From an uncultured Chitinophagaceae bacterium (lineage in GTDB: Bacteria; Bacteroidota; Bacteroidia; NS11-12g; UBA9320): a stretch of DNA of 64,000 bases. The number at the start of each line of letters is the position of its first letter. The stretch's first letter is position 1. Position numbers and translations under genes: made by a program. The notes under the pieces are model-generated. The model saw only the letters and a program-made list of their open reading frames with translations. It searched no databases and was not told the origin of the DNA. Below are positions 1-64,000 of this stretch, one piece after another. Where the stretch lies: positions 83,419 through 147,418 of the forward strand of contig CAZTGZ010000002.1 in assembly GCA_964613385.1 (NCBI GenBank). Direction: 5' to 3'.

Positions 1-741
1 CAATTTACCGAAAAAGAGAGAGCTGCGCTAACAGAGCATCATCTCCAATTGCACGAAAATCGCAAGCAAAAAGCCAATGACTATTTAAAAAATCAAGACT
101 CGACGAGTTATGTACAATATGTACGTTCAAATGCTGAATGGAATGTATGGGAGGACTCTATACACCATTTGGCTGCAACAAAAGGCTATAAATCAAAAGT
201 AAAAGCCGCCGATTTTGTATTCATCAACTTCGTATTGAATTTTCTTCCCATTGGCCTTATAGGTCTGTTATTGGCTGTTATTTTCAGCGCGGCCATGTCC
301 AGCACAAGTGCAGAAATCAGCGCTCTGGCAACCACAACCTATAACGATTTTATCTTTCGAAACAGAACAGATGCCGTCAATGCCAAATCACTACCCCGGT
401 TAACTTTGGCCTGGGGTTCGCTCGCCATCGTTTTTGCATTGGCAGCCAGTATGTTCGAAAGCCTCGTTGAAGCCGTAAATATCCTCGGATCTTTATTTTA
501 CGGCACTGTTTTGGGCGTGTTTCTGGCAGGGCTCTTCACCTCAAAAGCCGAAAAGAACTGGGTGCTGGCCGCTGCCATCGTCGCTCAGATTCTTATTTTT
601 ATTCTATTCTTTTGGGGAGAAAAACTGGGTATCCATCTCGCCTTTCTATGGTACAATCTGATAGCCTGTGCCTGGATTTGCTTGTTTGCCGTGTTCGGGA
701 AATTAAAAAGTACATTTCAATCGAATCACACAAAATCATAA
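1..741 (+). CDS. Sodium:solute symporter (SSF)-like transporter, C-terminal part; the ORF is open back to base 1, so the gene starts upstream of the window
   Basis: Frame 1 is open from nt 1 through the stop at 741. Several hydrophobic helices and a GSLAIVFALAASMFESL...LFYGTVLGVFLAGLF segment are typical of the C-terminal half of SSF permeases. Confidence 0.45.
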   Translation, partial: QFTEKERAALTEHHLQLHENRKQKANDYLKNQDSTSYVQYVRSNAEWNVWEDSIHHLAATKGYKSKVKAADFVFINFVLNFLPIGLIGLLLAVIFSAAMSSTSAEISALATTTYNDFIFRNRTDAVNAKSLPRLTLAWGSLAIVFALAASMFESLVEAVNILGSLFYGTVLGVFLAGLFTSKAEKNWVLAAAIVAQILIFILFFWGEKLGIHLAFLWYNLIACAWICLFAVFGKLKSTFQSNHTKS

Positions 742-756
742 GTTTGAAAGCTTGAT

Positions 757-1716
757 TTACCCGGGATCATGCAAAAAAACCGGCCCCAATAAACTCCTTT
801 CCTTAGGCTCGAAAAGTAACCATAAATCACCTGTTGACATCTGATAAACCAGTATTTGATACTTTTTGTGCGCTGTATTTTCAGCATTATAAATGATAAA
901 ATCACCGTCAGGACTCCAATCGTGCCATCCTCCTCCAACCTCGTTTTCCATCAATTTCCACTCTTTTTGTCCTGCTGTATCTACTGCATAAATATGATTC
1001 ACACCTTTTCGATTCGTCACATACGTAATGTATTTCCCACTGGGGTGGAATCTGGCCGATCCTGCGGTGTAACCAATTCGACCTGATGATAAATCATCTT
1101 TTGGAAAATGAGTCAGCCGTTTCATTTGTCCTCCCCTGGAAGGCATCAGATAAAGTTCTTCGTGTTGATTTTTATCTCTTCTGTTTGGCTTATAACTAAA
1201 CACCAGTAAACGGCCATCCGGAGAATAACATGGATCAGAAAATTTGGCACCGGTATCATAGGTTACTCTTTGATAATTACCACTTTGCAGATCGATGGTA
1301 AACAATTGATATCTGGCCGTGTCCCCTAACCTTCCGGAAACAATCATTTCAGTACCATTTTTCCGGGTGCTCATCCAACTATCTTCAAGTCGCAAATCAC
1401 TGACTTTTTCTACATTAGACCCTAAAGTATCGGTCTTGTATAGGTGAAAACACCTGTAACAATCGTTTCGATCACTGATGAAATATATCACAGATTGATA
1501 GGCGTGATAAGACCAATCCACTCCCGGATGCTGACTAATATTCCGTTCCGCGCTGCCCTTCCATGCCCGGTGAATTACTTCCCAATTGTCTGTGGTATCA
1601 TCCCATAACACATTATATACGACACTCACATTTTCGAGCCTGGGTATAAATGGATTCTGAGCATTGACAATCAGAACATTTGATGCAAAAAGTATCCATA
1701 ATCCGTTCTTTTTCAT
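757..1716 (-). CDS. Secreted PD40/WD40-like beta-propeller (TolB-like) protein
   Basis: N-terminal signal peptide (MKKNGLWILFASNVLIVNAQ). Repeated PD40-like units (YSPDGRLLVFSY, HPSGKYITYVTNRKG, WSPDGDFIIY). Confidence 0.6.
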   Translation of the reverse strand: MKKNGLWILFASNVLIVNAQNPFIPRLENVSVVYNVLWDDTTDNWEVIHRAWKGSAERNISQHPGVDWSYHAYQSVIYFISDRNDCYRCFHLYKTDTLGSNVEKVSDLRLEDSWMSTRKNGTEMIVSGRLGDTARYQLFTIDLQSGNYQRVTYDTGAKFSDPCYSPDGRLLVFSYKPNRRDKNQHEELYLMPSRGGQMKRLTHFPKDDLSSGRIGYTAGSARFHPSGKYITYVTNRKGVNHIYAVDTAGQKEWKLMENEVGGGWHDWSPDGDFIIYNAENTAHKKYQILVYQMSTGDLWLLFEPKERSLLGPVFLHDPG

Positions 1717-1729
1717 TTTTGGTCAGGCA

Positions 1730-2158
1730 TTATCTCCAGGCTCCCAAAATTAAACCTATCAAGGTAAAATAGACGGTGATATATCCTCCATTAATCAGTA
1801 TATATGACCAGGATCTTTGTTCAAACAAAGAAATTATCGTAAAAATGAATGCTGAAAATCCAAGGCCGGCTAAAAATCCAGCGGTCATACCCCACATGGC
1901 GTCCGTTTGAGCATCTCCCAGAAAAAAAGCAAGGTTATAACTGATCAGCCATGCCAGAACAAATGTAATTCCATAAACTTTTGCCGGATTTACTTTCTTC
2001 AGATCATCCTCTGTCAATTGATTGGCTTGCAACCAGGGTTTGTAAAACATAAGCGGCGAATACCACAAAGCGCCCAGCATTAGATTTACGACCGCACAAC
2101 TGAAAATTGCCCAATGATTTAAATAAATGTTTTCCATATAAATTCTATTTGAGTGCAA
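1730..2158 (-). CDS. DUF1761-like small integral membrane protein
   Basis: Four predicted TM helices with a WYSP/KPW motif pattern. The start may be the internal MENIYL at about 2137. Confidence 0.45.
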   Translation of the reverse strand: MHSNRIYMENIYLNHWAIFSCAVVNLMLGALWYSPLMFYKPWLQANQLTEDDLKKVNPAKVYGITFVLAWLISYNLAFFLGDAQTDAMWGMTAGFLAGLGFSAFIFTIISLFEQRSWSYILINGGYITVYFTLIGLILGAWR

Positions 2159-2201
2159 ATGATGGAAACATTAAAATAAAAGGATTGTAAAAAATTTACC
2201 T

Positions 2202-3020
2202 TTAATCAACGGCTATATAATTCTGAAATAACCTTATTTGTTGCTGGTATTGTTTGGGGGTAAAACCACAGAAAAATTTAAAATCATGGATAAAATGTGC
2301 CTGGTCAAAATATCCTGCATCCAAGGCCAATTCAGTCCAGTTAATTTCCGTTTGTCTGTCAATATCGTGTATGGCTTTTTGAAAGCGCATAATACGCAAA
2401 TACGTTTTTGGTGTAACCCCTACTCTATTTTTAAACAATTCAATAAAATGCTTTTGAGAATACCCAATTTCCGAGTTTAATCTTTTCAAGGTCAATGTAT
2501 TGGGATTTTTGTTGATTCGCATCAAACTATACTCAACCACAGGACAAACTTCAAACCGACCACCGTAAATCTCATTCAATTTGCGCTCGGCCAGCGAAAA
2601 CATTTCGAAGGGAGAAGTCAATTCCTGCAAAGCATCTCTTAAATCAAGAATTTCGGGTCCCATGGCTTCCTCTGCATCCAAAACTTCATTGCTAACGGTT
2701 ACCATGGGAATTTTAGAAAAAGGCAAAGCCATTCCCTTTTTGAATTGGATGATGAACATTTGGCTGTCTCTGCCACTCGGAATGGTTATAGGTGTATTCC
2801 GAATACCTGAGAACCAAGCTTTTCTGCAAGTTTGAATTTCCTCCAATGTTTCATTGTCATAAATGTACTTGGGTTGTTCGGTAAATTCAAAAATCAAATT
2901 CACGTTGCCATCCGGAAGCAGCCTTTCTTTGTTGTGCGTGGGATAATAATCCCGGTAATAGGTAAAACTGTCAACAAACAACGACAGTGGATTCCCTGGA
3001 CGGTGAAATTCAAATAGCAC
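2202..3020 (-). CDS. AraC-family transcriptional regulator
   Basis: C-terminal AraC-type HTH (KHFIELFKNRVGVTPKTYLRIMRFQKAIH). Confidence 0.7.
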   Translation of the reverse strand: MLFEFHRPGNPLSLFVDSFTYYRDYYPTHNKERLLPDGNVNLIFEFTEQPKYIYDNETLEEIQTCRKAWFSGIRNTPITIPSGRDSQMFIIQFKKGMALPFSKIPMVTVSNEVLDAEEAMGPEILDLRDALQELTSPFEMFSLAERKLNEIYGGRFEVCPVVEYSLMRINKNPNTLTLKRLNSEIGYSQKHFIELFKNRVGVTPKTYLRIMRFQKAIHDIDRQTEINWTELALDAGYFDQAHFIHDFKFFCGFTPKQYQQQIRLFQNYIAVD

Positions 3021-3846
3021 GGGAATTGGCTGCCTGCTTCAATGCTTCGATATCGAACTTCTGCATTTTCAAAAATGCATCTATTACCTGTTGTCTGTTC
3101 GGACCATTCATCAATGTTCCGAGAATTTCCGGGACAATCTGCCAGGAGAATCCATAGGCATCAGATAACCAACCACAAACATCGTATCTCCCGTTTTTAC
3201 CTAATAATTCCCAGTAATTGTCAATTTCATCCTGATTTTCACATTCCACAACCATTGAAATCCCGGGAGTGAAACCAAATTGATTTTCAGGCCTTCCACT
3301 CATTATATTCATCAACATACCCCTGATTCTGATTTGAGAAAACACCACCTCTTCGGTTTTGCTTTCCGGTGGATAGCACATTAAAATCTGAGAAGGAGTT
3401 AAAATTCTGCAATAGTATTCCGCTGCCTTTTTCACCATTTGTATTTGTTCCATGGTCATGAGCAAACAAGGCACAATTTTCTGATCTGAGTTTATTTCGT
3501 CTGCATCCAACTGCCAGTTCACTCCAAATTTGTCTTCTACCCAGGCGTATTTCTCTGACCAATCGTATTTGCCCAATGGCATGAATACCTTGCCCCCATC
3601 CTTCAATTTCATGTAGAGGTCGTCTATATGCGCGGCGCCATAAACAAAAAAAGATACAGACGGGTTTTTCTGATATCGAGGTCCGCCGTTCAGATTCATA
3701 AATGGACATCCAAATAAATTATATCTGGTAACCAGGGCATCGCTGCTCAAAATCTCCGAATCCGGAAATATATCCGTATAAAATTCCGCGGCACTTTTAC
3801 CTTCCTGATCAAACCAAAGGCAAGGGTAGATTTCAGCTTTATTCAT
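3010..3846 (-). CDS. VOC/PhnB-like (3-demethylubiquinone-9 methyltransferase-domain) two-domain protein
   Basis: The ORF-track ORF 3010..4053 is truncated to the internal M (MNKAEIYPCLWFDQ...) because upstream codons overlap the next gene (3839..4252). The PhnB-like motif IYPCLWF appears twice, in a duplicated domain. Confidence 0.55.
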   Translation of the reverse strand: MNKAEIYPCLWFDQEGKSAAEFYTDIFPDSEILSSDALVTRYNLFGCPFMNLNGGPRYQKNPSVSFFVYGAAHIDDLYMKLKDGGKVFMPLGKYDWSEKYAWVEDKFGVNWQLDADEINSDQKIVPCLLMTMEQIQMVKKAAEYYCRILTPSQILMCYPPESKTEEVVFSQIRIRGMLMNIMSGRPENQFGFTPGISMVVECENQDEIDNYWELLGKNGRYDVCGWLSDAYGFSWQIVPEILGTLMNGPNRQQVIDAFLKMQKFDIEALKQAANSRAI

Positions 3847-4252
3847 TCGGAACAAAATTTGGATCGGTGCACATAATCTCCCACTGATGTCCATCCGGAT
3901 CTTCGAATGTATCGTAATACATCCATCCGTGATCTTTGGGTTCCTGATATCGGGTAGCTCCGTTTGCAAAAGCCTTTGCCATGATTTCATCAACCAGGTC
4001 TTTGCTTTCAACTTCCACTGCCAATAAAACCTGGGTAGAACTTCTGTCGGCAACCGGTTTATGCGTAAAAGTCGAAAAATACGGCTCTGTAATTAACATG
4101 GCATACAATAATCCTTCATTTAGGATTAAACAAACGGCCTTGTCGTCAGAGAATTGCTCATTAAACGTAAAGCCAAGCTCAGACCAAAATTTTCGGGTGC
4201 GTTGTAAATCTTTAATGGGCAAATTCACATACATGGTTTTAATACGGGTCAT
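3839..4252 (-). CDS. VOC (glyoxalase/bleomycin-resistance fold) family protein
   Basis: 137 aa with a typical glyoxalase-fold N-terminus (MYVNLPIKDLQRTRKFWSELGF) and a C-terminal metal-binding-like HxWE motif. Confidence 0.6.
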   Translation of the reverse strand: MTRIKTMYVNLPIKDLQRTRKFWSELGFTFNEQFSDDKAVCLILNEGLLYAMLITEPYFSTFTHKPVADRSSTQVLLAVEVESKDLVDEIMAKAFANGATRYQEPKDHGWMYYDTFEDPDGHQWEIMCTDPNFVPNE

Positions 4253-4333
4253 TCTTCAATATTTAGATGTCAAACATACGTGAAGACCCCGGCATCTACA
4301 ACCGGGTTTTGTCAGAAATATGTCCCCTTACAT

Positions 4334-5020
4334 TCAAAGAGTGAACTCCAGCTTTCGGTAATCCTCTTCCTCCGATATGTTCGCAATTTCGAAACTTAAA
4401 AACATGATTTTCTTGCCTTCGAGCAACCATTTCTTTTCATAAAATGTTTGTATCTGAATCAAATCTGTCCGGCTTTTATCGGCATAAACATCAGGTATAT
4501 CATGCCAAACTTTCAGGTTCAATTGATGAATTACCTCTTTGGTGAACTCATACAATTCTGCACTGTCTGTTTTAAGATGAACCCGCAGGTCTGTTTGCCC
4601 AATATTTTTAAATTTTTGTAAAAAAACAGGATGGGTCAATCTTTTTTTCGCTTTGCCTTTTCTTAAATGAGGATCGGCAAAAGTGATCCAGATCTCAGAT
4701 ACTTCACCGGGGTCGAATTGCGATTCGATATGGCTGATTTGTGCCCGCAAAAAAGCCACATTGTGAAGGCCTTTATCTATGGCTGACAGAGCGCCCCGCC
4801 ACATTCGATTTCCCTTAATATCAACTCCAATGTAGTTGGCTTCCGGCCGGAGTTCTGCCAAACCCAAGGTATATTCTCCTTTACCACAGGCTAATTCAAG
4901 CACGATCGGACGTGAATTTTCAAAAAAGTCACTCCATTTGCCTTGCATGGCAGATGATTCCTCGAAAGTGTTGGGAAAGGAGGAGAATTCTGCAAAACGC
5001 TTGAGTTTTTGTTTAGCCAT
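4334..5020 (-). CDS. trmB: tRNA (guanine-N7)-methyltransferase
   Basis: SAM-MTase motif LELACGKGEYTLGLAELRPEANYIGVDIKG and TrmB-like length (228 aa). Confidence 0.8.
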   Translation of the reverse strand: MAKQKLKRFAEFSSFPNTFEESSAMQGKWSDFFENSRPIVLELACGKGEYTLGLAELRPEANYIGVDIKGNRMWRGALSAIDKGLHNVAFLRAQISHIESQFDPGEVSEIWITFADPHLRKGKAKKRLTHPVFLQKFKNIGQTDLRVHLKTDSAELYEFTKEVIHQLNLKVWHDIPDVYADKSRTDLIQIQTFYEKKWLLEGKKIMFLSFEIANISEEEDYRKLEFTL

Positions 5021-5029
5021 AGGGCAAAA

Positions 5030-6088
5030 TTAGGCAGAATCCTTTTCACAAAAAGTCACCAGGGCTCTCCTATCGGGTTTAAACTGAATTCTGGGAATGG
5101 ATGATATTCTGTGCCATTGAACCGGAATCAGTCGGGAATCTGCAACCGTCTTCAGGTATTCGGATAATTCTGCCCAATTGAATTCCAAAGGCAAATCGCC
5201 ACTATAAACCGCATGTATCTGCTCGCCCAATTTCGCATGGGGTATTCCTACAATAATACATTCTGCCTGATAACCTAATTTTGACAAATAGCCGATCACT
5301 CTGGCCTCCATGTCAGGAGCATACAGTTTTAGTCCGCCACTATTGATCCATTCCATACTTCGTCCTGAAACATAGAGCTTGTCCGATGCTACATAACCGT
5401 AATCACGGGTCTCCACGTCTATATGAAAACGGTCGATTTTAACATGAATCCATGGGTTGGCTTCCACTTTGACTCCGTTCAACAAGTGATAACCTTCGTC
5501 CTTTTCACGGATATCCCTCAAAGCAATGTGACCCGCAGTTTCGGTCAGTCCAAAACCCAGCCATACCGGATTTGAATGCCTTTGAAATCGAGCTGTCAAT
5601 TCAGAAGACATTGCTGCCCCTCCCAACAAAATTGTGTCAACTTTCATCAATTGTTCTAAGGATTCACGATGCGAGCAAACCGTTTGAAGCTGATACGGTG
5701 ATAAGGCCATATAGCTGATATTTTTCGACAATTTCAAAAATGGGTCTGCCACCGGTGGCAAACAAATGAGATCCCAGTTAAAATGTAGGCATCTCAACAC
5801 CATCATTAATCCTCCGGCTTTGTCCAGCGGGAGGGTTGATGCTGCAATCTGCGGACCCTTTATTCCCATAAATGCAGCACTCTCTTCTATAACCCATTCA
5901 ATATATGCCCGCTCATGCTCCATCACATGTGGTTCACCGGTTGATCCTGAGGAGACCATTACCGGTACTCCACCTCTATCCCAAATTTGAATAACCGAAG
6001 CCAGTTTCGCCAGCAGTGGATTTGAATCTTCAAGAAAATTATCCGCCTCCTTCCGATCAAACTCCCGACCCTCACAAATAATTTTCAT
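5030..6088 (-). CDS. AMP-binding (adenylate-forming) enzyme, O-succinylbenzoate-CoA ligase-like
   Basis: AMP-binding P-loop variant SSGSTGEPH. The compact size (352 aa) is typical of Bacteroidetes MenE-like ligases. Confidence 0.55.
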   Translation of the reverse strand: MKIICEGREFDRKEADNFLEDSNPLLAKLASVIQIWDRGGVPVMVSSGSTGEPHVMEHERAYIEWVIEESAAFMGIKGPQIAASTLPLDKAGGLMMVLRCLHFNWDLICLPPVADPFLKLSKNISYMALSPYQLQTVCSHRESLEQLMKVDTILLGGAAMSSELTARFQRHSNPVWLGFGLTETAGHIALRDIREKDEGYHLLNGVKVEANPWIHVKIDRFHIDVETRDYGYVASDKLYVSGRSMEWINSGGLKLYAPDMEARVIGYLSKLGYQAECIIVGIPHAKLGEQIHAVYSGDLPLEFNWAELSEYLKTVADSRLIPVQWHRISSIPRIQFKPDRRALVTFCEKDSA

Positions 6089-6090
6089 GG

Positions 6091-7338
6091 TTACAAATAG
6101 TCTTTTAACAGGCTTATAAGAGCATCTATTTCTTCCGGTTGATTATAGATATGCGTAGATACCCGGACGCAATTCACGCCATTTTCAGGAACTGCGCGCA
6201 AAATAATTCTTTGTTTTCTCGCGTATTCAACCACTTCTGAATATCCTTTGTTCTTAGGTCTGAAAGCAATTACCGCTCCTCTGGACTCGGGTTCTTCCGG
6301 GGTAAGTAGCGTCAATTTCTGCTCGCCCAAATCTGCCAGTTTCATTCTCAACTCGCTTCCCAGGCCAAGCGCTCGTTCTCTAATTCTGTCCGTACCTATT
6401 TTCTCCTGAAACAATACGGCTGCCTCTATTCCGTAATACAATGCCGCACTTTGGGTTCCATAAAAATATCGGTGGGCTGTCGGAACCAGGCCTTCAAGCT
6501 GCGGTGGATCCGAAAGCAGATCCCAGGCTCCGGAGGAATATCCACCCACATGGTATGCCTGAACATCGTCGAGCTTTTCCTTCTTCACATATAAAAATCC
6601 GGTTCCTTTCGGTGCCAGCATCCATTTATGACAACAAGAAGCATAGGCATCACAACCCATATCGTGTAAATCGGGTTGCAGCATGCCAGGTCCATGTGCC
6701 CCATCTATAAAACTAAAAATTCCTTTTGATTTGGCCAATGCACAAATGGCCTTTGCGGGCAAAACCTGACCGGTGGTGCACAAAACATGTGGCACGGCAA
6801 TAACCTTTGTTTTTTTGGTTATGGCTTTTTCAATGCGGGCTAAAGTCTCAGCGGCTGTATGGGCAGGGCTAATGACTTTTAACCGGAGCTTGTGCAATTT
6901 GGATCGAAGCAACCACGGCAATCCATTTCCCACATGTTCCTGATCCGTAATAATCACCTCATCTCCGGCCTTTAACTTTAATCCCCAACAAACGATATTA
7001 ATACCTTCGGTTACGTTGTGTGTTATAGCCAATTCAGCCTTTTCTGAACCAGTAAAGCGGGCCAGGGCCGAGAGCGCTTCTTCTTTACCACCGCCGTAGT
7101 TGCCCGTTGTATTGGTGTCATCAATGGCTTTCTTGAATGCTTCCAAAACCGGATAAGGTGAAGGACCCATTGTACCATTATTTAAATAGGTGAGATTTGC
7201 ATCAAGGGGAAATTGTTTTCGCAGCATTGGCCAGAAATCCGCGCTTTCCGACATCGGAAATGCTTCAGGCAACCGAACAAAAGCCATGGCAGATGCTAAC
7301 AAGCCAGTTTTTAAAAAGTCTCTTCTTCCCTCCTTCAT
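6091..7338 (-). CDS. Class V aminotransferase-fold PLP-dependent enzyme with twin-arginine (Tat) signal peptide
   Basis: N-terminus MKEGRRDFLKTGLLASAMAF is a Tat motif. Class V fold signatures (HKWMLAPKG, where the lysine is the PLP lysine context). Confidence 0.6.
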   Translation of the reverse strand: MKEGRRDFLKTGLLASAMAFVRLPEAFPMSESADFWPMLRKQFPLDANLTYLNNGTMGPSPYPVLEAFKKAIDDTNTTGNYGGGKEEALSALARFTGSEKAELAITHNVTEGINIVCWGLKLKAGDEVIITDQEHVGNGLPWLLRSKLHKLRLKVISPAHTAAETLARIEKAITKKTKVIAVPHVLCTTGQVLPAKAICALAKSKGIFSFIDGAHGPGMLQPDLHDMGCDAYASCCHKWMLAPKGTGFLYVKKEKLDDVQAYHVGGYSSGAWDLLSDPPQLEGLVPTAHRYFYGTQSAALYYGIEAAVLFQEKIGTDRIRERALGLGSELRMKLADLGEQKLTLLTPEEPESRGAVIAFRPKNKGYSEVVEYARKQRIILRAVPENGVNCVRVSTHIYNQPEEIDALISLLKDYL

Positions 7339-7468
7339 TGGTCTTAAATATTATAGTTTTCGTCTGATGTCAGGAATATGTCCATTTACTCCTGCGTTGG
7401 CAGCAGTTATGTATATCACTGAATATTCAATAATGGTTAAATTTGCGCTTCTTTCAAAAAAAAGCAGT

Positions 7469-9427
7469 ATGAAGAATTTTTTGGCTTTTGCATGCATTGT
7501 GTTGATATGTGCTCCTGTGGCACTAAAAGCCCAAACGGGTGGTCCTGTCGTTTTTACCGTAGGGAAAGATACCGTATATGGGGCGGAATTCGAACGGGTG
7601 TTCAGCAAAAACAGCAAACCCGATAAAGGTAGTCCTACGACGGAAGAATTGGAAGAATATCTCAATTTGTACATCAAATTTAAATTGAAGGTAAAAGAGG
7701 CCTATGCCAGAGGAATGGATACCAATCAGGCATTTATTCAGGAGTTGGCCGGCTATCGCAAACAACTGGCACAACCTTATTTAACGGATAAGGAAGTAAC
7801 CGAAAGCCTGATTCGTGAAGCATACGACCGAATGAAAACGGAAGTTCGCGCCAGTCATATTATGGTCAGACTTTCACCCGATGCCGGTCCAAAGGATACA
7901 CTGATTGCCTGGCAACGCATCATGACTTTGAGAGATAAAATTATCAAAGGAGGGATGGCATTTGATTCGGTAGCCTATCAGTTTTCAGAAGATGAATCTG
8001 CCAAGTTTAATTATGGAGATCTCGGTTTCTTCACCGCTTTTTCTATGATTTACAGTTTTGAAAACATGGCTTATAATTCGTCTATTGGCGCAGTTTCCAT
8101 GCCATTCAGAACATCTTTCGGCTATCACATTATTCTGGTAAAAGAAAAAAGAGAAAATCGCGGAGATGTTAGAACCGCGCATCTCATGATTCGTTTTAAC
8201 AACGAGAGTGAAATCGCTGCCGCGAAAGGACGCATAGAAACCATTTATCAGAAATTACAGAAAGGTGAAGACTTCAATACCCTTGTTCAGCAATTCAGTG
8301 AAGACTTTGGTACGCGTTCCAGAAATGGTGAACTAAATTGGTTCAATAGTACTTCATCCGGTATACCTTTAGAAATTAGAGAAGCGGCATTTGCTTTGAA
8401 AACTCCCGGCGATTACACCCAACCCATAAAAAGTGAATTCGGTTGGCATATTATTCGGCTCATTGAAAAGAAAGGACTGGCTCCCTATGATGAACTGAAA
8501 GAATCCATTAAATTCAAAGTTCAGAAAGACCAAAGGAGCGAAAAAAATAAGGAAGTGGTATTGGTGAGATTGAAAAAAGACAATGCGTTCACCGAAATAC
8601 CCGGTGCGGTTGAAAGTTTCATCCAACTTGCCGACAGTGGTGTATTAAAATCTGGCTGGAAACCCGAAGATAAGCTTACTAAAAAGAACAATCAGGTACT
8701 CTTTTCCATAAAAGGAGTGGCCTATACCTATGCGGATTTCATTCGCTTTATTCAGGATCAGAATGCTGCCAAACCCGGCAGTTTAAAGGATCAGGTGATA
8801 CGCGGTTATTACAATGGGTTCGTGAGCAAAATGAATTTTGACTGGGAAGAGAAAAACCTGGAAATTAAATACGACGAATTCAAATTCCTGATGCAGGAAT
8901 ATCGCGACGGGATTCTACTTTTTGAACTGACCGACAAAATGGTATGGTCAAAAAGTGTTGAAGATACCGTTGGGTTGAAGGCCTTTTTTGAATCGAATCG
9001 GACCAAGTATATGTGGGGCGAACGCGCTGAATTAGCCACCTATACCTGTAAAGATGCCAAAACTGCTTCTAAAGTTAAAAAAGCAATCGCCAAGGGTAGT
9101 ACTGCCGATCAGATTTTGGTGAAATTCAATACCAAAGATCCGGAAATGGTGAAAGTTTCACAAAAACTGATTGAAAAGGGCGAAAAAGGGTATACCCATC
9201 TTACTTGGAATACGGGCATTCAGGATTTACCCAGCCTCGACCAAAGTGTAATTTTTGCACATATCGCAAAAATCAGACAACCCGAGCCAAAAGAATTGTA
9301 TGAAACCCTTGGGCTGGCCACCACAGATTATCAAACGCACCTCGAAAATATATGGATCGCCACTTTGCAGGAAAAATACCCGGTAGTGGTAAACCCAAAC
9401 GCCCTTGAACAACTTTTTAAGAAATAG
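7469..9427 (+). CDS. SurA-like peptidyl-prolyl cis-trans isomerase (two PpiC/parvulin domains)
   Basis: The track ORF starts at 7190, but a signal peptide (MKNFLAFACIVLICAPVALKAQ) begins at 7469. Two parvulin domains (FGYHIILV, FGWHIIRL). Confidence 0.7.
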   Translation: MKNFLAFACIVLICAPVALKAQTGGPVVFTVGKDTVYGAEFERVFSKNSKPDKGSPTTEELEEYLNLYIKFKLKVKEAYARGMDTNQAFIQELAGYRKQLAQPYLTDKEVTESLIREAYDRMKTEVRASHIMVRLSPDAGPKDTLIAWQRIMTLRDKIIKGGMAFDSVAYQFSEDESAKFNYGDLGFFTAFSMIYSFENMAYNSSIGAVSMPFRTSFGYHIILVKEKRENRGDVRTAHLMIRFNNESEIAAAKGRIETIYQKLQKGEDFNTLVQQFSEDFGTRSRNGELNWFNSTSSGIPLEIREAAFALKTPGDYTQPIKSEFGWHIIRLIEKKGLAPYDELKESIKFKVQKDQRSEKNKEVVLVRLKKDNAFTEIPGAVESFIQLADSGVLKSGWKPEDKLTKKNNQVLFSIKGVAYTYADFIRFIQDQNAAKPGSLKDQVIRGYYNGFVSKMNFDWEEKNLEIKYDEFKFLMQEYRDGILLFELTDKMVWSKSVEDTVGLKAFFESNRTKYMWGERAELATYTCKDAKTASKVKKAIAKGSTADQILVKFNTKDPEMVKVSQKLIEKGEKGYTHLTWNTGIQDLPSLDQSVIFAHIAKIRQPEPKELYETLGLATTDYQTHLENIWIATLQEKYPVVVNPNALEQLFKK

Positions 9428-10265
9428 TATTTCCGCTCTGTTTGTCCTGCTTTTCCTGGCTCAATGCAAGAAGAAAAGCGGTGATGAACCCTATGGCAAA
9501 TTATTGGCAAGGGTGTATGGGGAAGAACTATATGCTTCAGAAGTTCAGTCGATATTCGGGAAATTCAGTAGTTCTGCCGACAGCATTGCAGCTGTTAAGG
9601 ATTACATAAAAGCCTGGGCACGGCAACAAGTTCTGTTGCACGAAGCCAAAGAAACCCTGAGCGACGAAGAGAAAGACAAAAGCCTTCAACTGGATCAATA
9701 TCTGAACGATTTGCTCATCTATGAAGTAGAACAAAAACTCATTGCACGCCGGTTAGACACCCTGGTGAGCGATGAGGAAATCAATAAATATTACGACGCC
9801 AATAAGGACAATTTTGAACTCAAAGAGAATATTGTTCGACTCATATTCTTCAAATTACCCATAAATGTCAGTGCTGAAGACAAACTCTGGAATCAGTTTA
9901 AAAGAGGTAAAAAAGAAGATTACGAAGACTTAACGATGCGCACCGTAGAAATGGGTGGTAACTTTTTCAGGGATGAAGACGTTTGGTTATCATTTAACGA
10001 TATCACCAAAGAAGTGCCCATTCAAACTTACAATCAGGAAAATTTCCTGAACAATACCACAGTATTCAAAGTTCAGGATATGCGATATGTGTATTTTGTG
10101 AAAATACTGGATTTTAAAATACGAAACAGCCTATCTCCGCTCGAATTCGAAAGAGACAAAATCAGAAACATCATTCTCAACAAAAGAAAAGTTTCGATGT
10201 TGCGTTCTTTTGAAGAAAAACTGTGGCGCAAGGCTGAAGAGAACGACAAATTGACCCTATTTTGA
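9405..10265 (+). CDS. Hypothetical lipoprotein, SurA-N-like chaperone-domain protein
   Basis: Lipoprotein-like N-terminus (LFVLLFLAQCKKK). It lies between two SurA paralogs in what looks like an operon. The exact start is uncertain. Confidence 0.4.
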   Translation: MNNFLRNSISALFVLLFLAQCKKKSGDEPYGKLLARVYGEELYASEVQSIFGKFSSSADSIAAVKDYIKAWARQQVLLHEAKETLSDEEKDKSLQLDQYLNDLLIYEVEQKLIARRLDTLVSDEEINKYYDANKDNFELKENIVRLIFFKLPINVSAEDKLWNQFKRGKKEDYEDLTMRTVEMGGNFFRDEDVWLSFNDITKEVPIQTYNQENFLNNTTVFKVQDMRYVYFVKILDFKIRNSLSPLEFERDKIRNIILNKRKVSMLRSFEEKLWRKAEENDKLTLF

Positions 10266-11608
10266 AAGCAATCATTACTTTTTTCGCTTTATTGATTTTC
10301 CATTCAGGCTTTGCACAAACCCTGGGAATTATAGATGAAGTTATTGCCGTAGTTGGGGAGAATTACGTGCTGAGATCAGATATAGAAACGGAATACTTTC
10401 AAATGAAAAGCCAGTATGAAGAACTTCCTGAAAATTTCAGATGTGAGCTGGTGCAACAAATGCTGCTTCAACAATTGATGCTGCATAAAGCAGACGTGGA
10501 TAGCACTTATGTCGGTGAGGATATCATTGAATCTGAACTCGAACGAAGGCTCAGGTTTTATTCATCTCAGGTTGGTGGAGATAAGAGACTGGAGAAATAT
10601 TTAGGCAAAAGCCTGGCCGAATACAAAGAGGAAATCCGTCCGAATCTTGAAAAACAATTAAGGATACAGCAAGTACAGCAAAGTCTGGTAAAGGACATCA
10701 AAGTCTCCCCGACTGAGGTGCGCAAATTCTTTGAAGAAATTCCGGTTGATAGTTTACCGGTATTTGATTCTGAAGTTGAGGTTGGACAAATCATTATCAC
10801 GCCCAAAGCCAGCTCTTTTGCGAAAGAATATGCGTATGCTACCATTGAGAAACTCAGGAATGAAATCATTAGTGGTAAAAGGGATTTTGCAACCACGGCC
10901 GGCAGCTATAGCGACGATCCAGGCTCTAAGCTCAAGGGAGGTGAACTGGGTTATTTTGAAAGGGGGAATATGGTTCCCGCATTTGAAGCCATGGCCTTCA
11001 AGTTAAAGAAAGACTCAATTTCCCCCATTGTTGAAACAGAATTCGGATATCATATCCTTCAATTAATTGACCGCAAAGGTGAAAAAGTGAATGTCAGGCA
11101 TATTCTCATAAAGCCAAAAGTGGTGGGTGACGACATTGCAGCAGCGCGGGCTATGCTCAATCAAATAGCCAATCAGATTAGACAGGATTCAATCAGCTTT
11201 TGCGATGCCGCCGCAAAATATTCAGAGGATGAATATACCAAAAGCAACTGCGGAATGTTTGCCAATAACACCTTGGGCACCAATCGCATGGAAATAACCG
11301 AATTGGAACCTGATGTGGCATTGATTGTACAGAAACTCAACACCGACGAAATTTCTGTTGCTCATGAAGTGCCAAACCCGGATGGATCCAGCTCATTCAG
11401 AATCATTTATCTGAAATCGGAAATCGAACCACATACCGCCGATTTAAAGTTGGATTACCAGAAAATTCAGGCTTTTGCGCTCGAAAAAAAGAAGAGCAAT
11501 GAACTGAAACTATGGGCCGACAAGTACCGCAAAAGTGCTTATGTGTGGATTGATGAAAGTCTGATGGAGTGTGAAGGAGCTGTGCTCTGGAGAAACGAAG
11601 GAAAATAA
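10262..11608 (+). CDS. SurA-family peptidyl-prolyl isomerase
   Basis: Signal peptide, SurA N-domain, parvulin domain (FGYHILQLI). Confidence 0.7.
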   Translation: MKAIITFFALLIFHSGFAQTLGIIDEVIAVVGENYVLRSDIETEYFQMKSQYEELPENFRCELVQQMLLQQLMLHKADVDSTYVGEDIIESELERRLRFYSSQVGGDKRLEKYLGKSLAEYKEEIRPNLEKQLRIQQVQQSLVKDIKVSPTEVRKFFEEIPVDSLPVFDSEVEVGQIIITPKASSFAKEYAYATIEKLRNEIISGKRDFATTAGSYSDDPGSKLKGGELGYFERGNMVPAFEAMAFKLKKDSISPIVETEFGYHILQLIDRKGEKVNVRHILIKPKVVGDDIAAARAMLNQIANQIRQDSISFCDAAAKYSEDEYTKSNCGMFANNTLGTNRMEITELEPDVALIVQKLNTDEISVAHEVPNPDGSSSFRIIYLKSEIEPHTADLKLDYQKIQAFALEKKKSNELKLWADKYRKSAYVWIDESLMECEGAVLWRNEGK

Positions 11609-11616
11609 ATTAAAAC

Positions 11617-12579
11617 ATGGTATTCAACAATGAAATAGAAGCTGCAGAAGCCCTGCAGGAAACCAGTCTCAAGTTAAAAAAGGAGATTGCCAAAGTAATC
11701 GTAGGACAAGATGCGGTCATCGAATCGGTGCTCACCTCCATTTTTTGCAATGGTCACAGCCTTTTGGTTGGGGTGCCGGGATTGGCAAAGACCTTGTTAA
11801 TCAAAACCATTTCGGAAGTATTGGATTTGAGCTTCAATCGTATACAATTCACGCCCGATTTGATGCCTTCAGATATTACCGGTTCAGAAATTCTCGATGA
11901 AAATCGCAATTTCCGGTTCATCAGAGGACCTCTGTTTGCCAATATCATTCTGGCCGATGAGATCAACCGTACTCCGCCAAAAACACAGGCTGCATTGCTC
12001 GAAGCCATGCAGGAGAAAAATGTAACCGTGGGTGGACAGATACACCATCTCCCGGAACCATTTTTCGTGTTGGCTACGCAAAACCCCATTGAGCAGGAAG
12101 GTACCTATCCTTTGCCCGAAGCTCAGCTCGACCGCTTTATGTTCAACATTATCCTGGATTATCCCAGCAAAGAAGAAGAAATTGCCGTTGTAAAGGCCAC
12201 CACGGGCGCTTCCGGATTGAAACCCGGTAAAATTATTGGCGCCAAAGAAATATTGGCCTTCCAGGAACTCGTGAGGCAGGTACCGGTAGCGGATAATGTG
12301 CTGGACTATGCAGTTACCTTAGTTTCAAAAACGAGACCCGGCAGAGAATTAGCCACGCAGGAAGTGAATACCTACCTGAATTATGGGGCAGGTCCTCGTG
12401 CCAGTCAGTATTTAGTCCTGGGTGCAAAATGTCATGCGTTGCTTCGGGGCAAATTTTCACCTGATATTGAAGATGTTAAAGCCGTTGCCATTCCGGTTCT
12501 CAGACATCGTATCGTGAAAAACTACAAGGCTGAGGCCGAAGGGAAAAGCACCGAACAAATCATTCGTTCATTATTCTAA
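11617..12579 (+). CDS. MoxR-family AAA+ ATPase
   Basis: Walker A region GVPGLAKT and a MoxR-like sensor region. 320 aa. Confidence 0.8.
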   Translation: MVFNNEIEAAEALQETSLKLKKEIAKVIVGQDAVIESVLTSIFCNGHSLLVGVPGLAKTLLIKTISEVLDLSFNRIQFTPDLMPSDITGSEILDENRNFRFIRGPLFANIILADEINRTPPKTQAALLEAMQEKNVTVGGQIHHLPEPFFVLATQNPIEQEGTYPLPEAQLDRFMFNIILDYPSKEEEIAVVKATTGASGLKPGKIIGAKEILAFQELVRQVPVADNVLDYAVTLVSKTRPGRELATQEVNTYLNYGAGPRASQYLVLGAKCHALLRGKFSPDIEDVKAVAIPVLRHRIVKNYKAEAEGKSTEQIIRSLF

Positions 12580-12954
12580 TTGCCCATGAAAGGTTGGTAT
12601 ACCCTCCTTTTACTCGTACTTTCAAATGTTTTTATGACCCTGGCCTGGTATGGGCATCTGCGATTTGCCCATTGGAAACCACTGGAAAAGGTCGGGTTGT
12701 TTGGCATTGTACTTCTCAGTTGGGGGCTGGCATTTTTCGAATATTGTTTTCAAGTGCCCGCCAATCGCATTGGATTCCAGGGTAATGGAGGGCCATTCAG
12801 CCTATTTCAGCTCAAGATTATTCAAGAAGTCATCACCCTCGCGGTTTTTGTGATTTTTGCAACACTTTTATTTAAGAACGAAAGTCTGAAAATGAACCAC
12901 TTATGGGCGTTTTTATGCCTGATAGGAGCCGTTTACTTCGCTTTTAAGAAATGA
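12580..12954 (+). CDS. Small DMT-superfamily-like (DUF486) membrane protein
   Basis: Four TM helices, 124 aa. The annotated start is TTG; an ATG two codons downstream is also possible. Confidence 0.45.
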   Translation: MPMKGWYTLLLLVLSNVFMTLAWYGHLRFAHWKPLEKVGLFGIVLLSWGLAFFEYCFQVPANRIGFQGNGGPFSLFQLKIIQEVITLAVFVIFATLLFKNESLKMNHLWAFLCLIGAVYFAFKK

Positions 12955-13001
12955 AAAAAAGATGAGTGAGGTAATTCCAAATACCGAACCCGGGCTATTC
13001 C

Positions 13002-14267
13002 TTACATATTGGAAATAATGGCACTGCCAAATTCTGAACATTTCAGCAAGGTGGCGCCTTCCATCAATCGTTCAAAGTCGTAAGTGACGGTTTTGTTCGA
13101 AATGGTCTTTTCCAATGCGTCATAAATCAGCTGCATCGCCTCGGTCCATCCCATATATTCGAGCATCATGGCGCCTGAAAGAATAACCGATCCGGGATTA
13201 ACCTTGTCTAAATCGGCATATTTCGGAGCCGTTCCGTGGGTAGCTTCAAATATGGCATGTCCGCTAACGTAATTGATGTTGGCTCCGGGAGCAATTCCAA
13301 TGCCGCCCACGATTGCTGCCAGCGCATCACTCACATAATCGCCGTTCAAGTTCAGAGTGGCAATTACCGAGTACTCTTTAGGACGCAACAGTATCTGCTG
13401 TAAAAACGCATCGGCAATGGAATCTTTCACGATAAGTTTTCCTGCAGAAATAGCAGCGTTCTGTGCCTGATTGGCTGCATCTTCTCCTTGTGCTTCTTTA
13501 ATTTTATCGTACTGCTGCCAGGTAAACACTTTGTCACCGAATTCACGTTCCGCCAGCGCATATCCCCAACTTTTGAAAGCACCTTCGGTGAACTTCATGA
13601 TATTCCCTTTGTGCACCAAAGTAAGGGAGGGCTTTTTATTCTCCAGGGCGTATTGAATGGCGGCCCGCACCAGACGCTCCGTTCCTTCCTGAGAAACCGG
13701 TTTGATTCCTATAGACGAGGTTTCGGGGAAACGAATTTTGTTCACACCCATTTCTTCTTTGAGAAATTTTTTCACCTTATCGGCTTCGGGTGTTCCGGCC
13801 ATGTATTCGATACCGGCGTAAATATCTTCGGTATTTTCACGAAAAATCACCATATCGCAATATTCAGGATGCACAACCGGAGAGGGCACTCCGCTAAACC
13901 AGCGCACCGGGCGCACACAGGCATATAAATCCAGAATTTGTCTGAGGGCTACATTCAGAGAACGGATACCGCCACCAACCGGAGTGGTTAATGGGCCTTT
14001 GATGCCGACAAGATACTCTTTAAATGCATCCAGGGTTTCATCGGGCAGCCAGTTTCCGGTTTCATGAAATGCCTTTTCACCGGCCAAAACCTCTTTCCAA
14101 TGAATTTTGCGCGTTCCGCCATAAGCTTTTTCCACCGCTGCATCCATTACACGCACGGAGGCATGCCATATATCGGGTCCGGTACCATCACCGATAATAA
14201 ATGGGATAATGGGTTGATCGGGAACCTGTAGCTTTCCGTTTTGTATGCTTATTTTTTGTGCGCTCAT
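13002..14267 (-). CDS. icd: NADP-dependent isocitrate dehydrogenase
   Basis: [13 protein letters not shown] and GSAPKYAD-like motifs. 421 aa, length typical for IDH. Confidence 0.85.
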
Positions 14268-14345
14268 GATGTATAAATTTTAAGGTGCAAATCTATTGGG
14301 ATAGGGGGGGAAAACAAAGGGTGGGGAAAATTAGTTTGGGGGAGT

Positions 14346-14440
14346 AAAAAAGACGATCCCGCATATAGCGGGACCCTCTTAAATGTTTTCACTACGGAAT
14401 AATCCTTATTGTGATTTGCTTCATTGCAAAAATAATAATT
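14346..14440 (-). ncRNA. tracrRNA: tracrRNA of the adjacent type II-C CRISPR-Cas system (anti-repeat, nexus, terminator)
   Basis: The minus-strand transcript reads 5'-UUUUUGCAAUGAAGCAAAUCACAAUAAGGAUUAUUCCGUAGUGAAAACAUUUAAGAGGGUCCCGCUAUAUGCGGGAUCGUCUUUUUU-3'. The anti-repeat pairs with the minus-strand repeat GUUGUGAUUUGCUU (G·U at repeat nt 1, then 13 WC pairs, then G·U at U15), followed by a 4-nt bulge and a 5-bp upper stem. The nexus-like AAGGAUUAUUCCG resembles S. pyogenes AAGGCUAGUCCG. A GC hairpin followed by a U6 tract forms an intrinsic terminator. The 5' end is uncertain. Confidence 0.65.
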
Positions 14441-14469
14441 ATTATTTTAGCAGAAAAGAGCTATACATT

Positions 14470-17400
14470 ATGACTTTAAGATTAGGGTTAGATATCGGAG
14501 TTAATTCCGTTGGGTTTGCGTTGGTAAGAGAAGAAAACAACGAAAGTAAAATTGAAAAGTTAGGGGTAAGAATTGTTACAGAGGATCCAAATTTTCACGG
14601 CAAATTTTATCAGGGAAATACGGCCAGTAAAAATGCAGAAAGAAGATTAAATCGTGGCGCTCGACGAAACTTGGATCGTTATCAATTGAGGCGAGATAAA
14701 CTGATAGAAATTCTCGAAGACACAGGAATGATGCCGGATGAAGACCTGCTCTTAAAGATAAGCAGTTTGGAATTATACGAATTGAGATATAGAGCAATTC
14801 AAGAAAAACTCAGTTTACCCGAATTAGGCAGAATATTTTATCACCTCAATCAGAAACGCGGTTTCCAAAGCAGTAGAAAAGGAAATAATGAAGAAAATGA
14901 AACCGAATACAAAAAAAAGCTCAAAGAAAATTCAGAAGGCTTGGGTAGCCAAACCATTGGTGAATATTTTTATCATAAACTAATGGATAATCCATGGTAC
15001 AGAATCAAAGAAAATTTGTTTTTCCGTTCTGATTATAAGGCGGAATTTGACCGAATTTGGGACAAACAATCAAATTATTATCCGAATTTAATGACCGGAG
15101 GTCCAAAAAATACCAACAATAAGGGAACTCTTTACAGTCTGATTCGAAATAAAACCATCTATTTTCAAAGGCCTTTGAAATCAGCTAAGAATTTGGTAGG
15201 AAAATGCACTTTTGAACCTTTAAAAAGAGTTATTCCAAAAAGTCATCCTTTATATCAGGAGTTTAGAATTTGGCAACAATTGAACAATCTTGAAATTACG
15301 CATGAAAATGTAAAATTAATACCAAATGAAGAACAAAAAACATTGTTATGGACAAAGTTGCACGAACCATCTCAATTAGACAAATTGGGAAACCTTACAG
15401 CCGCAAGTATTAAAAAAGTATTGGGCATCAACAAAAACGCAACAGTCAATTATGAAAAAATTGAAGGCAACAAAACTCTCAGAGCAATCAGCAAGGCGCT
15501 GGAGGCTGTTGACTTGGATTACAATTTTGAAATGCCCGATTTAAAGAATTTAAGGGAATTTGAAAACACAAACTTTGTTAAACTATGGCATTTGACATAC
15601 AGTATTGAGAATGAAAATCATCTTATAAACTGTCTAAAAAAGCAATTCAATATTGAAGCAGAGAAAGCTCTATACATAGCTGAAAATGTGGGATATACTT
15701 CCGATTTTGGTAGTCTTTCAGCAAAGGCTATTAAGAAAATTCTTCCCGGTCTTTGGGACGGAATGAAATACGACCAAGCTGTTCAGAATGCAGGATATAA
15801 ACACCACAGCAAATTTGAAGATAATCAAGCTGTGTTAGAATTTTTACCGAGTATCAAACCCAATACATTAAAAAATCCTGTGGTAGAACAAATCTTAAAT
15901 CAGGTAGTAAATTTGGTAAATAATATTATTCAAGACTATGGCAAACCCGATGAAGTAAGAGTTGAATTGGCCCGGACTCTTAAATCAAACGCCAGAGAAC
16001 GAAATTCAATATCAAAAAAACAGAGAGATTTAGAAAAAAAGAATAAAGAAATAATGGAGGAATTGAAAAACTATCCTCAATTCAAAAGAGTCAGTGGTAG
16101 AGATTTAAAAAGATATCGGTTGTGGGAAGAGACCGATAAACTTTGTTTGTATTGCGGACAACCAATTTCATTTGAACAGGTATACAACGGAATGGCAGAA
16201 ATTGAACATATCATACCTAAGTCGCGCATTTTTAGTGATGCCATGAGCAATTTAGTATTAGCCCATGTCAAGGAAAATCGGGAGAAAGGACAAATGACTG
16301 CATATGAGTATCTGGAAGGAAAGGGACACAATTTGCTTAAGAATTATGAAGAATTAGTATCCAAACTTTATAACGAAAAAAAGATTACCAAATCAAAATT
16401 TTCTAATTTAATGATGAAAGGTGGGGATATTCCAAGCGATTTCCTCGAAAGACAATTGAATGACACACGATACATTTCACGAGAAGCTCTTAATATTCTC
16501 AAACAGGTATTTCCAAAAGTTTATTCCACTTCGGGTTCAATTACAGATTTATTAAAACAGAACTGGCAATTAAATCATGTATTGGAGGAAATTAATTTGC
16601 CTGTATACAGAAAAGAAGGTCTAACCTATAAAACAGAAATTAAAGATAATTCCGGGAATATAAAAGTAGTTGAACGAATTAAAGATTTTGACAAAAGATC
16701 CGATCACAGGCACCATGCGGTTGATGCTTTGGTTATTGCATGCACCAAGCAGTCATATATTCAAAAGCTCAATAATCTGAACAAAGAATTTCAAACTTAC
16801 AATAGCTTAAAACAGAGCCCATATGAGTTTGAAATGCCATCAAAACATTTTCGTACAGATGTCATAGAACATTTATCATCATTATTGATTAGTTACAAGA
16901 AACCGGGTACAAAAGTCCTATCAAGAAAAATAAATATTTATAAATCTGCCTCAGGCCCAAAGAAACAAATAACCTGGGCACCCAGAGGATCCTTACATGA
17001 AGATACGGTTCTAGGAAAAATTAAAAGGTATTCAAAGCCGAAAGATTGGAAAGATATCATTTTGAACCCTCAGAATATTGTGAACGAACAAGTAAGATTG
17101 GCCGTTAATGAATTATTAGCTCAACACAAAGACCCTAAAGGCGCTCTGGCGTATTTAAAAAAGAACAATTTAGAAATCAATGGGATTGAAGTAAAACATC
17201 CGTTGCTTTGGGAATATAAATTCACCAAAAGAGTAAGAATTTCGGACAACATTACTCAACCCCAAATTGATAAAATCATAGACGGAAGAGTCAAAGACTT
17301 AATTTTAGAAAGGATAGAAAATTACGGGAGCATAAAGTCTGCTTTTAAAAATTATATCGATAACCCTATATTAATTGATATAGGGAAAAAGGTCCCTTTA

Positions 17401-17886
17401 AAAGCAATAACGGTTCGGGATGAGGGCAACTTGCAAAGTGTAAGAAATGGAAATGTTTATTTAAAAGGGAACCATCATGCTCTAATTTTTCAAAGTGAAG
17501 AAGGTGAATATCAGGAAAAAATGGTTAGTTTTTGGGAAGCTGTTGAACTGGCATTATGGAATCTGAATAATACTGGCAGTATTTACCCTATCATTGATCG
17601 AAATCCAAATGATTCTGGTTTACCGTTAAAATACAGCTTACAAATAAATGATCTCTTTGTAATAGGAAATCATCCAAATGAATTGAGTCAGGCTGAATTG
17701 TCTTTATCTTTATTTCGAGTACAAAAGCTGTCAAAAGGAGATTATTTTTTCCGGCAGCAATATCAGACCAAAATTGACATTGACAAAGAATTCTCTATGA
17801 GACGGATTAATTCACTTAAAAAATTCAATGATATCTATAAAATTAGGCTAAACCATGTGGGTAATATTTTACAAATTGGAGAATAA
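14470..17886 (+). CDS. cas9: Type II-C Cas9 endonuclease (1138 aa)
   Basis: RuvC-I motif at the N-terminus (LGLDIGVNSVGFALV). HNH motif (EIEHIIPKSRIFSDAMSNLVLAHVKENREKGQ). RuvC-III (HHAVDALVIA). The track ORF's upstream extension (14383-14469) overlaps the antisense tracrRNA and is judged non-coding. Confidence 0.9.
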   Translation: MTLRLGLDIGVNSVGFALVREENNESKIEKLGVRIVTEDPNFHGKFYQGNTASKNAERRLNRGARRNLDRYQLRRDKLIEILEDTGMMPDEDLLLKISSLELYELRYRAIQEKLSLPELGRIFYHLNQKRGFQSSRKGNNEENETEYKKKLKENSEGLGSQTIGEYFYHKLMDNPWYRIKENLFFRSDYKAEFDRIWDKQSNYYPNLMTGGPKNTNNKGTLYSLIRNKTIYFQRPLKSAKNLVGKCTFEPLKRVIPKSHPLYQEFRIWQQLNNLEITHENVKLIPNEEQKTLLWTKLHEPSQLDKLGNLTAASIKKVLGINKNATVNYEKIEGNKTLRAISKALEAVDLDYNFEMPDLKNLREFENTNFVKLWHLTYSIENENHLINCLKKQFNIEAEKALYIAENVGYTSDFGSLSAKAIKKILPGLWDGMKYDQAVQNAGYKHHSKFEDNQAVLEFLPSIKPNTLKNPVVEQILNQVVNLVNNIIQDYGKPDEVRVELARTLKSNARERNSISKKQRDLEKKNKEIMEELKNYPQFKRVSGRDLKRYRLWEETDKLCLYCGQPISFEQVYNGMAEIEHIIPKSRIFSDAMSNLVLAHVKENREKGQMTAYEYLEGKGHNLLKNYEELVSKLYNEKKITKSKFSNLMMKGGDIPSDFLERQLNDTRYISREALNILKQVFPKVYSTSGSITDLLKQNWQLNHVLEEINLPVYRKEGLTYKTEIKDNSGNIKVVERIKDFDKRSDHRHHAVDALVIACTKQSYIQKLNNLNKEFQTYNSLKQSPYEFEMPSKHFRTDVIEHLSSLLISYKKPGTKVLSRKINIYKSASGPKKQITWAPRGSLHEDTVLGKIKRYSKPKDWKDIILNPQNIVNEQVRLAVNELLAQHKDPKGALAYLKKNNLEINGIEVKHPLLWEYKFTKRVRISDNITQPQIDKIIDGRVKDLILERIENYGSIKSAFKNYIDNPILIDIGKKVPLKAITVRDEGNLQSVRNGNVYLKGNHHALIFQSEEGEYQEKMVSFWEAVELALWNLNNTGSIYPIIDRNPNDSGLPLKYSLQINDLFVIGNHPNELSQAELSLSLFRVQKLSKGDYFFRQQYQTKIDIDKEFSMRRINSLKKFNDIYKIRLNHVGNILQIGE

Positions 17887-17895
17887 AGCCAAGCA

Positions 17896-19145
<1,250 letters not shown>

Positions 19146-19245
19146 AAAAAACAGGAATTTTCAACTTTGGTACATGAAATCCACGATTTTTTTCGACAAC
19201 AAACAAAGCTGTAACCCTTTGTTTATAAGGGCTACAGCGAGGTCT

Positions 19246-22200
19246 GTTGTGTTCAAAGAACGGTTCTTCTGATTTTGAAAGCAAATCACAACCTTTCCTA
19301 ATTCTTTATTCATGATGTTCTTGTTGTGTTCAAAGAACGGTTCTTCTGATTTTGAAAGCAAATCACAACGGTGTAGATGCAATAGAGATTTCCCAGAAGG
19401 TTGTGTTCAAAGAACGGTTCTTCTGATTTTGAAAGCAAATCACAACTGTTGCACATAGCTCAACATGGCCATTGCGTTGTGTTCAAAGAACGGTTCTTCT
19501 GATTTTGAAAGCAAATCACAACGCTTTTTGTCAATTTGTGACAAGTCATATAAGTTGTGTTCAAAGAACGGTTCTTCTGATTTTGAAAGCAAATCACAAC
19601 AGCTCATGTAAACGCCCTTGCAATGGCGGCGTTGTGTTCAAAGAACGGTTCTTCTGATTTTGAAAGCAAATCACAACCTGTGCTTGTTGCTCTATTAAAA
19701 GAGCCTGTGTTGTGTTCAAAGAACGGTTCTTCTGATTTTGAAAGCAAATCACAACTGATTCGTAAAGGTTTTCAATCAAGGTCAAGTTGTGTTCAAAGAA
19801 CGGTTCTTCTGATTTTGAAAGCAAATCACAACCTTACTGGATTGCAACATTCCAGAATGTACGTTGTGTTCAAAGAACGGTTCTTCTGATTTTGAAAGCA
19901 AATCACAACTATTCATTCGTTCTCCTATCCACTTTGCAAGTTGTGTTCAAAGAACGGTTCTTCTGATTTTGAAAGCAAATCACAACATGAGCGTAGGACT
20001 CACCGGAGCTGTGGACGTTGTGTTCAAAGAACGGTTCTTCTGATTTTGAAAGCAAATCACAACCACCGAGCAGTTTAATATCTCCGCTGTCTTTGTTGTG
20101 TTCAAAGAACGGTTCTTCTGATTTTGAAAGCAAATCACAACGGCCGTCAAAAATGAACTTATCAATTATGTGTTGTGTTCAAAGAACGGTTCTTCTGATT
20201 TTGAAAGCAAATCACAACTATCAACCACAAACGTGTGCAATAGTTCAGTTGTGTTCAAAGAACGGTTCTTCTGATTTTGAAAGCAAATCACAACCATCTG
20301 CAGTAAGGTTCAATGAGGTTGGCAAGTTGTGTTCAAAGAACGGTTCTTCTGATTTTGAAAGCAAATCACAACTTATGCGCAAACCGCCTTAATACCATTG
20401 TCGTTGTGTTCAAAGAACGGTTCTTCTGATTTTGAAAGCAAATCACAACTGCGGAGCTGCACAATTTGTTGTCAGAAACGTTGTGTTCAAAGAACGGTTC
20501 TTCTGATTTTGAAAGCAAATCACAACTGTATATGGATGATCCAAAATCCTTGCTATGTTGTGTTCAAAGAACGGTTCTTCTGATTTTGAAAGCAAATCAC
20601 AACTTACAATGGGTTCTGCCTTTACGGCTTTTGTTGTGTTCAAAGAACGGTTCTTCTGATTTTGAAAGCAAATCACAACTGCAGGATTATTTGGATGTTG
20701 TCCGGTTGGTTGTGTTCAAAGAACGGTTCTTCTGATTTTGAAAGCAAATCACAACCGTTTAGGGAATACCCTTAATGACTTTTGTGTTGTGTTCAAAGAA
20801 CGGTTCTTCTGATTTTGAAAGCAAATCACAACACGTTGGTGTGTATGGCATAGCTGACGGACGTTGTGTTCAAAGAACGGTTCTTCTGATTTTGAAAGCA
20901 AATCACAACACGTTACGCGATTTGATACGGCTGAATTGAGTTGTGTTCAAAGAACGGTTCTTCTGATTTTGAAAGCAAATCACAACCTGACAATCTTGCG
21001 CGTTGAATGAATCCACGTTGTGTTCAAAGAACGGTTCTTCTGATTTTGAAAGCAAATCACAACGGCCGTCGAAAATAAACTTATCAATTACGTGTTGTGT
21101 TCAAAGAACGGTTCTTCTGATTTTGAAAGCAAATCACAACGTTTCATCTTTTCGTCGTTATCCCCAACTGGTTGTGTTCAAAGAACGGTTCTTCTGATTT
21201 TGAAAGCAAATCACAACTTAAAGACTGCATTATTGTACTTTCTGTCAGTTGTGTTCAAAGAACGGTTCTTCTGATTTTGAAAGCAAATCACAACCAATGC
21301 TACACAGGGCTTGAATGCGTTTGCGTTGTGTTCAAAGAACGGTTCTTCTGATTTTGAAAGCAAATCACAACGACTTTACGCGGCTTTACCTCTGTATTTA
21401 TGTTGTGTTCAAAGAACGGTTCTTCTGATTTTGAAAGCAAATCACAACTCCAGCAACGTGTTTATTGTTTGAAATCTGGTTGTGTTCAAAGAACGGTTCT
21501 TCTGATTTTGAAAGCAAATCACAACTTAACGAGTGCAACAACGTAACATGGGAAGTTGTGTTCAAAGAACGGTTCTTCTGATTTTGAAAGCAAATCACAA
21601 CGGCATGGTGTTTGGTTGGGTAGGTGTTGCGGTTGTGTTCAAAGAACGGTTCTTCTGATTTTGAAAGCAAATCACAACCAAGAAAGCGAAGAAACTCTTC
21701 AGGTGTTAGTTGTGTTCAAAGAACGGTTCTTCTGATTTTGAAAGCAAATCACAACTTAGTTACCAGCATAAGTGGCGGAACTTTTGTTGTGTTCAAAGAA
21801 CGGTTCTTCTGATTTTGAAAGCAAATCACAACCGTTCCTAACGTTACCCATGTAATAGATTCGTTGTGTTCAAAGAACGGTTCTTCTGATTTTGAAAGCA
21901 AATCACAACTCCTTCTGGCTCTATAAAAGTTCAAAGAAGTTGTGTTCAAAGAACGGTTCTTCTGATTTTGAAAGCAAATCACAACTCTGAGTGCGTTGAA
22001 TACTTGAACGCCAATGTTGTGTTCAAAGAACGGTTCTTCTGATTTTGAAAGCAAATCACAACTTACTTCATATGATTCCGGTGGTGGAAATGTTGTGTTC
22101 AAAGAACGGTTCTTCTGATTTTGAAAGCAAATCACAACTAAGGTAGTGTAGTTCGTTCCGTCAAATTTGTTGTGTTCAAAGAACGGTTCTTCTGATTTTG

Positions 22201-23290
22201 AAAGCAAATCACAACTTCTTCCGTGGAGTTTGTTAAACCATTGATGTTGTGTTCAAAGAACGGTTCTTCTGATTTTGAAAGCAAATCACAACAGTTTGTT
22301 ATTAGTTTGATTTTACTTCACTGTTGTGTTCAAAGAACGGTTCTTCTGATTTTGAAAGCAAATCACAACTGTCCGGCAATGCTAACAAATATCTACGCGG
22401 TTGTGTTCAAAGAACGGTTCTTCTGATTTTGAAAGCAAATCACAACTAGATGTTCATACATTTGGTCTTGTGTCATGTTGTGTTCAAAGAACGGTTCTTC
22501 TGATTTTGAAAGCAAATCACAACCAGATCCATACGGTGGAGAAGTGAAAAAGGTTGTGTTCAAAGAACGGTTCTTCTGATTTTGAAAGCAAATCACAACT
22601 ATAAACGTAAGCACCCCAATTTCCGTAAGGTTGTGTTCAAAGAACGGTTCTTCTGATTTTGAAAGCAAATCACAACCAAACCACAACGAAACATTAATTC
22701 AGAGAAGTTGTGTTCAAAGAACGGTTCTTCTGATTTTGAAAGCAAATCACAACGCGTCAATTCTAACTTATCAACCGCATACGTTGTGTTCAAAGAACGG
22801 TTCTTCTGATTTTGAAAGCAAATCACAACCGGTTGCGCCCGATACCGCCTCGCCAATTGGTTGTGTTCAAAGAACGGTTCTTCTGATTTTGAAAGCAAAT
22901 CACAACTATTCCTGACGTTCGTCATGGGCGTGACAAGTTGTGTTCAAAGAACGGTTCTTCTGATTTTGAAAGCAAATCACAACTACGCCTGTCAGCTCTC
23001 TTTTGTCTGCGAGGTTGTGTTCAAAGAACGGTTCTTCTGATTTTGAAAGCAAATCACAACTCCATCTCGAAAAGGTAATTCCGTCCAATGTTGTGTTCAA
23101 AGAACGGTTCTTCTGATTTTGAAAGCAAATCACAACTGCCCAGCCCCAGAGAGTTGTGTCAATACTGTTGTGTTCAAAGAACGGTTCTTCTGATTTTGAA
23201 AGCAAATCACAACAAAAATAGAAGTCGTATTCGTTCATGTACTGTTGTGTTCAAAGAACGGTTCTTCTGATTTTGAAAGCAAATCACGAA
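19246..23290. CRISPR. CRISPR array of about 53 repeats and 52 spacers; 47-bp repeat GTTGTGTTCAAAGAACGGTTCTTCTGATTTTGAAAGCAAATCACAAC, spacers 29-30 bp
   Basis: Regular 76-77 bp periodicity from 19246 to 23290. The terminal, cas-distal repeat (23244-23290) is degenerate at its last 6 bases (…CACGAA instead of …CACAAC). The repeat has GTTGTG/CACAAC termini typical of Bacteroidetes II-C arrays. Confidence 0.95.
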
Positions 23291-23456
23291 AGATTTATTC
23301 TATTGTGTAGCTAAAAATTGTTGTACTCAAAGACAAATATTGACAAACTGTTTCATGGGTTGGAATAGTCGTTTTTCCAGACATTAGTGTCTAGCTTGTA
23401 CCCGTGATGCCTACAGATGTCTAAATTGCATTCATGCATCGAAACTGCCTCAACAA

Positions 23457-24947
23457 TCAAAGCAAATGAATGGTTTTTGATACTATTTTCCGTTCACTTC
23501 CAGATGTATTTATTTCAAATATTACCATGTAAACTCCTTTGATGGAAGTATTTCTATAGTATCCATTCCATCCATTTTCTAAATCTGTGGTTTCAAATAG
23601 TTTTTCACCCCATCGATTATAAACTTTTAAGGTTCCGGTAACGTGGCTACAATTTGTAATCAATGAATAGGTATCATTCATTTGATCATGGTTTGGAGTG
23701 AATGCATTGGGAAAATGGATTTTACACTCACAGTGCTCATTTCTTATTTCTACGGTATCACTGGCACTTCCGCAGAAATTACTTATGGTCAATCCCAAAA
23801 AACCATATCGAAAACTGTTTTGTGCCAAAATTGAGCCATCACTCCACAAGTATTGCAAGATATCTGGTTTGTATGCGTTTATTTCTATTTCTGATGAATC
23901 ACAATTTTCAATGGGATCTCCCAATTCCAAACCTGGCTTTTGATACGCTTTAATTAAAATGGAATCTCTGGATATCCCACATGCATTGCTTACTTCGATC
24001 CAATAGATTCCTTCAGTTCTTGTTATTATGTACAAGCCTGAATCACCGGTGTTCCAATTACTTTTTACAATGTGATGGTGAGAGGTTGTTGCGTCAATTC
24101 TGATGTATTGATGATCGCAAATAAATGTGTCCTTTGGTAATACCACATTCGGACTTTCTAAAAACTGAATGTAAATTGAATCCATGTAAAGGCAATTTTT
24201 CTGGAACCCGGTTACAAAATAAATACCGGTGGTATCTACACGAAATTGATTTGTTTGAGATCCATCAGACCATGAAATGATAGAATCCAAACCCAAAGGT
24301 TTCAGATCAAATCCCAAGGATTGATCACACAAGATGGTGTCAGCAGGAAGTATGTGTTTCGAATCGTTGGCAAAATCATTTACTTCTATAACCACATCAT
24401 CAATGGCCATCCACATTTGAGGTCCCTTGGGAATAAATACAAGATACTTGATATTTTTACGGGCTTTAAAACAACCTTCTATTGTATGCCATATGGTATC
24501 ACCCTTGATTTGCGTTGACTCCCATTCCAAATTGCCTGAGTGTAAATGTACATTGTTTGCGGCACTATTCGTTACGCCTGGCACTTCATCCAACCCAAAT
24601 ATTTGAAGCGTGTTTTGAAAATCCCAAATGCTGCAAACCTTTAATCTAATTCTATAAGTAACAGATTCTGATAAACTTAAACTTTGACCTATGGATTCGG
24701 AACTGCCAATCATTGCATAATAATTTCCAGAAACGGGTCTCGGCCAGTGTGGGAAAATAGAAGGGTCTGCCCCAATATAATCGGGAGAAGGTGTAAATGC
24801 ATCCCAATTATAAACTTTATTAAAATCCAATTCTCTACTGGCAATATTGCCCGTATTCATTTCAAAACTTTCATTCGAAAGAAGGTTTTGACCTAACATG
24901 CCTTGAATAGAGCCAAAGAAAAAAAGTAAAAAAACACCTCCTTTCAT
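23457..24947 (-). CDS. Secreted protein with T9SS type B (gliding-motility-associated) C-terminal sorting domain
   Basis: Signal peptide. The C-terminus (CKIHFPNAFTPNHDQMNDTYSL...GTLKVYNRWGEKLFET...WNGYY...GVYMV) matches the CHU_C/T9SS type B CTD pattern. Confidence 0.6.
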   Translation of the reverse strand: MKGGVFLLFFFGSIQGMLGQNLLSNESFEMNTGNIASRELDFNKVYNWDAFTPSPDYIGADPSIFPHWPRPVSGNYYAMIGSSESIGQSLSLSESVTYRIRLKVCSIWDFQNTLQIFGLDEVPGVTNSAANNVHLHSGNLEWESTQIKGDTIWHTIEGCFKARKNIKYLVFIPKGPQMWMAIDDVVIEVNDFANDSKHILPADTILCDQSLGFDLKPLGLDSIISWSDGSQTNQFRVDTTGIYFVTGFQKNCLYMDSIYIQFLESPNVVLPKDTFICDHQYIRIDATTSHHHIVKSNWNTGDSGLYIITRTEGIYWIEVSNACGISRDSILIKAYQKPGLELGDPIENCDSSEIEINAYKPDILQYLWSDGSILAQNSFRYGFLGLTISNFCGSASDTVEIRNEHCECKIHFPNAFTPNHDQMNDTYSLITNCSHVTGTLKVYNRWGEKLFETTDLENGWNGYYRNTSIKGVYMVIFEINTSGSERKIVSKTIHLL

Positions 24948-25404
24948 ATTGCAAGATAGTTAAAATCTCAGCAACACACTACTTGCGATTTGCTGCAACA
25001 CAATTTCGCATACTTTCATCTTTAACTGAACAATTTGCGAATTCTTTGATTGTTCAAAAGTGAGGTTAGCACCATTCTTCCATGGATAAAATGCTATCCT
25101 AATGTTTGAACCAAGGAGTTACATAGAAGAAAGCACTTTTGAAACTTTTCGGGATGGTCTTTTTTTTTTTGGACTCACGGAAAATCCTTCAAAAAAAAAG
25201 GCGGAAGATATCCTTCAAGACCATCCTGGAGATAAAATTCGAGCAGATATCAAAAAAGTCAATGCTACTTATATAGAAACTTTCAAAGTTTTAAAAAAGA
25301 AGGTTTTGGTACATGAGCTCGAATAATCATAAAACCAAAAGGGGGGTAATAATACCGGACAAAACTGTAGAAGTCTCAAGTTTTGAAGGGATACGGAAAT
25401 CGAC

Positions 25405-26031
25405 CTAATTTTTATTATCTAAAGTTTGCTTTAATGTGCAATTCTTCTCTAACCTCAGCCCTTCCTCTCTCCAATTCACCGGATTATTCAAAATATAGGC
25501 TGAGATTCTATCATAAGATTTTTCATTTCGAATAATATGATCATGAAATCTGCTTTGCCATTGGATTTCAAACCCCATTCGATGGGCATGTTTTGTAACT
25601 GCCGATTTGTATGACCGGATAATACTGGAAACCGAATTGGCTTTGGGGGATATTTCAGACATTTTTTGATTTTTCTGTTGCAGTGGGCTCGTTGCATGCA
25701 ACGAGCCCACTGCTTCAAATTCCCTTATTGTCAAAATCCCATGCACATGATTCGGCATAACCACAAAGGCTCCCAATTCGACATTCTTTTGATGATATGG
25801 AATCTGATGCCATAAAAGTTCAGCTATAACTGCGACCGGAGAATAGTGCAATTTAGAATTTTCAATTTCCCCGAAATAATGCACCCTATGTTGAGTACAA
25901 ATCGTAATAAAATAAGAGCCGGGCCATCGGTAATCCCAGGATTTCAGCCTTAATGGAATGTGGTGAAACTTACTTTTAGAAGGGGTCATAGATTCGAAAA
26001 TCCATCTAATATCCCATTTCAAAAAAGTCAA
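25405..26031 (-). CDS. IS200/IS605-family Y1 (HUH) transposase-like protein, solo tnpA, possibly a REP-associated tyrosine transposase (RAYT)
   Basis: HUH motif (MPNHVHGIL) and a downstream Tyr-containing helix (IRSYKSAVTKHAH...QWQSRFHDHII). No adjacent tnpB. A shorter start at MTPSK (25989) is possible. Confidence 0.55.
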   Translation of the reverse strand: MTFLKWDIRWIFESMTPSKSKFHHIPLRLKSWDYRWPGSYFITICTQHRVHYFGEIENSKLHYSPVAVIAELLWHQIPYHQKNVELGAFVVMPNHVHGILTIREFEAVGSLHATSPLQQKNQKMSEISPKANSVSSIIRSYKSAVTKHAHRMGFEIQWQSRFHDHIIRNEKSYDRISAYILNNPVNWREEGLRLEKNCTLKQTLDNKN

Positions 26032-26074
26032 TCTGATGAATTCTGTCTAAAATCCTGATGAACGAAAATCCAAT

Positions 26075-27496
26075 CTACCCCAACTCATATTCCTGCTTAA
26101 AAACAGGCAGCTCAATTTTACCAAATCCGTGCTGTTTCATCGCATCTCTGAACATTTCTCTCCGATCGTTTTCGCCATGAACGAGAAAAACTCTTTTCAA
26201 TCGATTCTTATCGAGTCCCGACAAATATTCCAGCATTTCCTTTTCATCTCCGTGCGCACTGAAACTGTCCAGAATTTCGATACTGGCGCGAACCGGTATC
26301 TCTCTCCCATGAATATGTACCCGATCCGCTCCGTTGCGCAAATGTGAACCTAAAGTGCCCTCCGCGCAATAACCCACCACCAATACCGTTGTGTCCGGAT
26401 CTGCCAGATTGTTCGCCAAATGATGTTTTACCCGGCCGGCATTCATCATACCACTCGCACTGATTATAACGCAAGGTTCCCGATATTCATTGATGGCCTT
26501 AGAGGCCTCTACACTTCGCACATAACTCAATCCATTAAATCCAAACGGGTTGGGGTCTGTAGCCATATATTCGGTAAGCTCCTCATCGAAACACTCGGGA
26601 TGCATGAGAAAAATGTCCGTAGCATTCACGGCAAGAGGACTATCCACAAATACCTTCACCCTGGGCAATTGACCCTGATTCGCCAGTTGGTCGAACATGT
26701 ACACAATTTCCTGTGTCCGGCCCACACTAAAGGCCGGGATAATCAATCGACCCCGCTTCTCGACACATGTTTCCCGGACTATACGCAGCAATTCGTTCAG
26801 ATCACTGCTTTCCTTCTCATGTTGCTGACCGCCATATGTGCTTTCACAAATCAGAAAATCCAAATCCGGCATGGGATGCGGATCTCTTAAAATAGGTCGG
26901 TGCGGACGTCCAATATCACCGCTGAACCCGAACATCACCTCCCTCCCGTCTGCCTGCTTAATCTTTAACGTAACCGATGCAGAACCCAGAATATGTCCAC
27001 TATCCCGAAACAAAACCGAAACTCCCCTGACCATCTCATACCAGCGATTGTAACCGACCGTAATAAACTGATCTATGCTGCGTATAGCATCTTTTAAGGT
27101 ATATAAAGGTTCAACCTTTTCCTTTTTGCCTCCGTGCCCGGGAGAATGTGCCATGCGTTGTGCGCGATACTGTGCATCCCGCTCCTGTATCATGGCGCTG
27201 TCCTGTAACATAATGGCAGCCAAATCGCGGGTGGCCGAAGTGCTGTAAATCTCTCCTTTAAAACCATCCTTCACCAATTTTGGAATCCTACCGCTGTGAT
27301 CGATATGCGCATGTGACAAAACCATCAGGTCAATTTCAGCCGGATCAAATGCCCATTGCTCATTGAAATGCTCATAACCTTCTTCATGTCCCTGATACAG
27401 ACCGCAATCCAACAATATTTTCAATCCGGTATCTGTAGTGAGTAAATGACTACTTCCGGTCACCGTTCCGGCTGCTCCACAAAATTTTACTTTCAT
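26075..27496 (-). CDS. MBL-fold metallo-hydrolase with beta-CASP/RNA-metabolising domain
   Basis: Metallo-beta-lactamase motifs (LLDCG, HAHIDHSG) and a C-terminal beta-CASP-like region. 473 aa. Confidence 0.6.
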   Translation of the reverse strand: MKVKFCGAAGTVTGSSHLLTTDTGLKILLDCGLYQGHEEGYEHFNEQWAFDPAEIDLMVLSHAHIDHSGRIPKLVKDGFKGEIYSTSATRDLAAIMLQDSAMIQERDAQYRAQRMAHSPGHGGKKEKVEPLYTLKDAIRSIDQFITVGYNRWYEMVRGVSVLFRDSGHILGSASVTLKIKQADGREVMFGFSGDIGRPHRPILRDPHPMPDLDFLICESTYGGQQHEKESSDLNELLRIVRETCVEKRGRLIIPAFSVGRTQEIVYMFDQLANQGQLPRVKVFVDSPLAVNATDIFLMHPECFDEELTEYMATDPNPFGFNGLSYVRSVEASKAINEYREPCVIISASGMMNAGRVKHHLANNLADPDTTVLVVGYCAEGTLGSHLRNGADRVHIHGREIPVRASIEILDSFSAHGDEKEMLEYLSGLDKNRLKRVFLVHGENDRREMFRDAMKQHGFGKIELPVFKQEYELG

Positions 27497-27601
27497 AATT
27501 TAACAGACCGCAAGTTATATAATACCGAAATGAATACAGAACAAATTGAAATGATTACCATAGAATTTTGTTAAAGTTGCTGCGCTTAACCGATCAATCA
27601 A

Positions 27602-28492
27602 ATGACATCATTCCTACATGACCCAAAAATGGCCGTTTATCATGGCTCCGAGTTTGCGTTAAAGAACTTCCAAACGGACTATACCGGCACAATTCGAGAT
27701 AAAGACGAAGGTGAAGATTTTCTGAAAGAACAAAAGAAGCTGCTATTCGAGCTTCAGAGAATGTTGTTTGCAACAGATAATCATGCCCTGCTGATTATAT
27801 TTCAGGCAATGGATGCAGCCGGAAAAGACAGCACCATCAGCCATGTATTTTCCGGAATGTTTCCCCAGGCAGGAACCGTTCATAGCTTTAAAGTTCCCAG
27901 CGCCCTGGAAATAGACCACGACTATCTATGGCGAACGAATGCTTGTTTGCCGGAAAGAGGGCGTTTAAGTATTTTCAATCGCTCGTATTATGAAGAAGTT
28001 CTCGTGACTAAAGTTCATCCACAAATCATACTGAATCAGCGTATTCCGGGATTAAATTCTGTCGAGCAACTGGATACCCAATTCTGGAAACAGCGCTATG
28101 AGAGTATTCGGAATCACGAAAGCCATCTGGCCAGGAACGGAACGGTAATTCTTAAATTCTTCCTGAATGTGTCGAAAGAAGAACAAAAAAAACGCTTCCT
28201 GAAACGGATAGAAGAATCTGAAAAAAATTGGAAATTCAGCATGGGTGATCTCAAAGAAAGGGCGCGCTGGTCTGACTATCAGGATGCATATGAAGCCGCC
28301 ATACAGGAAACATCTGCACCTCATGCCCCGTGGTTTGTAATACCTGCCGATCATAAATGGTTCATGAGAGCAGCAGTTTGCAGGATTATAACCGAACAAC
28401 TCCAATCGCTGAACCTCAGCTACCCGGAGCTGGGTGAAGTCGAAAGAGCAGAACTCGACGAAGCCAAAAAAATTCTGGAATCAGAGTCCTGA
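27602..28492 (+). CDS. Polyphosphate kinase 2 (PPK2) family protein
   Basis: PPK2 Walker A-like QAMDAAGKDS and lid region. 296 aa. Confidence 0.75.
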   Translation: MTSFLHDPKMAVYHGSEFALKNFQTDYTGTIRDKDEGEDFLKEQKKLLFELQRMLFATDNHALLIIFQAMDAAGKDSTISHVFSGMFPQAGTVHSFKVPSALEIDHDYLWRTNACLPERGRLSIFNRSYYEEVLVTKVHPQIILNQRIPGLNSVEQLDTQFWKQRYESIRNHESHLARNGTVILKFFLNVSKEEQKKRFLKRIEESEKNWKFSMGDLKERARWSDYQDAYEAAIQETSAPHAPWFVIPADHKWFMRAAVCRIITEQLQSLNLSYPELGEVERAELDEAKKILESES

Positions 28493-28541
28493 ATTGCCAT
28501 TTATTCCCTTATTTTGACAATTATTTCTTTAAACCTAAATC

Positions 28542-31500
28542 ATGAAAAAAATTTTAGCCCTTATATTGAGTTTGGTTACCACCCAAATATTTGCTCAATG
28601 CATCAGCACTTTCCCATACACGGAGAACTTCGAAAAATTCAGAAAAACATCTACCACAGCAAGTTGTGATGCCACACAGGCCGGTGACACGGCGAACCGC
28701 TGGGTGCAAGACCCCAACGACAATGGAGAATGGCGCGCGGATACTTCCGGAACTCCATCCATCGGAACAGGGCCCGGAGCAACCGATACCACCTCAGGTA
28801 ATGGAAGTGGTAAAGACTATAACCCGGGAACTTTGAATGGCATATATATGTACACAGAAGGCACCAGCACCACAAGCTGCGCCAATGCTGTCGTGAATTT
28901 ATTGAGTCCGTGCTTTGATTTCTCTGCTACGGGAAAATTTTATAAACTCACCTTCGCCTATCATATGTTTGGCGCAGGAATGGGAACCCTTTTTGTTGAT
29001 ATTTACGACAATGGCGTGTGGACCAATGTTTGGGGTCTGGCCGGAAATCGCGGTGAAAACTGGCAAGTGGCCAATGTTGAACTCGGAAAATATAAAGGCA
29101 GCAATATTCAACTCAGATTCCGTTCGGTCATGGGTGCAAACTTCCTCACCGACATGGCCATCGATGATATAAAAATATCAGAGTATTACCCCAGCGACTA
29201 TGACGCGGAACTCATTGGTTCTCAGCGCTATGTTAACGAATACACCTACTTTACCTCTCGCCAGAGCCAGACTTATGAATTAAATTCAACCGTTAGAAAC
29301 AATGGATACAAAGAAATTACCGGTGTAAAAGTAATCGCTACTTGCGGCAGCTATCAGGATACACTTGTATTGGATACCATAGCCCCATTCTCATTCAAAA
29401 TGGCAAGATTTCCCAAAAAATTAAACCCTGTAGATACTGCCACCCAACGTGTCATTCATTTTGAGACTTATCTCAACCAAAACGACACGATCAAAAACCA
29501 AAGCAATGACATTGGCTCCGGGTTAACGGATTCGACCTTTGCCAGAGACCCCGGCGTGAATACCGGCGGAATCGGATTCAACGGAGGCGTAGGTGAAATC
29601 GGACAGATGTTCTATCTGAAAAATAAAGACACCCTTTCGTCAGTAACTTTTTACCTGGCCAGTCCAACTGCCGGCGACAGTGTGCGCGTGCACCTTTACA
29701 CATTTGGTACCGCACCGGGATCCCTGATTTCCTCAACGCCTTCTGTGGCACTGCGTGCCGGTGGAAATGCCTATAATCTCCGATTCCCTTGCGAACAATT
29801 TCTGGATACCGGAAAATACTTCATCAGTGTAGAACAAAGAAATACCAATAATATGAGTTTGGGATATACCACCAACTTCTACACACCACAAACGGTATTC
29901 TTTGGCAATGCGGCCGGATGGACTGAATCCGGAGCATCCAACTTTTTTATTGCCTTATTGCTGCGTATGGAGTTTGGAAAGATCATCCTTCCTGAAGTGA
30001 AATTCAACGTTACCAAAGACAGTATCTGTCAGGGAGAAAGCCTGTTGATTCGCGCCAGCGGTGCAAGCAGTTACGCCTGGCTTCCATCCAATAGCGTTCC
30101 GAACCCAAATTCTTTCCAAAATCTGGTGAGTCCAAATGCTACATATACTTACCAGGTCAGAGGAACCAATAGTTGCGGTTTAAGTAAAACCAATACATTT
30201 ACCCTAAAAGTTAAAGAAAGTCCTTCTTATACCGTGACTCCCGATACCACGATCTGTGCAAATAAGCCTATCGTTCTATCGGCAAAAGGAGGCAACTCAT
30301 ATCAGTGGATTGGTGGTCCTGCCAATACTTCCTGGTCTGTAAATCCACCAACCGGTACTACATATAGCGTAAAAATAGACTCGAGCAACGGATGTTCCAG
30401 AACCGTTAATGTAAAAGTGGATGTGGATCATGCCGTGGTGCAGGTTAACAATGATACCACCATTTGCGAAAGTTCAGCACTTACGTTAAAAGCCAGTGGA
30501 TTGGCTAGTTATAAATGGCTGAGCGGTCCTGCAACACCGGATTATACGGTGTATCCAACGTTTAGCAGATCATATATTATCACCGGTAAAAATGCCCGTG
30601 GCTGCGACGCCATGGACAGCGTTCGGGTTACGGTTATTCCCGGCCCTACCATCAGCCTAACGAATGATACAGCCGTTTGTTTCGGAAACCGCATCACTTT
30701 GGTTGCCGGCGGCGGAGTGGCCTATCAATGGCACGGTGGACCAACCACTACTGAATGGAATTTCCTGCCATTTTCGGATGGATATCGATTTGTGACCGTA
30801 ACTGCACCGAACAACTGCTCCAAAACAGACAGTGTTTGGGTTAAAGTAGCCGCCTTCCCATTACTCAACGCAGGAAACGACACCACAATTTGCGAAGGTG
30901 GGCAAGTGCTCCTGAATGCGCGCTCCAATGAAAATGTGTCGTTCAGCTGGCAACACGGACCGAACACCGCCAGCAGCAATGAAAAACCCAAGTCATCCAT
31001 AACCTACAAGGTCAAAGCCACCAATACGAGCGGATGTTTTACCGAAGATAGTTTGAGAGCCACCGTGAATCCATTACCAAAGGCTTCATTCACCTGGGTT
31101 CAAAACGGAAAACAAATCACCTTGAGCAACAAATCTCAGCATCATGATAATCTGATCTGGAAACTGGGAGATGGCAACTCTGCCTCGGCAGAAGGATTTG
31201 TTCATACCTACAGTGCAGATGGGAATTATACCATCACCCTCATCGCCAGCAACGATTGCGGAAATGATACCATGAAGCTTGACATTGTGGTGAATACAGC
31301 CTCTGCTCCATCCGCTGAAGAAGCAGGTTTCCTTTTCTATCCTCAGCCTGTACAACACGTATTGCATATACAAAAGCCCGATTTTGTTCGGTCTGAGCAC
31401 AAGATGTTCCTGTATGATGTAAGAGGTATGGCTGTAATGGAATGGAATTCCGGTACAGATAATCCAACCGTCGTAAACCTGAATTCGCTTGCATCCGGTG

Positions 31501-31562
31501 TGTATTTCCTCCATATCCATACCGATAGAGGAAGCTTTGTTCAAAAGGTGATTCGAGAATAG
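28542..31562 (+). CDS. Large secreted MAM/PKD-like repeat protein with T9SS type A C-terminal sorting domain
   Basis: Signal peptide. Repeated Ig/PKD-like blocks (DTTICE...). The C-terminal Por_Secre_tail pattern (FLFYPQPVQHVLHI...VYFLHIHTDRGSFVQKVI). Confidence 0.6.
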   Translation: MKKILALILSLVTTQIFAQCISTFPYTENFEKFRKTSTTASCDATQAGDTANRWVQDPNDNGEWRADTSGTPSIGTGPGATDTTSGNGSGKDYNPGTLNGIYMYTEGTSTTSCANAVVNLLSPCFDFSATGKFYKLTFAYHMFGAGMGTLFVDIYDNGVWTNVWGLAGNRGENWQVANVELGKYKGSNIQLRFRSVMGANFLTDMAIDDIKISEYYPSDYDAELIGSQRYVNEYTYFTSRQSQTYELNSTVRNNGYKEITGVKVIATCGSYQDTLVLDTIAPFSFKMARFPKKLNPVDTATQRVIHFETYLNQNDTIKNQSNDIGSGLTDSTFARDPGVNTGGIGFNGGVGEIGQMFYLKNKDTLSSVTFYLASPTAGDSVRVHLYTFGTAPGSLISSTPSVALRAGGNAYNLRFPCEQFLDTGKYFISVEQRNTNNMSLGYTTNFYTPQTVFFGNAAGWTESGASNFFIALLLRMEFGKIILPEVKFNVTKDSICQGESLLIRASGASSYAWLPSNSVPNPNSFQNLVSPNATYTYQVRGTNSCGLSKTNTFTLKVKESPSYTVTPDTTICANKPIVLSAKGGNSYQWIGGPANTSWSVNPPTGTTYSVKIDSSNGCSRTVNVKVDVDHAVVQVNNDTTICESSALTLKASGLASYKWLSGPATPDYTVYPTFSRSYIITGKNARGCDAMDSVRVTVIPGPTISLTNDTAVCFGNRITLVAGGGVAYQWHGGPTTTEWNFLPFSDGYRFVTVTAPNNCSKTDSVWVKVAAFPLLNAGNDTTICEGGQVLLNARSNENVSFSWQHGPNTASSNEKPKSSITYKVKATNTSGCFTEDSLRATVNPLPKASFTWVQNGKQITLSNKSQHHDNLIWKLGDGNSASAEGFVHTYSADGNYTITLIASNDCGNDTMKLDIVVNTASAPSAEEAGFLFYPQPVQHVLHIQKPDFVRSEHKMFLYDVRGMAVMEWNSGTDNPTVVNLNSLASGVYFLHIHTDRGSFVQKVIRE

Positions 31563-31621
31563 ACTTCTTATTTGTGCATGTTAAAAGGTCATAATATCTT
31601 TGCAGGCTATTACCTGCGGCC

Positions 31622-34345
31622 ATGATCTCACATTCATACTTAAGCAATACAGATGTTTCAGCCCTCGATGATCTGTATCAAAAATACCTGAACGACCCGA
31701 CATCATTGGATGAGGGCTGGCAAAGGTTTTTCGAAGGATTTGATCTTGCCTATGGTAAAACCGGGTTGAATGGGAGTGCTCAGGCACAAGTTTCATCGGA
31801 GTTTCTGAAGGAAATAAATGTCCTGCGACTGATAAATGAAGGTTACCGGACCCGGGGACATTTGTTTACCCATACGAACCCGGTTCGGGAACGCCGTCAA
31901 TACCATCCAAATCTGGAAATTTCCAATTTCGGGCTCGAAGAGTCAGATCTGGATAAAACCTTTAATGCCGGTGTTGAAATCGGATTGGGCCCTGCCACCT
32001 TGCGTGATATAATCGCACACTTATCCGCAACCTATTGTGAGAGCATCGGAGTTGAATACATGTATATCAACGATCCTGTGCGCAAAGAATGGCTTAAAAG
32101 CAGGATGGAGTCGGGTAAAAACCGAACTGAATTAACCCTGGAGCAAAAAAGGCTGATTCTGGAGAAATTGAATCAGGCCGTTGTTTTCGAAAACTTCCTG
32201 CACACCAAATTTATCGGTCAGAAACGATTTTCACTCGAAGGGTTGGAAACGCTTATTCCTGCCTTGAATTCAGTGATTGAATATGGGGCAGATCAACAGA
32301 TAGAAGAATTTGTTATCGGCATGGCGCATCGCGGAAGACTCAATGTGCTGGCCAATATCATGAATAAAAGCTATGAGGAGATTTTTACCGAGTTCGAAGG
32401 CAAAGCATATGCAGATGCCATATTCGAAGGAGATGTTAAATACCATTTAGGATATTCTTCCAATCACGTTACCAGTCTTCAGAAAAAAGTACGCCTCACA
32501 CTTTGTCCGAATCCATCTCACCTTGAAGCAGTTGCTCCTGTGGCACAAGGGGTGGCAAGAGCCAAAGTAGACCACAAATACAAGAATCAGGTAAAAAGTA
32601 TATTGCCGATTATCATTCACGGTGACGCCAGCGTGGCAGGACAAGGCATTGTATATGAAGTTATTCAGATGGCAGGTCTGGATGCCTATGGAGTAGGTGG
32701 ATCTGTACATTTGGTGACCAATAATCAGGTTGGGTTTACCACCAATTACCTGGATGCCAGAAGCAGTATTTACTGTACGGATGTCGCCAAAACTACCAAG
32801 TGCCCGGTATTCCATGTAAATGGAGACGATGTAGAAGCCCTGGTGCATGTAATTCGGTTGGCTGTAGAATATAGACAAACCTTCCATAGCGATGTATTTA
32901 TAGATATTTTGGGATATCGCAAATACGGACATAACGAAGGAGATGAGCCTCGTTTTACCCAACCTATGCTGTACAAGGCCATAGAAAAACATCCGAATCC
33001 ACGGGAAATTTACCGCCAGAAGTTGATCGATGCCGGAAGTCTGGAGGCAAGTCTCGCCATGAAAATGGAAAAAGAATTCAAGGATTTACTCCAGGAAAAG
33101 CTGAATGAAGTGCGAAGCGACAAAACCATTGTTTCGCATAATCTTCCTTCAAACACCTGGCAGGCATACAGAAAATCGACGGCTGAAGATTTCGAGAAGT
33201 CACCGGACACCAAAATATCTGCTGCTGTTTTCAAAAAGCTGGCACAAAAAATCACAGAACTGCCAAAGGACCATCAGCCCATCCGAAAGGTTCAAAAAAT
33301 CTTTGAAGACCGGGCAGCCATGATCAAAAATGACCAATTCGATTGGGCCATGGGAGAATTAATGGCCTATGCGAGTCTTTTGCAGGAGGGCTTCGACGTT
33401 CGCATGAGTGGTCAGGACTGCGAGAGAGGCACCTTTTCTCACCGACATGCGGTGGTTAAAAAGGAAGATACCGAATTGGAGTATATTCCTTTGCAAAACC
33501 TGGATGCAAAACAAGGTCGTTTCGACATTTACAACTCTTTGCTCTCTGAATATGCCGTGCTCGGGTTTGAATACGGTTATGCCATGTCAAGTCCGGAAAC
33601 CTTAACCCTATGGGAAGCCCAATTCGGCGATTTTGCCAATGGTGCTCAGGTGGTAATTGATCAATTTATTTCGGCGGGAGAAACCAAATGGAAGCGATTC
33701 AATGGACTTACCTTACTCCTTCCTCACGGATATGAAGGACAAGGTCCAGAGCACTCTTCTGCCCGTCCGGAACGCTTTCTGCAACTATGTGCCAACCTGA
33801 ACATGCAAGTGGTTAATTGCAGCACCCCGGCCAACTTTTTCCATGTATTGCGTCGTCAGATGCATCGGAATTTCCGGGTTCCACTTGTGGTTTTATCACC
33901 CAAAAGCCTGCTGCGCCACCCACAATGTGTCAGTTCAATTGCCGATTTTACACAAGGAGGCTTTAAAGAAGTCATACCCGACCATGAAGTACCCGCAGAA
34001 AAGGCCAAACGAGTTTTGTTCTGTTCCGGTAAAATCTATTACGATTTGCTCGAACAACGCAAAGCATTAAATCAAAAAGAAGTGGCCATTGTTCGGGTTG
34101 AACAGCTGTATCCTCTGCCTGAAAAACAACTTCATGCCCTGATGGCTGCCAGTAAGAAAGCAGAATTTTTCTGGGTACAGGAAGAACCTAAAAATATGGG
34201 CACCTGGATGCACTTGTTGCGATACGACTGGCCTAAACCTTTGAAAGTAATCAGCCGACGTTCCAGTTCAACACCTGCAACCGGATATGCGGCCATCCAC
34301 AAGCAAGAACAGGAACAGATTACCAGAGAGGCGCTCACGCTCTAA
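31622..34345 (+). CDS. sucA: 2-oxoglutarate dehydrogenase E1 component
   Basis: 907 aa. ThDP-binding and E1 signatures (GDASVAGQGIVYE, HGYEGQGPEHSSARPERFLQL). Confidence 0.85.
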   Translation: MISHSYLSNTDVSALDDLYQKYLNDPTSLDEGWQRFFEGFDLAYGKTGLNGSAQAQVSSEFLKEINVLRLINEGYRTRGHLFTHTNPVRERRQYHPNLEISNFGLEESDLDKTFNAGVEIGLGPATLRDIIAHLSATYCESIGVEYMYINDPVRKEWLKSRMESGKNRTELTLEQKRLILEKLNQAVVFENFLHTKFIGQKRFSLEGLETLIPALNSVIEYGADQQIEEFVIGMAHRGRLNVLANIMNKSYEEIFTEFEGKAYADAIFEGDVKYHLGYSSNHVTSLQKKVRLTLCPNPSHLEAVAPVAQGVARAKVDHKYKNQVKSILPIIIHGDASVAGQGIVYEVIQMAGLDAYGVGGSVHLVTNNQVGFTTNYLDARSSIYCTDVAKTTKCPVFHVNGDDVEALVHVIRLAVEYRQTFHSDVFIDILGYRKYGHNEGDEPRFTQPMLYKAIEKHPNPREIYRQKLIDAGSLEASLAMKMEKEFKDLLQEKLNEVRSDKTIVSHNLPSNTWQAYRKSTAEDFEKSPDTKISAAVFKKLAQKITELPKDHQPIRKVQKIFEDRAAMIKNDQFDWAMGELMAYASLLQEGFDVRMSGQDCERGTFSHRHAVVKKEDTELEYIPLQNLDAKQGRFDIYNSLLSEYAVLGFEYGYAMSSPETLTLWEAQFGDFANGAQVVIDQFISAGETKWKRFNGLTLLLPHGYEGQGPEHSSARPERFLQLCANLNMQVVNCSTPANFFHVLRRQMHRNFRVPLVVLSPKSLLRHPQCVSSIADFTQGGFKEVIPDHEVPAEKAKRVLFCSGKIYYDLLEQRKALNQKEVAIVRVEQLYPLPEKQLHALMAASKKAEFFWVQEEPKNMGTWMHLLRYDWPKPLKVISRRSSSTPATGYAAIHKQEQEQITREALTL

Positions 34346-34405
34346 TCCTTCTCATATCATTTATTGGTATTAACCTTTCAGATATTTTGCATCTGAAGGT
34401 CTGTT

Positions 34406-34924
34406 CTATCGCAAATTTTGTGGAAGCAATTCATACAAACGCAAAATTTCCCGAGCCTTTTCTATATTTTTCACATAGTCAAATCCAATACTGACCAACA
34501 ATTGTATAGATGCCCGGTTTTCAGGTAAAGTAATGGCCCCTAGCACCGGCAAGGTATTGAATTTGAATAATTCACGAAGAAAAGCCACGGTCGCTTCCCG
34601 GGCGAATCCCAATTTAAGATACTCCGGCAATAAGGCAAAACCAACATCCGGATAATCCAGATCCTCTCTTTGCAACAGGGAAATTATTCCCATAGCCTCC
34701 CGTGAATCGAGATTCTCCATTACATAATACCGAATTACAGGCAGACTTAAGATTCCCTGAATATAAATGGTGCTTTCAACAACTGAATGAACATTCCGAT
34801 CTCCGATAAACCGGATCCAACCTTCAGAATTGAGCAATTTCAACATAAATGAGGCATCCCCGATCTCCAATGGTCTCAACCTCAACCGGGCCGTTTCTAC
34901 TATTTCAGGACAAATTAGCTTCAT
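34406..34924 (-). CDS. GNAT-family N-acetyltransferase (RimJ/RimL-like)
   Basis: 172 aa with GNAT fold motifs. Confidence 0.55.
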   Translation of the reverse strand: MKLICPEIVETARLRLRPLEIGDASFMLKLLNSEGWIRFIGDRNVHSVVESTIYIQGILSLPVIRYYVMENLDSREAMGIISLLQREDLDYPDVGFALLPEYLKLGFAREATVAFLRELFKFNTLPVLGAITLPENRASIQLLVSIGFDYVKNIEKAREILRLYELLPQNLR

Positions 34925-35391
34925 GGCCTGTATCCATATACTCTTACAGCCATCGCCGGAATTTTCCCTTCCAACAAACTAGTTTCTTCAAACTTCTCAT
35001 TGGGGATGAAAAATATTTCCATCAAAAAGGGGAAGGCTATTTTTTTTCCATTTTGTGTGCACGGTGTCCAACCTTGTATCAAATGCGTAAGCCGGATGGC
35101 TTCATTATCCAAATCCTCGCGGATCCCAATGCGAATCTTTTCAACACTTACATTACCCAAAGTGTCAATTATAAAGATGATTCGCACTTCACCCCCAATA
35201 TTTTCATTCAACGCTGACTGAGGATACCGAACGTTGTCATTGAATATTTTTTGAATGGCCGCATGCCCTCCGGGAAAAACCGGATGGGAAACAATATCGG
35301 TTCTCATAGGTTCATCCGCCTCTTCCACCTGTGCGCCGGCCATCAGACTACCTGGTATAAAAACCACGAGAAATACTATATATCTAAACAT
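34921..35391 (-). CDS. TonB C-terminal domain-containing protein
   Basis: Signal peptide plus a TonB_C-like segment (PVFPGGHAAIQKIFNDNVRYPQSALNENIGGEV). Confidence 0.5.
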   Translation of the reverse strand: MFRYIVFLVVFIPGSLMAGAQVEEADEPMRTDIVSHPVFPGGHAAIQKIFNDNVRYPQSALNENIGGEVRIIFIIDTLGNVSVEKIRIGIREDLDNEAIRLTHLIQGWTPCTQNGKKIAFPFLMEIFFIPNEKFEETSLLEGKIPAMAVRVYGYRP

Positions 35392-35571
35392 AAAAAGACG
35401 TTAAATATAGTTGTATAAAAGTCAAATATTCACTGAAATCTTGAACTCATCTATAAAACTTATCTCTATTTCGCTTATTCTGTATGTAAGCGTGAAATTC
35501 TGCCATCACTCAATAAAAATTGAATACATCGACGTATAATTGAACCATTAAATAAGCCGGAACCTTTATAC

Positions 35572-36144
35572 ATGAAATTCGCCAAAGAACTCAAACCTCT
35601 GTCATTCTGGCTCGACAAAAGCCTTGAATTGAGTCAAAGAGCCCAAGTGGAATTTTCTCATTTAAGTCCGGCAGCTCTGCAATTTAAACCGGCCCCCGGG
35701 CAATGGAGTATTGCCCAATGTCTCGATCATATTTGTGTATCCGACAGCCAGTACTTTTCGTTGTTCGATCAATTAAAGAATAACACCTACCAGCCCGGCT
35801 GGTGGGCGCGAAACAACCCCTGGTCTTATTTCTTAGGCGATTTGATGATTCAACAGTTGGGAAGCGAAGTGAAAAGAAAATACAAATCACCATCTATCTT
35901 TCTACCCTCTGAAAGTCAGGTTCATCCCGATATTTTTCAAACTTTTATCAAGCATACTGAACAAATGCGCCTTCGATTTTCGGAGATTGCGTCTCATTAT
36001 CAAAAAGGTACCATTGTTGCCTCTCCGGCGTCCGCTTTTGTAACCTATCCGGTTTCTAAACTCATTCCCTTGCTGATATTACACACGGAAAGGCATTTGA
36101 ATCAGGCAGCACGGATCAAAAAACACCCGCAATTTCCTGAATAG
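35572..36144 (+). CDS. DinB-family (DinB_2) protein
   Basis: Conserved His triad context (CLDHI...HTERHLNQ). Confidence 0.55.
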   Translation: MKFAKELKPLSFWLDKSLELSQRAQVEFSHLSPAALQFKPAPGQWSIAQCLDHICVSDSQYFSLFDQLKNNTYQPGWWARNNPWSYFLGDLMIQQLGSEVKRKYKSPSIFLPSESQVHPDIFQTFIKHTEQMRLRFSEIASHYQKGTIVASPASAFVTYPVSKLIPLLILHTERHLNQAARIKKHPQFPE

Positions 36145-36693
36145 ATGGAAAAAAGTCTTTGGTTACATGCCTTGAAAAAAGGTGACGCAAAGGCTTATGA
36201 AAGACTTTATGACCTTTACGGAAAAAAGGTTTATCACCTCAGCCTTGGCATACTCAAAAATGTGAACGACGCCGAAGATGCCGTTCAGGAAACATTTATA
36301 GAGGTGAGCCGGTCAGTACATCGCTTTCGGGATGAAAGTGATCTGGGCACCTGGATTTATCGAATAGCCGGTAATAAAGCCCTGGATCTGCTTCGCAAAC
36401 AAAACACCGCTAAAAGAAAAGGCCAGACGGTTGAGCCGGAATCTGTGAATCTGGTGTATCTCTTACACCCGGGAAAGGTGCTCGAAAACAAGGAAATTGC
36501 ACAAATTATTGATCAGGCGATGGAAGAACTGCCTGAACGACAACGCATTGCATTTACCCTGAGCAAAATAGACGGATTAAGTTATCAGGAAATTGCAGAT
36601 GCCTTGCAAACCACGATCGGAACTGTAGAATCTCTGATTTACAGGGCTCGAAAAACGCTTCAGGAAAAATTGGATAAATTTTATCGCAGTTGA
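36145..36693 (+). CDS. ECF-type RNA polymerase sigma-70 factor
   Basis: Region 2 (DAEDAVQETFIEV, WIYRIAGNKALD) and region 4 HTH (LSYQEIADALQTTIGTVESLIYRARKTL). Confidence 0.8.
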   Translation: MEKSLWLHALKKGDAKAYERLYDLYGKKVYHLSLGILKNVNDAEDAVQETFIEVSRSVHRFRDESDLGTWIYRIAGNKALDLLRKQNTAKRKGQTVEPESVNLVYLLHPGKVLENKEIAQIIDQAMEELPERQRIAFTLSKIDGLSYQEIADALQTTIGTVESLIYRARKTLQEKLDKFYRS

Positions 36694-36726
36694 TGAAATA
36701 TTTGAATAAAAAAAACATCTAAACAA

Positions 36727-36999
36727 TTGAATATGCAAGATAATTGGTTGAATGAAAAACACAGATTGCCTGACCCTCCCGAAGGACTCAGGTCTAATGT
36801 TGTATTGGCCGTTCAAAGAGATATTCAATTCCAAAACAGGCGCAGAATATGGAAAAGAGTTCTGGTAGCTGCTTCTATTGTTTGGATATTGCTGAACATA
36901 ACGGTGATATTTGAGTTTGTAAAATCAGACCAAAATCCATTGGCCGATTATTACCGGGAATCAGATTCGGAATATTTAAATTTGTATAGCAATCAATGA
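36727..36999 (+). CDS. Hypothetical single-TM protein, possible anti-sigma factor
   Basis: Lies directly downstream of the ECF sigma gene. One TM helix. No recognisable motif. Confidence 0.3.
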   Translation: MNMQDNWLNEKHRLPDPPEGLRSNVVLAVQRDIQFQNRRRIWKRVLVAASIVWILLNITVIFEFVKSDQNPLADYYRESDSEYLNLYSNQ

Positions 37000-37436
37000 G
37001 AAGCAAGGCGTTATATATAATCATAGCCATCCTGATTCTATTGAATTTGTCTATGTTATGGCTTTTGTGGCCCGGTAAAAGAGGTGCGAAACCTCCAAAA
37101 GCGCCCTGGAAACACTTGAGCCGTGAATTGTCCCTGAATGAGGAGCAAACACGAAGCGTAGAAAAACTATTTCACCAACATCGAATGGAAATGGATGCAT
37201 TCCATGTAAAATCAGATCTATTAAAAGAAAATCTTGCGGACGCCCTCATTTCAGAAAACGATAGTCTCATCCAAACTGTCGCTGACTCTCTGAATGCCAT
37301 TCATCATCTGCGCGAACAGAAAAGGATACAACATTTTAGAGATATCAGTAAACTGTGTACGCCTGAACAGAAAAAGAAACTTAAATCTGTCCTGAGGAAA
37401 ATATTCAAACAGCACCCTCCCCCAAGGCGACCCTAA
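36996..37436 (+). CDS. Spy/CpxP-like periplasmic protein (LTXXQ motifs)
   Basis: Signal/TM N-terminus. Two LTXXQ-like motifs (LNEEQTRSV, CTPEQKKKL). Confidence 0.45.
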   Translation: MRSKALYIIIAILILLNLSMLWLLWPGKRGAKPPKAPWKHLSRELSLNEEQTRSVEKLFHQHRMEMDAFHVKSDLLKENLADALISENDSLIQTVADSLNAIHHLREQKRIQHFRDISKLCTPEQKKKLKSVLRKIFKQHPPPRRP

Positions 37437-38075
37437 TTATTTTGTGCAGGTGAGTTTGGAGGAATTCAGAATTTCTTCCTTCATCTTCTGATGCTTATCC
37501 CAATGTTCTTCAAATGTCTCAAAAATAATCATTGCCACACGGCCTGAGCAGGGAAATAAGATGATTTCACCCTTTTTGAAACTTCCTCTCGGATTCTTCT
37601 TAGCCTCTTCGTCATCGAAAGGAGGCGATTTAATGATATAATTTCTCCGCAATGCCTGAACCCCCTGGAATTGTATGGTATCATAGTCATCTTCTCCTGC
37701 TTCCGCAAAAAACTCAACCGTATCTGAGGGCATGTCCGGAGCCGGATTAAAATATCTACCTATGGTCTCTCCTGCCAGCCAGTCAGCTTCCTGATCTTCA
37801 GGGTTTTCATTAAAATAAAATGCCATTTGCACTCCGGCAAATTCTCCAACTCCCTCCCGGTCAATTTTGTAGGAAATACCTCCGTAGTTGTATGAATACT
37901 CCTCACTTACCGGTTCCTCCCATCCCTTGGGAAATGAAACTGTCATCCACTCTGTCTTCAATTCTCGTGAATCATTTTTTGTCACAATCCCCTTTACGGT
38001 GAGCCAGGTATACAGAAAAAAACCACCTGCCGCCAGGGCAATCAGGACCAATACGATTACAACTATTCTTTTCAT
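37437..38075 (-). CDS. Hypothetical membrane-anchored protein
   Basis: N-terminal TM helix. No recognisable domains. Confidence 0.35.
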   Translation of the reverse strand: MKRIVVIVLVLIALAAGGFFLYTWLTVKGIVTKNDSRELKTEWMTVSFPKGWEEPVSEEYSYNYGGISYKIDREGVGEFAGVQMAFYFNENPEDQEADWLAGETIGRYFNPAPDMPSDTVEFFAEAGEDDYDTIQFQGVQALRRNYIIKSPPFDDEEAKKNPRGSFKKGEIILFPCSGRVAMIIFETFEEHWDKHQKMKEEILNSSKLTCTK

Positions 38076-38235
38076 ACTTTCACAAATCTACATATGTTTT
38101 AGAATTTCAACTATGCAATTGTTAAAAATCATTTTTTAAAAAAACACATTTTCAGGCGATTCCTAAAGAATACATACAAAATTCTCCTTTAGTTGCGTGC
38201 ATCTCTCTTACCACCGGAATGCAGAATTCAAATGC

Positions 38236-38889
38236 CTAAGAAACGATCTGAATATTAAAAGCCGCACTTTGCTTTGCGCCCCAAACACGCAGCCATAAAG
38301 GCAAATACATTTCTGTACCCCTGGCGGTGCTGATATCACCCAAATCCAGAATATGATCCGTTTTCCAGCCAAACGATTGTAGCAGTAAGCTCACGTCTTG
38401 CTTAGCTTCTGCGTCATTCCCACTTACAAAAACATGATGATTTCCATCGTTGATCATACCGGGATTCACCATCAAACCGCACCACATGGTGTTGAGCGTT
38501 TTAACCACTTTAACTTCCGGATAAGCCTGTTGAATCATCTCTCCCAATGATCCGGTATTAACCACGGATAAAACGGGTGGCATCCCCTGACTAAAATCAA
38601 GCGGATTGGAAACATCGATCAACACTTTGCCCCTCAGATTTGCCTCTCCCGCCATTTTCAAGGCATCCATCGTGCCGGCTCCGGAAGTACAGTTGATGAG
38701 CAATGATCCAAAACCGGCGGTATCGGCAAATGATCCTGCCAGGGCTTTACCGGCATGCTGTTCAACAAAAGATAAGGCCTTTGGATTGTCATGGGTTCGA
38801 GATCCCATCATTACTTCATGCCCGATTTCAATCAGTTTGGAGCCCAGGGTCTGCCCCACAGTTCCGGTTCCTAAAATGCCAATTTTCAT
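38236..38889 (-). CDS. NAD(P)-binding oxidoreductase (F420-dependent NADP reductase-like/ketopantoate reductase N-domain family)
   Basis: Rossmann motif MKIGILGTGTVGQTLG at the chosen start. The track ORF extends 7 codons upstream. Confidence 0.55.
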   Translation of the reverse strand: MKIGILGTGTVGQTLGSKLIEIGHEVMMGSRTHDNPKALSFVEQHAGKALAGSFADTAGFGSLLINCTSGAGTMDALKMAGEANLRGKVLIDVSNPLDFSQGMPPVLSVVNTGSLGEMIQQAYPEVKVVKTLNTMWCGLMVNPGMINDGNHHVFVSGNDAEAKQDVSLLLQSFGWKTDHILDLGDISTARGTEMYLPLWLRVWGAKQSAAFNIQIVS

Positions 38890-38972
38890 AATCGATGATT
38901 TTAGGGGCAATATATCTCTTTTCGACCGGAATATTCAAGACACCCCGACGAAGATATCGGACATGTAAACTA

Positions 38973-40544
38973 TTAATAATCTACGGTTTTAGTGGAAATC
39001 TTAGGTTCTATGTAAGTATATTTGATTTTCTTAGTGTCTGCGTTCTTTTTAAAATTAACCAGATACTCCATAATATCGTAATCCATGCTCTTTACATTGC
39101 CCGCATCTACGATCAACTCTGCACCTTCCTGAGTATCTTCCATCGTTTGTATGATTTTCGCCTTGTTTAGAAAAGTTACTTCTTCACTCAATGTCAGGAC
39201 AATACGGTCAGAGATATCATGGGTTTCATTCTTCAATAAATAGGCATTTCGATAATTATTGCGCAGGATGATAAAAAAACCAACGCTCAATCCAAATACT
39301 ATCCCTTCCAGCAAATCGCTGAAAATAACGCCCACCATGGTAACCACGTAAGGGAGGAATTGCTCCCAACCCAAACTGTACATTTGTTTAATCATGGCCG
39401 GTTTGGCGAGTTTAAAACCAACAACTATGAGCACCGAAGCCAATGCAGCTAAAGGGATCATATTCAGAATTCCTGGGATAAGTATGATACTCAAAACCAG
39501 AAAGATGCCGTGAAATATGGCAGAAACTTTGGTGCGCCCACCGCTTTGAGCATTGGCAGAACTCCGAACTATGACCTGAGTGAGGGGTAATCCGCCGATA
39601 AGCCCGGTTAAAATATTTCCAACACCCTGCGCTTTCAATTCGCGGTTCGTTGGTGTAGTGCGTTTAAATGGATCTATTTTATCTGTGGCTTCAACCGACA
39701 ACAGCGTTTCCAAACTCGCCACTACAGCAATGGTTCCACCAATCAGATAAGTATTTGGATTTAGAAATCCTGAAAAATCAGGCATAGTAAGTAAATTCCC
39801 CAAACCCTGAAGACCACCAAATGCCGGCAAATTCACCAAATGGGTCTGCTCGATTTCCAATCCGGTACCCAGGAAAATATTATAGAATAGAATTCCCGCC
39901 AACACCGCCATCAAAGGCCCTTGTACCCATTGAAAAAACTTCAGTTTCTTGAGCGCCTTAATCTCCCAAATCAACAGCAATACGAGTGACACCGCGGCAA
40001 TAATGATAGCTCCGGGACTAAACACATCCAACAGGTGAAACAATTCGCTTAGCGTAGTTTCTCCATCAATCTGATGAAATCCCTCATCACCTTCATAATC
40101 TTTATCATATCCGAAAGCATGTGGTATTTGTTTAAGAATGATGATAATTCCTATACCACTTAACATTCCTTTAATAACTGAAGATGGGAAATAATATCCA
40201 ATGATCCCTGCTCTGAGAAATCCCATCAACAATTGCAGGAGTCCGGCTACGATTACTGCCGGCAAAAAGAGCTCAAATCCCCCCAATTCTTTAATGGAGC
40301 TGAGCACAATCACGGCTAAACCGGCAGCCGGGCCACTCACCCCGATATGCGATCCACTCAATGCTCCAACCACAATTCCACCGATTACCCCGGCAATCAA
40401 TCCTGACATCAATGGTGCGTGTTCCGGCGCTCCCGAAGCCATGGCTATTCCCAAACACAGCGGAAGTGCAACAAAAAATAAAACTATGGAAGCAGGAAAA
40501 TCGTACTGTATATCTTTAAAATGATTCTTCATAAGCGTTGGCAT
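38973..40544 (-). CDS. SulP-family inorganic anion transporter with C-terminal STAS domain
   Basis: 523 aa, multiple TM helices, SulP signature region, C-terminal STAS-like domain. Confidence 0.8.
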   Translation of the reverse strand: MPTLMKNHFKDIQYDFPASIVLFFVALPLCLGIAMASGAPEHAPLMSGLIAGVIGGIVVGALSGSHIGVSGPAAGLAVIVLSSIKELGGFELFLPAVIVAGLLQLLMGFLRAGIIGYYFPSSVIKGMLSGIGIIIILKQIPHAFGYDKDYEGDEGFHQIDGETTLSELFHLLDVFSPGAIIIAAVSLVLLLIWEIKALKKLKFFQWVQGPLMAVLAGILFYNIFLGTGLEIEQTHLVNLPAFGGLQGLGNLLTMPDFSGFLNPNTYLIGGTIAVVASLETLLSVEATDKIDPFKRTTPTNRELKAQGVGNILTGLIGGLPLTQVIVRSSANAQSGGRTKVSAIFHGIFLVLSIILIPGILNMIPLAALASVLIVVGFKLAKPAMIKQMYSLGWEQFLPYVVTMVGVIFSDLLEGIVFGLSVGFFIILRNNYRNAYLLKNETHDISDRIVLTLSEEVTFLNKAKIIQTMEDTQEGAELIVDAGNVKSMDYDIMEYLVNFKKNADTKKIKYTYIEPKISTKTVDY

Positions 40545-40713
40545 ACAATAATACTAAAAAGGATTCACTTGATTTGTGTTATCGGACAGCACATCAATTG
40601 TACCATATAAATTCAAATAATGCTACTTATTTAGATCAAGTTCATTAACTATTCTTGCGACTGAAGAGTAAGTTAATAAAATTTCCATTTAGCAATACGA
40701 ATTTCAATGGTTT

Positions 40714-41080
40714 CAGAATGTGGGTCGTGGGCGGGGAACGGCCTGATTTGTCTTTTCGTAATCCGATTGGCTATGAAGGCGTGAAAACAAATTTTCGCAC
40801 CTTTATAGAGAAGTCTAGCGATGGGCGAACGGTTTATGTTCGATTGCCAGTCCAATTTTGTGATGATGAATACAAAATTCATTCAACACATATATATGAT
40901 GAAAGTGGCTCCCATCGCGGCTTACGCCGAATTAGCCTTAGCGGATAGAAAAGAGAAATTAAGCCTTGATTTTTTTTGCTTCTCCCGAAAGCTTTCGGGA
41001 TTGATCAAGCAAAAAAAGTTAGTGGGGTAACGTAGTTTTGTTTGAAGAGAAGATGACATTCGGGCAAAGCCCTAAAAACT
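40714..41080 (+). repeat. Copy A of a two-copy structured repeat of about 360 bp (unknown family) with nested hairpins
   Basis: Conserved blocks shared with 44671-45025 include GTGGG(C/T)GGGGAACGGCC, CTATGAAGGCGTGAA, GCGATGGGCGA…GGCTCCCATCGCGGC (an 8-bp inverted repeat GCGATGGG/CCCATCGC), TTAGCGGATAGAAAAGAGAAAT, AAGCCTTGATTTTTTTTGCTTC…GATCAAGCAAAAAAAG and GGGCAAAGCCCT. Copy A carries a perfect 16-nt palindrome, CCCGAAAGCTTTCGGG, at a hairpin tip. Confidence 0.7.
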
Positions 41081-41192
41081 TCAGCACATGAATTTAAGAT
41101 CAAATAAGTTGAGTTTTATAGAATCATAATTAGAAGGGCCAGTTGAATTTATATAAATTCTTTAAACAAGCGTAAATCTATATAAACTCAAT

Positions 41193-41747
41193 TTGGAGTA
41201 CCTTAGTGGCATGAAAATAATTGCTTTGATTCTGTCATCATTTTGGATCATATCCTGCCAGAAATCCGGAGATCACCACAATCATACCCATGCGGTCAAA
41301 GACCAAAAAGCACTTTCATCTAATAAAATTCCTGAATTCCAGGGACAAATCGACTCTGTTTCGCTGAAGACGCTATTGCAACGTTATTATACCGTAAAAA
41401 ATGCTCTGGTGGATGGAAATGCACGTGCCGCAGCGTTCACTGCCAAAGAAGCCAGCAACTTTGCAACCGGTGGAGATAGTGTTTTGCTTACCATTTCCGA
41501 TCAATTTCGGTTAATTTCTGAGAAGCAGGAATTGAGTTTACAACGCACCCATTTTTATACCCTAAGCGAATATATGTTCGCCGTAACTTCTAAAATTAAG
41601 CCGGATACCGCATCCATCTACCAACAATATTGCCCGATGGCCTTTGACGATCAGGGAGCCTTTTGGCTGAGCGATGAAGAGGAGATATACAATCCATATT
41701 TTGGTGAAGAAATGTTGCAATGCGGAATGGTCCAAAAAAAATACTGA
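41193..41747 (+). CDS. DUF3347-like lipoprotein
   Basis: Lipoprotein signal (LILSSFWIISC). His-rich stretch. CPMA…WLS…NPYFG…CG pattern. Confidence 0.45.
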   Translation: MEYLSGMKIIALILSSFWIISCQKSGDHHNHTHAVKDQKALSSNKIPEFQGQIDSVSLKTLLQRYYTVKNALVDGNARAAAFTAKEASNFATGGDSVLLTISDQFRLISEKQELSLQRTHFYTLSEYMFAVTSKIKPDTASIYQQYCPMAFDDQGAFWLSDEEEIYNPYFGEEMLQCGMVQKKY

Positions 41748-41748
41748 T

Positions 41749-42303
41749 ATGCATCCTGATTATATAACTTCCACAATCCGTCAATTCACCTATTACCGTG
41801 GTTTAGCCGAAAAGGCCATGGATCAGGTTTCTGACGAAGTTCTGTTTCAGATTCCTTCAGAAGATGGTAACAGCATCGCCATCATTACCAAACATTTAGC
41901 GGGGAATATGTTGAGCAGATGGACGGACATCTTTCAATCAGACGGTGAAAAACCCTGGAGAAACCGGGATGGCGAATTCGAAATGGATCATCATGATCGT
42001 CAGGCAGTTATGGCTTACTGGAATCAAGGCTGGAAATGCTTGTTCGACACCCTGGAATCTTTAAAAACCGAGGATTTGGAGCGCATCATATATATTAGAA
42101 ATGAAGGTCATACTGTGTTGGAAGCCATAAACAGACAATTATGTCACTATAGTTATCATATAGGACAAATAGTGATGCTGGCCAAAATTTCAAAAGGCTC
42201 GTCGTTCATTTCACTGTCCATACCGCGGAACCAGTCCACCCATTATAATCAGCAAAAGTTTGATGAAGCACCGGAAATACGACATTTCACCGACCGCGTA
42301 TAG
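41749..42303 (+). CDS. DUF1572/DinB-like protein
   Basis: The start is moved to the internal M at 41749 to avoid a 74-nt overlap with the upstream gene. Has a His-containing four-helix-bundle pattern. Confidence 0.45.
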   Translation: MHPDYITSTIRQFTYYRGLAEKAMDQVSDEVLFQIPSEDGNSIAIITKHLAGNMLSRWTDIFQSDGEKPWRNRDGEFEMDHHDRQAVMAYWNQGWKCLFDTLESLKTEDLERIIYIRNEGHTVLEAINRQLCHYSYHIGQIVMLAKISKGSSFISLSIPRNQSTHYNQQKFDEAPEIRHFTDRV

Positions 42304-42329
42304 GTCGGGCTTATTGTATATTTGAAGCC

Positions 42330-43160
42330 TTGAGTCTGAAAAGGAAAATTTTCTATGCTTTACCACCCTCATGGCGATTCTATGTGAGGCGAATCATTTG
42401 GCTGCCCCAGGACTGGATTGACAAATTGAAAGGTGATACTCCGGCCATGGTTCCACCAAGAGGTATGATTTTTACAGGTTCCGGAGATTTTATCCATCAG
42501 GGGGATAATTTCCTCAAACATTTTATAGAAAAAGGTGGCCTAAAACCCGGGGATGATGTATTGGACATCGGTTCAGGAATTGGAAGAATGGCCAGACCTT
42601 TAACCGCATTTTTGAATGCTGAGAGTCGGTACGAAGGATTTGATGTGATGGAAGAAGGGGTGAGATGGTGTCAAAAGCATATTACTCCTCTATACCCGAA
42701 TTTCAATTTTAAGCATGTCCCTTTACAAAATGGATTGTATACCAGGCAAGGCAAGAATGCAGCAGAATTCAGATTTCCATATGCCGACCAACAATTTGAT
42801 TTTGTGTTGTTGACCAGTGTCTTTACACATATGAAACCGGCAGAAGTAAAGCAATATTTAATGGAAATTGCCAGGGTAATGAAACCGGGAGCCAGAGGTT
42901 TTGCAACTTTTTTTGTGGTGGATGAACCTGCCAGACTTCACATGTTGAAACAGGAAGTAAATTTCTTTCCTGTGGAGAAGGACACACATTACCTGCATCA
43001 TGCGGATGTCGCAGAAGCCAATATCGGCTTTAAGACAGTTTTTATCGAAAGGGCATTATCCGCTGCAGGACTTACGCAAACAGGCTTTTTCCCAGGCCGG
43101 TGGAGCGGAAGAGAAGGTCACGACTTTCAGGATATCATTACTTTTAGCCGTAAGGCCTGA
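42330..43160 (+). CDS. Class I SAM-dependent methyltransferase
   Basis: Motif I VLDIGSGIGRMARPL and a post-I acidic residue. Confidence 0.65.
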   Translation: MSLKRKIFYALPPSWRFYVRRIIWLPQDWIDKLKGDTPAMVPPRGMIFTGSGDFIHQGDNFLKHFIEKGGLKPGDDVLDIGSGIGRMARPLTAFLNAESRYEGFDVMEEGVRWCQKHITPLYPNFNFKHVPLQNGLYTRQGKNAAEFRFPYADQQFDFVLLTSVFTHMKPAEVKQYLMEIARVMKPGARGFATFFVVDEPARLHMLKQEVNFFPVEKDTHYLHHADVAEANIGFKTVFIERALSAAGLTQTGFFPGRWSGREGHDFQDIITFSRKA

Positions 43161-43222
43161 GTAGGGGGTGGAAGGAAAATCCACAATTAGCTATCTTCGC
43201 TTTACCCTAACCCCTAAAACGC

Positions 43223-43627
43223 ATGAAAACAAATGAACAACTCTGCCAAATGTGCCATAAAAGGCTTATTGGCCGGTCAGACAAAAAATTCTGCGACGAT
43301 TCCTGTCGCAATGCCTACAACAACCAACTGAACAGTGACGTCAACAATATGATGCGACGTGTGAACCACCAGCTTCGCAAAAACCGCCGTATCTTATTTG
43401 AGCTCAGACAATTGGGAAGAACAAAAATCAACAAAATCGAACTCGTTGCCCTGGGATATTCATTTGATTATTTCACGAACCAATGGAAACAAGGCAGCAT
43501 TCCCGTTTCAGTTTGTTATGACACAGGACTGGTGCAGGAATCGGAACATACATATCAGATTTTATCTGCCGATCAAAACGAATTGCATCAGGTAAGCAAT
43601 TATTGGATCATTCAAAGAACCGGTTAA
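43223..43627 (+). CDS. Hypothetical protein with N-terminal CxxC…CxxC zinc-ribbon-like motif
   Basis: CQMCHKR…CDDSCRN. No other recognisable domains. Confidence 0.35.
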   Translation: MKTNEQLCQMCHKRLIGRSDKKFCDDSCRNAYNNQLNSDVNNMMRRVNHQLRKNRRILFELRQLGRTKINKIELVALGYSFDYFTNQWKQGSIPVSVCYDTGLVQESEHTYQILSADQNELHQVSNYWIIQRTG

Positions 43628-43804
43628 AATGTCCTTTAAAATGGATGTATGATTTTAACTTTATTTTTTTTAAGGTTAAAGTATGAGAAAAAAAGCTCAT
43701 CTTTGTGGAGTTCCTTTCCTGAAGAGCGTCTAATTCAGCGTATTTGTCGCCTTTAGAAGTCCTTTCCGGAAAGAGCAGTTTAATTTTTTTATTATTTTTT
43801 TATT

Positions 43805-44119
43805 ATGAACATTTTTGTAGCAAATTTAAATTTTCGTTTAACAAGCGATGACCTCAGGGAGGTTTTCGAAAACTTCGGTGAAGTAAGCTCAGCTAAAGTA
43901 ATTTCTGACCGCGACACCGGTAAATCAAAAGGATTTGGTTTCGTTGAAATGCCAAATGACAGTGAAGCAAACCAAGCCATTGCTGAACTTTCAGGAGCAG
44001 AAATTGAAGGAAAAGTTATTGCGGTAAAAGAAGCTTTACCAAGAGAAAACAGACCTTCAGGAAATTTCAGAAACAACAACAACAACAGAGGCGGTGGCGG
44101 AAACAACCGTCGTTTCTAA
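43805..44119 (+). CDS. RRM-type RNA-binding protein with Gly/Asn-rich tail
   Basis: RNP2 (IFVANL) and RNP1 (KGFGFVEM) motifs. C-terminal NNNNRGGGGNNRRF. Confidence 0.8.
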   Translation: MNIFVANLNFRLTSDDLREVFENFGEVSSAKVISDRDTGKSKGFGFVEMPNDSEANQAIAELSGAEIEGKVIAVKEALPRENRPSGNFRNNNNNRGGGGNNRRF

Positions 44120-44133
44120 AAGAATTGGAATCT

Positions 44134-44166
44134 AAAAAAAAAACCGGCCTAAGCCGGTTTTTTTTA
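44134..44166. terminator. Bidirectional intrinsic terminator between convergent RRM and yegP-like genes
   Basis: AAAAAAAAAACCGGCCTAAGCCGGTTTTTTTTT, a perfect GC stem flanked by A- and T-tracts. Confidence 0.75.
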
Positions 44167-44496
44167 TGCAGTTAAGTCTTCTATTCCGGCTTCCGGTGCC
44201 GTTCTCATCACGGATTCCACTCCGTTCTTCATGCCGCTTTCTGATGCGTACATCTGGCTGCTTCCAACCACCTGACCATTGGTGGCTTTCAGGTTAAAAT
44301 GCCATTTGTCGTTGGAAGCCTGCTTAATTTCAAACTTTCCTTCGTCCTGGGCATTCTTCTTCACACTCTCGGCTCCGCTTATGGCGCTCGCCTTTGTTTT
44401 GTACCCTTCGCTGGTTAAAATAACCTGTCCGTTTGCTGCTTTCAGGCGGAAATAATACTCCCCGCTCTTCTCACTTTGAAAAATTTCGAATTTCAT
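44164..44496 (-). CDS. YegP/DUF1508 (UPF0339) family protein
   Basis: Two tandem DUF1508 repeats (GEYYFRLKAANGQVILTSEGY and KWHFNLKATNGQVVGSSQMY). Confidence 0.75.
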   Translation of the reverse strand: MKFEIFQSEKSGEYYFRLKAANGQVILTSEGYKTKASAISGAESVKKNAQDEGKFEIKQASNDKWHFNLKATNGQVVGSSQMYASESGMKNGVESVMRTAPEAGIEDLTA

Positions 44497-44670
44497 AATA
44501 CTATAATTGCTAGTGGCTCAAAAATATACAATACCGCCGATTTTCATCTGAAGAAAATTGAAATTTATTCTTAAATGATTCTCCAATTGTTTGGCTCTTA
44601 CTAATTTTAAATCGACATCCAATAGAGATTTAAAAACTTTCCATTTTAGGAGCACAGAAGCAATTTGTTG

Positions 44671-45025
44671 CAGAATGCGGCCTGTGGGTGGGGAACGGCC
44701 TTATTTGTCTTTTCGTGAGCCGCTTAGCTATGAAGGCGTGAATACAAAATTTACAAATTCTAAAAAAAGAAAGCGATGGGCGAGCGATGACAAAAATTTT
44801 AAATCTTCATAACGAAAATTATTTTGCAACATGGAAAATGCCAATAAAAATAGCAAGCGGCTCCCATCGCGGCGAACGCCTTCATGGCTTTAGCGGATAG
44901 AAAAGAGAAATGAAGCCTTGATTTTTTTTGCTTCCTTTTTTTGATCAAGCAAAAAAAGGAAGTGGGGGTTTTCTGAACTCAATTAATGTAAGAACATGTT
45001 TGGGCAAAGCCCTGAAAACTGCATT
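44671..45025 (+). repeat. Copy B of the structured repeat of about 360 bp (see 40714-41080)
   Basis: Same orientation as copy A. About 75-90% identity in the conserved blocks. The hairpin tip is replaced (CTTTTTTTG instead of the CCCGAAAGCTTTCGGG palindrome) while the stem arms are retained. Confidence 0.7.
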
Positions 45026-45128
45026 TCATCCCACAATTTCAAACTTGAGAATTTAGCAGTTAAAGTCAAAATTGGAACTCTAACATGAATAGTTTAATTC
45101 CAATAAGCAAGTAGAAAATTATTTAAAC

Positions 45129-46658
45129 TTAAAATAACCTCTTCGTACTCCTTCTTCTCGTCCCCGACAATCCCAATACTCCCAAAATTCCCCTGGCAAT
45201 TTCACGCACTACCGTTCGGGTTATACTGTGGCCTGCAATCTTCTCCAGCGTGCTTTTCTCCTGTCTTCCGCTGGTTTTGGGCTTTTCTGCTTCAGCCGTT
45301 TCCGCTTTGGCCACCTCCAGTTTTTTATTCAACAGCTCATAAGCACTTTCCCGATCCACCGTATCTGAATACTTCGTCATCAACTGACTGCTTCTTAGGT
45401 TTTTCTTCTTCTCCTCTTCTGTAATCACATCCATACGGCTCATGGGCGCGGTAAGCAAGGTATGCACCAATGGGGTCGGTATGCCCTTTTCATTTAAAGC
45501 AGATATGAGGGCTTCTCCGATTCCCATGGCGGTAAGGATTTCATCGGTTTTGTAAAATTCCGTTATCGGAAAATTCTCAGCGGCCAGCTTGATGTCCTTG
45601 CGATCTCTGGCTGTGAAAGCCCGCAGCGCATGTTGAATTTTGATACCGAGTTGACTGAGTACCGCAGCCGGAATATCCGAAGGACTCTGGGTACAGAAAT
45701 AGATGCCCACACCCTTGCTTCGAATCAGCTTGATGATGGTTTCTATCTGATCCAGGAGCGCCCCGGAAGCTTCTTCAAAAATCAGATGGGCTTCGTCAAT
45801 CACAAAAATCAACTCCGGCTGATCCGCATCCCCTCTTTCCGGAAAGGACTGATATATTTCAGCCAGCAGACATAGCATGAATGTACTGAACAACTTCGGT
45901 TTTCCCTGAATATCATCCAATCTCAACACATGGATATACCCCCTGCCCTGTTCGTCTAATCTTAAAAAATCATCCACATCAAAACTCGGTTCTCCGAAAA
46001 ACATATCGGCACCCTGTTCTTCAATTTCTATCAGCTTGCGCATAATTGCACCCACCGTAGAAGTGGAAACCAGTCCATATTCCTTTTCAATTTCTTCCTT
46101 GCCATCGGACGAAATGAATTGTAGGGTTTTGCGAAAGTCTTTGATGTCCAACAAAGGCAGACCATGATCGTCGCAGTATTTGAAAATCAGGGAGATAAGC
46201 CCCCCCTGCGTATCGTTTAATCCAAGAATTTTGGTGAGCAGTACCGGCCCGAATTCCGATATGGTCGCCCGCATACGAACGCCCTCCTGAGCAGAAATGG
46301 TCAGAAATTCTACCGGAAACTGTTGCGCTTTCCAGGCTTCACCAATCAGGGCATGTCGTTCTTCAATTTTAGGATTGCTCACTCCGGGTTGAGAAATTCC
46401 GCTCAAGTCTCCTTTGATGTCCATTAAAATCACGGGAATTCCTTTCAGTGACAATTTTTCGGCAAAATTCTGAAGGGTCTTTGTTTTACCGGTACCTGTA
46501 GCTCCTGCAATCAATCCATGCCGATTCAGGGTTTTTAATGGGATTTTTACCGGCAATTGGGGTATGGCTTTCCCGTCCAACATGGCGGTTCCCATGACGA
46601 TGGAATCGCCTTTAAAAGTGTATTTTTCTGTAATCAGATTTTGAAATGCCTCTTGCAT
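45129..46658 (-). CDS. HerA-like/DUF853 family P-loop NTPase
   Basis: Walker A GATGTGKTKT, Walker B IFVIDEAHLIF. 509 aa. Confidence 0.7.
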   Translation of the reverse strand: MQEAFQNLITEKYTFKGDSIVMGTAMLDGKAIPQLPVKIPLKTLNRHGLIAGATGTGKTKTLQNFAEKLSLKGIPVILMDIKGDLSGISQPGVSNPKIEERHALIGEAWKAQQFPVEFLTISAQEGVRMRATISEFGPVLLTKILGLNDTQGGLISLIFKYCDDHGLPLLDIKDFRKTLQFISSDGKEEIEKEYGLVSTSTVGAIMRKLIEIEEQGADMFFGEPSFDVDDFLRLDEQGRGYIHVLRLDDIQGKPKLFSTFMLCLLAEIYQSFPERGDADQPELIFVIDEAHLIFEEASGALLDQIETIIKLIRSKGVGIYFCTQSPSDIPAAVLSQLGIKIQHALRAFTARDRKDIKLAAENFPITEFYKTDEILTAMGIGEALISALNEKGIPTPLVHTLLTAPMSRMDVITEEEKKKNLRSSQLMTKYSDTVDRESAYELLNKKLEVAKAETAEAEKPKTSGRQEKSTLEKIAGHSITRTVVREIARGILGVLGLSGTRRRSTKRLF

Positions 46659-46941
46659 GGTGCGTTTTAAGACTCAAATTAACCACTTTTTTCCGAGTGG
46701 TCGGTATCCGCGATTCAATTATCAGCGGACTTCTGAACTTATCAATCCTGTACAGCAGGATCGGTCAGAATCGCAGCGATCCGGGATAATACCCCTAGGC
46801 ACCGAAATCTTTGACCGTCATATCAAAAAGTCACAACCAATTGACCTTCACACCAAGGGTTGTAAAAGATAACCACATGGCAACTAACCCATTTTTGCAT
46901 ATATTTGATTCACCTGGTGACCATCCTTATATAAACCCATC

Positions 46942-47880
46942 ATGAAAACACTCATTTTATCCATATTCGGAATTCTCCTGATGAACCTGGCTTTCGCTCA
47001 AATCGGGCCACGGACCCAATTTCAAAATTTCGATGGGGAGGATAGCACCATATTTTGTCCGGTAACTGACCCATATCTTGTTTGTATACGTTTAGACCCG
47101 GATACCGGTAATATCTGGTTTGCCGGCAATCAACCAAATGTAAAAAAAACCAAAGGAAACTTCGTTACGGACTCGAGTTTATATTACAGATCAAATGACA
47201 CTTCCAGTTTCATCATAGATTTAATTGATGCATTACCTTCTTATTTTGAAAGTTTAATGCAATTGTCATGGTCTCATTATATGGATCTCGGAAAAGGAGA
47301 CTATGGCAAAGTTGAAATATCCAAGGATACGGGTAAAACCTGGATAAATTGTTTTGAGTCTGCTTTTAAAGTCAACTTACAAGCGCCGGATCATTTCGAT
47401 CTTTTGGATACATTGGCGAATGGTGATATTGTGTTTACAGGCACTGATTTTGGATTTATGCACAGAATAGACCTTATTTATGAGTTTGATCCGCTCTCTA
47501 CTCAAGATAAAGTACAGGTACGTTTCACCTTTGTGACCGACGCTACAAGCAGCCCGAATATTGGTTGGGTCATCGATAGCCTGGAAGTTTATATTTATTA
47601 CCCGGGGGATGTTCAAAAACTTGAAAGAAACGGACTCATTAAAACCTACCCCAACCCGGTCACGCATATGCTAAATATAGAAACTACACCGGGAAACTCC
47701 ACGGAAAATATCGGTCAGCTATTCCTGTATAATTCATTGGGACAAAAAATAGCGGAATGGTCAGGGCTGCCTTCTAAATTTTCCATAGATACTCAACCCT
47801 ATCCCAATGGCGTCTATTTCCTGAAATCGGCAAATACCACAGGATTCGGAACTACTACCGTGGTCATTCAACACGAATAG
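46942..47880 (+). CDS. Secreted protein with T9SS type A C-terminal sorting domain
   Basis: Signal peptide. C-terminus KTYPNPVTHMLNIE…GVYFLKSANTTGFGTTTVVIQHE matches the Por_Secre_tail pattern. Confidence 0.6.
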   Translation: MKTLILSIFGILLMNLAFAQIGPRTQFQNFDGEDSTIFCPVTDPYLVCIRLDPDTGNIWFAGNQPNVKKTKGNFVTDSSLYYRSNDTSSFIIDLIDALPSYFESLMQLSWSHYMDLGKGDYGKVEISKDTGKTWINCFESAFKVNLQAPDHFDLLDTLANGDIVFTGTDFGFMHRIDLIYEFDPLSTQDKVQVRFTFVTDATSSPNIGWVIDSLEVYIYYPGDVQKLERNGLIKTYPNPVTHMLNIETTPGNSTENIGQLFLYNSLGQKIAEWSGLPSKFSIDTQPYPNGVYFLKSANTTGFGTTTVVIQHE

Positions 47881-48025
47881 CATCCCCCATTTCAGCACCA
47901 ATGGTTAACCTTTAGGTTAGCTTCCTCCCATTTATCATATTTTTATCGCTAATTATCAGTACATTACGAATTGTTGCCAATCTGCCAGGCAGCGATTCCC
48001 TTTCTTTACGTCTTTAGTTTAAACC

Positions 48026-48616
48026 ATGATAGGGGTTGAACAAATAGAACAAAATGCAAATGAACAGCATGCTACCGGCAAGTTAATTTTGGCAATTCGT
48101 CAATTTGTTCTGGGTCATAAGGAAGCTTTCGAATTTGTCTACCATTCTACGGCACCTCAATTAATGCAAATTTGCAGACGCTATGCCTCTAACCATGACG
48201 AAGCGCAGGACATATTACAGGAAAGCTATATCAAAATTTATAAGAGTCTTAAAAATTTCGATTTAAAAGCCCCTTTTGAACCCTGGGCGAAAAGAATAAC
48301 CATCAATACTGCCATAGATCACTATCGCAAAAATCTTAATCTGACCTTCAGATCCTTAGGAAATTTAGACCAGATTGAAGACGAGGAGGAAATATTTGTC
48401 TCAAACGACTTTTTGAAATTGGACATTGAAAAAGTAATGGCAGCTGTTCAGGAATTGCCCGTTGGTTATAGAATCATATTGAATTTATTCGTTCTTGAGC
48501 ACAAAACGCATAAAGAGATAGCCGAGATACTTCAGATTAACGAAAGTACCAGTCGCTCACAACTCACCAAAGCGAGAAAGGCCATTAAAGCAAAATTTGA
48601 AAATGAATCGCGATAA
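48026..48616 (+). CDS. ECF-type sigma-70 family sigma factor
   Basis: Region 2 (DEAQDILQESYIKIY, PWAKRITINTAIDHYR) and region 4 HTH (KTHKEIAEILQINESTSRSQLTKARKAI). Confidence 0.7.
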   Translation: MIGVEQIEQNANEQHATGKLILAIRQFVLGHKEAFEFVYHSTAPQLMQICRRYASNHDEAQDILQESYIKIYKSLKNFDLKAPFEPWAKRITINTAIDHYRKNLNLTFRSLGNLDQIEDEEEIFVSNDFLKLDIEKVMAAVQELPVGYRIILNLFVLEHKTHKEIAEILQINESTSRSQLTKARKAIKAKFENESR

Positions 48617-49976
48617 CTACATATCGATTGATTCTGCCCTGAATCAGCTACTGAGCCAACCTGTATCGGCTCAAGGCGGGAGTTATAGCGCTTTTTTGGA
48701 AAAACTTGCTGCTTATGATCAACAGAACCTTCCATTAGATATTGTATTAAAAGACAAACTATCCACCTCTGCCGCAGTTCCGGATAGCATGCAGAAATCC
48801 ATCATAACGCTGATCTGGTACCGCAGACTACGAACAGCGGCCATCATAACCCTTTTCATTGTCGCTTTGGGATTAGGCATGAATACCCTTTTGAATTTGA
48901 TCAATCTTGAAATTCCGGCAGACAGGACGATTTCAACCCATAAATCCGAACCAACACTCCATTTGAATACGGAGATCACGGAGAAACCGGATCATACAAC
49001 CCTATATGCTGAAAAATCAATGGAAGCAGAAAAGCCTTTGGCCTTAGCTTCAAAACCGACAACCCAAGCAGTATCAAGCAAATTGATACCAGATGTCAAA
49101 AAAGAAAACATCTCCATACAGTTTGCCAATTCCATCACATATTTAAAATCTATCTCAAACCTACAATCCTATACACAATTAATTCTGTTGTCAGATCCAT
49201 CGATCCGGATTGAGCCCGAAATGATCCCCTCAGAGGATATACAAAAAAGGGTCTTAAAACCAAGTCAAAACGAGACCGGATTTAATCCAAAATCGAACTA
49301 TACCATTGGTTTTAATGTATCCTCATCATATCAGATTTACCATTCAGCCCTCAACAACACAGGAAATCAAAACATCAACAGGAATTATGAAAAATTGGCT
49401 CAAAACGGCCGATATCCGGGACAAGTTTTAAATTTTGGCTTCACATTTGAAAAACCTGTTTACAAAGCACTCGGAATTTCCATTGGTCTCCAAAAGATTA
49501 CGCTGGAACAAAATCAAAAAACAAATTTCATTTTAAGTGAAGCGCCCGTTTATGACTTAGATGGCCAGATTGCAGGTTATATAGACATAAGTCCTGAACC
49601 CATTCAGGAAACGATAGAAAACAAGCTTCAATATTTAGCCATTCCGATTCAACTGACTTATAATATCAATCTAAGCCGTTTATACTCAGTGCAAGTTAAT
49701 TCCGGAAGTAGTTTGTTCGGGTTGATGGATCAACATATAGAAAAGTTCAATTACACCACTTTAGAACTGGATCGTTATGCAAATGACAGAGGTAAAATCT
49801 CTTTAAACAATCTACAATTTGGGTTGCATTGCTCCCGCAGGCTTCAAGGCAATTTCCTTTTATCTGTCGGATATGATTATCAGTTGCTGAACAATATTGG
49901 CCCCATTTCAGACGAGACCGAGAGAGTAAACGCAAGCCTTCACAGCATAAACCTTTCATTAAAATTCCAACGTTAA
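48597..49976 (+). CDS. Hypothetical protein downstream of sigma factor (possible anti-sigma factor with C-terminal outer-membrane beta-barrel-like domain)
   Basis: Overlaps the sigma gene stop. Has an internal TM helix. The C-terminal region has alternating hydrophobic residues, suggesting beta strands. No strong motif. Confidence 0.35.
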   Translation: MKMNRDNYISIDSALNQLLSQPVSAQGGSYSAFLEKLAAYDQQNLPLDIVLKDKLSTSAAVPDSMQKSIITLIWYRRLRTAAIITLFIVALGLGMNTLLNLINLEIPADRTISTHKSEPTLHLNTEITEKPDHTTLYAEKSMEAEKPLALASKPTTQAVSSKLIPDVKKENISIQFANSITYLKSISNLQSYTQLILLSDPSIRIEPEMIPSEDIQKRVLKPSQNETGFNPKSNYTIGFNVSSSYQIYHSALNNTGNQNINRNYEKLAQNGRYPGQVLNFGFTFEKPVYKALGISIGLQKITLEQNQKTNFILSEAPVYDLDGQIAGYIDISPEPIQETIENKLQYLAIPIQLTYNINLSRLYSVQVNSGSSLFGLMDQHIEKFNYTTLELDRYANDRGKISLNNLQFGLHCSRRLQGNFLLSVGYDYQLLNNIGPISDETERVNASLHSINLSLKFQR

Positions 49977-49988
49977 AACCAATCTATT

Positions 49989-52382
49989 ATGAAAAATAAC
50001 AAATACATATGCTTCGCGATTACCCTGATGTACCTGTTTCTATTTCAAACCACATATGCCCAAACGGGATATGCCTGGAAAAAACTCGGAAACGGAATGG
50101 TTGGCTCGGCCTGTTCAGGTAATTCAATTTTGGTATGCAAATACATCGATGGAAATTTATACATCGCTGTGAAAAATAAATTGACAAATGAAGTAGCCAT
50201 AAATAAATGGGATGGCAGTTCCTGGAGTACCTACCCAGTAATTCAAGGAAATGTCTTTATTTCCGATTTGGAAGTTTTTAATGGAGAACTATATGCAAGC
50301 GGTAATATTGATAAATTAACCGGACTCCAACGTCCCGGGAATAAATCGTTGGGTGTCATAAAATTTAAAAGCGGGTCCTGGGATAGCCTTCCCTCATATC
50401 CAACTTTTATCGGTCAGGATTCAATGAGAGCGGCGAGGAATCTATGTAAGTATAAAAATAAACTGTATTATTCCGTTGGAAGCGTAAAGGATAAACTTTT
50501 CAGTCTGGATACTTTTGGGAATACCACTTTAATTCAAACCCACACAAAAATTTACAATTCAGGTTTCAATGATTTAGATGTAGTAGATGGCAAATTGGTT
50601 ATTTCCGGTGATATCGATAGCGTCATGCATTTGAAAAAAACAGCGGGTATGTTCTATTATGACGGGACAAATTTCAGCTTTCCAAAAAGCACTATTACAC
50701 GGAATATTGATAAAGTAGTCAGCCGAAACGACTCTCAATATTTGGTAATTGCCGGCCATAACTTAGAAATCTGGGAAGGAGATTCACTAAAAACTGATAT
50801 ATCACCTTCTGCTCAAATAAACTGGTATCCATATTGGGCTGAATTAACATTCAAGAATAATTTTATCATCATGACCCAGGATACCTTTAGCGTTTATTTT
50901 GATACAGATTCATCAAAATGGTTTTATCTCAATGGATTAAAATCGCAGTTCTCCCGGGCAGTTGCCGCTGGACCCAATAAGGGATTAATCGTATCTTGTC
51001 AACTATTTCAAGGTGCTGCTGAATTGACATTAGGAGGTATTGTTCGGGGAAATATTTTCGCAGATCTCGATTCCAATTGCACATTCAATGGAGCAGACAA
51101 ACCACTGGATTTTAGCTTAATTGAATTTGATAATGGTACCGATAAGTCCTATACCAACTCTGACATAAACGGCAATTATGAGATATCGGTACTGGCCGGC
51201 ACCCACAATGTCACGTACTACTTACCCGAAGTTAAATCAAGCATTGCACCCTGTTCTACCGTCAAAGTTACGGTTGCAACTTCTTCTGTCACCAACAATG
51301 TTAATATACCTGTACATCCGTCAAAAGAAAAAAACCTGGGAGTCAATGTCAATGGTGTAAGGGGATTTTTAGCACGACAAGGGTTTACTGAAACCATTGT
51401 GTTAAAGGGAGGGAATTATGGTTATTTTAAAGATTCGTTGATCCTTAGCCTGAAGTATCCTTCAAATGTGTACTTCATCAATTCAACGATAACTCCTTAT
51501 TCAAATACCGGCGGAGAGCTTATTTATAAATTGTACAATGTTGGCTTCCGTGAACAAAAGACCATTCATATCGGCTTCAGCACTAGCACCAGCACCATCA
51601 AGGTTGGTGATACCATCAGATATTATGCAAAGGTGATCAATTCTGCAGGAGATTCACTCATGGATAACAATTACGATACGCTATACCAAAGAGTCGTGGC
51701 AGCCTATGACCCTAATATCAAACAATCATATCCGGAAGGAAAGGTTACTTCCGGACTCAATAAAATCAAATACCAGATTCATTTTCAGAATACAGGCAAT
51801 GACACTGCATTCAAGGTAACTGTAGTAGATACAATCACTCAAAAGTTAGGCTTACGAAGTTTAAGGGTAACTGGTACCAGCCACCCCGCCTCCTATTCGC
51901 TGAGGGTCGAAAATAAACAGGCATTGATTTGGGAATTTAACAATATTATGCTGCCTGATAGCCATACAAATGAAAAGGCCAGTCACGGTTTTATCGCTTT
52001 CGAAGCAAATTTAAACGGAGAACTTGCCGTCGGCGATTCCATTACCAACAAAGCTTATATCTATTTTGATTATCAAGAGCCTATTATCACGAACTATGCC
52101 TCTGTGCTCATGGTTAAACCGGGTAGCATTCATGTATTTGAACCCCTCCAAGACAAAACGTTGAAGCTATACCCCAATCCGACTTCAGGATTGCTTCATG
52201 TGGAAATTGACCAACAATTTGGGCCCTGCAATGTATTGTTTTTTAACAGCCTTGGTCAAATGGTACACACGCAGAAAGTTGAAACCGATGTTGCTACCTT
52301 GGATGTGTCTGCATTTCCAAAGGGAATGTACTTTGTGAATATTGAAGGTACTCGGATTAACGGAAGATTGTTGGTGGAGTGA
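49989..52382 (+). CDS. Large secreted protein with DUF11-like (conserved repeat) region and T9SS type A C-terminal sorting domain
   Basis: Signal peptide. C-terminus LKLYPNPTSGLLHVEI…GMYFVNIEGTRINGRLLVE. Confidence 0.6.
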   Translation: MKNNKYICFAITLMYLFLFQTTYAQTGYAWKKLGNGMVGSACSGNSILVCKYIDGNLYIAVKNKLTNEVAINKWDGSSWSTYPVIQGNVFISDLEVFNGELYASGNIDKLTGLQRPGNKSLGVIKFKSGSWDSLPSYPTFIGQDSMRAARNLCKYKNKLYYSVGSVKDKLFSLDTFGNTTLIQTHTKIYNSGFNDLDVVDGKLVISGDIDSVMHLKKTAGMFYYDGTNFSFPKSTITRNIDKVVSRNDSQYLVIAGHNLEIWEGDSLKTDISPSAQINWYPYWAELTFKNNFIIMTQDTFSVYFDTDSSKWFYLNGLKSQFSRAVAAGPNKGLIVSCQLFQGAAELTLGGIVRGNIFADLDSNCTFNGADKPLDFSLIEFDNGTDKSYTNSDINGNYEISVLAGTHNVTYYLPEVKSSIAPCSTVKVTVATSSVTNNVNIPVHPSKEKNLGVNVNGVRGFLARQGFTETIVLKGGNYGYFKDSLILSLKYPSNVYFINSTITPYSNTGGELIYKLYNVGFREQKTIHIGFSTSTSTIKVGDTIRYYAKVINSAGDSLMDNNYDTLYQRVVAAYDPNIKQSYPEGKVTSGLNKIKYQIHFQNTGNDTAFKVTVVDTITQKLGLRSLRVTGTSHPASYSLRVENKQALIWEFNNIMLPDSHTNEKASHGFIAFEANLNGELAVGDSITNKAYIYFDYQEPIITNYASVLMVKPGSIHVFEPLQDKTLKLYPNPTSGLLHVEIDQQFGPCNVLFFNSLGQMVHTQKVETDVATLDVSAFPKGMYFVNIEGTRINGRLLVE

Positions 52383-52609
52383 AAGATAGCTGCCCGTTAA
52401 ATTATGAACCAATTCCTTATTTAGATATATAGGGTCGTTTGTCTTCTGTTTGGAGAAGAAATTCTGAAAATCAGAAGAGGTTCAACTTTCTCGAAATACT
52501 CAGAACGATAAAAAGTTAACGATTTCGCGAAGTGATAACTTACTATGACTGAATGGTTTATCCAGTAAAATCGAATATTGAGTTGGACTCCATAAATAGC
52601 CCAAATGTT

Positions 52610-52915
52610 AGTTGGGACCAAAGATAGTCCGGTGGTTATTGAATGTGATCCCTGAAATATTCAAAAGGCCAGACCAAAACCTACCCCAACCCTAACATCC
52701 ATGTGATAAATATTGAAACAAGGCAGAAACGCTACTTTGATTGTACCGTAAGGCTATGCCTTCACGATACTTCAGGTCAAAAATTTGAGGATTATTCAGG
52801 ACGCCTACTGAATGTTGCATATATACCCAATCCTAACCCCTTGCTGTATATTTCCTGAAATCTGCAAATACCACCGGATTCGGAACTACTACCGTGGTTA
52901 TTCAACACGAATAAA
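52610..52915 (+). pseudogene. Frameshifted relic of a T9SS type A C-terminal domain, paralogous to the 3' end of 46942..47880
   Basis: Nucleotide blocks at 52676-52692 (aaaacctaccccaaccc) and 52850-52915 match 47641-47657 and 47813-47880 nearly exactly. The latter block translates to YFLKSANTTGFGTTTVVIQHE*, identical to the gene's C-terminus. The intervening sequence is diverged and the frame is broken by a stop. Confidence 0.55.
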
Positions 52916-52983
52916 TATGCTCCAAACTGTTTATCCCTGTTTTGTATGCCTGCGTTCTAACTTCTGAAACTTAAAGCCTAATT

Positions 52984-54243
52984 TTGCAATCATACATGAA
53001 TCCCGATTTTATCGTCATTCTCATCATGCTATTGCTCTCGGCATTTTTCTCCGGATTGGAAATTGCCTTCCTTTCCGCCAATAAACTCCGGGTCGAATTG
53101 ATGAGCAATCAGGGTAAGCGCTGGGCCGAAATATGTTCAGATTATCTCAAGCAACCTTCCCGCTTCATCAGTACCATACTCGTAGGTAACAATATTGCCC
53201 TGGTTGTATACAGTATTGTGATGGAAGAAATGCTCAGACCCCAACTGTCAGGCTTGTCCCCGGCCGGAAGTCTGCTGGCTGCCACCGGGATTTCTACGGT
53301 TATTGTTTTAATCACCGCTGAATTCATGCCCAAATCCCTCTTTCGCATCAATCCTACCGGCATCCTTTCGGTGTTGATCTTCCCCTTTCAAATCTTTTAC
53401 TACCTGCTTTGGCCCCTGGTAAAATTCACCCTATGGTTGAGTAAAACTTCCCTATATGTCCTGTTAAGGCAGCGCTTTACCGAAGAGTCGCCCGCTTTCA
53501 GCAAGCTGGATTTGGATCATTACCTTTCGGAAACCGGGAATTCTCAAAATGAAAATCATGAGGTGGATACCGAAATCCTCAAAAATGCTCTGGATTTCGG
53601 CAGCATACAGGTAAGAGAATGCCAGGTTCCAAGACCCAGGATTGTGGGTATTGAGATTGACGAGAGCATCGAAGATCTCTATGCCCTCTTCAAAGAAAGC
53701 AGCCACAGTAAAATCATCGTGTATCGCGAAAGCATCGACCACGTAATCGGCTATGTGCATCATTTCGACCTGTTCAAAAAACCCGGAAGCATCCGTTCCA
53801 TTCTCAAACCCATTCTCATCACCAACGAATCAAAACCCGTAAATGAACTGTTGAAGGAATTTACCACCAGCGGGAAAAGCATCGCCCTGGTGGTGGACGA
53901 ATATGGCGGTACTTCAGGCATCATTACAGCTGAAGACATTATGGAAGAGATTTTTGGCGAAATAGAAGATGAACACGACGACGACGATGGCATCATTGAA
54001 GAACAAATCAATGACGACACATTCCGTTTCAGCGCTTCACTCGAAATCGACTATCTCAACGAACAATACAAGCTCCATCTGCCCATTGGAGATTATGAAA
54101 CCCTGGGTGGATTTATCATCTCCAACCACGAAAGCATTCCCGAAGAAGGTGAAACCATTGTGATTGGCAATTTTGAAATTCACATACTCAAAGCAGACAA
54201 TAAACGGATTGATCTGATACAGTTGGGAACCATCAACGAATAA
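52984..54243 (+). CDS. CNNM/hemolysin-family protein (DUF21-CBS pair-CorC_HlyC; GldE-like)
   Basis: N-terminal DUF21 TM domain, two CBS domains, and a C-terminal CorC/HlyC transporter-associated domain. Confidence 0.75.
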   Translation: MQSYMNPDFIVILIMLLLSAFFSGLEIAFLSANKLRVELMSNQGKRWAEICSDYLKQPSRFISTILVGNNIALVVYSIVMEEMLRPQLSGLSPAGSLLAATGISTVIVLITAEFMPKSLFRINPTGILSVLIFPFQIFYYLLWPLVKFTLWLSKTSLYVLLRQRFTEESPAFSKLDLDHYLSETGNSQNENHEVDTEILKNALDFGSIQVRECQVPRPRIVGIEIDESIEDLYALFKESSHSKIIVYRESIDHVIGYVHHFDLFKKPGSIRSILKPILITNESKPVNELLKEFTTSGKSIALVVDEYGGTSGIITAEDIMEEIFGEIEDEHDDDDGIIEEQINDDTFRFSASLEIDYLNEQYKLHLPIGDYETLGGFIISNHESIPEEGETIVIGNFEIHILKADNKRIDLIQLGTINE

Positions 54244-54309
54244 TCCGGGAAAGATTCAATCCGAAGTTGCTGAATGCCTAAATTTCACCGTTCTTTGCAG
54301 AAGCAATGG

Positions 54310-54383
54310 TTGGGCATTGCATTTTTTTTGACTCCGTAGTTCAATTGGATAGAATGTCAGATTCCGGTTCTGAAGGTTGGGGG
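54310..54383 (+). tRNA. tRNA-Arg (anticodon CCG)
   Basis: Acceptor stem GACUCCG/CGGAGUC, D-arm GUUC…GAAU, anticodon stem UCAGA/UCUGA with loop UUCCGGU (anticodon CCG), T-arm GGGGG-UUCGAGU-CCCUU, discriminator A. No encoded CCA. Confidence 0.85.
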
Positions 54384-54406
54384 TTCGAGTCCCTTCGGAG
54401 TCACTT

Positions 54407-56137
54407 TTAAATTCCCAGTTCCTTTTTTTGAGCCTCACTGATAGCAGAAGGCGCATCTATCATCATATCTCTGCCCATATTGTTCTTTGGGAAAGCTATA
54501 TAATCCCGGATGGATTCAGATTTGCCAAACAACGCGCATAAGCGGTCAAAACCAAAGGCAATACCTCCATGTGGAGGCGCTCCATAGCGAAATGCGTTCA
54601 TGAGGAAGCCAAATTGCGACTCTGCTTCTTCTGCCGTGAAACCAAGGATTTCGAACATTTTGGCCTGTAGTTCCTTGCGATGTATACGGATGCTTCCCCC
54701 GCCAATTTCGGTTCCATTGATGACCAAATCGTATGCATTTGCCCGGACTTTCCCGGGATCTGTGGACAGCCAGTTTTCATCTTCCGGTTTTGGAGAGGTA
54801 AAGGGGTGGTGCATGGCATGCCAGCGGCCTGATTCATCATCCCACTCCAGCAAAGGAAAATCGGTAACCCACAATGCGCTGAATTTCTCCGGATCTCGAA
54901 GGCCCAATTGCCGCCCCATTTCCAGACGCAATTCACTCATCTGTTTGCGACAGGCTTTTTCGTCGCCGGACAATACCAGGAGCAAATCTCCCACTTCCGC
55001 TCCGGATTGGTCTCCCCAGGTCTTCAAATCTTCGGCCGTGTAAAATTTGTCTACACTGCTCTTAGATCCATCCTCCCCAACCCGGCAATAAACCAGTCCC
55101 TTGGCTCCTATTTGCGGGCGTTTTACCCATTCTGTCAATTCGTCTAATTGTTTGCGGGTGTAGCTTGCTGCGCCTTTTGCACATATTGCCAGTACCGCTT
55201 CGGCCTGTTCAAAGACGGGAAACCCTTTTCCTTTCGTAAGGACCGTAATATCGCAGATTGGCATGTCGAAACGCAGATCGGGCTTGTCGTTTCCGTATTT
55301 CTGCATGGCTTCTGCATAGGTCATACGCGGCAATTCCGGTATGTCAATTCCTTTTACCTGTTTAAACAAATGTCTCACAAGACCTTCGAAAATCTGCAGG
55401 ATATCTTCCTGTTCCACAAAGGATAATTCGCAGTCTATTTGGGTGAATTCAGGTTGGCGATCGGCCCTAAGGTCCTCATCGCGAAAGCACTTCACAATCT
55501 GGTAGTATTTGTCGAATCCGCTTACCATAAGCAGTTGCTTAAAGGTCTGGGGACTCTGAGGTAAGGCATAATACTGACCCTGATTCATCCGGCTCGGCAC
55601 CACAAAATCCCGGGCGCCTTCCGGGGTTGACTTGATGAGCACGGGCGTTTCCACTTCAATAAATCCCTGTTCATCGAGATATGTTCTTGAAGCCCTGGCC
55701 ATTTGATGACGCAATTGAAGTGCCTGCCGAACCACTTCTCGTCTCAAATCGAGATAACGGTATTTCAACCGGAGTTCATCGCCACCATCCGTGTCATTTT
55801 CAATGGTAAACGGCGGCAATTCCGATGCATTTAATACCTCAAACGATTGTGCGATAACTTCTATATCTCCGGTGGTCATGGCCGGATTCTTACTGCTTCT
55901 TTCCTGTACCACACCATGCACCTGTATCACATACTCCCTGCCCAGTGTTCCGGCCTTTTCCTGTAGGGCCTTATCCACCGATTCATTAAAAGTCAGCTGC
56001 GTGATCCCGTAACGGTCGCGTAAATCCACAAACGTCATACCTCCCAGCTCCCGAATACGCTGTACCCAGCCGCTGAGTGTTACTTTTTTACCCTGATCTG
56101 TTATGCGCAATTCTCCGCAGGTATGGGTTCTGAACAT
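54407..56137 (-). CDS. aspS: Aspartate--tRNA ligase
   Basis: Class II aaRS motifs ([33 protein letters not shown]). The start is set at [11 protein letters not shown] (56137); the track ORF extends 20 codons upstream. Confidence 0.9.
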
Positions 56138-56220
56138 GATGTTAAATTTTCGGCAAATATACGGTTCCGATATTGTTCTGCCGACCATACAAGCCACTTG
56201 TTAGGGTTATATATTTGCAT

Positions 56221-57471
56221 ATGGCTCAACAAATAGAATGTCCGAATTGCGGTCATCATTTCGATATAGAAGAAGTGATACAACATCACGCCGAAGAGAA
56301 GATCCGCCGGGAGTTTGCGGCAAAGTTCCAGGAACAAGCTAAAAGCGTTCAGGAATTGAAGCAACAATTAGAGTTGGAGAAAAGCGAATTTGAACAAAAA
56401 AAGGTCAAGGAGAATGCACTTTTCGCCGAAAGGCTGGAGCAAAGGATGGGTGAAGAACGCGTGAAAATGGCAGCGCGATTGATGGAAGAGCAAGGTCAGA
56501 AAATGAAAATGCTCGAATCGGAAATGGCCGATAAGAAAAAGGAGAATCTTGAATTGAAGCAGAAAGAGGTGGATTTATTGCGCATGAAGCAGAATTTACA
56601 GGATGAGAAGGAGGCGCTAAAACTTCAGGTGGAAAAAGAAATGTTCGAAAAACGAAAGGCCATTGAGGAAGAAATAAAACTGAAGGAAGCCGAAAAATTC
56701 GACCTGGTACGTCGTGAATATGAGAAGAAACTCGAAGATCAAAAAAAGCTGGTAGATGAGATGCAGCGCAAGGCCAGTCAGGGATCCATGCAATTACAGG
56801 GCGAGATATTGGAATTGGCTTTGGAGGAAGAACTTCGCCATGCTTTTCCGCATGATATTATTGAAGAAATCGGCAAGGGAATCCGGGGAGCAGATGCCGT
56901 TCAAACCGTTGTGAACCCATGGAGACAGGTTTGTGGTAAAATTATATTCGAAAGCAAAAGGACCAAGGCATTTTCAGAGTCCTGGATAGAAAAACTGAAA
57001 GAAGATCAGCGAGAAATGGGCGCTTCCTTTGCCGTGCTGGTCACGGAAGTGATGCCCAGAGATATGGATCGTTTCGGAATGAAAGATGGTATTTGGATTT
57101 GCAGTTTTCATGAAATGCGTGCACTGGTATTTGTTTTAAGGGAAATGCTGTTGAGAGAGTTTTCACTTCGATCTGCCGAAGAAAACAAAGGAGATAAGAT
57201 GTCCCTTTTATATCAGTATCTGACAGGCACGGAATTCAGGAGTCGAGTGGAAGCCATTGTAGAAGGATTTACCCTGTTAAAGTCAGATCTGGATCGGGAG
57301 AAAAGAGCTATGCAGAAAATCTGGAAAGAAAGGGAAAAACAATTAGAAAAAGTAATCGGCAATACCATAGACATGCATGCATCAATCCGTGGTATTGCCG
57401 GGAAAGCCATCGCTCCGGTTCGGGCATTGGAATTATTGCCCGGAGAAGGAGAGCCAGAGGATCAGGATTAA
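56221..57471 (+). CDS. DUF2130-family coiled-coil protein with N-terminal zinc-ribbon
   Basis: Start at MAQQIECPNCGHHF. Long charged coiled-coil region, then a conserved C-terminal domain. Confidence 0.55.
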   Translation: MAQQIECPNCGHHFDIEEVIQHHAEEKIRREFAAKFQEQAKSVQELKQQLELEKSEFEQKKVKENALFAERLEQRMGEERVKMAARLMEEQGQKMKMLESEMADKKKENLELKQKEVDLLRMKQNLQDEKEALKLQVEKEMFEKRKAIEEEIKLKEAEKFDLVRREYEKKLEDQKKLVDEMQRKASQGSMQLQGEILELALEEELRHAFPHDIIEEIGKGIRGADAVQTVVNPWRQVCGKIIFESKRTKAFSESWIEKLKEDQREMGASFAVLVTEVMPRDMDRFGMKDGIWICSFHEMRALVFVLREMLLREFSLRSAEENKGDKMSLLYQYLTGTEFRSRVEAIVEGFTLLKSDLDREKRAMQKIWKEREKQLEKVIGNTIDMHASIRGIAGKAIAPVRALELLPGEGEPEDQD

Positions 57472-57472
57472 T

Positions 57473-57895
57473 TTAATCCTTTACTTTACTGCCCACCCAG
57501 GCCACAACCGCACCAATACCGGCACCCCAAATAACATTGGTTAGTAAATCCGATCCAACGGCTTTTAAATCGAAAAGGGTCGTCATAGACATGTATCCCA
57601 GATCAACAGATCCTATCATCAGCACGGTAATGATGGCACCAGCCAAAGCTCCTTTCATAGCACTTTGGACATTACCTAAGCCATGAAAAACATAGGAAAT
57701 TAAGAATGATAAGGCCAGATTACTGACAATCATAGCCGGAAAGTTCATTTCCTCTTCGGGAAGCATCACTGATTTCATTTCTTCCGTTGCCATGCTCTCC
57801 ATGGTACCGGCCAAAATAATTCCGAATAAAAGCCAGCCGAAAAAAAAGGCAAATACGCCTCCGGCAATTCCACCATAAATGAGTCTTTTGTTCAT
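57473..57895 (-). CDS. Small integral membrane protein (hypothetical)
   Basis: Four TM helices, Gly-rich. 140 aa. Confidence 0.4.
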   Translation of the reverse strand: MNKRLIYGGIAGGVFAFFFGWLLFGIILAGTMESMATEEMKSVMLPEEEMNFPAMIVSNLALSFLISYVFHGLGNVQSAMKGALAGAIITVLMIGSVDLGYMSMTTLFDLKAVGSDLLTNVIWGAGIGAVVAWVGSKVKD

Positions 57896-58145
57896 AATAG
57901 TAAGTTTTAAATAATAATTGATTTGTTAGCTAATTCGAGTTTAATTAAAATATTGATATATTAAAAGTTGAAATAAGCAATATTCAGATTCTCAATGCTT
58001 TAATTTTTTAAATTTAAATATGTGTATATACATTATCACAGTTGCAGGAGCCTGACTACCTCAAAAAGGACTCGGGAATTAAGTGGTATATTTGAACGCA
58101 AGCATTGAATTGCATCACAAAACCACATCATATTTCAACAAAAAC

Positions 58146-58619
58146 ATGATTAAATATATGTTTGTATTGATATTCTGGTTGGTAAGCTGCCGGCCCACAA
58201 CAAAGGATTATTCTATTGCCGGGACTTACCAATTAATTGATTGGAAAATCATCCAACGTGATAGCCAGTATTATCCTTATGGCCAAGAGGCCGGGGGACA
58301 AATTCAGTATAGCAAAGACGGGTATATGAGTCTACAGCTCAGTAAAGGAAATCGCGCGAAATTCGGAACGTTGGACCGGTCTGATTTAGATTCCGGCGCT
58401 TCGGCTCAAGCCTACACTTCATACTTTGCCTATTGGGGTTCTTATGAGATTAAAAAAGACTCGGGAATGGTTGTTCACTATGTAGATGAATGCCTGCACC
58501 CTGACTGGAATCAAACTACCCAAATAAGGAACTATCGATTATCCAATGACACACTATTCCTTTCTACCGAAAAAGGAGACCTGCTCCGATTCAGAAAATG
58601 TGCTAAGGCAACATTTTGA
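58146..58619 (+). CDS. Lipocalin-like domain lipoprotein
   Basis: Lipoprotein signal MIKYMFVLIFWLVSC. A GTYQLIDWKII…YSKDGYMSLQL pattern resembles the lipocalin-like DUF. The start is moved to the internal ATG. Confidence 0.4.
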   Translation: MIKYMFVLIFWLVSCRPTTKDYSIAGTYQLIDWKIIQRDSQYYPYGQEAGGQIQYSKDGYMSLQLSKGNRAKFGTLDRSDLDSGASAQAYTSYFAYWGSYEIKKDSGMVVHYVDECLHPDWNQTTQIRNYRLSNDTLFLSTEKGDLLRFRKCAKATF

Positions 58620-60117
58620 ACGAGGTAAAAAAGCGATATAAATCCTGATTTCTGACCATTTCTGAATCGCCGCTTAGTTCCAAAACCCAATATGCACCAT
58701 TACTTTCCGGAATGGGAATTCTGGTTTCGATGCTGATATACCTGAATGCCCTGAGGGTTTCAAGTGTTAGGCTTCCTTCTGCGCCTTCTATAACCAAAGT
58801 ATCTACTACCTTTTTGTTACCTCTGTACCACGATCCCAATAAAGAAGACCAATCCGGTATTTCCACCAACGTATCCGAACCTTCTGTAACTGTCTCAACC
58901 TCCTGATTACCCTGATATTCTTCCATGGGTATGTCCATGATCTTTTCTTCAACAGGTGCCTCTTCGGTGGTTATTGGCGGCATTTCCTCTGGTTCAGGAA
59001 TTTCGTCGGTTTTGCCTTCAAAAATGGCCTCTCCTACATGATCATCTCCATATACCACTTCTTCATCGTCATTTGGATTCATGGTTTGATAGATTCGCAA
59101 TTGATACATTCCACTTCTGGTGGTATCAGCGGTTGAGACACCTGAATTGTACCAATCTTCGGTCATCTCGAGGTGGGAAGGAATATCAACAGTATATTTC
59201 CGATCGCTTTCGTTTATCTGCTTCCAGATGAAAATTTCCTTACTTTTCGCGCCGAGTTTAATAGGGGTGAGTTTGCATCCCTTTTGTTTCAGCAGGGCTA
59301 ATATGCCCTTTTCTCCGCACAAATGTGCAGCTCCTATAGCCATAAAAACACCTTGTTTTCCCATTTCGGAATACATTCGGTCTACCATAATCTCATTTCG
59401 CTTGTTAATCAAAAGATCTAGCCAATTGCTCTGCGCCAACCCGTTAACGGTTCCGCATATTTGATCCATCTGAATACCGGAGTACTGACTTTTCAACTCA
59501 TTTGAGCCGGAAAGATATTGCATTAAGCTCTTCTCCCAGTCAGGTTTTTTCAAGAATGCAATGGCGTTTTCCGTCAATTGATTCCTATCGAAAGACATGA
59601 GATATTTCAACTGTTCTTCAATGGTTTCAATCCCGATGGTAGATTTTCCTTTTTTAAGGGCATACATTTCCAGAAAGGCGTCAACATGCAGGTTTCGAAA
59701 GGAATCCGGGTCGTGAAAATCTTTTAAAAACTGCTCCAACTCTTTGGAAATGAGCAAAATCTTGGTTTCAAGTTCTTTCATATCAATATCGGCTGCCTTC
59801 AACCGAACCATGAATGTGTCCCTTAAAAAATTCATCAGGTTTTTCGCTTCTTCTGATTCGATCAGGTTTTCCATTTGATCTTCATGGTCCGGCCTCAGCA
59901 TTGAAATCTCAAACGCTACTATATCCGATGCATCAATCGCATCGAAAACCGGATCTCCGAAAGCAAAAGCTTTTTCATCATTCACATGCATGGTGCCGAA
60001 AACATAAGAGGCCTTTTTCCAGCCTTTATGTTCTACTTTATATAAGAGTGTCTCCTGGGCGAGTACATTCAGCCATGTGCTCAGGCTTAACACTAAAGAC
60101 AGCAGTATTTTCTTCAT
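58603..60117 (-). CDS. TraB/GumN-family protein
   Basis: Signal peptide. Conserved GTMHV…D…E and GAAHLxG motifs. Confidence 0.65.
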   Translation of the reverse strand: MKKILLSLVLSLSTWLNVLAQETLLYKVEHKGWKKASYVFGTMHVNDEKAFAFGDPVFDAIDASDIVAFEISMLRPDHEDQMENLIESEEAKNLMNFLRDTFMVRLKAADIDMKELETKILLISKELEQFLKDFHDPDSFRNLHVDAFLEMYALKKGKSTIGIETIEEQLKYLMSFDRNQLTENAIAFLKKPDWEKSLMQYLSGSNELKSQYSGIQMDQICGTVNGLAQSNWLDLLINKRNEIMVDRMYSEMGKQGVFMAIGAAHLCGEKGILALLKQKGCKLTPIKLGAKSKEIFIWKQINESDRKYTVDIPSHLEMTEDWYNSGVSTADTTRSGMYQLRIYQTMNPNDDEEVVYGDDHVGEAIFEGKTDEIPEPEEMPPITTEEAPVEEKIMDIPMEEYQGNQEVETVTEGSDTLVEIPDWSSLLGSWYRGNKKVVDTLVIEGAEGSLTLETLRAFRYISIETRIPIPESNGAYWVLELSGDSEMVRNQDLYRFFTSFKMLP

Positions 60118-60142
60118 AAAACAATATTAATGTTTGATATAC

Positions 60143-61549
60143 TTACACCCATGCAGGTAAATCGCTGGATGATAATTTCCTTGCGGACAAGAGCCTTCTT
60201 TGTTCAATGTGCGCCCTGAATAAATTACCGGATAGTATTCTGGTTATTTCACTGTATTCTTTCTGAGGAATCAAATATTGCTGATAGCAGGATTCAACCT
60301 CATTTTCAAATTCCGTCGGAATGAATCCATATCCCCTGTAAATACCGTTTTCCACCAATACAAAGGCCTTTTCTGTTTCATTTCTGCCTTTGAGCAGATA
60401 CAAACAGGCATCGTCCTGTAAATTATAATCTGCCAGGGCCTGTAATACCCTCGAATTGTAGTCTACATCTTCCGGGCTTCCAAAACAGGGCTCGTCCGTA
60501 TCGCAATGGGGGCAGGTATGCAATTTCTGTAAACCGCATCGAAAGGGACATAACTGATACGTTTCGACCAGATGCTGCATAAATGCTCTTCCTTCCATGG
60601 CAGAACTAAAACTGCCGAATAGATTCAAATACCGCTGTTTTTTAACGATCCCCAGGTGAATTTGTCCGGATACAGATTCATATCTTATGAGGCCAAAGCT
60701 GTTTAAAGCATACTTGGCTGCCTTGTTAAAAACAGGGAAATGCTTTTTTATTTCCGCAGCTTCCATGATGAGGGCCAGGGCTTCAGTGCCGCTCAATTCA
60801 TGGGTAATATGATGTATATTTTCTCTAAAAATGGCTTTAAAAGCGCTGTGTTCAAGAAAATGACCTTTTATTCTACTTTGTATATTATTCGCCTTGCCCA
60901 CATATACGACCTTATTCCTGGCATCGTGAAACCGGTATATCCCGGCTTGAGTCGGCAATTCTTCAAGGTGCTTACGGTCAAAAGAGGTAGGAAGTTTCTC
61001 TTCTCCTTTCTGGCGATTCAGCGCATTTTTGATATGACCCAACTCGTCTTTGGCCAGGAGCATCTGGAAAAGTCGGGCAGTAGCATCCGCATCCCCCAAA
61101 GCGCGATGTCGGTTCATTAAGTCAATACCTAATTGATCGCAGAGTTTACCGAGACTATACGATTTCATACCGGGAATAATGCTTCGGCTCAATCGAACGG
61201 AGCAAAGTCTGCGGCGGTTGAACGGTTGATTTAAACGGGTAAAATGGCTTTTAATGATTCCATAGTCAAAATTGACACTATGAGCAACAAAAATGCGATC
61301 CGCCGTTTGCGCCTCCAATTCATCGGAAATCTCTTCAAATACAGGAGCATTTTCAACCATCTTCTGAGTGATCCCGGTTAACCAGACAATTTGTGAAGGA
61401 ATGAGCTCCTGTGGATTTACCAAAGTACTCCATCTCCCGACGATCTCAGTGCCATCCATTTGTACGACGGCCACTTCGGTAATTTTTCCGCTGGCTCCGG
61501 TCGTTTCAATATCTACAATGGCATATTTCAGAGGCTCAAATTTCGACAC
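60143..61549 (-). CDS. Fusion protein: DEDDh 3'-5' exonuclease (DnaQ-like) N-domain + GIY-YIG nuclease domain
   Basis: Exo I motif YAIVDIETTG, Exo III region HRALGDADATARLF, then the GIY-YIG motif GIYRFHDARNKVVYVGKANNIQSRIKGHF. Confidence 0.7.
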   Translation of the reverse strand: MSKFEPLKYAIVDIETTGASGKITEVAVVQMDGTEIVGRWSTLVNPQELIPSQIVWLTGITQKMVENAPVFEEISDELEAQTADRIFVAHSVNFDYGIIKSHFTRLNQPFNRRRLCSVRLSRSIIPGMKSYSLGKLCDQLGIDLMNRHRALGDADATARLFQMLLAKDELGHIKNALNRQKGEEKLPTSFDRKHLEELPTQAGIYRFHDARNKVVYVGKANNIQSRIKGHFLEHSAFKAIFRENIHHITHELSGTEALALIMEAAEIKKHFPVFNKAAKYALNSFGLIRYESVSGQIHLGIVKKQRYLNLFGSFSSAMEGRAFMQHLVETYQLCPFRCGLQKLHTCPHCDTDEPCFGSPEDVDYNSRVLQALADYNLQDDACLYLLKGRNETEKAFVLVENGIYRGYGFIPTEFENEVESCYQQYLIPQKEYSEITRILSGNLFRAHIEQRRLLSARKLSSSDLPAWV

Positions 61550-61616
61550 TGGAGCTCAAAATAAAAAGGGGTTGACTTTATTCAGTCAACCCCCTTAGTA
61601 TAAGATTACTATTGAA

Positions 61617-63290
61617 TTACTCGATGGCCAACTTGCGAACCGCTGATCCTTCAGCAGTCACAACCTGTACAAAATAGATTCCTTTGTTCAGGGAACTCAG
61701 GTCCACATTGGCAGAAGTCTGACCTACCTGGGTCATGTTCAGTACCAAACGACCATTCATGTCCATAACATGTATTTGATCGATTACCTTGTTCTGTAGC
61801 GCAACAAAAACCTGATGATTGGCTGGATTTGGATAAACAGACAATACATTGTCCAAATTGTGATTGTTTACACTGGCAGGGTTATAATAACCCCACAATG
61901 TTGCAATACGGGGCGTCATATAACCGATCACCGTATCCATATAAGTCATACCTTTGGTTTTGCTCATATCCGGATTCGAAGCCAGAGAAGCCTGATGCGC
62001 CGTAACACCCGGTGCAACCTGAGTCATGGAAATCGCACTGCTTGGATCCCACCACTGCCAAGGACTGGCTTGATTTTGCATTCTGCTGGATGCAAGCGGC
62101 AATACTACTGCATACAGGTTTTCGCTGTTTGTCACAGTAATTTTATCGTTGGGAGAAGGGAGAATATAATCGTAAATCTTGCCGTAATGTACACGAGCAG
62201 CTACTGAATAGGCATCGTTGTGTTCGGCGCTTCTGAATCCTGCGTTATTGCCCAGATCGTTGGCCATTTCAATAAAGATATTACCACCCTGAACATCCAC
62301 AACATCTTCCATGGTGGTTGGAACGATTACCGTACCTTCTCCGAATGGAGCAAATGGGTCACGCACACACTGAATGGCGATCATTGGGGCATCTCCGGCT
62401 TCTAACCAGGATGTATCTGCCAATGCACCACCAAAATTAACGGTAGCACTCACGGCCGTTGAAGTAGCTGAAGACGTGTATAAATTCAACAATCCTCCGG
62501 ATCCGTCAATACGACCTACTGTAGTCGTATCTATATAAGATTTGGTTGTTAAAGGATTGATAAATTTCGGCAATTCCATTTCAGAATATTTGTTCAGGGT
62601 AGAATACGCAACAGCGATATAACCACCGGTTCCTTCACCTAACAAGGCAATTTTAGAAGCATCAATACCATAAGTATTATTTCCGGCCGCATCGTCGCGA
62701 AGATATCTCACGCACATTTTAACGTCATGAATCGCACGGTATACGGCGTTAAGCAAGGTTCCTCTTCTTTCCTGAACGGTGGTGGCAATTGGGTTCCAAC
62801 CCAGACGATAATCGGCACTGATCACCACATATCCTCTGCGCGCCAACTTCATGCAAGCATCCACAGCACAACTGTCGGCACGAGAGCCATTCGGTGAACC
62901 GTTGATAGGTGGAGGCAAGAAATTACCAGTATGTAAATAGATGATAACCGGACGATTGGTCAGATTATCAACGGAGGATTTCACTTTATAGACATCCATT
63001 TTAATGGCTGTTACTTTCAACTTGGAGTTTGTATCAGCCGGGTTATAAAATTTAGCCGGGATGGCCTGTTGCATGGCCAAAGCGGTTTTAATTTCCGTTA
63101 AATCAGCTATCACTTTAGGCTGGTCATTTAACTTGGAAGTTAGAAAATCAATGTTGGTGGCATATGTAACGCCGCTGGTTACTTCAACATCGGCGTTGGT
63201 AAAAACCTCCGCAACATAACGTTGAGCAAAACCCTGAAAACTGATCAGAATCAGGGCGAGTAATAAGTACTGTTTTTTCATGATGGTCAT
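61617..63290 (-). CDS. Secreted alpha/beta-hydrolase (esterase/lipase-like) with T9SS type A C-terminal sorting domain
   Basis: Signal peptide. Oxyanion region YLHTGNF. GxSxG-like GEGTGGY. The C-terminus LSVYPNPANHQVFV…GIYFVQVVTAEGSAVRKLAIE matches the Por_Secre_tail pattern. Confidence 0.6.
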   Translation of the reverse strand: MTIMKKQYLLLALILISFQGFAQRYVAEVFTNADVEVTSGVTYATNIDFLTSKLNDQPKVIADLTEIKTALAMQQAIPAKFYNPADTNSKLKVTAIKMDVYKVKSSVDNLTNRPVIIYLHTGNFLPPPINGSPNGSRADSCAVDACMKLARRGYVVISADYRLGWNPIATTVQERRGTLLNAVYRAIHDVKMCVRYLRDDAAGNNTYGIDASKIALLGEGTGGYIAVAYSTLNKYSEMELPKFINPLTTKSYIDTTTVGRIDGSGGLLNLYTSSATSTAVSATVNFGGALADTSWLEAGDAPMIAIQCVRDPFAPFGEGTVIVPTTMEDVVDVQGGNIFIEMANDLGNNAGFRSAEHNDAYSVAARVHYGKIYDYILPSPNDKITVTNSENLYAVVLPLASSRMQNQASPWQWWDPSSAISMTQVAPGVTAHQASLASNPDMSKTKGMTYMDTVIGYMTPRIATLWGYYNPASVNNHNLDNVLSVYPNPANHQVFVALQNKVIDQIHVMDMNGRLVLNMTQVGQTSANVDLSSLNKGIYFVQVVTAEGSAVRKLAIE

Positions 63291-63330
63291 TTTGATTAAT
63301 TAGACAAATGTATTGGTTAAGAATGAAATA

Positions 63331-63999
63331 TTATTTGTTTTCATCGATTTCCTTGGGTTCAGTTCCAAATTCAAACAGAACACTTATGTATGCGAGTCTG
63401 CCTATATAAGGGCCGCCATATACCTGAAAGTTGCGATTATTAAAAACTTTTTCCAATCGGTTCTCTACGTCTTTGGCAAATAATGGCCTGAATCCGAACA
63501 AATTAGAACCTCCGAATTTCAAGGTACAATGACTTTTGGGGATGTAATAGTTTATTTGACCGTCCACCATGTCATAACCCGGTACGAATCCGGTAAACTG
63601 GGGCGAACCTTCAAAGATGAATCCATCTACCCACTTATAATTGACACCAAATCCGGCATGTTTCCATTGGGTAAATGGGATGGTTAATTCCCTTCCATTG
63701 AGTCCGATATTAAATTTATGCTCCGGCGTATTGAAAGCCGGAATGATCGGGTCATCCGTTCCCTTTTTATTCAGAATATTCCAGGAATAATTGGCGGTAT
63801 AGGCCATTTTCTTATGAAAATAGCTTATGGCGGCAGAAAAGCCCTGCGTCGTTACCCGACTTGTTGCGTTGGCGGCAACCCTGTAAACCTGAATATTCCT
63901 GGGGAAACGGGTGGCTACGTCAAAATCGGCATCCAGTCCAATTACATATCCGATAAAATTGTCATATACGCTATAATAATAACCTGCATCCACGAACAT
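63331..63999 (-). CDS. Outer-membrane beta-barrel-like protein, C-terminal portion (gene probably continues beyond window end)
   Basis: Alternating aromatic/hydrophobic beta-strand pattern with a C-terminal F. The ORF abuts the window edge. Confidence 0.35.
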   Translation of the reverse strand: MFVDAGYYYSVYDNFIGYVIGLDADFDVATRFPRNIQVYRVAANATSRVTTQGFSAAISYFHKKMAYTANYSWNILNKKGTDDPIIPAFNTPEHKFNIGLNGRELTIPFTQWKHAGFGVNYKWVDGFIFEGSPQFTGFVPGYDMVDGQINYYIPKSHCTLKFGGSNLFGFRPLFAKDVENRLEKVFNNRNFQVYGGPYIGRLAYISVLFEFGTEPKEIDENK

Positions 64000-64000
64000 G

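Follow-up and report, generated by a model that had tools for sequence, protein, structure and literature searches.

The question raised by this locus is whether the short interval between icd and cas9 encodes the tracrRNA of the neighbouring CRISPR-Cas9 system and, if so, where that RNA begins and whether it would serve as part of the guide or as a regulator of cas9. The 64-kb stretch of DNA analysed here (the window) carries icd on the minus strand at 13002-14267 (NF005425, 737 bits), followed on the plus strand by cas9 at 14470-17886 (1138 aa; TIGR01865, 569 bits), the type II cas1 gene at 17896-18810 (TIGR03639, 283.6 bits) and cas2 at 18807-19145 (TIGR01573, 72.7 bits), the last of which adjoins a CRISPR array of 53 repeats of 47 nt at 19246-23289, the crRNA sense of the repeat being GUUGUGAUUUGCUUUCAAAAUCAGAAGAACCGUUCUUUGAACACAAC on the minus strand. 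As cas9, cas1 and cas2 lead directly into the array, and as neither csn2 nor cas4 gave a score among the four proteins scanned at the locus, the system is assigned to type II-C. The open reading frame track had placed the start of cas9 at 14383, which the first-pass annotation regarded as an over-extension, and rightly so: TIGR01865 aligns from residue 4 of the protein that begins at ATG 14470, the N-terminus of this protein (MTLRLGLDIGVNSVG) has the RuvC-I motif, and 20 Cas9 homologues align with it from end to end (100% coverage). All homologues of this Cas9 are from Bacteroidota, the nearest relative being 60% identical and most others 40-50%, while a comparison by sequence with solved structures returned 6jdq, which we take to be NmeCas9, at E ~1e-56, along with further Cas9 entries whose E-values go as low as 2e-71.

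Judged from its sequence, the minus strand at 14346-14422 very probably represents the functional tracrRNA gene of this Bacteroidota type II-C locus, which, with cas9, cas1, cas2, 53 repeats, the tracrRNA gene and the corrected cas9 start, is apparently intact. The predicted primary transcript of 77 nt (GAAGCAAAUCACAAUAAGGAUUAUUCCGUAGUGAAAACAUUUAAGAGGGUCCCGCUAUAUGCGGGAUCGUCUUUUUU) has its 5′ end placed by the position of a -7 promoter box and its 3′ end by a U6 tract, and is matched by a covariance model of the family (R1, see below). From 5′ to 3′ it would comprise an anti-repeat at 14408-14422 (GAAGCAAAUCACAAU), a nexus-like hairpin at 14395-14407 (AAGGAUUAUUCCG, stem GGA/UCC) that is near-invariant in 35 aligned relatives, a conserved single-stranded linker at 14378-14394 (UAGUGAAAACAUUUAAG), for which the alignment of the 35 relatives gives the consensus UUGUGAAAACAUUUAAG, and an intrinsic terminator at 14346-14375 (GGUCCCGC-UAUAU-GCGGGAUC, then GUC and the U6 tract at 14351-14346), for which the terminator scan of the window returned a hairpin of 8 bp, 6 of them GC, followed by T6. 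The gene would be delimited by a predicted promoter of its own (perfect TAnnTTTG, 14434-14427) and by this Rho-independent terminator (14375-14346). The first-pass annotation had already placed a minus-strand tracrRNA gene between icd and cas9, with anti-repeat, nexus-like hairpin and intrinsic terminator, and each of these points is upheld. The 87-nt transcript sequence given at that time is indeed that of the minus strand from 14346 to 14432; the interval assigned to it, which extends to 14440, adds 8 A/T bases at the 5′ end.

The pairing of this RNA with the minus-strand CRISPR repeat was reproduced as originally described, in that RNAcofold gives a G·U, 13 Watson-Crick pairs and a U·G, amounting to 15 contiguous pairs with repeat nt 1-15 (GUUGUGAUUUGCUUU), the 3′ end of the anti-repeat facing repeat nt 1. 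The 15-nt duplex has an energy of -18.8 kcal/mol, as compared to a mean of -5.1 and a best value of -13.5 among 1000 shuffles. The plus-strand repeat was also considered as the partner and was rejected, its pairing being scattered and of the wrong geometry (-14.1 kcal/mol versus -21.3 for the minus strand). When the 64-kb window was searched with the 13-mer AAGCAAATCACAA, allowing up to one mismatch, 54 copies were found, 53 of which are in the array while the other is at 14409-14421 (-), the chance expectation from shuffles being ~0.3 matches. This is the sole copy of the repeat 5′ end outside the array in 64 kb.

The geometry of the anti-repeat fits crRNAs that are read from the minus strand, towards cas2, and so do two features of the array. 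The first is a terminator-like 12-bp hairpin on the minus strand at 19208-19238, between cas2 and the first repeat and followed by UUUGUUUGUU / TTTGTTTGTT, which is likely to stop transcription of the array short of an antisense run through cas2. The second is the upstream-most ('extra') repeat at 23243-23289, which is mutated at nt 1 and 3 (TTCG versus GTTG), both of them in the 15-nt segment to which the tracrRNA would pair; extra repeats of type II-C systems have been found to be mutated within their first 15 nt (Feussner et al. 2025; PMC12080349). Among the repeat families of Rfam, CRISPR-DR49 on the minus strand of the array scored 27.8 bits against a threshold of 41, and the CRISPR-DR49/50 matches were all below threshold. 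In several relatives (e.g. L055 and L064) the repeat, when read by eye, carries a perfect TATCTTTG in the crRNA sense 16 nt before the spacer, as would be expected of promoters inside the repeats like those of Neisseria; the repeat of the window has only a poor internal -7 box (GTTCTTTG), situated 8 nt before the spacer and inside the palindrome AAGAAC-C-GTTCTT, and repeat-internal promoters are therefore uncertain here. Two spacers of the array, at ~20142-20171 (GGCCGTCAAAAATGAACTTATCAATTATGT) and ~21064-21093 (GGCCGTCGAAAATAAACTTATCAATTACGT), are near-identical, as might be expected if variants of a single target had each given rise to a spacer.

The identity of the RNA is further supported by its relatives, for which 80 loci were fetched from species-representative genomes by means of an alignment of 21 Cas9s. 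In approximately 45 array-bearing loci, the best match outside the array to the cas-proximal end of the repeat is found on the strand opposite to cas9, 50-140 nt before that gene. After this match come AAGGATTATTCCGTTGTGAAAACAT, which hardly varies, then a GC hairpin that does vary, and a run of T. The covariance model R1, which was built from 35 related loci with the window excluded, matches the window at 14346-14423 (-) over the full length of the model with 80.6 bits (E 4.9e-16), the second-best match scoring 21.7 bits. R1 matches 79 of 82 related Bacteroidota type II-C cas9 loci, with family scores of 52-89 bits, and in 77 of the 79 matched loci the gene is positioned upstream of cas9 on the opposite strand. 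The RNA of the window fits the family layout, which consists of CACAAU-AAGGAUUAUUCCG-UUGUGAAAAC, a GC hairpin and a U tract, and its repeat fits the family partner, a repeat of 36-48 nt that starts with GUUGUGA(A/U)UUGCUUUCA. Rfam had been suggested as a check on the tracrRNA call, and cmscan of 13900-24000 with E up to 10 listed no tracrRNA family; the missing match presumably reflects the coverage of the library and the taxonomic scope of its models, and not absence of the RNA.

Covariation between the repeat and the anti-repeat was assessed in an alignment of 36 loci in which repeat nt 1-16 were joined to the anti-repeat and nexus. Of all cells, 95.5% were paired as compared to at most 47% with the partner slid, the percentage being inflated since the anti-repeats had partly been located by their similarity to the repeat, although the invariant nexus by which they are anchored is independent of the repeat. 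Six pairs changed on both sides, and none of 500 shuffles reached the observed values. Pair 8 is UA in 20 loci, AU in 13 and GC in 1, pair 10 is UA in 25, AU in 6, CG in 2 and GC in 2, and pair 14 is likewise among the anti-repeat positions that vary between UA, AU, GC and CG with the repeat of their own locus. The nexus stem has one fully compensated variant, AAAGAUUAUUCUG (GGA/UCC to AGA/UCU), while the homologous terminator hairpin of the relatives has 8 pairs with compensatory changes in all of them.

The two loci in which the gene is positioned differently are L018, where it is found at 5793-5870 (+), upstream of cas9 but on the same strand, and L050, where it is found at 16261-16339 (+), just past the far end of the array and with its own TACTTTTG box. 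The order of the unit in L050 is TACTTTTG, a spacing of 2-3 nt, anti-repeat, nexus and terminator. The tracrRNA gene seems to relocate as a whole, its promoter, anti-repeat and scaffold together. In L081, whose Cas9 is the closest relative (60%), cas2 is followed by only one repeat, a degenerate one (4900-4950), and then by a hipA/HTH pair; the array seems to have been lost from this locus, with tracrRNA and cas genes retained.

As regards the start of the RNA, a perfect -7 box, TATTTTTG (TAnnTTTG; 14427-14434, minus strand), is present 3 nt upstream of UGAAGC and is predicted to belong to a sigma-A promoter. The TAnnTTTG box of Bacteroidetes sigma-A occupies positions -12 to -5 in Flavobacterium (PMC9723704), and with this placement TATTTTTG predicts a start at G14422. 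We consider it probable that the tracrRNA starts there, which would make it 77 nt long (14422-14346) and reduce its anti-repeat to a bare stretch of 15 nt. The predicted promoter has a weak -33 element (TTTT/TTTC), and a sigma-70 promoter scan was uninformative because the phylum uses other promoter motifs. A promoter of the textbook Bacteroidetes type was observed for icd (TTTG-N19-TAGATTTG, 14318-14288, minus strand; predicted start at ~14283, 16 nt before the icd ATG), and the sigma-A box rules are plausibly valid in this genome as a consequence. In 79 of 81 loci the anti-repeat has upstream of it a TAnnTTTG box that departs from the motif at no more than one position. In L050 the whole unit, TACTTTTG included, is at another place, on which ground the box is argued to belong to the tracrRNA gene. 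The distance from box to anti-repeat is bimodal across the 81 loci (~3 nt or ~10-12 nt), being 2-5 nt in ~20 of them, including the window and its closest relatives L081 and L082, and 8-15 nt in ~58, which suggests short (~15 nt) and long (~23 nt) classes of anti-repeat. Among the loci with the long spacing, those whose duplex has no gap lose their complementarity to the repeat within 0-3 nt of the start predicted by the box, and in the window the contiguous complementarity stops exactly at the predicted +1.

The first-pass annotation had proposed a longer RNA of ~87 nt or more, with its start at or upstream of 14432 and with a duplex that would continue through a 4-nt bulge into a 5-bp upper stem, in the lower stem, bulge and upper stem arrangement of Streptococcus pyogenes. 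The complementarity on which this proposal was based is real, as RNAcofold draws, beyond the 15 pairs, a 4-nt bulge on the tracrRNA side (CAAU) followed by the upper stem UUUUG:CAAAA; these five pairs form in full in the window, L049 and L050, and in L081 an AAUUG faces the CAAUU of its single degenerate repeat. That the upper stem is a part of the RNA is unlikely, since UUUUG sits in the -7 box and the start predicted from that box is downstream of it. The upper stem contributes only 1.4 kcal/mol to the cofold (-44.5 versus -43.1), and since almost every repeat contains CAAA, a -7 box will always match it through its TTTG. Moreover, in other short-spacing loci only 3-4 of the 5 positions pair, yet TA..TTxG at a fixed spacing of 3 nt persists. 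Reading the sequence by eye disclosed no better promoter box farther upstream in the window, and clade X duplexes are typically without bulges (Gasiunas et al.; PMC7606464). A start at or upstream of 14432 is considered unlikely in view of these points, and a start at G14422 is preferred.

If the RNA does begin at G14422, the window may exemplify a minimal anti-repeat form, with the box ~3 nt away and a duplex of ~15 bp, to which about one quarter of the Bacteroidota tracrRNA family would belong, a generalization that we put forward tentatively and at slightly less than even weight. In such a form the RNA would begin where the pairing with the repeat begins, the duplex would be too short for co-processing by RNase III, crRNA maturation would be obligatorily independent of RNase III, and the former upper anti-repeat (TTTG) would have been recruited as promoter DNA. 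The two-class spacing between promoter and anti-repeat is the one point of wider interest at this locus, and predicts a sizeable subgroup with a 15-nt anti-repeat.

The RNA had also been described as antisense to the 5′ region of cas9, a description that rested on the spurious start at 14383 and that does not survive its correction, since the RNA lies 48 nt upstream of ATG 14470, does not overlap the cas9 coding sequence and would be transcribed away from it. Convergence on the cas9 promoter would need that promoter to be upstream of 14346. Such an arrangement is conceivable with a one-mismatch plus-strand box at 14331-14338 (TTAGTTTG), which would make the cas9 leader antisense to the tracrRNA, and many relatives have only 29-50 nt between the anti-repeat and the cas9 ATG, so that in these the promoter of cas9 might be situated inside the tracrRNA gene or past it. 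A second one-mismatch plus-strand box, at 14443-14450 and 19 nt before the cas9 ATG (TATTTTAG), would instead give divergent transcripts without overlap, a comparison of 69 loci shows no excess over the control strand of plus-strand boxes past the 3′ end of the tracrRNA gene, and conservation tracks the features of a Cas9 scaffold and not the cas9 leader. It is hence very unlikely that the locus is mainly regulatory, with a transcript or its transcription antisense to, or colliding with, the cas9 leader and thereby tuning cas9, be it with or without a role as tracrRNA.

The least probable reading is that of a silent relic, that is a decayed solitary repeat fragment that is untranscribed or unused, for although a weak tracrRNA-like remnant is present at 23275-23341 (+), the match at 14346-14423 has a mid-range score for the family over its full length, none of its parts (promoter box, nexus, linker, terminator) is decayed, the cas genes are intact, the array retains 53 repeats, and the 64-kb window has no alternative tracrRNA. 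The remnant at 23275-23341 (+) was itself considered as a second, possibly decayed, copy of the tracrRNA gene and was set aside, as R1 gives it only 21.7 bits (E ~0.007); it consists of the end of the terminal repeat and the flank AAAGATTTATTCTATTGTG, the alignment of the flank to the nexus having p ~0.02, and a tracrRNA-like motif was not found after the array at the same place in 24 relatives.

From the sequence features, homology and covariation computed here we infer the expression of the tracrRNA, its ends, its binding by Cas9 and a bypass of RNase III. According to the scheme that we favour, a sigma-A promoter with TATTTTTG as its -7 box would drive minus-strand transcription of the tracrRNA in the direction that leads away from cas9, starting at or next to G14422 and stopping at the GC hairpin and U6 tract (14375-14346) to yield an RNA of ~77 nt. 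Its first 15 nt (GAAGCAAAUCACAAU) would pair with the first 15 nt of the repeat in minus-strand crRNAs, while Cas9 would bind a scaffold made up of the nexus hairpin (GGAUUAUUCC), the linker with its conserved GUAGUGAAAACAUUUAAG, and the 3′ hairpin, and the dual RNA would guide Cas9 to DNA cleavage by means of the spacer. A duplex of ~15 bp without extension would make co-processing of the repeat by RNase III unlikely, and the crRNAs probably either keep long 3′ ends or have them shortened by other nucleases.

The tracrRNA family to which the window belongs is already described and biochemically tested, and the window harbours a member that is attached to a divergent Cas9. Chylinski et al. (2013) described a Bacteroidetes subcluster of Cas9 with repeats of up to 48 nt (PMC3737331), Zhu et al. 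(2016) identified a 16-nt anti-repeat, TGAAAGCAATTCACAA, upstream of cas9 in Riemerella anatipestifer (PMC5006608), and supplementary file 4 of Gasiunas et al. (2020) gives the tracrRNA of Capnocytophaga canis Cca1 (clade X) as GAAAGCAAUUUACAAUAAGGAUUAUUCCGUUGUGAAAAC... / GAAAGCAAUUUACAAUAAGGAUUAUUCCGUUGUGAAAACAUCUAGUGCCUCGCC... (PMC7606464). In the latter study Cca1 is listed with an sgRNA of a 16-bp duplex and with a determined PAM, and the nexus sequence is present in the supplement (PMC7606464); the sgRNAs of Gasiunas et al. show that a 16-bp duplex suffices for this family. With the Bacteroidota type II-C and clade X systems the window shares a 47-nt repeat beginning with GUUGUGAUUUGCUUUCAAA, an anti-repeat that ends in CACAAU and is immediately followed by AAGGAUUAUUCCGU(U/A)GUGAAAACAU, one GC hairpin and a U tract, and the position of the gene upstream of cas9 on the opposite strand. 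It differs from them in the length of Cas9 (1138 aa versus 1430 aa for Cca1), in the linker (GUAGUG versus GUUGUG in the clade X family) and in its anti-repeat, which is probably short (15 nt from the start site) as compared to ~23 nt in most relatives. With the tracrRNA call the annotation of this type II-C system, apparently an intact one, becomes complete. The call establishes no new principle; it does provide a guide scaffold with which this divergent Cas9 could be tried, in the form of an sgRNA made of repeat nt 1-15/16, a loop and 14422-14346.

The resemblance to the type II-A system of S. pyogenes is one of module order, namely anti-repeat, AAGG-N-CCG nexus hairpin, 3′ hairpin(s) and U tract. 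The nexus of S. pyogenes is AAGGCUAGUCCG, a motif similar to the AAGGAUUAUUCCG of the window, whereas outside the nexus there is no sequence homology, and the window has one 3′ hairpin as compared to two in S. pyogenes. The bulged duplex of S. pyogenes is not supported for the tracrRNA of the window, and the two systems further differ in that the array of the window is read antisense to the cas operon and that its 15-bp duplex makes RNase III an unlikely partner in processing. The window resembles the type II-C systems of Neisseria meningitidis and Campylobacter jejuni in having cas9-cas1-cas2 with no fourth gene, and its array is predicted to be read against the direction of the cas genes, as are theirs (PMC3737331). 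It differs from them in the sequence family and gene position of the tracrRNA and in repeat length, which is 47 nt here versus 36.

A final observation concerns the free tracrRNA, in which the anti-repeat can form a helix, by way of its 3′-terminal UCACAAU, with the GUUGUGA that comes just past the nexus (GUAGUGA in the window; 14385-14414, minus strand), this post-nexus segment being a copy of the first 7 nt of the repeat. The helix is invariant and for that reason without support from covariation; by forming it, the free tracrRNA may mask its own anti-repeat.

Follow-up and report, generated by a model that had tools for sequence, protein, structure and literature searches.

The window (i.e., the whole stretch of DNA that was analysed, 64,000 nucleotides of a contig from an uncultured Chitinophagaceae bacterium) holds a complete type II-C CRISPR-Cas system of Bacteroidota. 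Its genes follow each other in the order cas9-cas1-cas2, and the array comes directly after cas2; the upstream neighbour of the locus is an isocitrate/isopropylmalate dehydrogenase gene on the opposite strand, and the downstream neighbour encodes a CHU_C/T9SS (type IX secretion) protein. The features of the locus are as follows:

14346 to 14435, minus strand: predicted tracrRNA, directly upstream of cas9 and on the opposite strand to it (its 5' end at about 14435).
14470 to 17886, plus strand: cas9, 1138 amino acids, matching RuvC_III (9.6e-43), HNH_4 (5.3e-18) and Cas9_a, the alpha-helical lobe (2.6e-07).
17896 to 18810, plus strand: cas1 (PF01867, E = 2.9e-27).
18807 to 19145, plus strand: cas2 (PF09827, E = 2e-18).
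19146 to 19245, no strand assigned: probable leader and insertion end, between cas2 and the first repeat.
19246 to 23290, minus strand: CRISPR array, 53 repeats of 47 nt and 52 spacers.
23244 to 23290, minus strand: terminal, most cas-distal repeat of the array.
23320 to 23366, minus strand: decayed relic of a 54th repeat.

Because neither csn2 (II-A) nor cas4 (II-B) was found in the immediate neighbourhood of the locus, its layout is that of type II-C; and since cas9, cas1, cas2 and the tracrRNA are all there, the capacity for acquisition is present. All of the named relatives returned by a Cas9 protein search are Cas9 or carry the older name Csn1, and they belong to Bacteroidota (Chitinophagaceae and Bacteroidetes MAGs). 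One NCBI protein of 1138 amino acids (P0001) is 100% identical to the Cas9 of the window, the closest Cas9 after it in the collection searched is only 60% identical, and exact look-ups of Cas1 and Cas9 returned no other assembly of the same organism. To judge from these sequences, the host lineage is poorly sampled. The longest open reading frame would start cas9 at 14383, a start that we rejected: its first 29 codons are not Cas9-like and the frame runs over the tracrRNA, and the typical Cas9 N-terminus (MTLRLGLDIGVNSVG) begins at 14470. Automatic annotation may over-extend the gene to 14383.

The predicted tracrRNA is made up of an anti-repeat (TTGCAATGAAGCAAATCACAA), a nexus-like element (TAAGGATTATTCCGTAGTG) and a GC-rich terminator hairpin (GGTCCCGC-TATAT-GCGGGATC) followed by T6. 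The partner of the anti-repeat is the plus-strand repeat read as its reverse complement (GUUGUGAUUUGCUU…), with which it forms 13 contiguous pairs (UUGUGAUUUGCUU with AAGCAAAUCACAA) and a further CAAAA/UUUUG stem. A scan of the window by energy and score was not specific for this site: a site at 26801-26860, the best of the energy scan, scored as well, and was rejected as lying inside a gene for a beta-CASP/metallo-beta-lactamase RNase. The tracrRNA was established by its position and by comparison with three related loci (L008, L009 and L010). Its core is found at the same place upstream of cas9 in L008 and L009, whose Cas9 is 60% identical to that of the window, and in L010, where the identity is 51%. 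The repeat of L010 is 36 nt long (…GAAAGCAATTCACAAC), and its anti-repeat reads GCAATTCACAA where the window has GCAAATCACAA, a compensatory A/T change in repeat and anti-repeat by which each anti-repeat fits its own repeat. L010 retains a terminator hairpin of different sequence, and the sequences of L008 and L009 end before the terminator. On this comparison, conservation and compensatory change among the relatives confirm the identity of the predicted tracrRNA.

Given the orientation of the tracrRNA, the crRNAs come from the minus strand and are transcribed towards cas2. In this sense the repeat reads GTTGTGATTTGCTTTCAAAATCAGAAGAACCGTTCTTTGAACACAAC (GTTGTGTTCAAAGAACGGTTCTTCTGATTTTGAAAGCAAATCACAAC on the plus strand) and contains TTTG-N20-GTTCTTTG, which ends 8 nt ahead of the spacer; the repeats of L010 (from about 12767) have, in the corresponding position, a -7 box (TAAATTTG) that fits the Bacteroidetes type perfectly. 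These motifs suggest that each repeat may have a promoter of its own, as reported for other II-C arrays.

The array spans 19246-23290, and its 53 repeats bear out the count of 52 spacers made in the first-pass annotation. Spacing is regular along its whole length, and most spacers are 30 nt long (38 of 52), the others being of 29 nt (10 of 52) or 31 nt (4 of 52). Repeats 1-52 are identical to each other (52/53), and the terminal repeat differs from them at 2 of 47 positions (…CACGAA vs. …CACAAC on the plus strand). The relic of a 54th repeat lies 29 nt past the terminal one; 12 of its first 14 nucleotides still match, as do 19 of 47 overall, and it shows where the old (trailer) end of the array lies. 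A further repeat-like stretch of 25 nt at 26836-26861 (22 matches, one gap) falls inside a beta-CASP/metallo-beta-lactamase RNase gene and was judged to be a chance resemblance.

At each insertion the repeat adjoining the insertion site is copied, and it must therefore be intact. Because the cas-distal end of the array has decayed repeats, it is not the end at which spacers are inserted. Transcription of II-C arrays is reported to begin inside the repeats and to proceed towards the variable (leader) end, with spacers whose PAM-adjacent end is turned to the leader (PMC8092290). The minus-strand sense of the crRNAs, as set by the tracrRNA, agrees with this. Together with the decay at the cas-distal end, the reported polarity puts the probable leader at 19146-19245, with new spacers entering at the cas2 end and spacer 1 as the newest, and the PAM would adjoin the low-coordinate end of each spacer. 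At the PAM-proximal end, the first base is T in 25 of 52 spacers.

The leader holds a 12-bp hairpin (19208-19238) that, in a scan for terminators, is followed by a T-run on the minus strand. A hairpin of different sequence stands at the equivalent place in L008 (about 4868-4898) and in L010 (about 12731-12761; both by a count along the printed sequences), but the minus-strand T-run is found in the window only. The hairpin is probably a terminator of antisense (minus-strand) array transcripts, and perhaps forms part of the leader. In the closest relative (L008, Cas9 60% identical; Logan assembly SRR14932521), at positions 4775-4960, a leader and one degenerate repeat come after cas2, and a hipA/HTH toxin-antitoxin pair comes next; the single repeat reflects either an empty array or a collapsed assembly.

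Within this array, two spacers are nearly the same:

20142 to 20171, crRNA from the minus strand: spacer 12, plus-strand sequence GGCCGTCAAAAATGAACTTATCAATTATGT, guide (its reverse complement) ACATAATTGATAAGTTCATTTTTGACGGCC.
21064 to 21093, crRNA from the minus strand: spacer 24, plus-strand sequence GGCCGTCGAAAATAAACTTATCAATTACGT.

Both are 30 nt long, both are flanked by perfect copies of the 47-nt repeat, and they agree in the same register at 27 of 30 positions (90%), differing at plus-strand positions 8 (A/G), 14 (G/A) and 28 (T/C), each a transition. The first-pass annotation had drawn attention to the pair, and the coordinates, sequences, identical boundaries and 3/30 differences that it gave were all exact when read again.

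If two unrelated sequences had happened to supply such similar spacers, this would have to be attributed to the AT-rich, low-complexity middle that they have in common (AAAAT.AACTTATCAATTA), and nothing more speaks for such a coincidence. We carried out the pairwise scan that had been proposed along with the pair, comparing each of the 52 spacers with every other one, in both orientations and at shifts of up to 12 nt, with 200 shuffles of the spacers as a control. The next-best pair has at most 16 matches, against the 27 of spacers 12 and 24, which are the sole near-duplicates in the array; and the best pair in the shuffled spacers had 16-20 matches. With 27/30 matches in register, as compared to no more than 20 in 200 shuffles and no more than 16 in any other real pair, the probability that the two arose from unrelated sequences is practically nil, and we consider this explanation refuted.

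A second way of obtaining the pair requires only one acquisition, after which the spacer-repeat unit was duplicated to a place 12 units away through recombination between repeats, and three point mutations followed. Identical register and length would then be automatic, and each of the three differences is of the kind that arises spontaneously most often, a transition. Nor does the coding-like pattern of the differences count against random mutation: in a minus-strand frame the two spacers read IIDKFIFDG and VIDKFIFDG, i.e., two synonymous changes and one I/V change, which fits the divergence of a coding gene but is not significant, as 69% of random triple transitions give at most one amino-acid change in some open frame (P = 0.69), and we dropped the substitution pattern as evidence for a coding target. 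However, recombination between repeats copies blocks in tandem, and here spacers 13-23 have no second copy, and the neighbours of the two copies (11 and 23, 13 and 25) are unrelated. Moreover, all but one of the 53 repeats agree and the oldest has changed at only 2 of 47 positions, against which three changes in 30 in the middle of the array are disproportionate; repeats being under selection, this comparison is not decisive. Arrays turn over faster than they mutate, and spacers common to several strains are nearly always identical. On these three grounds, duplication followed by mutation is very unlikely.

The two spacers might also have been acquired in different cells or strains and brought together later, whether by array recombination, by horizontal exchange of array segments, or, if the sequence is from a metagenome, by chimeric assembly. 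The sequence is known from one NCBI contig (155.6 kb) without a close relative, and the GTDB representative genomes do not contain its spacers, both of which are compatible with a metagenome-assembled genome; and arrays of identical repeats are prone to mis-joining. Against this, the array carries no sequence sign of a join, with regular spacing and perfect repeats throughout, and the longest exact stretch common to the surroundings of spacers 12 and 24 is 54 nt (the repeat plus 7 nt), which the usual assembly word sizes and read lengths should be able to resolve. We regard later joining as unlikely, and it would in any case still involve two independent acquisitions, changing their history but not their mechanism.

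The pair is therefore probably, and we say this with some confidence, the product of two independent, PAM-registered acquisitions of a homologous protospacer from two variants that had diverged by about 10%. The earlier proposal of two acquisitions from variant alleles thus stands as the best explanation, with chance excluded and duplication plus drift unlikely, though it has no recovered target behind it. Cas1-Cas2, the adaptation machinery of the II-C system, with Cas9 presumably selecting the PAM, would have made two separate captures at the same protospacer site and next to the same PAM, in two variants of one mobile element or gene. The identical boundaries are accounted for by the shared PAM together with the tight 30-nt length rule (38/52 spacers). 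From the polarity of the array, rather than from array comparisons between strains, we infer that spacer 12 is the younger of the two, such that the spacer 24 allele would have been captured first and the spacer 12 allele twelve insertions later. That the same site should be used twice is not implausible: under simple assumptions, with 10-20 spacers taken from a single element family and 300-1000 sites that can be used, some site recurs with a probability of 4-47%, which would be higher if there were protospacer hot spots of the kind reported for a Bacteroidota II-C system.

With the polarity given above, the three differences stand at 8, 14 and 28 nt when counted from the PAM-proximal end of the spacers. 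A divergence of 3/30 (10%), distributed both inside and outside of the seed, resembles standing variation among related elements more than it does an escape mutant arisen in a single step. Cross-recognition is probably weakened by the mismatches 8 and 14 nt away from the PAM, such that each crRNA probably recognises the allele of the other poorly; keeping both spacers would then widen the coverage of the invader population, and the younger spacer 12 plausibly restored immunity.

The first-pass annotation had also expected the pair to give a direct handle on the PAM and the target. This expectation failed, in that no protospacer was found in the window, INPHARED, PLSDB, IMG/VR, the GTDB representatives or the JGI contigs, and BLASTN searches of phage and plasmid databases, of the kind that it had suggested, gave no spacer match above chance level. 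When both alleles were covered by one pattern and up to 3 mismatches were allowed, nothing else in the window matched, nor did any of the 52 spacers match the remainder of the window at up to 6 mismatches; there is thus no self-targeting within the window. In IMG/VR, we found 0 matches to the pair in the form of exact, IUPAC, codon-degenerate (minus and plus frame) or 20-22-nt core patterns, and likewise 0 matches to the cores of spacers 1 and 13. Against the INPHARED phages (50,697 records), blastn of each spacer returned only matches with E = 0.2-8, and the whole array had no match at E <= 1. In the PLSDB plasmids, the whole array gave no spacer match by blastn at E <= 1, the matches being another CRISPR array and two chance ones. 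Matches to terminase/encapsidation genes of Lactococcus and Clostridium phages (in frame, VENKLI and VKNEL) were set aside, having been picked from hundreds at chance level.

A codon-degenerate pattern in the minus-strand frame had one match among the GTDB representative genomes and four among JGI metagenome contigs, the latter 5-9 positions off the spacers. The GTDB match (L001) lies in a long open reading frame whose product, judged by eye, resembles an ABC-type permease; two of the others (L002 and L004) have the same sequence, and the remaining two (L003 and L005) lie in GC-rich DNA. All five were taken as chance matches and rejected as targets. The phage and plasmid collections searched contain no sample of this lineage's mobile elements.

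Independent capture of matching spacers is a kind of event that is already known. In Sulfolobus islandicus, matching spacers that differ by SNPs and occupy different array contexts are a signature of independent acquisition (Held et al. 2010, PMC2946923). As in that archaeon, the pair described here carries SNPs and sits in unrelated array contexts, a situation that was read there as separate captures from the same pool of viruses or plasmids (PMC2946923). The S. islandicus cases, however, were mostly between strains, often offset in register and of type I (PMC2946923), whereas ours is within one array, in the same register and of type II-C. One protospacer has also been captured repeatedly during adaptation in the laboratory (PMC5071653).

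A close comparison is also offered by the II-C locus of Flavobacterium columnare, whose spacers go back to a limited set of protospacers (Hoikkala et al. 2021, PMC8092290). With that of strain B185, the present locus has in common the cas9-cas1-cas2-array order, a leader adjacent to cas2, crRNAs directed towards the leader, and the PAM-adjacent end of the spacer facing the leader (PMC8092290). It differs in its repeat, which is 47 nt here and 36 nt in F. columnare, although the II-C repeats of the other species compared were on average 11 bp longer (PMC8092290). Unlike in B185, there is no co-resident type VI-B array within the window. Taken as a whole, the locus is a divergent but otherwise ordinary type II-C system of Bacteroidota.

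Under type II-A priming, as Nussenzweig et al. reportedly described it in 2019, a perfect match is needed and new spacers come from around the cut site, not from the same protospacer; here, in contrast, the same protospacer would have been taken again. Such 'primed' acquisition in type II-A depends on cleavage by Cas9, and by it an existing spacer raises the uptake of spacers from the same element (PMC8092290). A related process could be imagined for this array, in which the crRNA of the older spacer 24, mismatched at 8 and 14 nt, bound or weakly cut the variant and thereby steered adaptation back to the same protospacer. We consider this highly improbable; were it true, the capture provoked by spacer 24 would amount to a type II-C mismatch-primed re-acquisition, by which an outdated spacer is refreshed in place.

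Under the two acquisitions that we favour, the pair exemplifies a phenomenon already known, here in a lineage of which few members have been sampled, and the practical yield of the analysis is the annotation of the crRNA strand, the tracrRNA, the leader end and the true start of cas9. If the target were to be found, the pair would represent two natural alleles of one protospacer and would thereby offer a small natural test of the tolerance of a Bacteroidota II-C Cas9 for mismatches 8 and 14 nt away from the PAM; it would also mean that one family of invaders had met this lineage at least twice.

Follow-up and report, generated by a model that had tools for sequence, protein, structure and literature searches.

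The window (the whole 64,000-nucleotide stretch of DNA that was analysed) carries two homologous elements, designated copy A and copy B, which lie in the same orientation on either side of six genes. Those for a DUF3347 protein, a DUF1508/YegP protein and an RRM_1 protein were recognised from Pfam matches of the window proteins, and the DinB, methyltransferase and zinc-ribbon homologues were named via orthologues; this is the gene content given in the original prediction, which described a structured element present twice. Comparison of copy A with the window using blastn gave 70.6% identity to copy B over 364 nt (E = 1.3e-37), together with a second collinear piece, which bore out the homology, and the long exact nucleotide blocks said to be shared by the copies were seen in a MAFFT alignment. 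Copies A and B share only ~65% identity, and those of another genome resemble copy B more closely than copy A does. The boundaries of the cores differ by a few bases from those first proposed. No third copy was found in the window with blastn, nhmmer or the covariance model R1. The features of the two copies are as follows.

40605..40614, no strand: left direct repeat of copy A, ATATAAATTC; the related assembly L043 retains ...CCATAT at the matching place
40615..41150, + strand: whole inserted unit of copy A, ~536 bp, flanked on each side by the direct repeat ATATAAATTC, perfect over 10 bp
40713..41081, + strand: conserved core of copy A, the structured part (R1 297 bits, E = 2e-68); its 3' hairpin is a variant with the insert CCCGAAAGCTTTCGGG
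40740-40757 paired with 40947-40965, + strand: helix P1 of copy A
40818-40825, + strand: GCGATGGG, paired with CCCATCGC as helix P4 of copy A
41151..41160, no strand: right direct repeat of copy A, ATATAAATTC, perfect over 10 bp
44563..45120, + strand: copy B unit, ~540-558 bp, absent from L042, L045 and L043; junction ambiguous within a short repeat
44568..44581, no strand: left direct repeat of copy B, ATTTATTCTTAAAT, its perfect part being ATTTA
44670..45021, + strand: conserved core of copy B (R1 357.9 bits, E = 6e-83)
44697..44714, + strand: 5' strand of helix P1 of copy B, GGCCUUAUUUGUCUUUUC, pyrimidine-rich, pairing with 44900-44917
44773..44870, + strand: helix P4 of copy B, 44773-44785 with 44857-44870, enclosing variable region V1
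44900..44917, + strand: 3' strand of helix P1 of copy B, GAAAAGAGAAAUGAAGCC, purine-rich
44918..44922, + strand: UUGAU of copy B, complementary to the S2 hairpin loop
44926..44967, + strand: 3' hairpin S2 of copy B, with 18 pairs, pyrimidines in the 5' arm and purines in the 3' arm; the loop, 44944-44949, is AUCAAG
45002..45012, + strand: terminal hairpin GGGC-AAA-GCCC of copy B, invariant in 12 sequences
45121..45134, no strand: right direct repeat of copy B, ATTTAAACTTAAAA, from the empty-site comparison

Copies, for which a check had originally been proposed, were also found elsewhere: 13 more and one 198-nt mini relative lie at unrelated loci of one Lake Mendota Bacteroidia MAG, giving a family of 15 copies, found in two genomes only. 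The MAG copies are 80-90% identical to one another, and so not near-identical, and there is clustering, with four copies on one 26-kb contig and two in the window. Among the other 185,579 GTDB species representatives, an invariant 18-mer of the family turned up in a single one, and the family was not found in JGI metagenome contigs. No recurrent neighbour gene was seen beside the copies, the neighbouring genes being functionally unrelated, and 8 of the 13 copies converge with the downstream gene; due to these two observations a cis-regulatory leader or riboswitch, which should hold a constant co-oriented position upstream of a related gene, was rejected.

The family alignment supports a + strand fold of ~68-73 pairs, in which 97.8% of cells are paired and 11 pairs (31 cells) are changed on both sides. 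None of 500 shuffled alignments was as good as the real one, and slid controls gave 45-56% paired cells with at most 3 covarying pairs, so that the conserved nested secondary structure of the original prediction holds, with covariation, across the family. Due to the compensatory changes and the many G-U pairs (~11% of cells, which become C-A if read on the other strand), the fold fits one strand only. RNAfold gave -127.2 kcal/mol for the + strand of copy A (z = -5.4) compared to -107.1 for the - strand, and -115.8 kcal/mol (z = -4.8) compared to -98.9 for copy B, the + strand thus folding better by 17-20 kcal/mol. Such a one-strand fold with compensatory changes is what characterises structured non-coding RNAs in general.

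From the 5' end, the architecture comprises the G-rich motif CUGYGGGNGGG and a 5' domain, closed by the 15-bp pyrimidine/purine helix P1 and holding P2, P3, P3a, P4 and a variable insert; then UUGAY; an 18-bp A/U-rich hairpin (S2) with a UUGAY-complementary loop, RUCAAG; and, last, a small hairpin, GGGC...GCCC. All 11 pairs of P4 are formed in 100% of cells, and no conserved fold was found for V1. Five pairs of S2 are changed on both sides, and in 6 of 12 sequences a U-A to C-G switch couples UUGAU and the loop. In the mini relative the architecture is preserved and the P1 and S2 stems are rewritten: its S2 stem reads UUUACUUUCUUUC/GAAAGAAAGUAAA with the loop unchanged, the complementarity to UUGAU is present, and the counterpart of the terminal hairpin is GGGCUGGUAAGCCC. 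As most helices are invariant (14 of the 15 P1 pairs across 12 sequences, the other switching among U-A, U-G and G-U), much of the support for the fold is conservation, not covariation, and several covarying positions only separate two subfamilies and may thus be single events. With regard to individual helices, the inverted repeat GCGATGGG/CCCATCGC was confirmed; in the family fold it forms helix P4. The proposed pairing of TTTTTTTTGCTT with AAGCAAAAAAA is possible in copy A, but covariation favours a different register in copy B and the 13 outside copies (5' UUUUG-CUUCC-U7-G [AUCAAG] C-A7-GGAAG-UGGGG). CTTTTTTTG, taken originally for the replaced tip of a hairpin in copy B, is rather the 5' arm of that hairpin, an arm which copy A has replaced by a GC hairpin.

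No ORF with a start and stop conserved across the copies was found, and the residues common to the ORFs at 40655-40948 and 44591-44812 stem from nucleotide identity, as had been suggested. In every complete copy one frame stays open at the 5' end, over 39-100 codons, and the peptides it would encode are similar (...GGKWPYLSFR.PLGYGGVKT...), which would speak for duplication of a small protein gene or of part of a gene, the case that the original prediction named as fatal to it. However, four copies lack a start codon in this frame, its stop falls anywhere between 39 and 100 codons, and a frameshift affects one copy; each strand also has several frames that are just as open, all three codon positions are unchanged in the invariant blocks, and a six-frame chimera matched nothing among 5.8 billion proteins. 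A protein-gene origin has next to no likelihood and stands refuted as far as sequence analysis reaches.

The family has no entry in RNA catalogues (Rfam 15), and the earlier failure to match it to a known RNA family was repeated here: the only Rfam match at gathering level in the window was a tRNA at 54330, and at E<10 across 40300-45400 the cores overlapped sR17, mir-4679, STnc420 and MIR5225 at 17-20 bits, well under gathering. A MAG copy and the mini relative gave one chance match, whose 21 bits fall short of the gathering score, 95. An ORF-less group II intron, for which matches to the domain V and D1-D4 models and a 5' GUGYG would be expected, was rejected, the sole weak match (16 bits, E = 5.4) falling on the other strand at 41770-41877, beyond the element, as was a HEARO/omega RNA, with no Rfam match even at E<10 and no IscB, IsrB, TnpB or HNH neighbour at the 15 copies.

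Related loci lack the element, and no copy was detected in any of them with the covariance model R1. In L043 the gene order is that of the window without A and without B, the SulP-DUF3347 spacer (copy A site) measuring 112 bp compared to 669 bp in the window and the spacer at the copy B site 73 bp compared to 632 bp. The nearly identical strains L042 and L045 are without B, with flanks 97-100% identical (120/123 and 80/80 at the junction in L045) and a clean junction at which window position 44562 is joined directly to 45121; the empty site reads GAAGAAAATTGAA followed immediately by ATTTAAACTTAAAAT. In the more distant relatives L024 and L028 the spacers are 153 and 208 bp. As L043 is without both copies and L042 and L045 are without B, A and B are each a separate intergenic insertion of ~540 bp, and mobile (as originally suspected) or dispensable behaviour is evident from the empty sites. 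The six genes between the copies are ordinary resident genes and the two insertions are independent; the idea that the copies bracket this block as a unit was not upheld, as the same block occurs in L043, L024 and L028 without either copy, and it is also opposed by the low A/B identity and the closeness of B to copies of another genome. Being only ~65% identical yet both lineage-specific, A and B come from different source copies. For B, the difference between strains might stem not from insertion but from precise loss of the DNA between imperfect repeats.

Direct repeats flank the units: copy A has a perfect 10 bp, copy B a perfect 5 bp (ATTTA) within 14 bp imperfect, the copy L006 a perfect 21 bp and other copies 9-12 bp at varying distances. 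A repeat of at least 9 bp within ~100 nt of the core was present in 6 of 12 copies, compared to 4-14% in same-geometry controls. Of the target-site duplications that were to be checked for, the flanking repeats were thus found, but not a fixed length. No consistent terminal inverted repeats were detected, the best inverted match between the 5' and 3' ends of the same copy having a mean of 8.1 compared to 7.8 +/- 1.4 for mismatched pairs, and the sequences involved differing from copy to copy. Conservation is lowest at the termini and highest in the interior of the unit, flank similarity among copies fades gradually, and the left flanks (ending ...ATATAAATTC, ...GAAATTTA and ...GGCATACGCAA) share no common short motif. 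Due to the poorly conserved unit ends and the different lengths of the direct repeats, no transposition chemistry can be named.

The reading we prefer, at a probability of roughly 0.6, is a new mobile interspersed family, the non-coding unit of ~540 bp bearing a structured RNA and being gained or lost as discrete DNA. Many non-coding intergenic copies (15), presence or absence between strains (empty sites in L042, L043 and L045) and flanking direct repeats would equally be expected of a non-autonomous transposon acting at the DNA level (MITE- or PATE-like), with no RNA role, the single-stranded fold of which is recognised by a transposase encoded elsewhere, e.g. of the HUH/Y1 type. Hairpins of single-stranded DNA can accommodate G-T wobble, which leaves the strand asymmetry compatible with DNA, and a window ORF has the HUH-like motif NHVHGIL. 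We nevertheless regard this explanation as unlikely: the termini show no inverted repeats above the null and are least conserved, although recognition by a transposase would predict the opposite, direct repeats of 5, 10 and 21 bp are unlike a fixed staggered cut, and the nested long-range fold of ~68 pairs far exceeds the needs of known single-stranded transposon ends. Insertion of the IS200/605 type makes no target duplication and occurs 3' of a fixed motif, which the left flanks here do not share. The possible link originally drawn to a Y1 transposase at 25405 found no support, the 208-aa ORF (25405-26031) having no Pfam match at E<1e-3, Y1_Tnp included, and nothing element-like in its flanks, and no autonomous insertion sequence sharing the element ends was seen in the window or in ~90 kb of the MAG loci. 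The earlier labels MITE-like and REP-like were not upheld in their strict sense: a MITE sensu stricto was rejected, terminal inverted repeats being inconsistent and the direct repeats variable in length, as were a REP/REPIN with RAYT (the unit is ~540 bp, not 20-40 nt palindromes flanking a single RAYT gene) and an IS200/IS605-derived PATE (direct repeats are present and a fixed left-flank motif is not).

It is very unlikely that the copies are passive repeats of the REP/BIME/ERIC type, transcribed solely within neighbouring mRNAs and serving as terminators, insulators or mRNA-stabilising structures. They do lie in spacers, often between convergent genes (8/13), a small hairpin and T run precedes several MAG copies, and the 3' hairpin of copy B, followed by UUUUCU, was flagged as terminator-like in a terminator scan (B alone). 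The U tail is missing, however, in the other 14 copies, an A run follows the hairpin on the opposite strand, any gene that could read into a window copy lies antisense to it or diverges from it, and a terminator or stabiliser needs no 355-nt multi-domain fold with invariant unpaired motifs. Resident genes for trans-acting regulatory RNAs, duplicated in the ordinary way, vertically inherited and immobile, would fit the 80-90% identity within a genome, as old paralogues under selection, the gradual fading of flank similarity and the clustering of copies. Set against this are the strains with 97-100% identical flanks and no B, the relative with the same gene order and neither copy, the different sources of A and B, and the restriction to 2 genomes, with the 18-mer rare among GTDB representatives and no copy in JGI metagenome contigs; such an origin is highly improbable.

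Among bcr elements, those of the MITE type carry terminal inverted repeats and make a target duplication of fixed length. The bcr1-bcr18 repeats of the Bacillus cereus group, in work attributed to Kristoffersen et al. 2011, are reportedly non-coding, strain-variable intergenic repeats of the chromosome, 100-400 bp long, some of which encode no transposase and are predicted to form a conserved RNA fold. The present family is alike in being a non-coding, strain-variable intergenic repeat with an RNA fold and no transposase of its own, but is unrelated in sequence, lies in another phylum, has neither terminal inverted repeats nor a fixed duplication, and has a larger two-domain fold of ~68 pairs. 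Orphan HEARO copies without a protein gene are known. HEARO/IscB omega RNAs resemble the family as multicopy structured RNAs of ~300 nt that are part of a mobile element, but here there is no Rfam match and no IscB/TnpB/HNH gene adjoins any of the 15 copies (PMC9755519). MITEs such as Correia, RUP and the P. gingivalis MITE also have many non-coding spacer copies, empty sites and short direct repeats, whereas here terminal inverted repeats are not consistent, direct repeats measure anything between 5 and 21 bp, conservation is lowest at the termini and no parent IS was found in the window or the MAG loci covered (PMC4596501). The palindrome-associated elements derived from IS200/IS605 and the REP/RAYT systems share the strand-specific fold, the lack of terminal inverted repeats and, as is proposed here, mobilisation in trans (by Y1/HUH enzymes in those systems); they make no target duplication and have a fixed 4-5 nt motif and short subterminal hairpins, while here a large conserved structure occupies the interior, direct repeats occur and the flanks have no common motif (PMC6006769, PMC3733652). 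GOLLD, ROOL, OLE and raiA, some of them from lake metagenomes, are likewise long, intricate non-coding RNAs from comparative genomics with no known role, but they have a much wider distribution and are usually single-copy in a genome or prophage, and none matched here (PMC2864571, PMC10861870).

According to the preferred reading of a mobile family bearing a structured RNA, the unit would spread, or be gained and lost, in AT-rich intergenic spacers, its central ~355 nt being kept by selection, we propose, because the + strand folds into a multi-helix structure, most likely as RNA. RNA rather than DNA would be the selected form, transcribed from sequences within or just upstream of the unit; as both window copies diverge from the upstream gene, a + strand start would have to fall in the ~170 nt that precede the core. 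Scans for promoters and terminators gave nothing convincing. An upstream TTTTGAA...GAATAT box is only moderately conserved, fits the sigma-70 consensus poorly and does not fit the Bacteroidetes consensus TAnnTTTG. Copy number would rise by duplicative insertion through an enzyme acting in trans and not encoded beside the copies. A more specific version, which is decidedly doubtful, is an RNA-mediated mobile element, the bacterial counterpart of a SINE, in which a structured, promoter-bearing RNA is recognised by its fold and copied into AT-rich DNA between genes by a trans-acting reverse transcriptase or other enzyme; if true, it would account for the duplications of 5-21 bp, the missing terminal inverted repeats, selection on the internal fold and not the ends, and the lack of a linked protein gene. 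Since the linker is only 3 nt, UUGAY/RUCAA pairing and the 18-bp hairpin are mutually exclusive, and the complementarity may reflect a transient alternative fold or intermolecular pairing; one possibility is that UUGAY/RUCAA, unable to pair within a single molecule, links separate molecules as dimers or larger assemblies.

In a blastn search of the whole window with copy A, the match to copy B spanned 364 nt at 70.6% identity (E 1e-37), with a further collinear block after it. Alignment with MAFFT revealed long exact blocks common to A and B, and the original prediction of a two-copy homologous element was thereby borne out. No third copy was found in the window using blastn, nhmmer or the covariance model of the element (R1). 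The limits of the conserved core, as set by alignment with copies from outside the window, were as follows.

Conserved cores of the element in the window
40713-41081, conserved core of copy A
44670-45021, conserved core of copy B

One genome per GTDB species was scanned for exact matches to an invariant 18-mer, which gave 23 loci. Further true homologues accounted for 13 of these, all in a single metagenome-assembled genome (MAG) from Lake Mendota, 'Bacteroidia bacterium ME2004-09-30_3300044641_group2_bin89' (JBIIVF01), the remainder being chance 18-mers; a single 26-kb contig of the MAG carries four copies. The MAG copies were 80-90% identical among themselves and 72-74% identical to B, while A was 61-66% identical to every other copy, B included (A to B, approximately 65%). 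No real member was detected among JGI metagenome contigs (two different patterns), in IMG/VR (chance 17-18-mers only), among plasmids and phages, or in 5.8 billion proteins screened with a six-frame peptide chimera, and a search of the full-text literature found no description of the motif. The known distribution is narrow, comprising two uncultured freshwater-type Bacteroidia genomes, which limits the immediate impact.

The insertion sites were compared with those of relatives of the window. Locus L043 (Logan ERR15459717, 11.9 kb), retrieved by exact look-up of the window's RRM protein, was 85-89% identical to the window and has the same gene order (ECF sigma factor, SulP, DUF3347, DinB, methyltransferase, zinc-ribbon, RRM, YegP, DUF853). 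The spacer between SulP and DUF3347 is 112 bp in L043 compared to 669 bp in the window, and that between YegP and DUF853 is 73 bp compared to 632 bp. In two further loci, L045 (SRR10609169) and L042 (SRR10609165), the flanks were 120/123 and 80/80 identical to the window, and window position 44562 was joined straight to 45121, B being absent. In the more distant relatives L024 and L028 (protein identity 81% and 72%), the spacers measure 153 and 208 bp, and no copy of the element was detected in the relatives' loci with R1. Judged by these comparisons, A and B are strain-specific insertions; the mobile-repeat idea of the original prediction is favoured by sites that are empty in L043 (both) and in L042 and L045 (B).

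As the relatives' loci lack the copies, the six-gene block (DUF3347 to YegP) is resident DNA and is not delimited by A and B, which had been taken to bracket it. A composite element carrying the six genes was rejected, as the block is syntenic in L043, L024 and L028 without either copy, and as identity between A and B is no higher than about 65%. Elements of this sort can pass for gene-cassette boundaries, as was the case here. The region from the ECF sigma factor to DUF3347 (36996-41213) is variable among relatives; the genes found at this place in the window and L043 encode a 212-aa protein, an F420-type oxidoreductase and SulP, and those of L028 and L024 are different. A homologue search with the window's SulP returned nothing above 61% identity besides its own record, and no close strain.

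At copy A, the 10-bp sequence ATATAAATTC occurs as a perfect direct repeat on either side of a 536-bp unit (40605-40614 on the left, 41151-41160 on the right), and L043 retains ...CCATAT at the matching point. The empty site of B reads GAAGAAAATTGAA/ATTTAAACTTAAAAT (slash marking the junction), while at the filled site in the window the left junction reads ...GAAATTTA/TTCTTAAAT... and the right junction ...GTAGAAAATT/ATTTAAACTTAAAAT; the flanks of B share a perfect ATTTA repeat, with imperfect similarity out to 14-27 bp. The polymorphism of B could also reflect a precise deletion between imperfect repeats; given that the outgroups do not carry the element, its insertion is the simpler reading. 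In the MAG, the copy at locus L006 is enclosed (541 bp) by a perfect 21-bp direct repeat (AAATATTGTCGGCATACGCAA; 5334-5354 and 5896-5916), longer than any other flanking repeat observed in the family, and several other copies have repeats of 9-12 bp. A repeat of at least 9 bp within approximately 100 nt of the core was observed for 6/12 copies (p ~0.003), compared to 4% of same-geometry controls overall and 14% in AT-rich DNA. Direct repeats consistent with target-site duplication were present around A and B, but their lengths vary. The L006 repeat immediately precedes the divergently oriented starts of two reading frames, a 162-aa gene and an ORF of 456 aa which we take to be MnmE.

No terminal inverted repeats were shared by, or enriched among, the copies, and no fixed motif preceded their left ends. 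Similarity between copies was highest inside and faded in the flanks (reaching about -35 to -88 on the upstream side and about +25 to +99 on the downstream side), the opposite of what is expected of a transposase-bound end. Circular permutation of a circle of approximately 540 bp was rejected because the offsets across all copies were not compensating; the five copies with clear repeats in this test had a similar unit length (505-541 bp).

A fold of approximately 68 nested pairs was obtained for the + strand using RNAalifold with refinement by hand.

Helices of the + strand fold
P1, 15 bp, closes the 5' domain
P2, P3 and P3a, helices of the 5' domain
P4, encloses a variable insert of approximately 70 nt
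S2, 18-bp hairpin, 3' of the 5' domain
Terminal hairpin, GGGC-AAA-GCCC

Across 12 sequences 97.8% of cells were paired and both sides had changed in 11 pairs (31 cells), values equalled by 0/500 shuffles, with most helices invariant (P1: 14/15 pairs) and some of the changes separating two subfamilies only. When partners were slid by 1-3 columns, pairing fell to 45-56% and covarying pairs to no more than 3. Wobble pairs (G-U or U-G) made up approximately 11% of cells, a flip from U-G to G-U in P1 among them; on the opposite strand they would be mismatches. Folding energies were -127 (A) and -116 (B) kcal/mol for the + strand (z -5.4 and -4.8), compared to -107 and -99 kcal/mol for the - strand. 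The conserved secondary structure first suspected from nested inverted repeats is thus supported by covariation. If the fold acts as RNA, it would represent a new large structured RNA class (approximately 355 nt) missing from Rfam, with a clear architecture and conserved unpaired motifs. One MAG copy (locus L021, 720-1151, - strand) has a 78-nt insertion within the 3' strand of P1, after GAGAA, and either is disrupted or carries an extra domain.

The only match in the window to Rfam 15 at gathering thresholds was a tRNA at 54330. A permissive search (E<10) of 40300-45400 gave a few sub-threshold chance matches over the two cores (17-20 bits) and otherwise only chance terminator-like matches around 44130-44230. 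A strong bidirectional intrinsic terminator (AAAAAAAACCGGCUUAGGCCGGUUUUUUUUUU) separates the convergent RRM and YegP genes at approximately 44130-44230, and explains the weak sRNA-like matches there. A MAG copy and a short, divergent 'mini' relative did not match Rfam either, in agreement with the earlier failure to match the element to a known RNA.

Every copy has one particular frame open over 39-100 codons, with differing stop positions, no start codon in 4 copies and a frameshift in one; several frames on both strands are equally open, no ORF with a conserved start and stop was found among the copies, and conserved blocks are invariant at every codon position. A small protein or type I toxin was rejected because neither start nor stop is conserved, and a hydrophobic frame (VAPIVAF...) is interrupted by TGA in copies reading AAAUGAAGCC. 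Such elements break assemblies and generate spurious ORF calls. A leader or riboswitch was rejected on the orientation of the neighbouring genes, the downstream gene being convergent with the element in 8/13 copies. The genes next to the copies are unrelated to one another, and no recurrent family emerged when the flanking ORFs were compared all against all.

The mini relative (198 nt; MAG locus L003, 3764-3961, + strand) was identified with R1 (44.8 bits, E 2e-8), 1.2 kb from a full copy (2202-2556, - strand) that has the opposite orientation and is separated from it by a 321-aa gene. The 5' motif CUGCGGGUGGG is retained, the sequences of P1 and P2 are entirely different (GAACGAAAU/GGAUUUCGUUC), and where full copies have P3-P4 there is a short inner hairpin. 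CUUGAU is also retained, followed by a hairpin with the same AUCAAG loop on a rewritten stem (UUUACUUUCUUUC/GAAAGAAAGUAAA, still pyrimidine against purine), and the 3' end has the GGGC...GCCC hairpin. The outer five pairs of S2, all wobble in the main family, are C-G, U-G, U-A, a mismatch and G-C. The mini relative confirms the fold architecture and, since motifs and helix positions are retained while stems are rewritten, it is the unpaired motifs and helix positions, not the helix sequences, which define the family.

The complementarity of UUGAY to the loop RUCAA is conserved, with a coupled U-A to C-G switch in 6/12 sequences, and is retained in the mini relative. UUGAY lies only 3 nt from the foot of the 18-bp hairpin, so that both pairings cannot coexist in one molecule; UUGAY/RUCAA may represent either an alternative fold that forms transiently or an intermolecular contact. 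In the 3' domain of copy A the second U run has given way to a GC hairpin (CCCGAAAGCUUUCGGG), which limits A to U8GCUU/AAGCA7 pairing. This pairing, as originally proposed, holds for A but not for the other 14 copies, where covariation backs the S2 register (CUUCC/GGAAG, CUGAC/GUCAG, AUUAC/GUAAU, CUUCG/UGAAG). For the 3' domain, a U.A-U triple helix or an H-type pseudoknot is speculation. It is suggested by the mini relative, in which the positions matching the two U runs and the A run are occupied by C, C and G (chance ~1 in 8), but this same C would also fit a longer hairpin, and linkers of 1-3 nt leave too little room. The window showed no enrichment of targets of the G-rich 5' motif (4 found, 4.6 expected).

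These observations fit a mobile non-coding element with an interior apparently selected for a fold on one strand, most simply a putative transcribed structured RNA, and it was filed as a 'non-coding interspersed element with conserved RNA structure'. As A and B diverge from the upstream gene, any + strand transcription would have to start within approximately 170 nt before the core, partly inside the inserted unit. A TTTTGAA...GAATAT box at -45 in the MAG copies is moderately conserved and not a convincing promoter, and a terminator-like tail is present in B only.

The behaviour of the element is like that of MITEs and of the structured Bacillus cereus bcr repeats, and its form is like that of orphan HEARO/omega RNAs or of 'ornate' RNAs of unknown function. 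The MITE-like label does not strictly apply, as there are neither shared inverted repeats nor a fixed-length duplication, and the REP-like label was abandoned because the element failed the defining tests for REP/RAYT, as it did those for IS200/605 derivatives, HEARO, group II introns and every Rfam family. Nor could the suggested link to a Y1 transposase be sustained, since the ORF at 25405-26031 had no Pfam match (E<1e-3), shares no sequence with the element, has nothing element-like nearby and has no TnpB or IscB neighbour. Variable duplications, the lack of inverted repeats, an internal selected fold and the lack of a linked protein leave room for SINE-like, RNA-mediated copying, which would nonetheless be an improbable route. 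It is unusual that transposon-like gain and loss between near-identical strains is combined with selection on the interior fold and not on the ends, with no transposase travelling with the element. How a structured element without protein or terminal inverted repeats moves in Bacteroidota is a testable question.

The ORF at 25405-26031 (- strand, 208 aa) has an HUH-like NHVHGIL motif, and a perfect 34-bp palindrome (GCAGTGGGCTCGTTGCA/TGCAACGAGCCCACTGC; 25680-25713) lies inside its reading frame. In a CRISPR array at 21017-23333, a 47-nt repeat (GTTGTGTTCAAAGAACGGTTCTTCTGATTTTGAAAGCAAATCACAAC) recurs approximately 30 times, interspersed with spacers of approximately 30 nt (period 77), and the array accounts for spurious ORFs with a repeated peptide at 21749-23238. 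The arms of a perfect 18-nt inverted repeat (AGTCCTTTCCGGAAAGAG/CTCTTTCCGGAAAGGACT; 43758-43775 and 45833-45850) are separated by 2 kb. One arm immediately precedes the RRM gene, the other falls within the DUF853 gene, and the palindrome CTTTCCGGAAAG is present in both.
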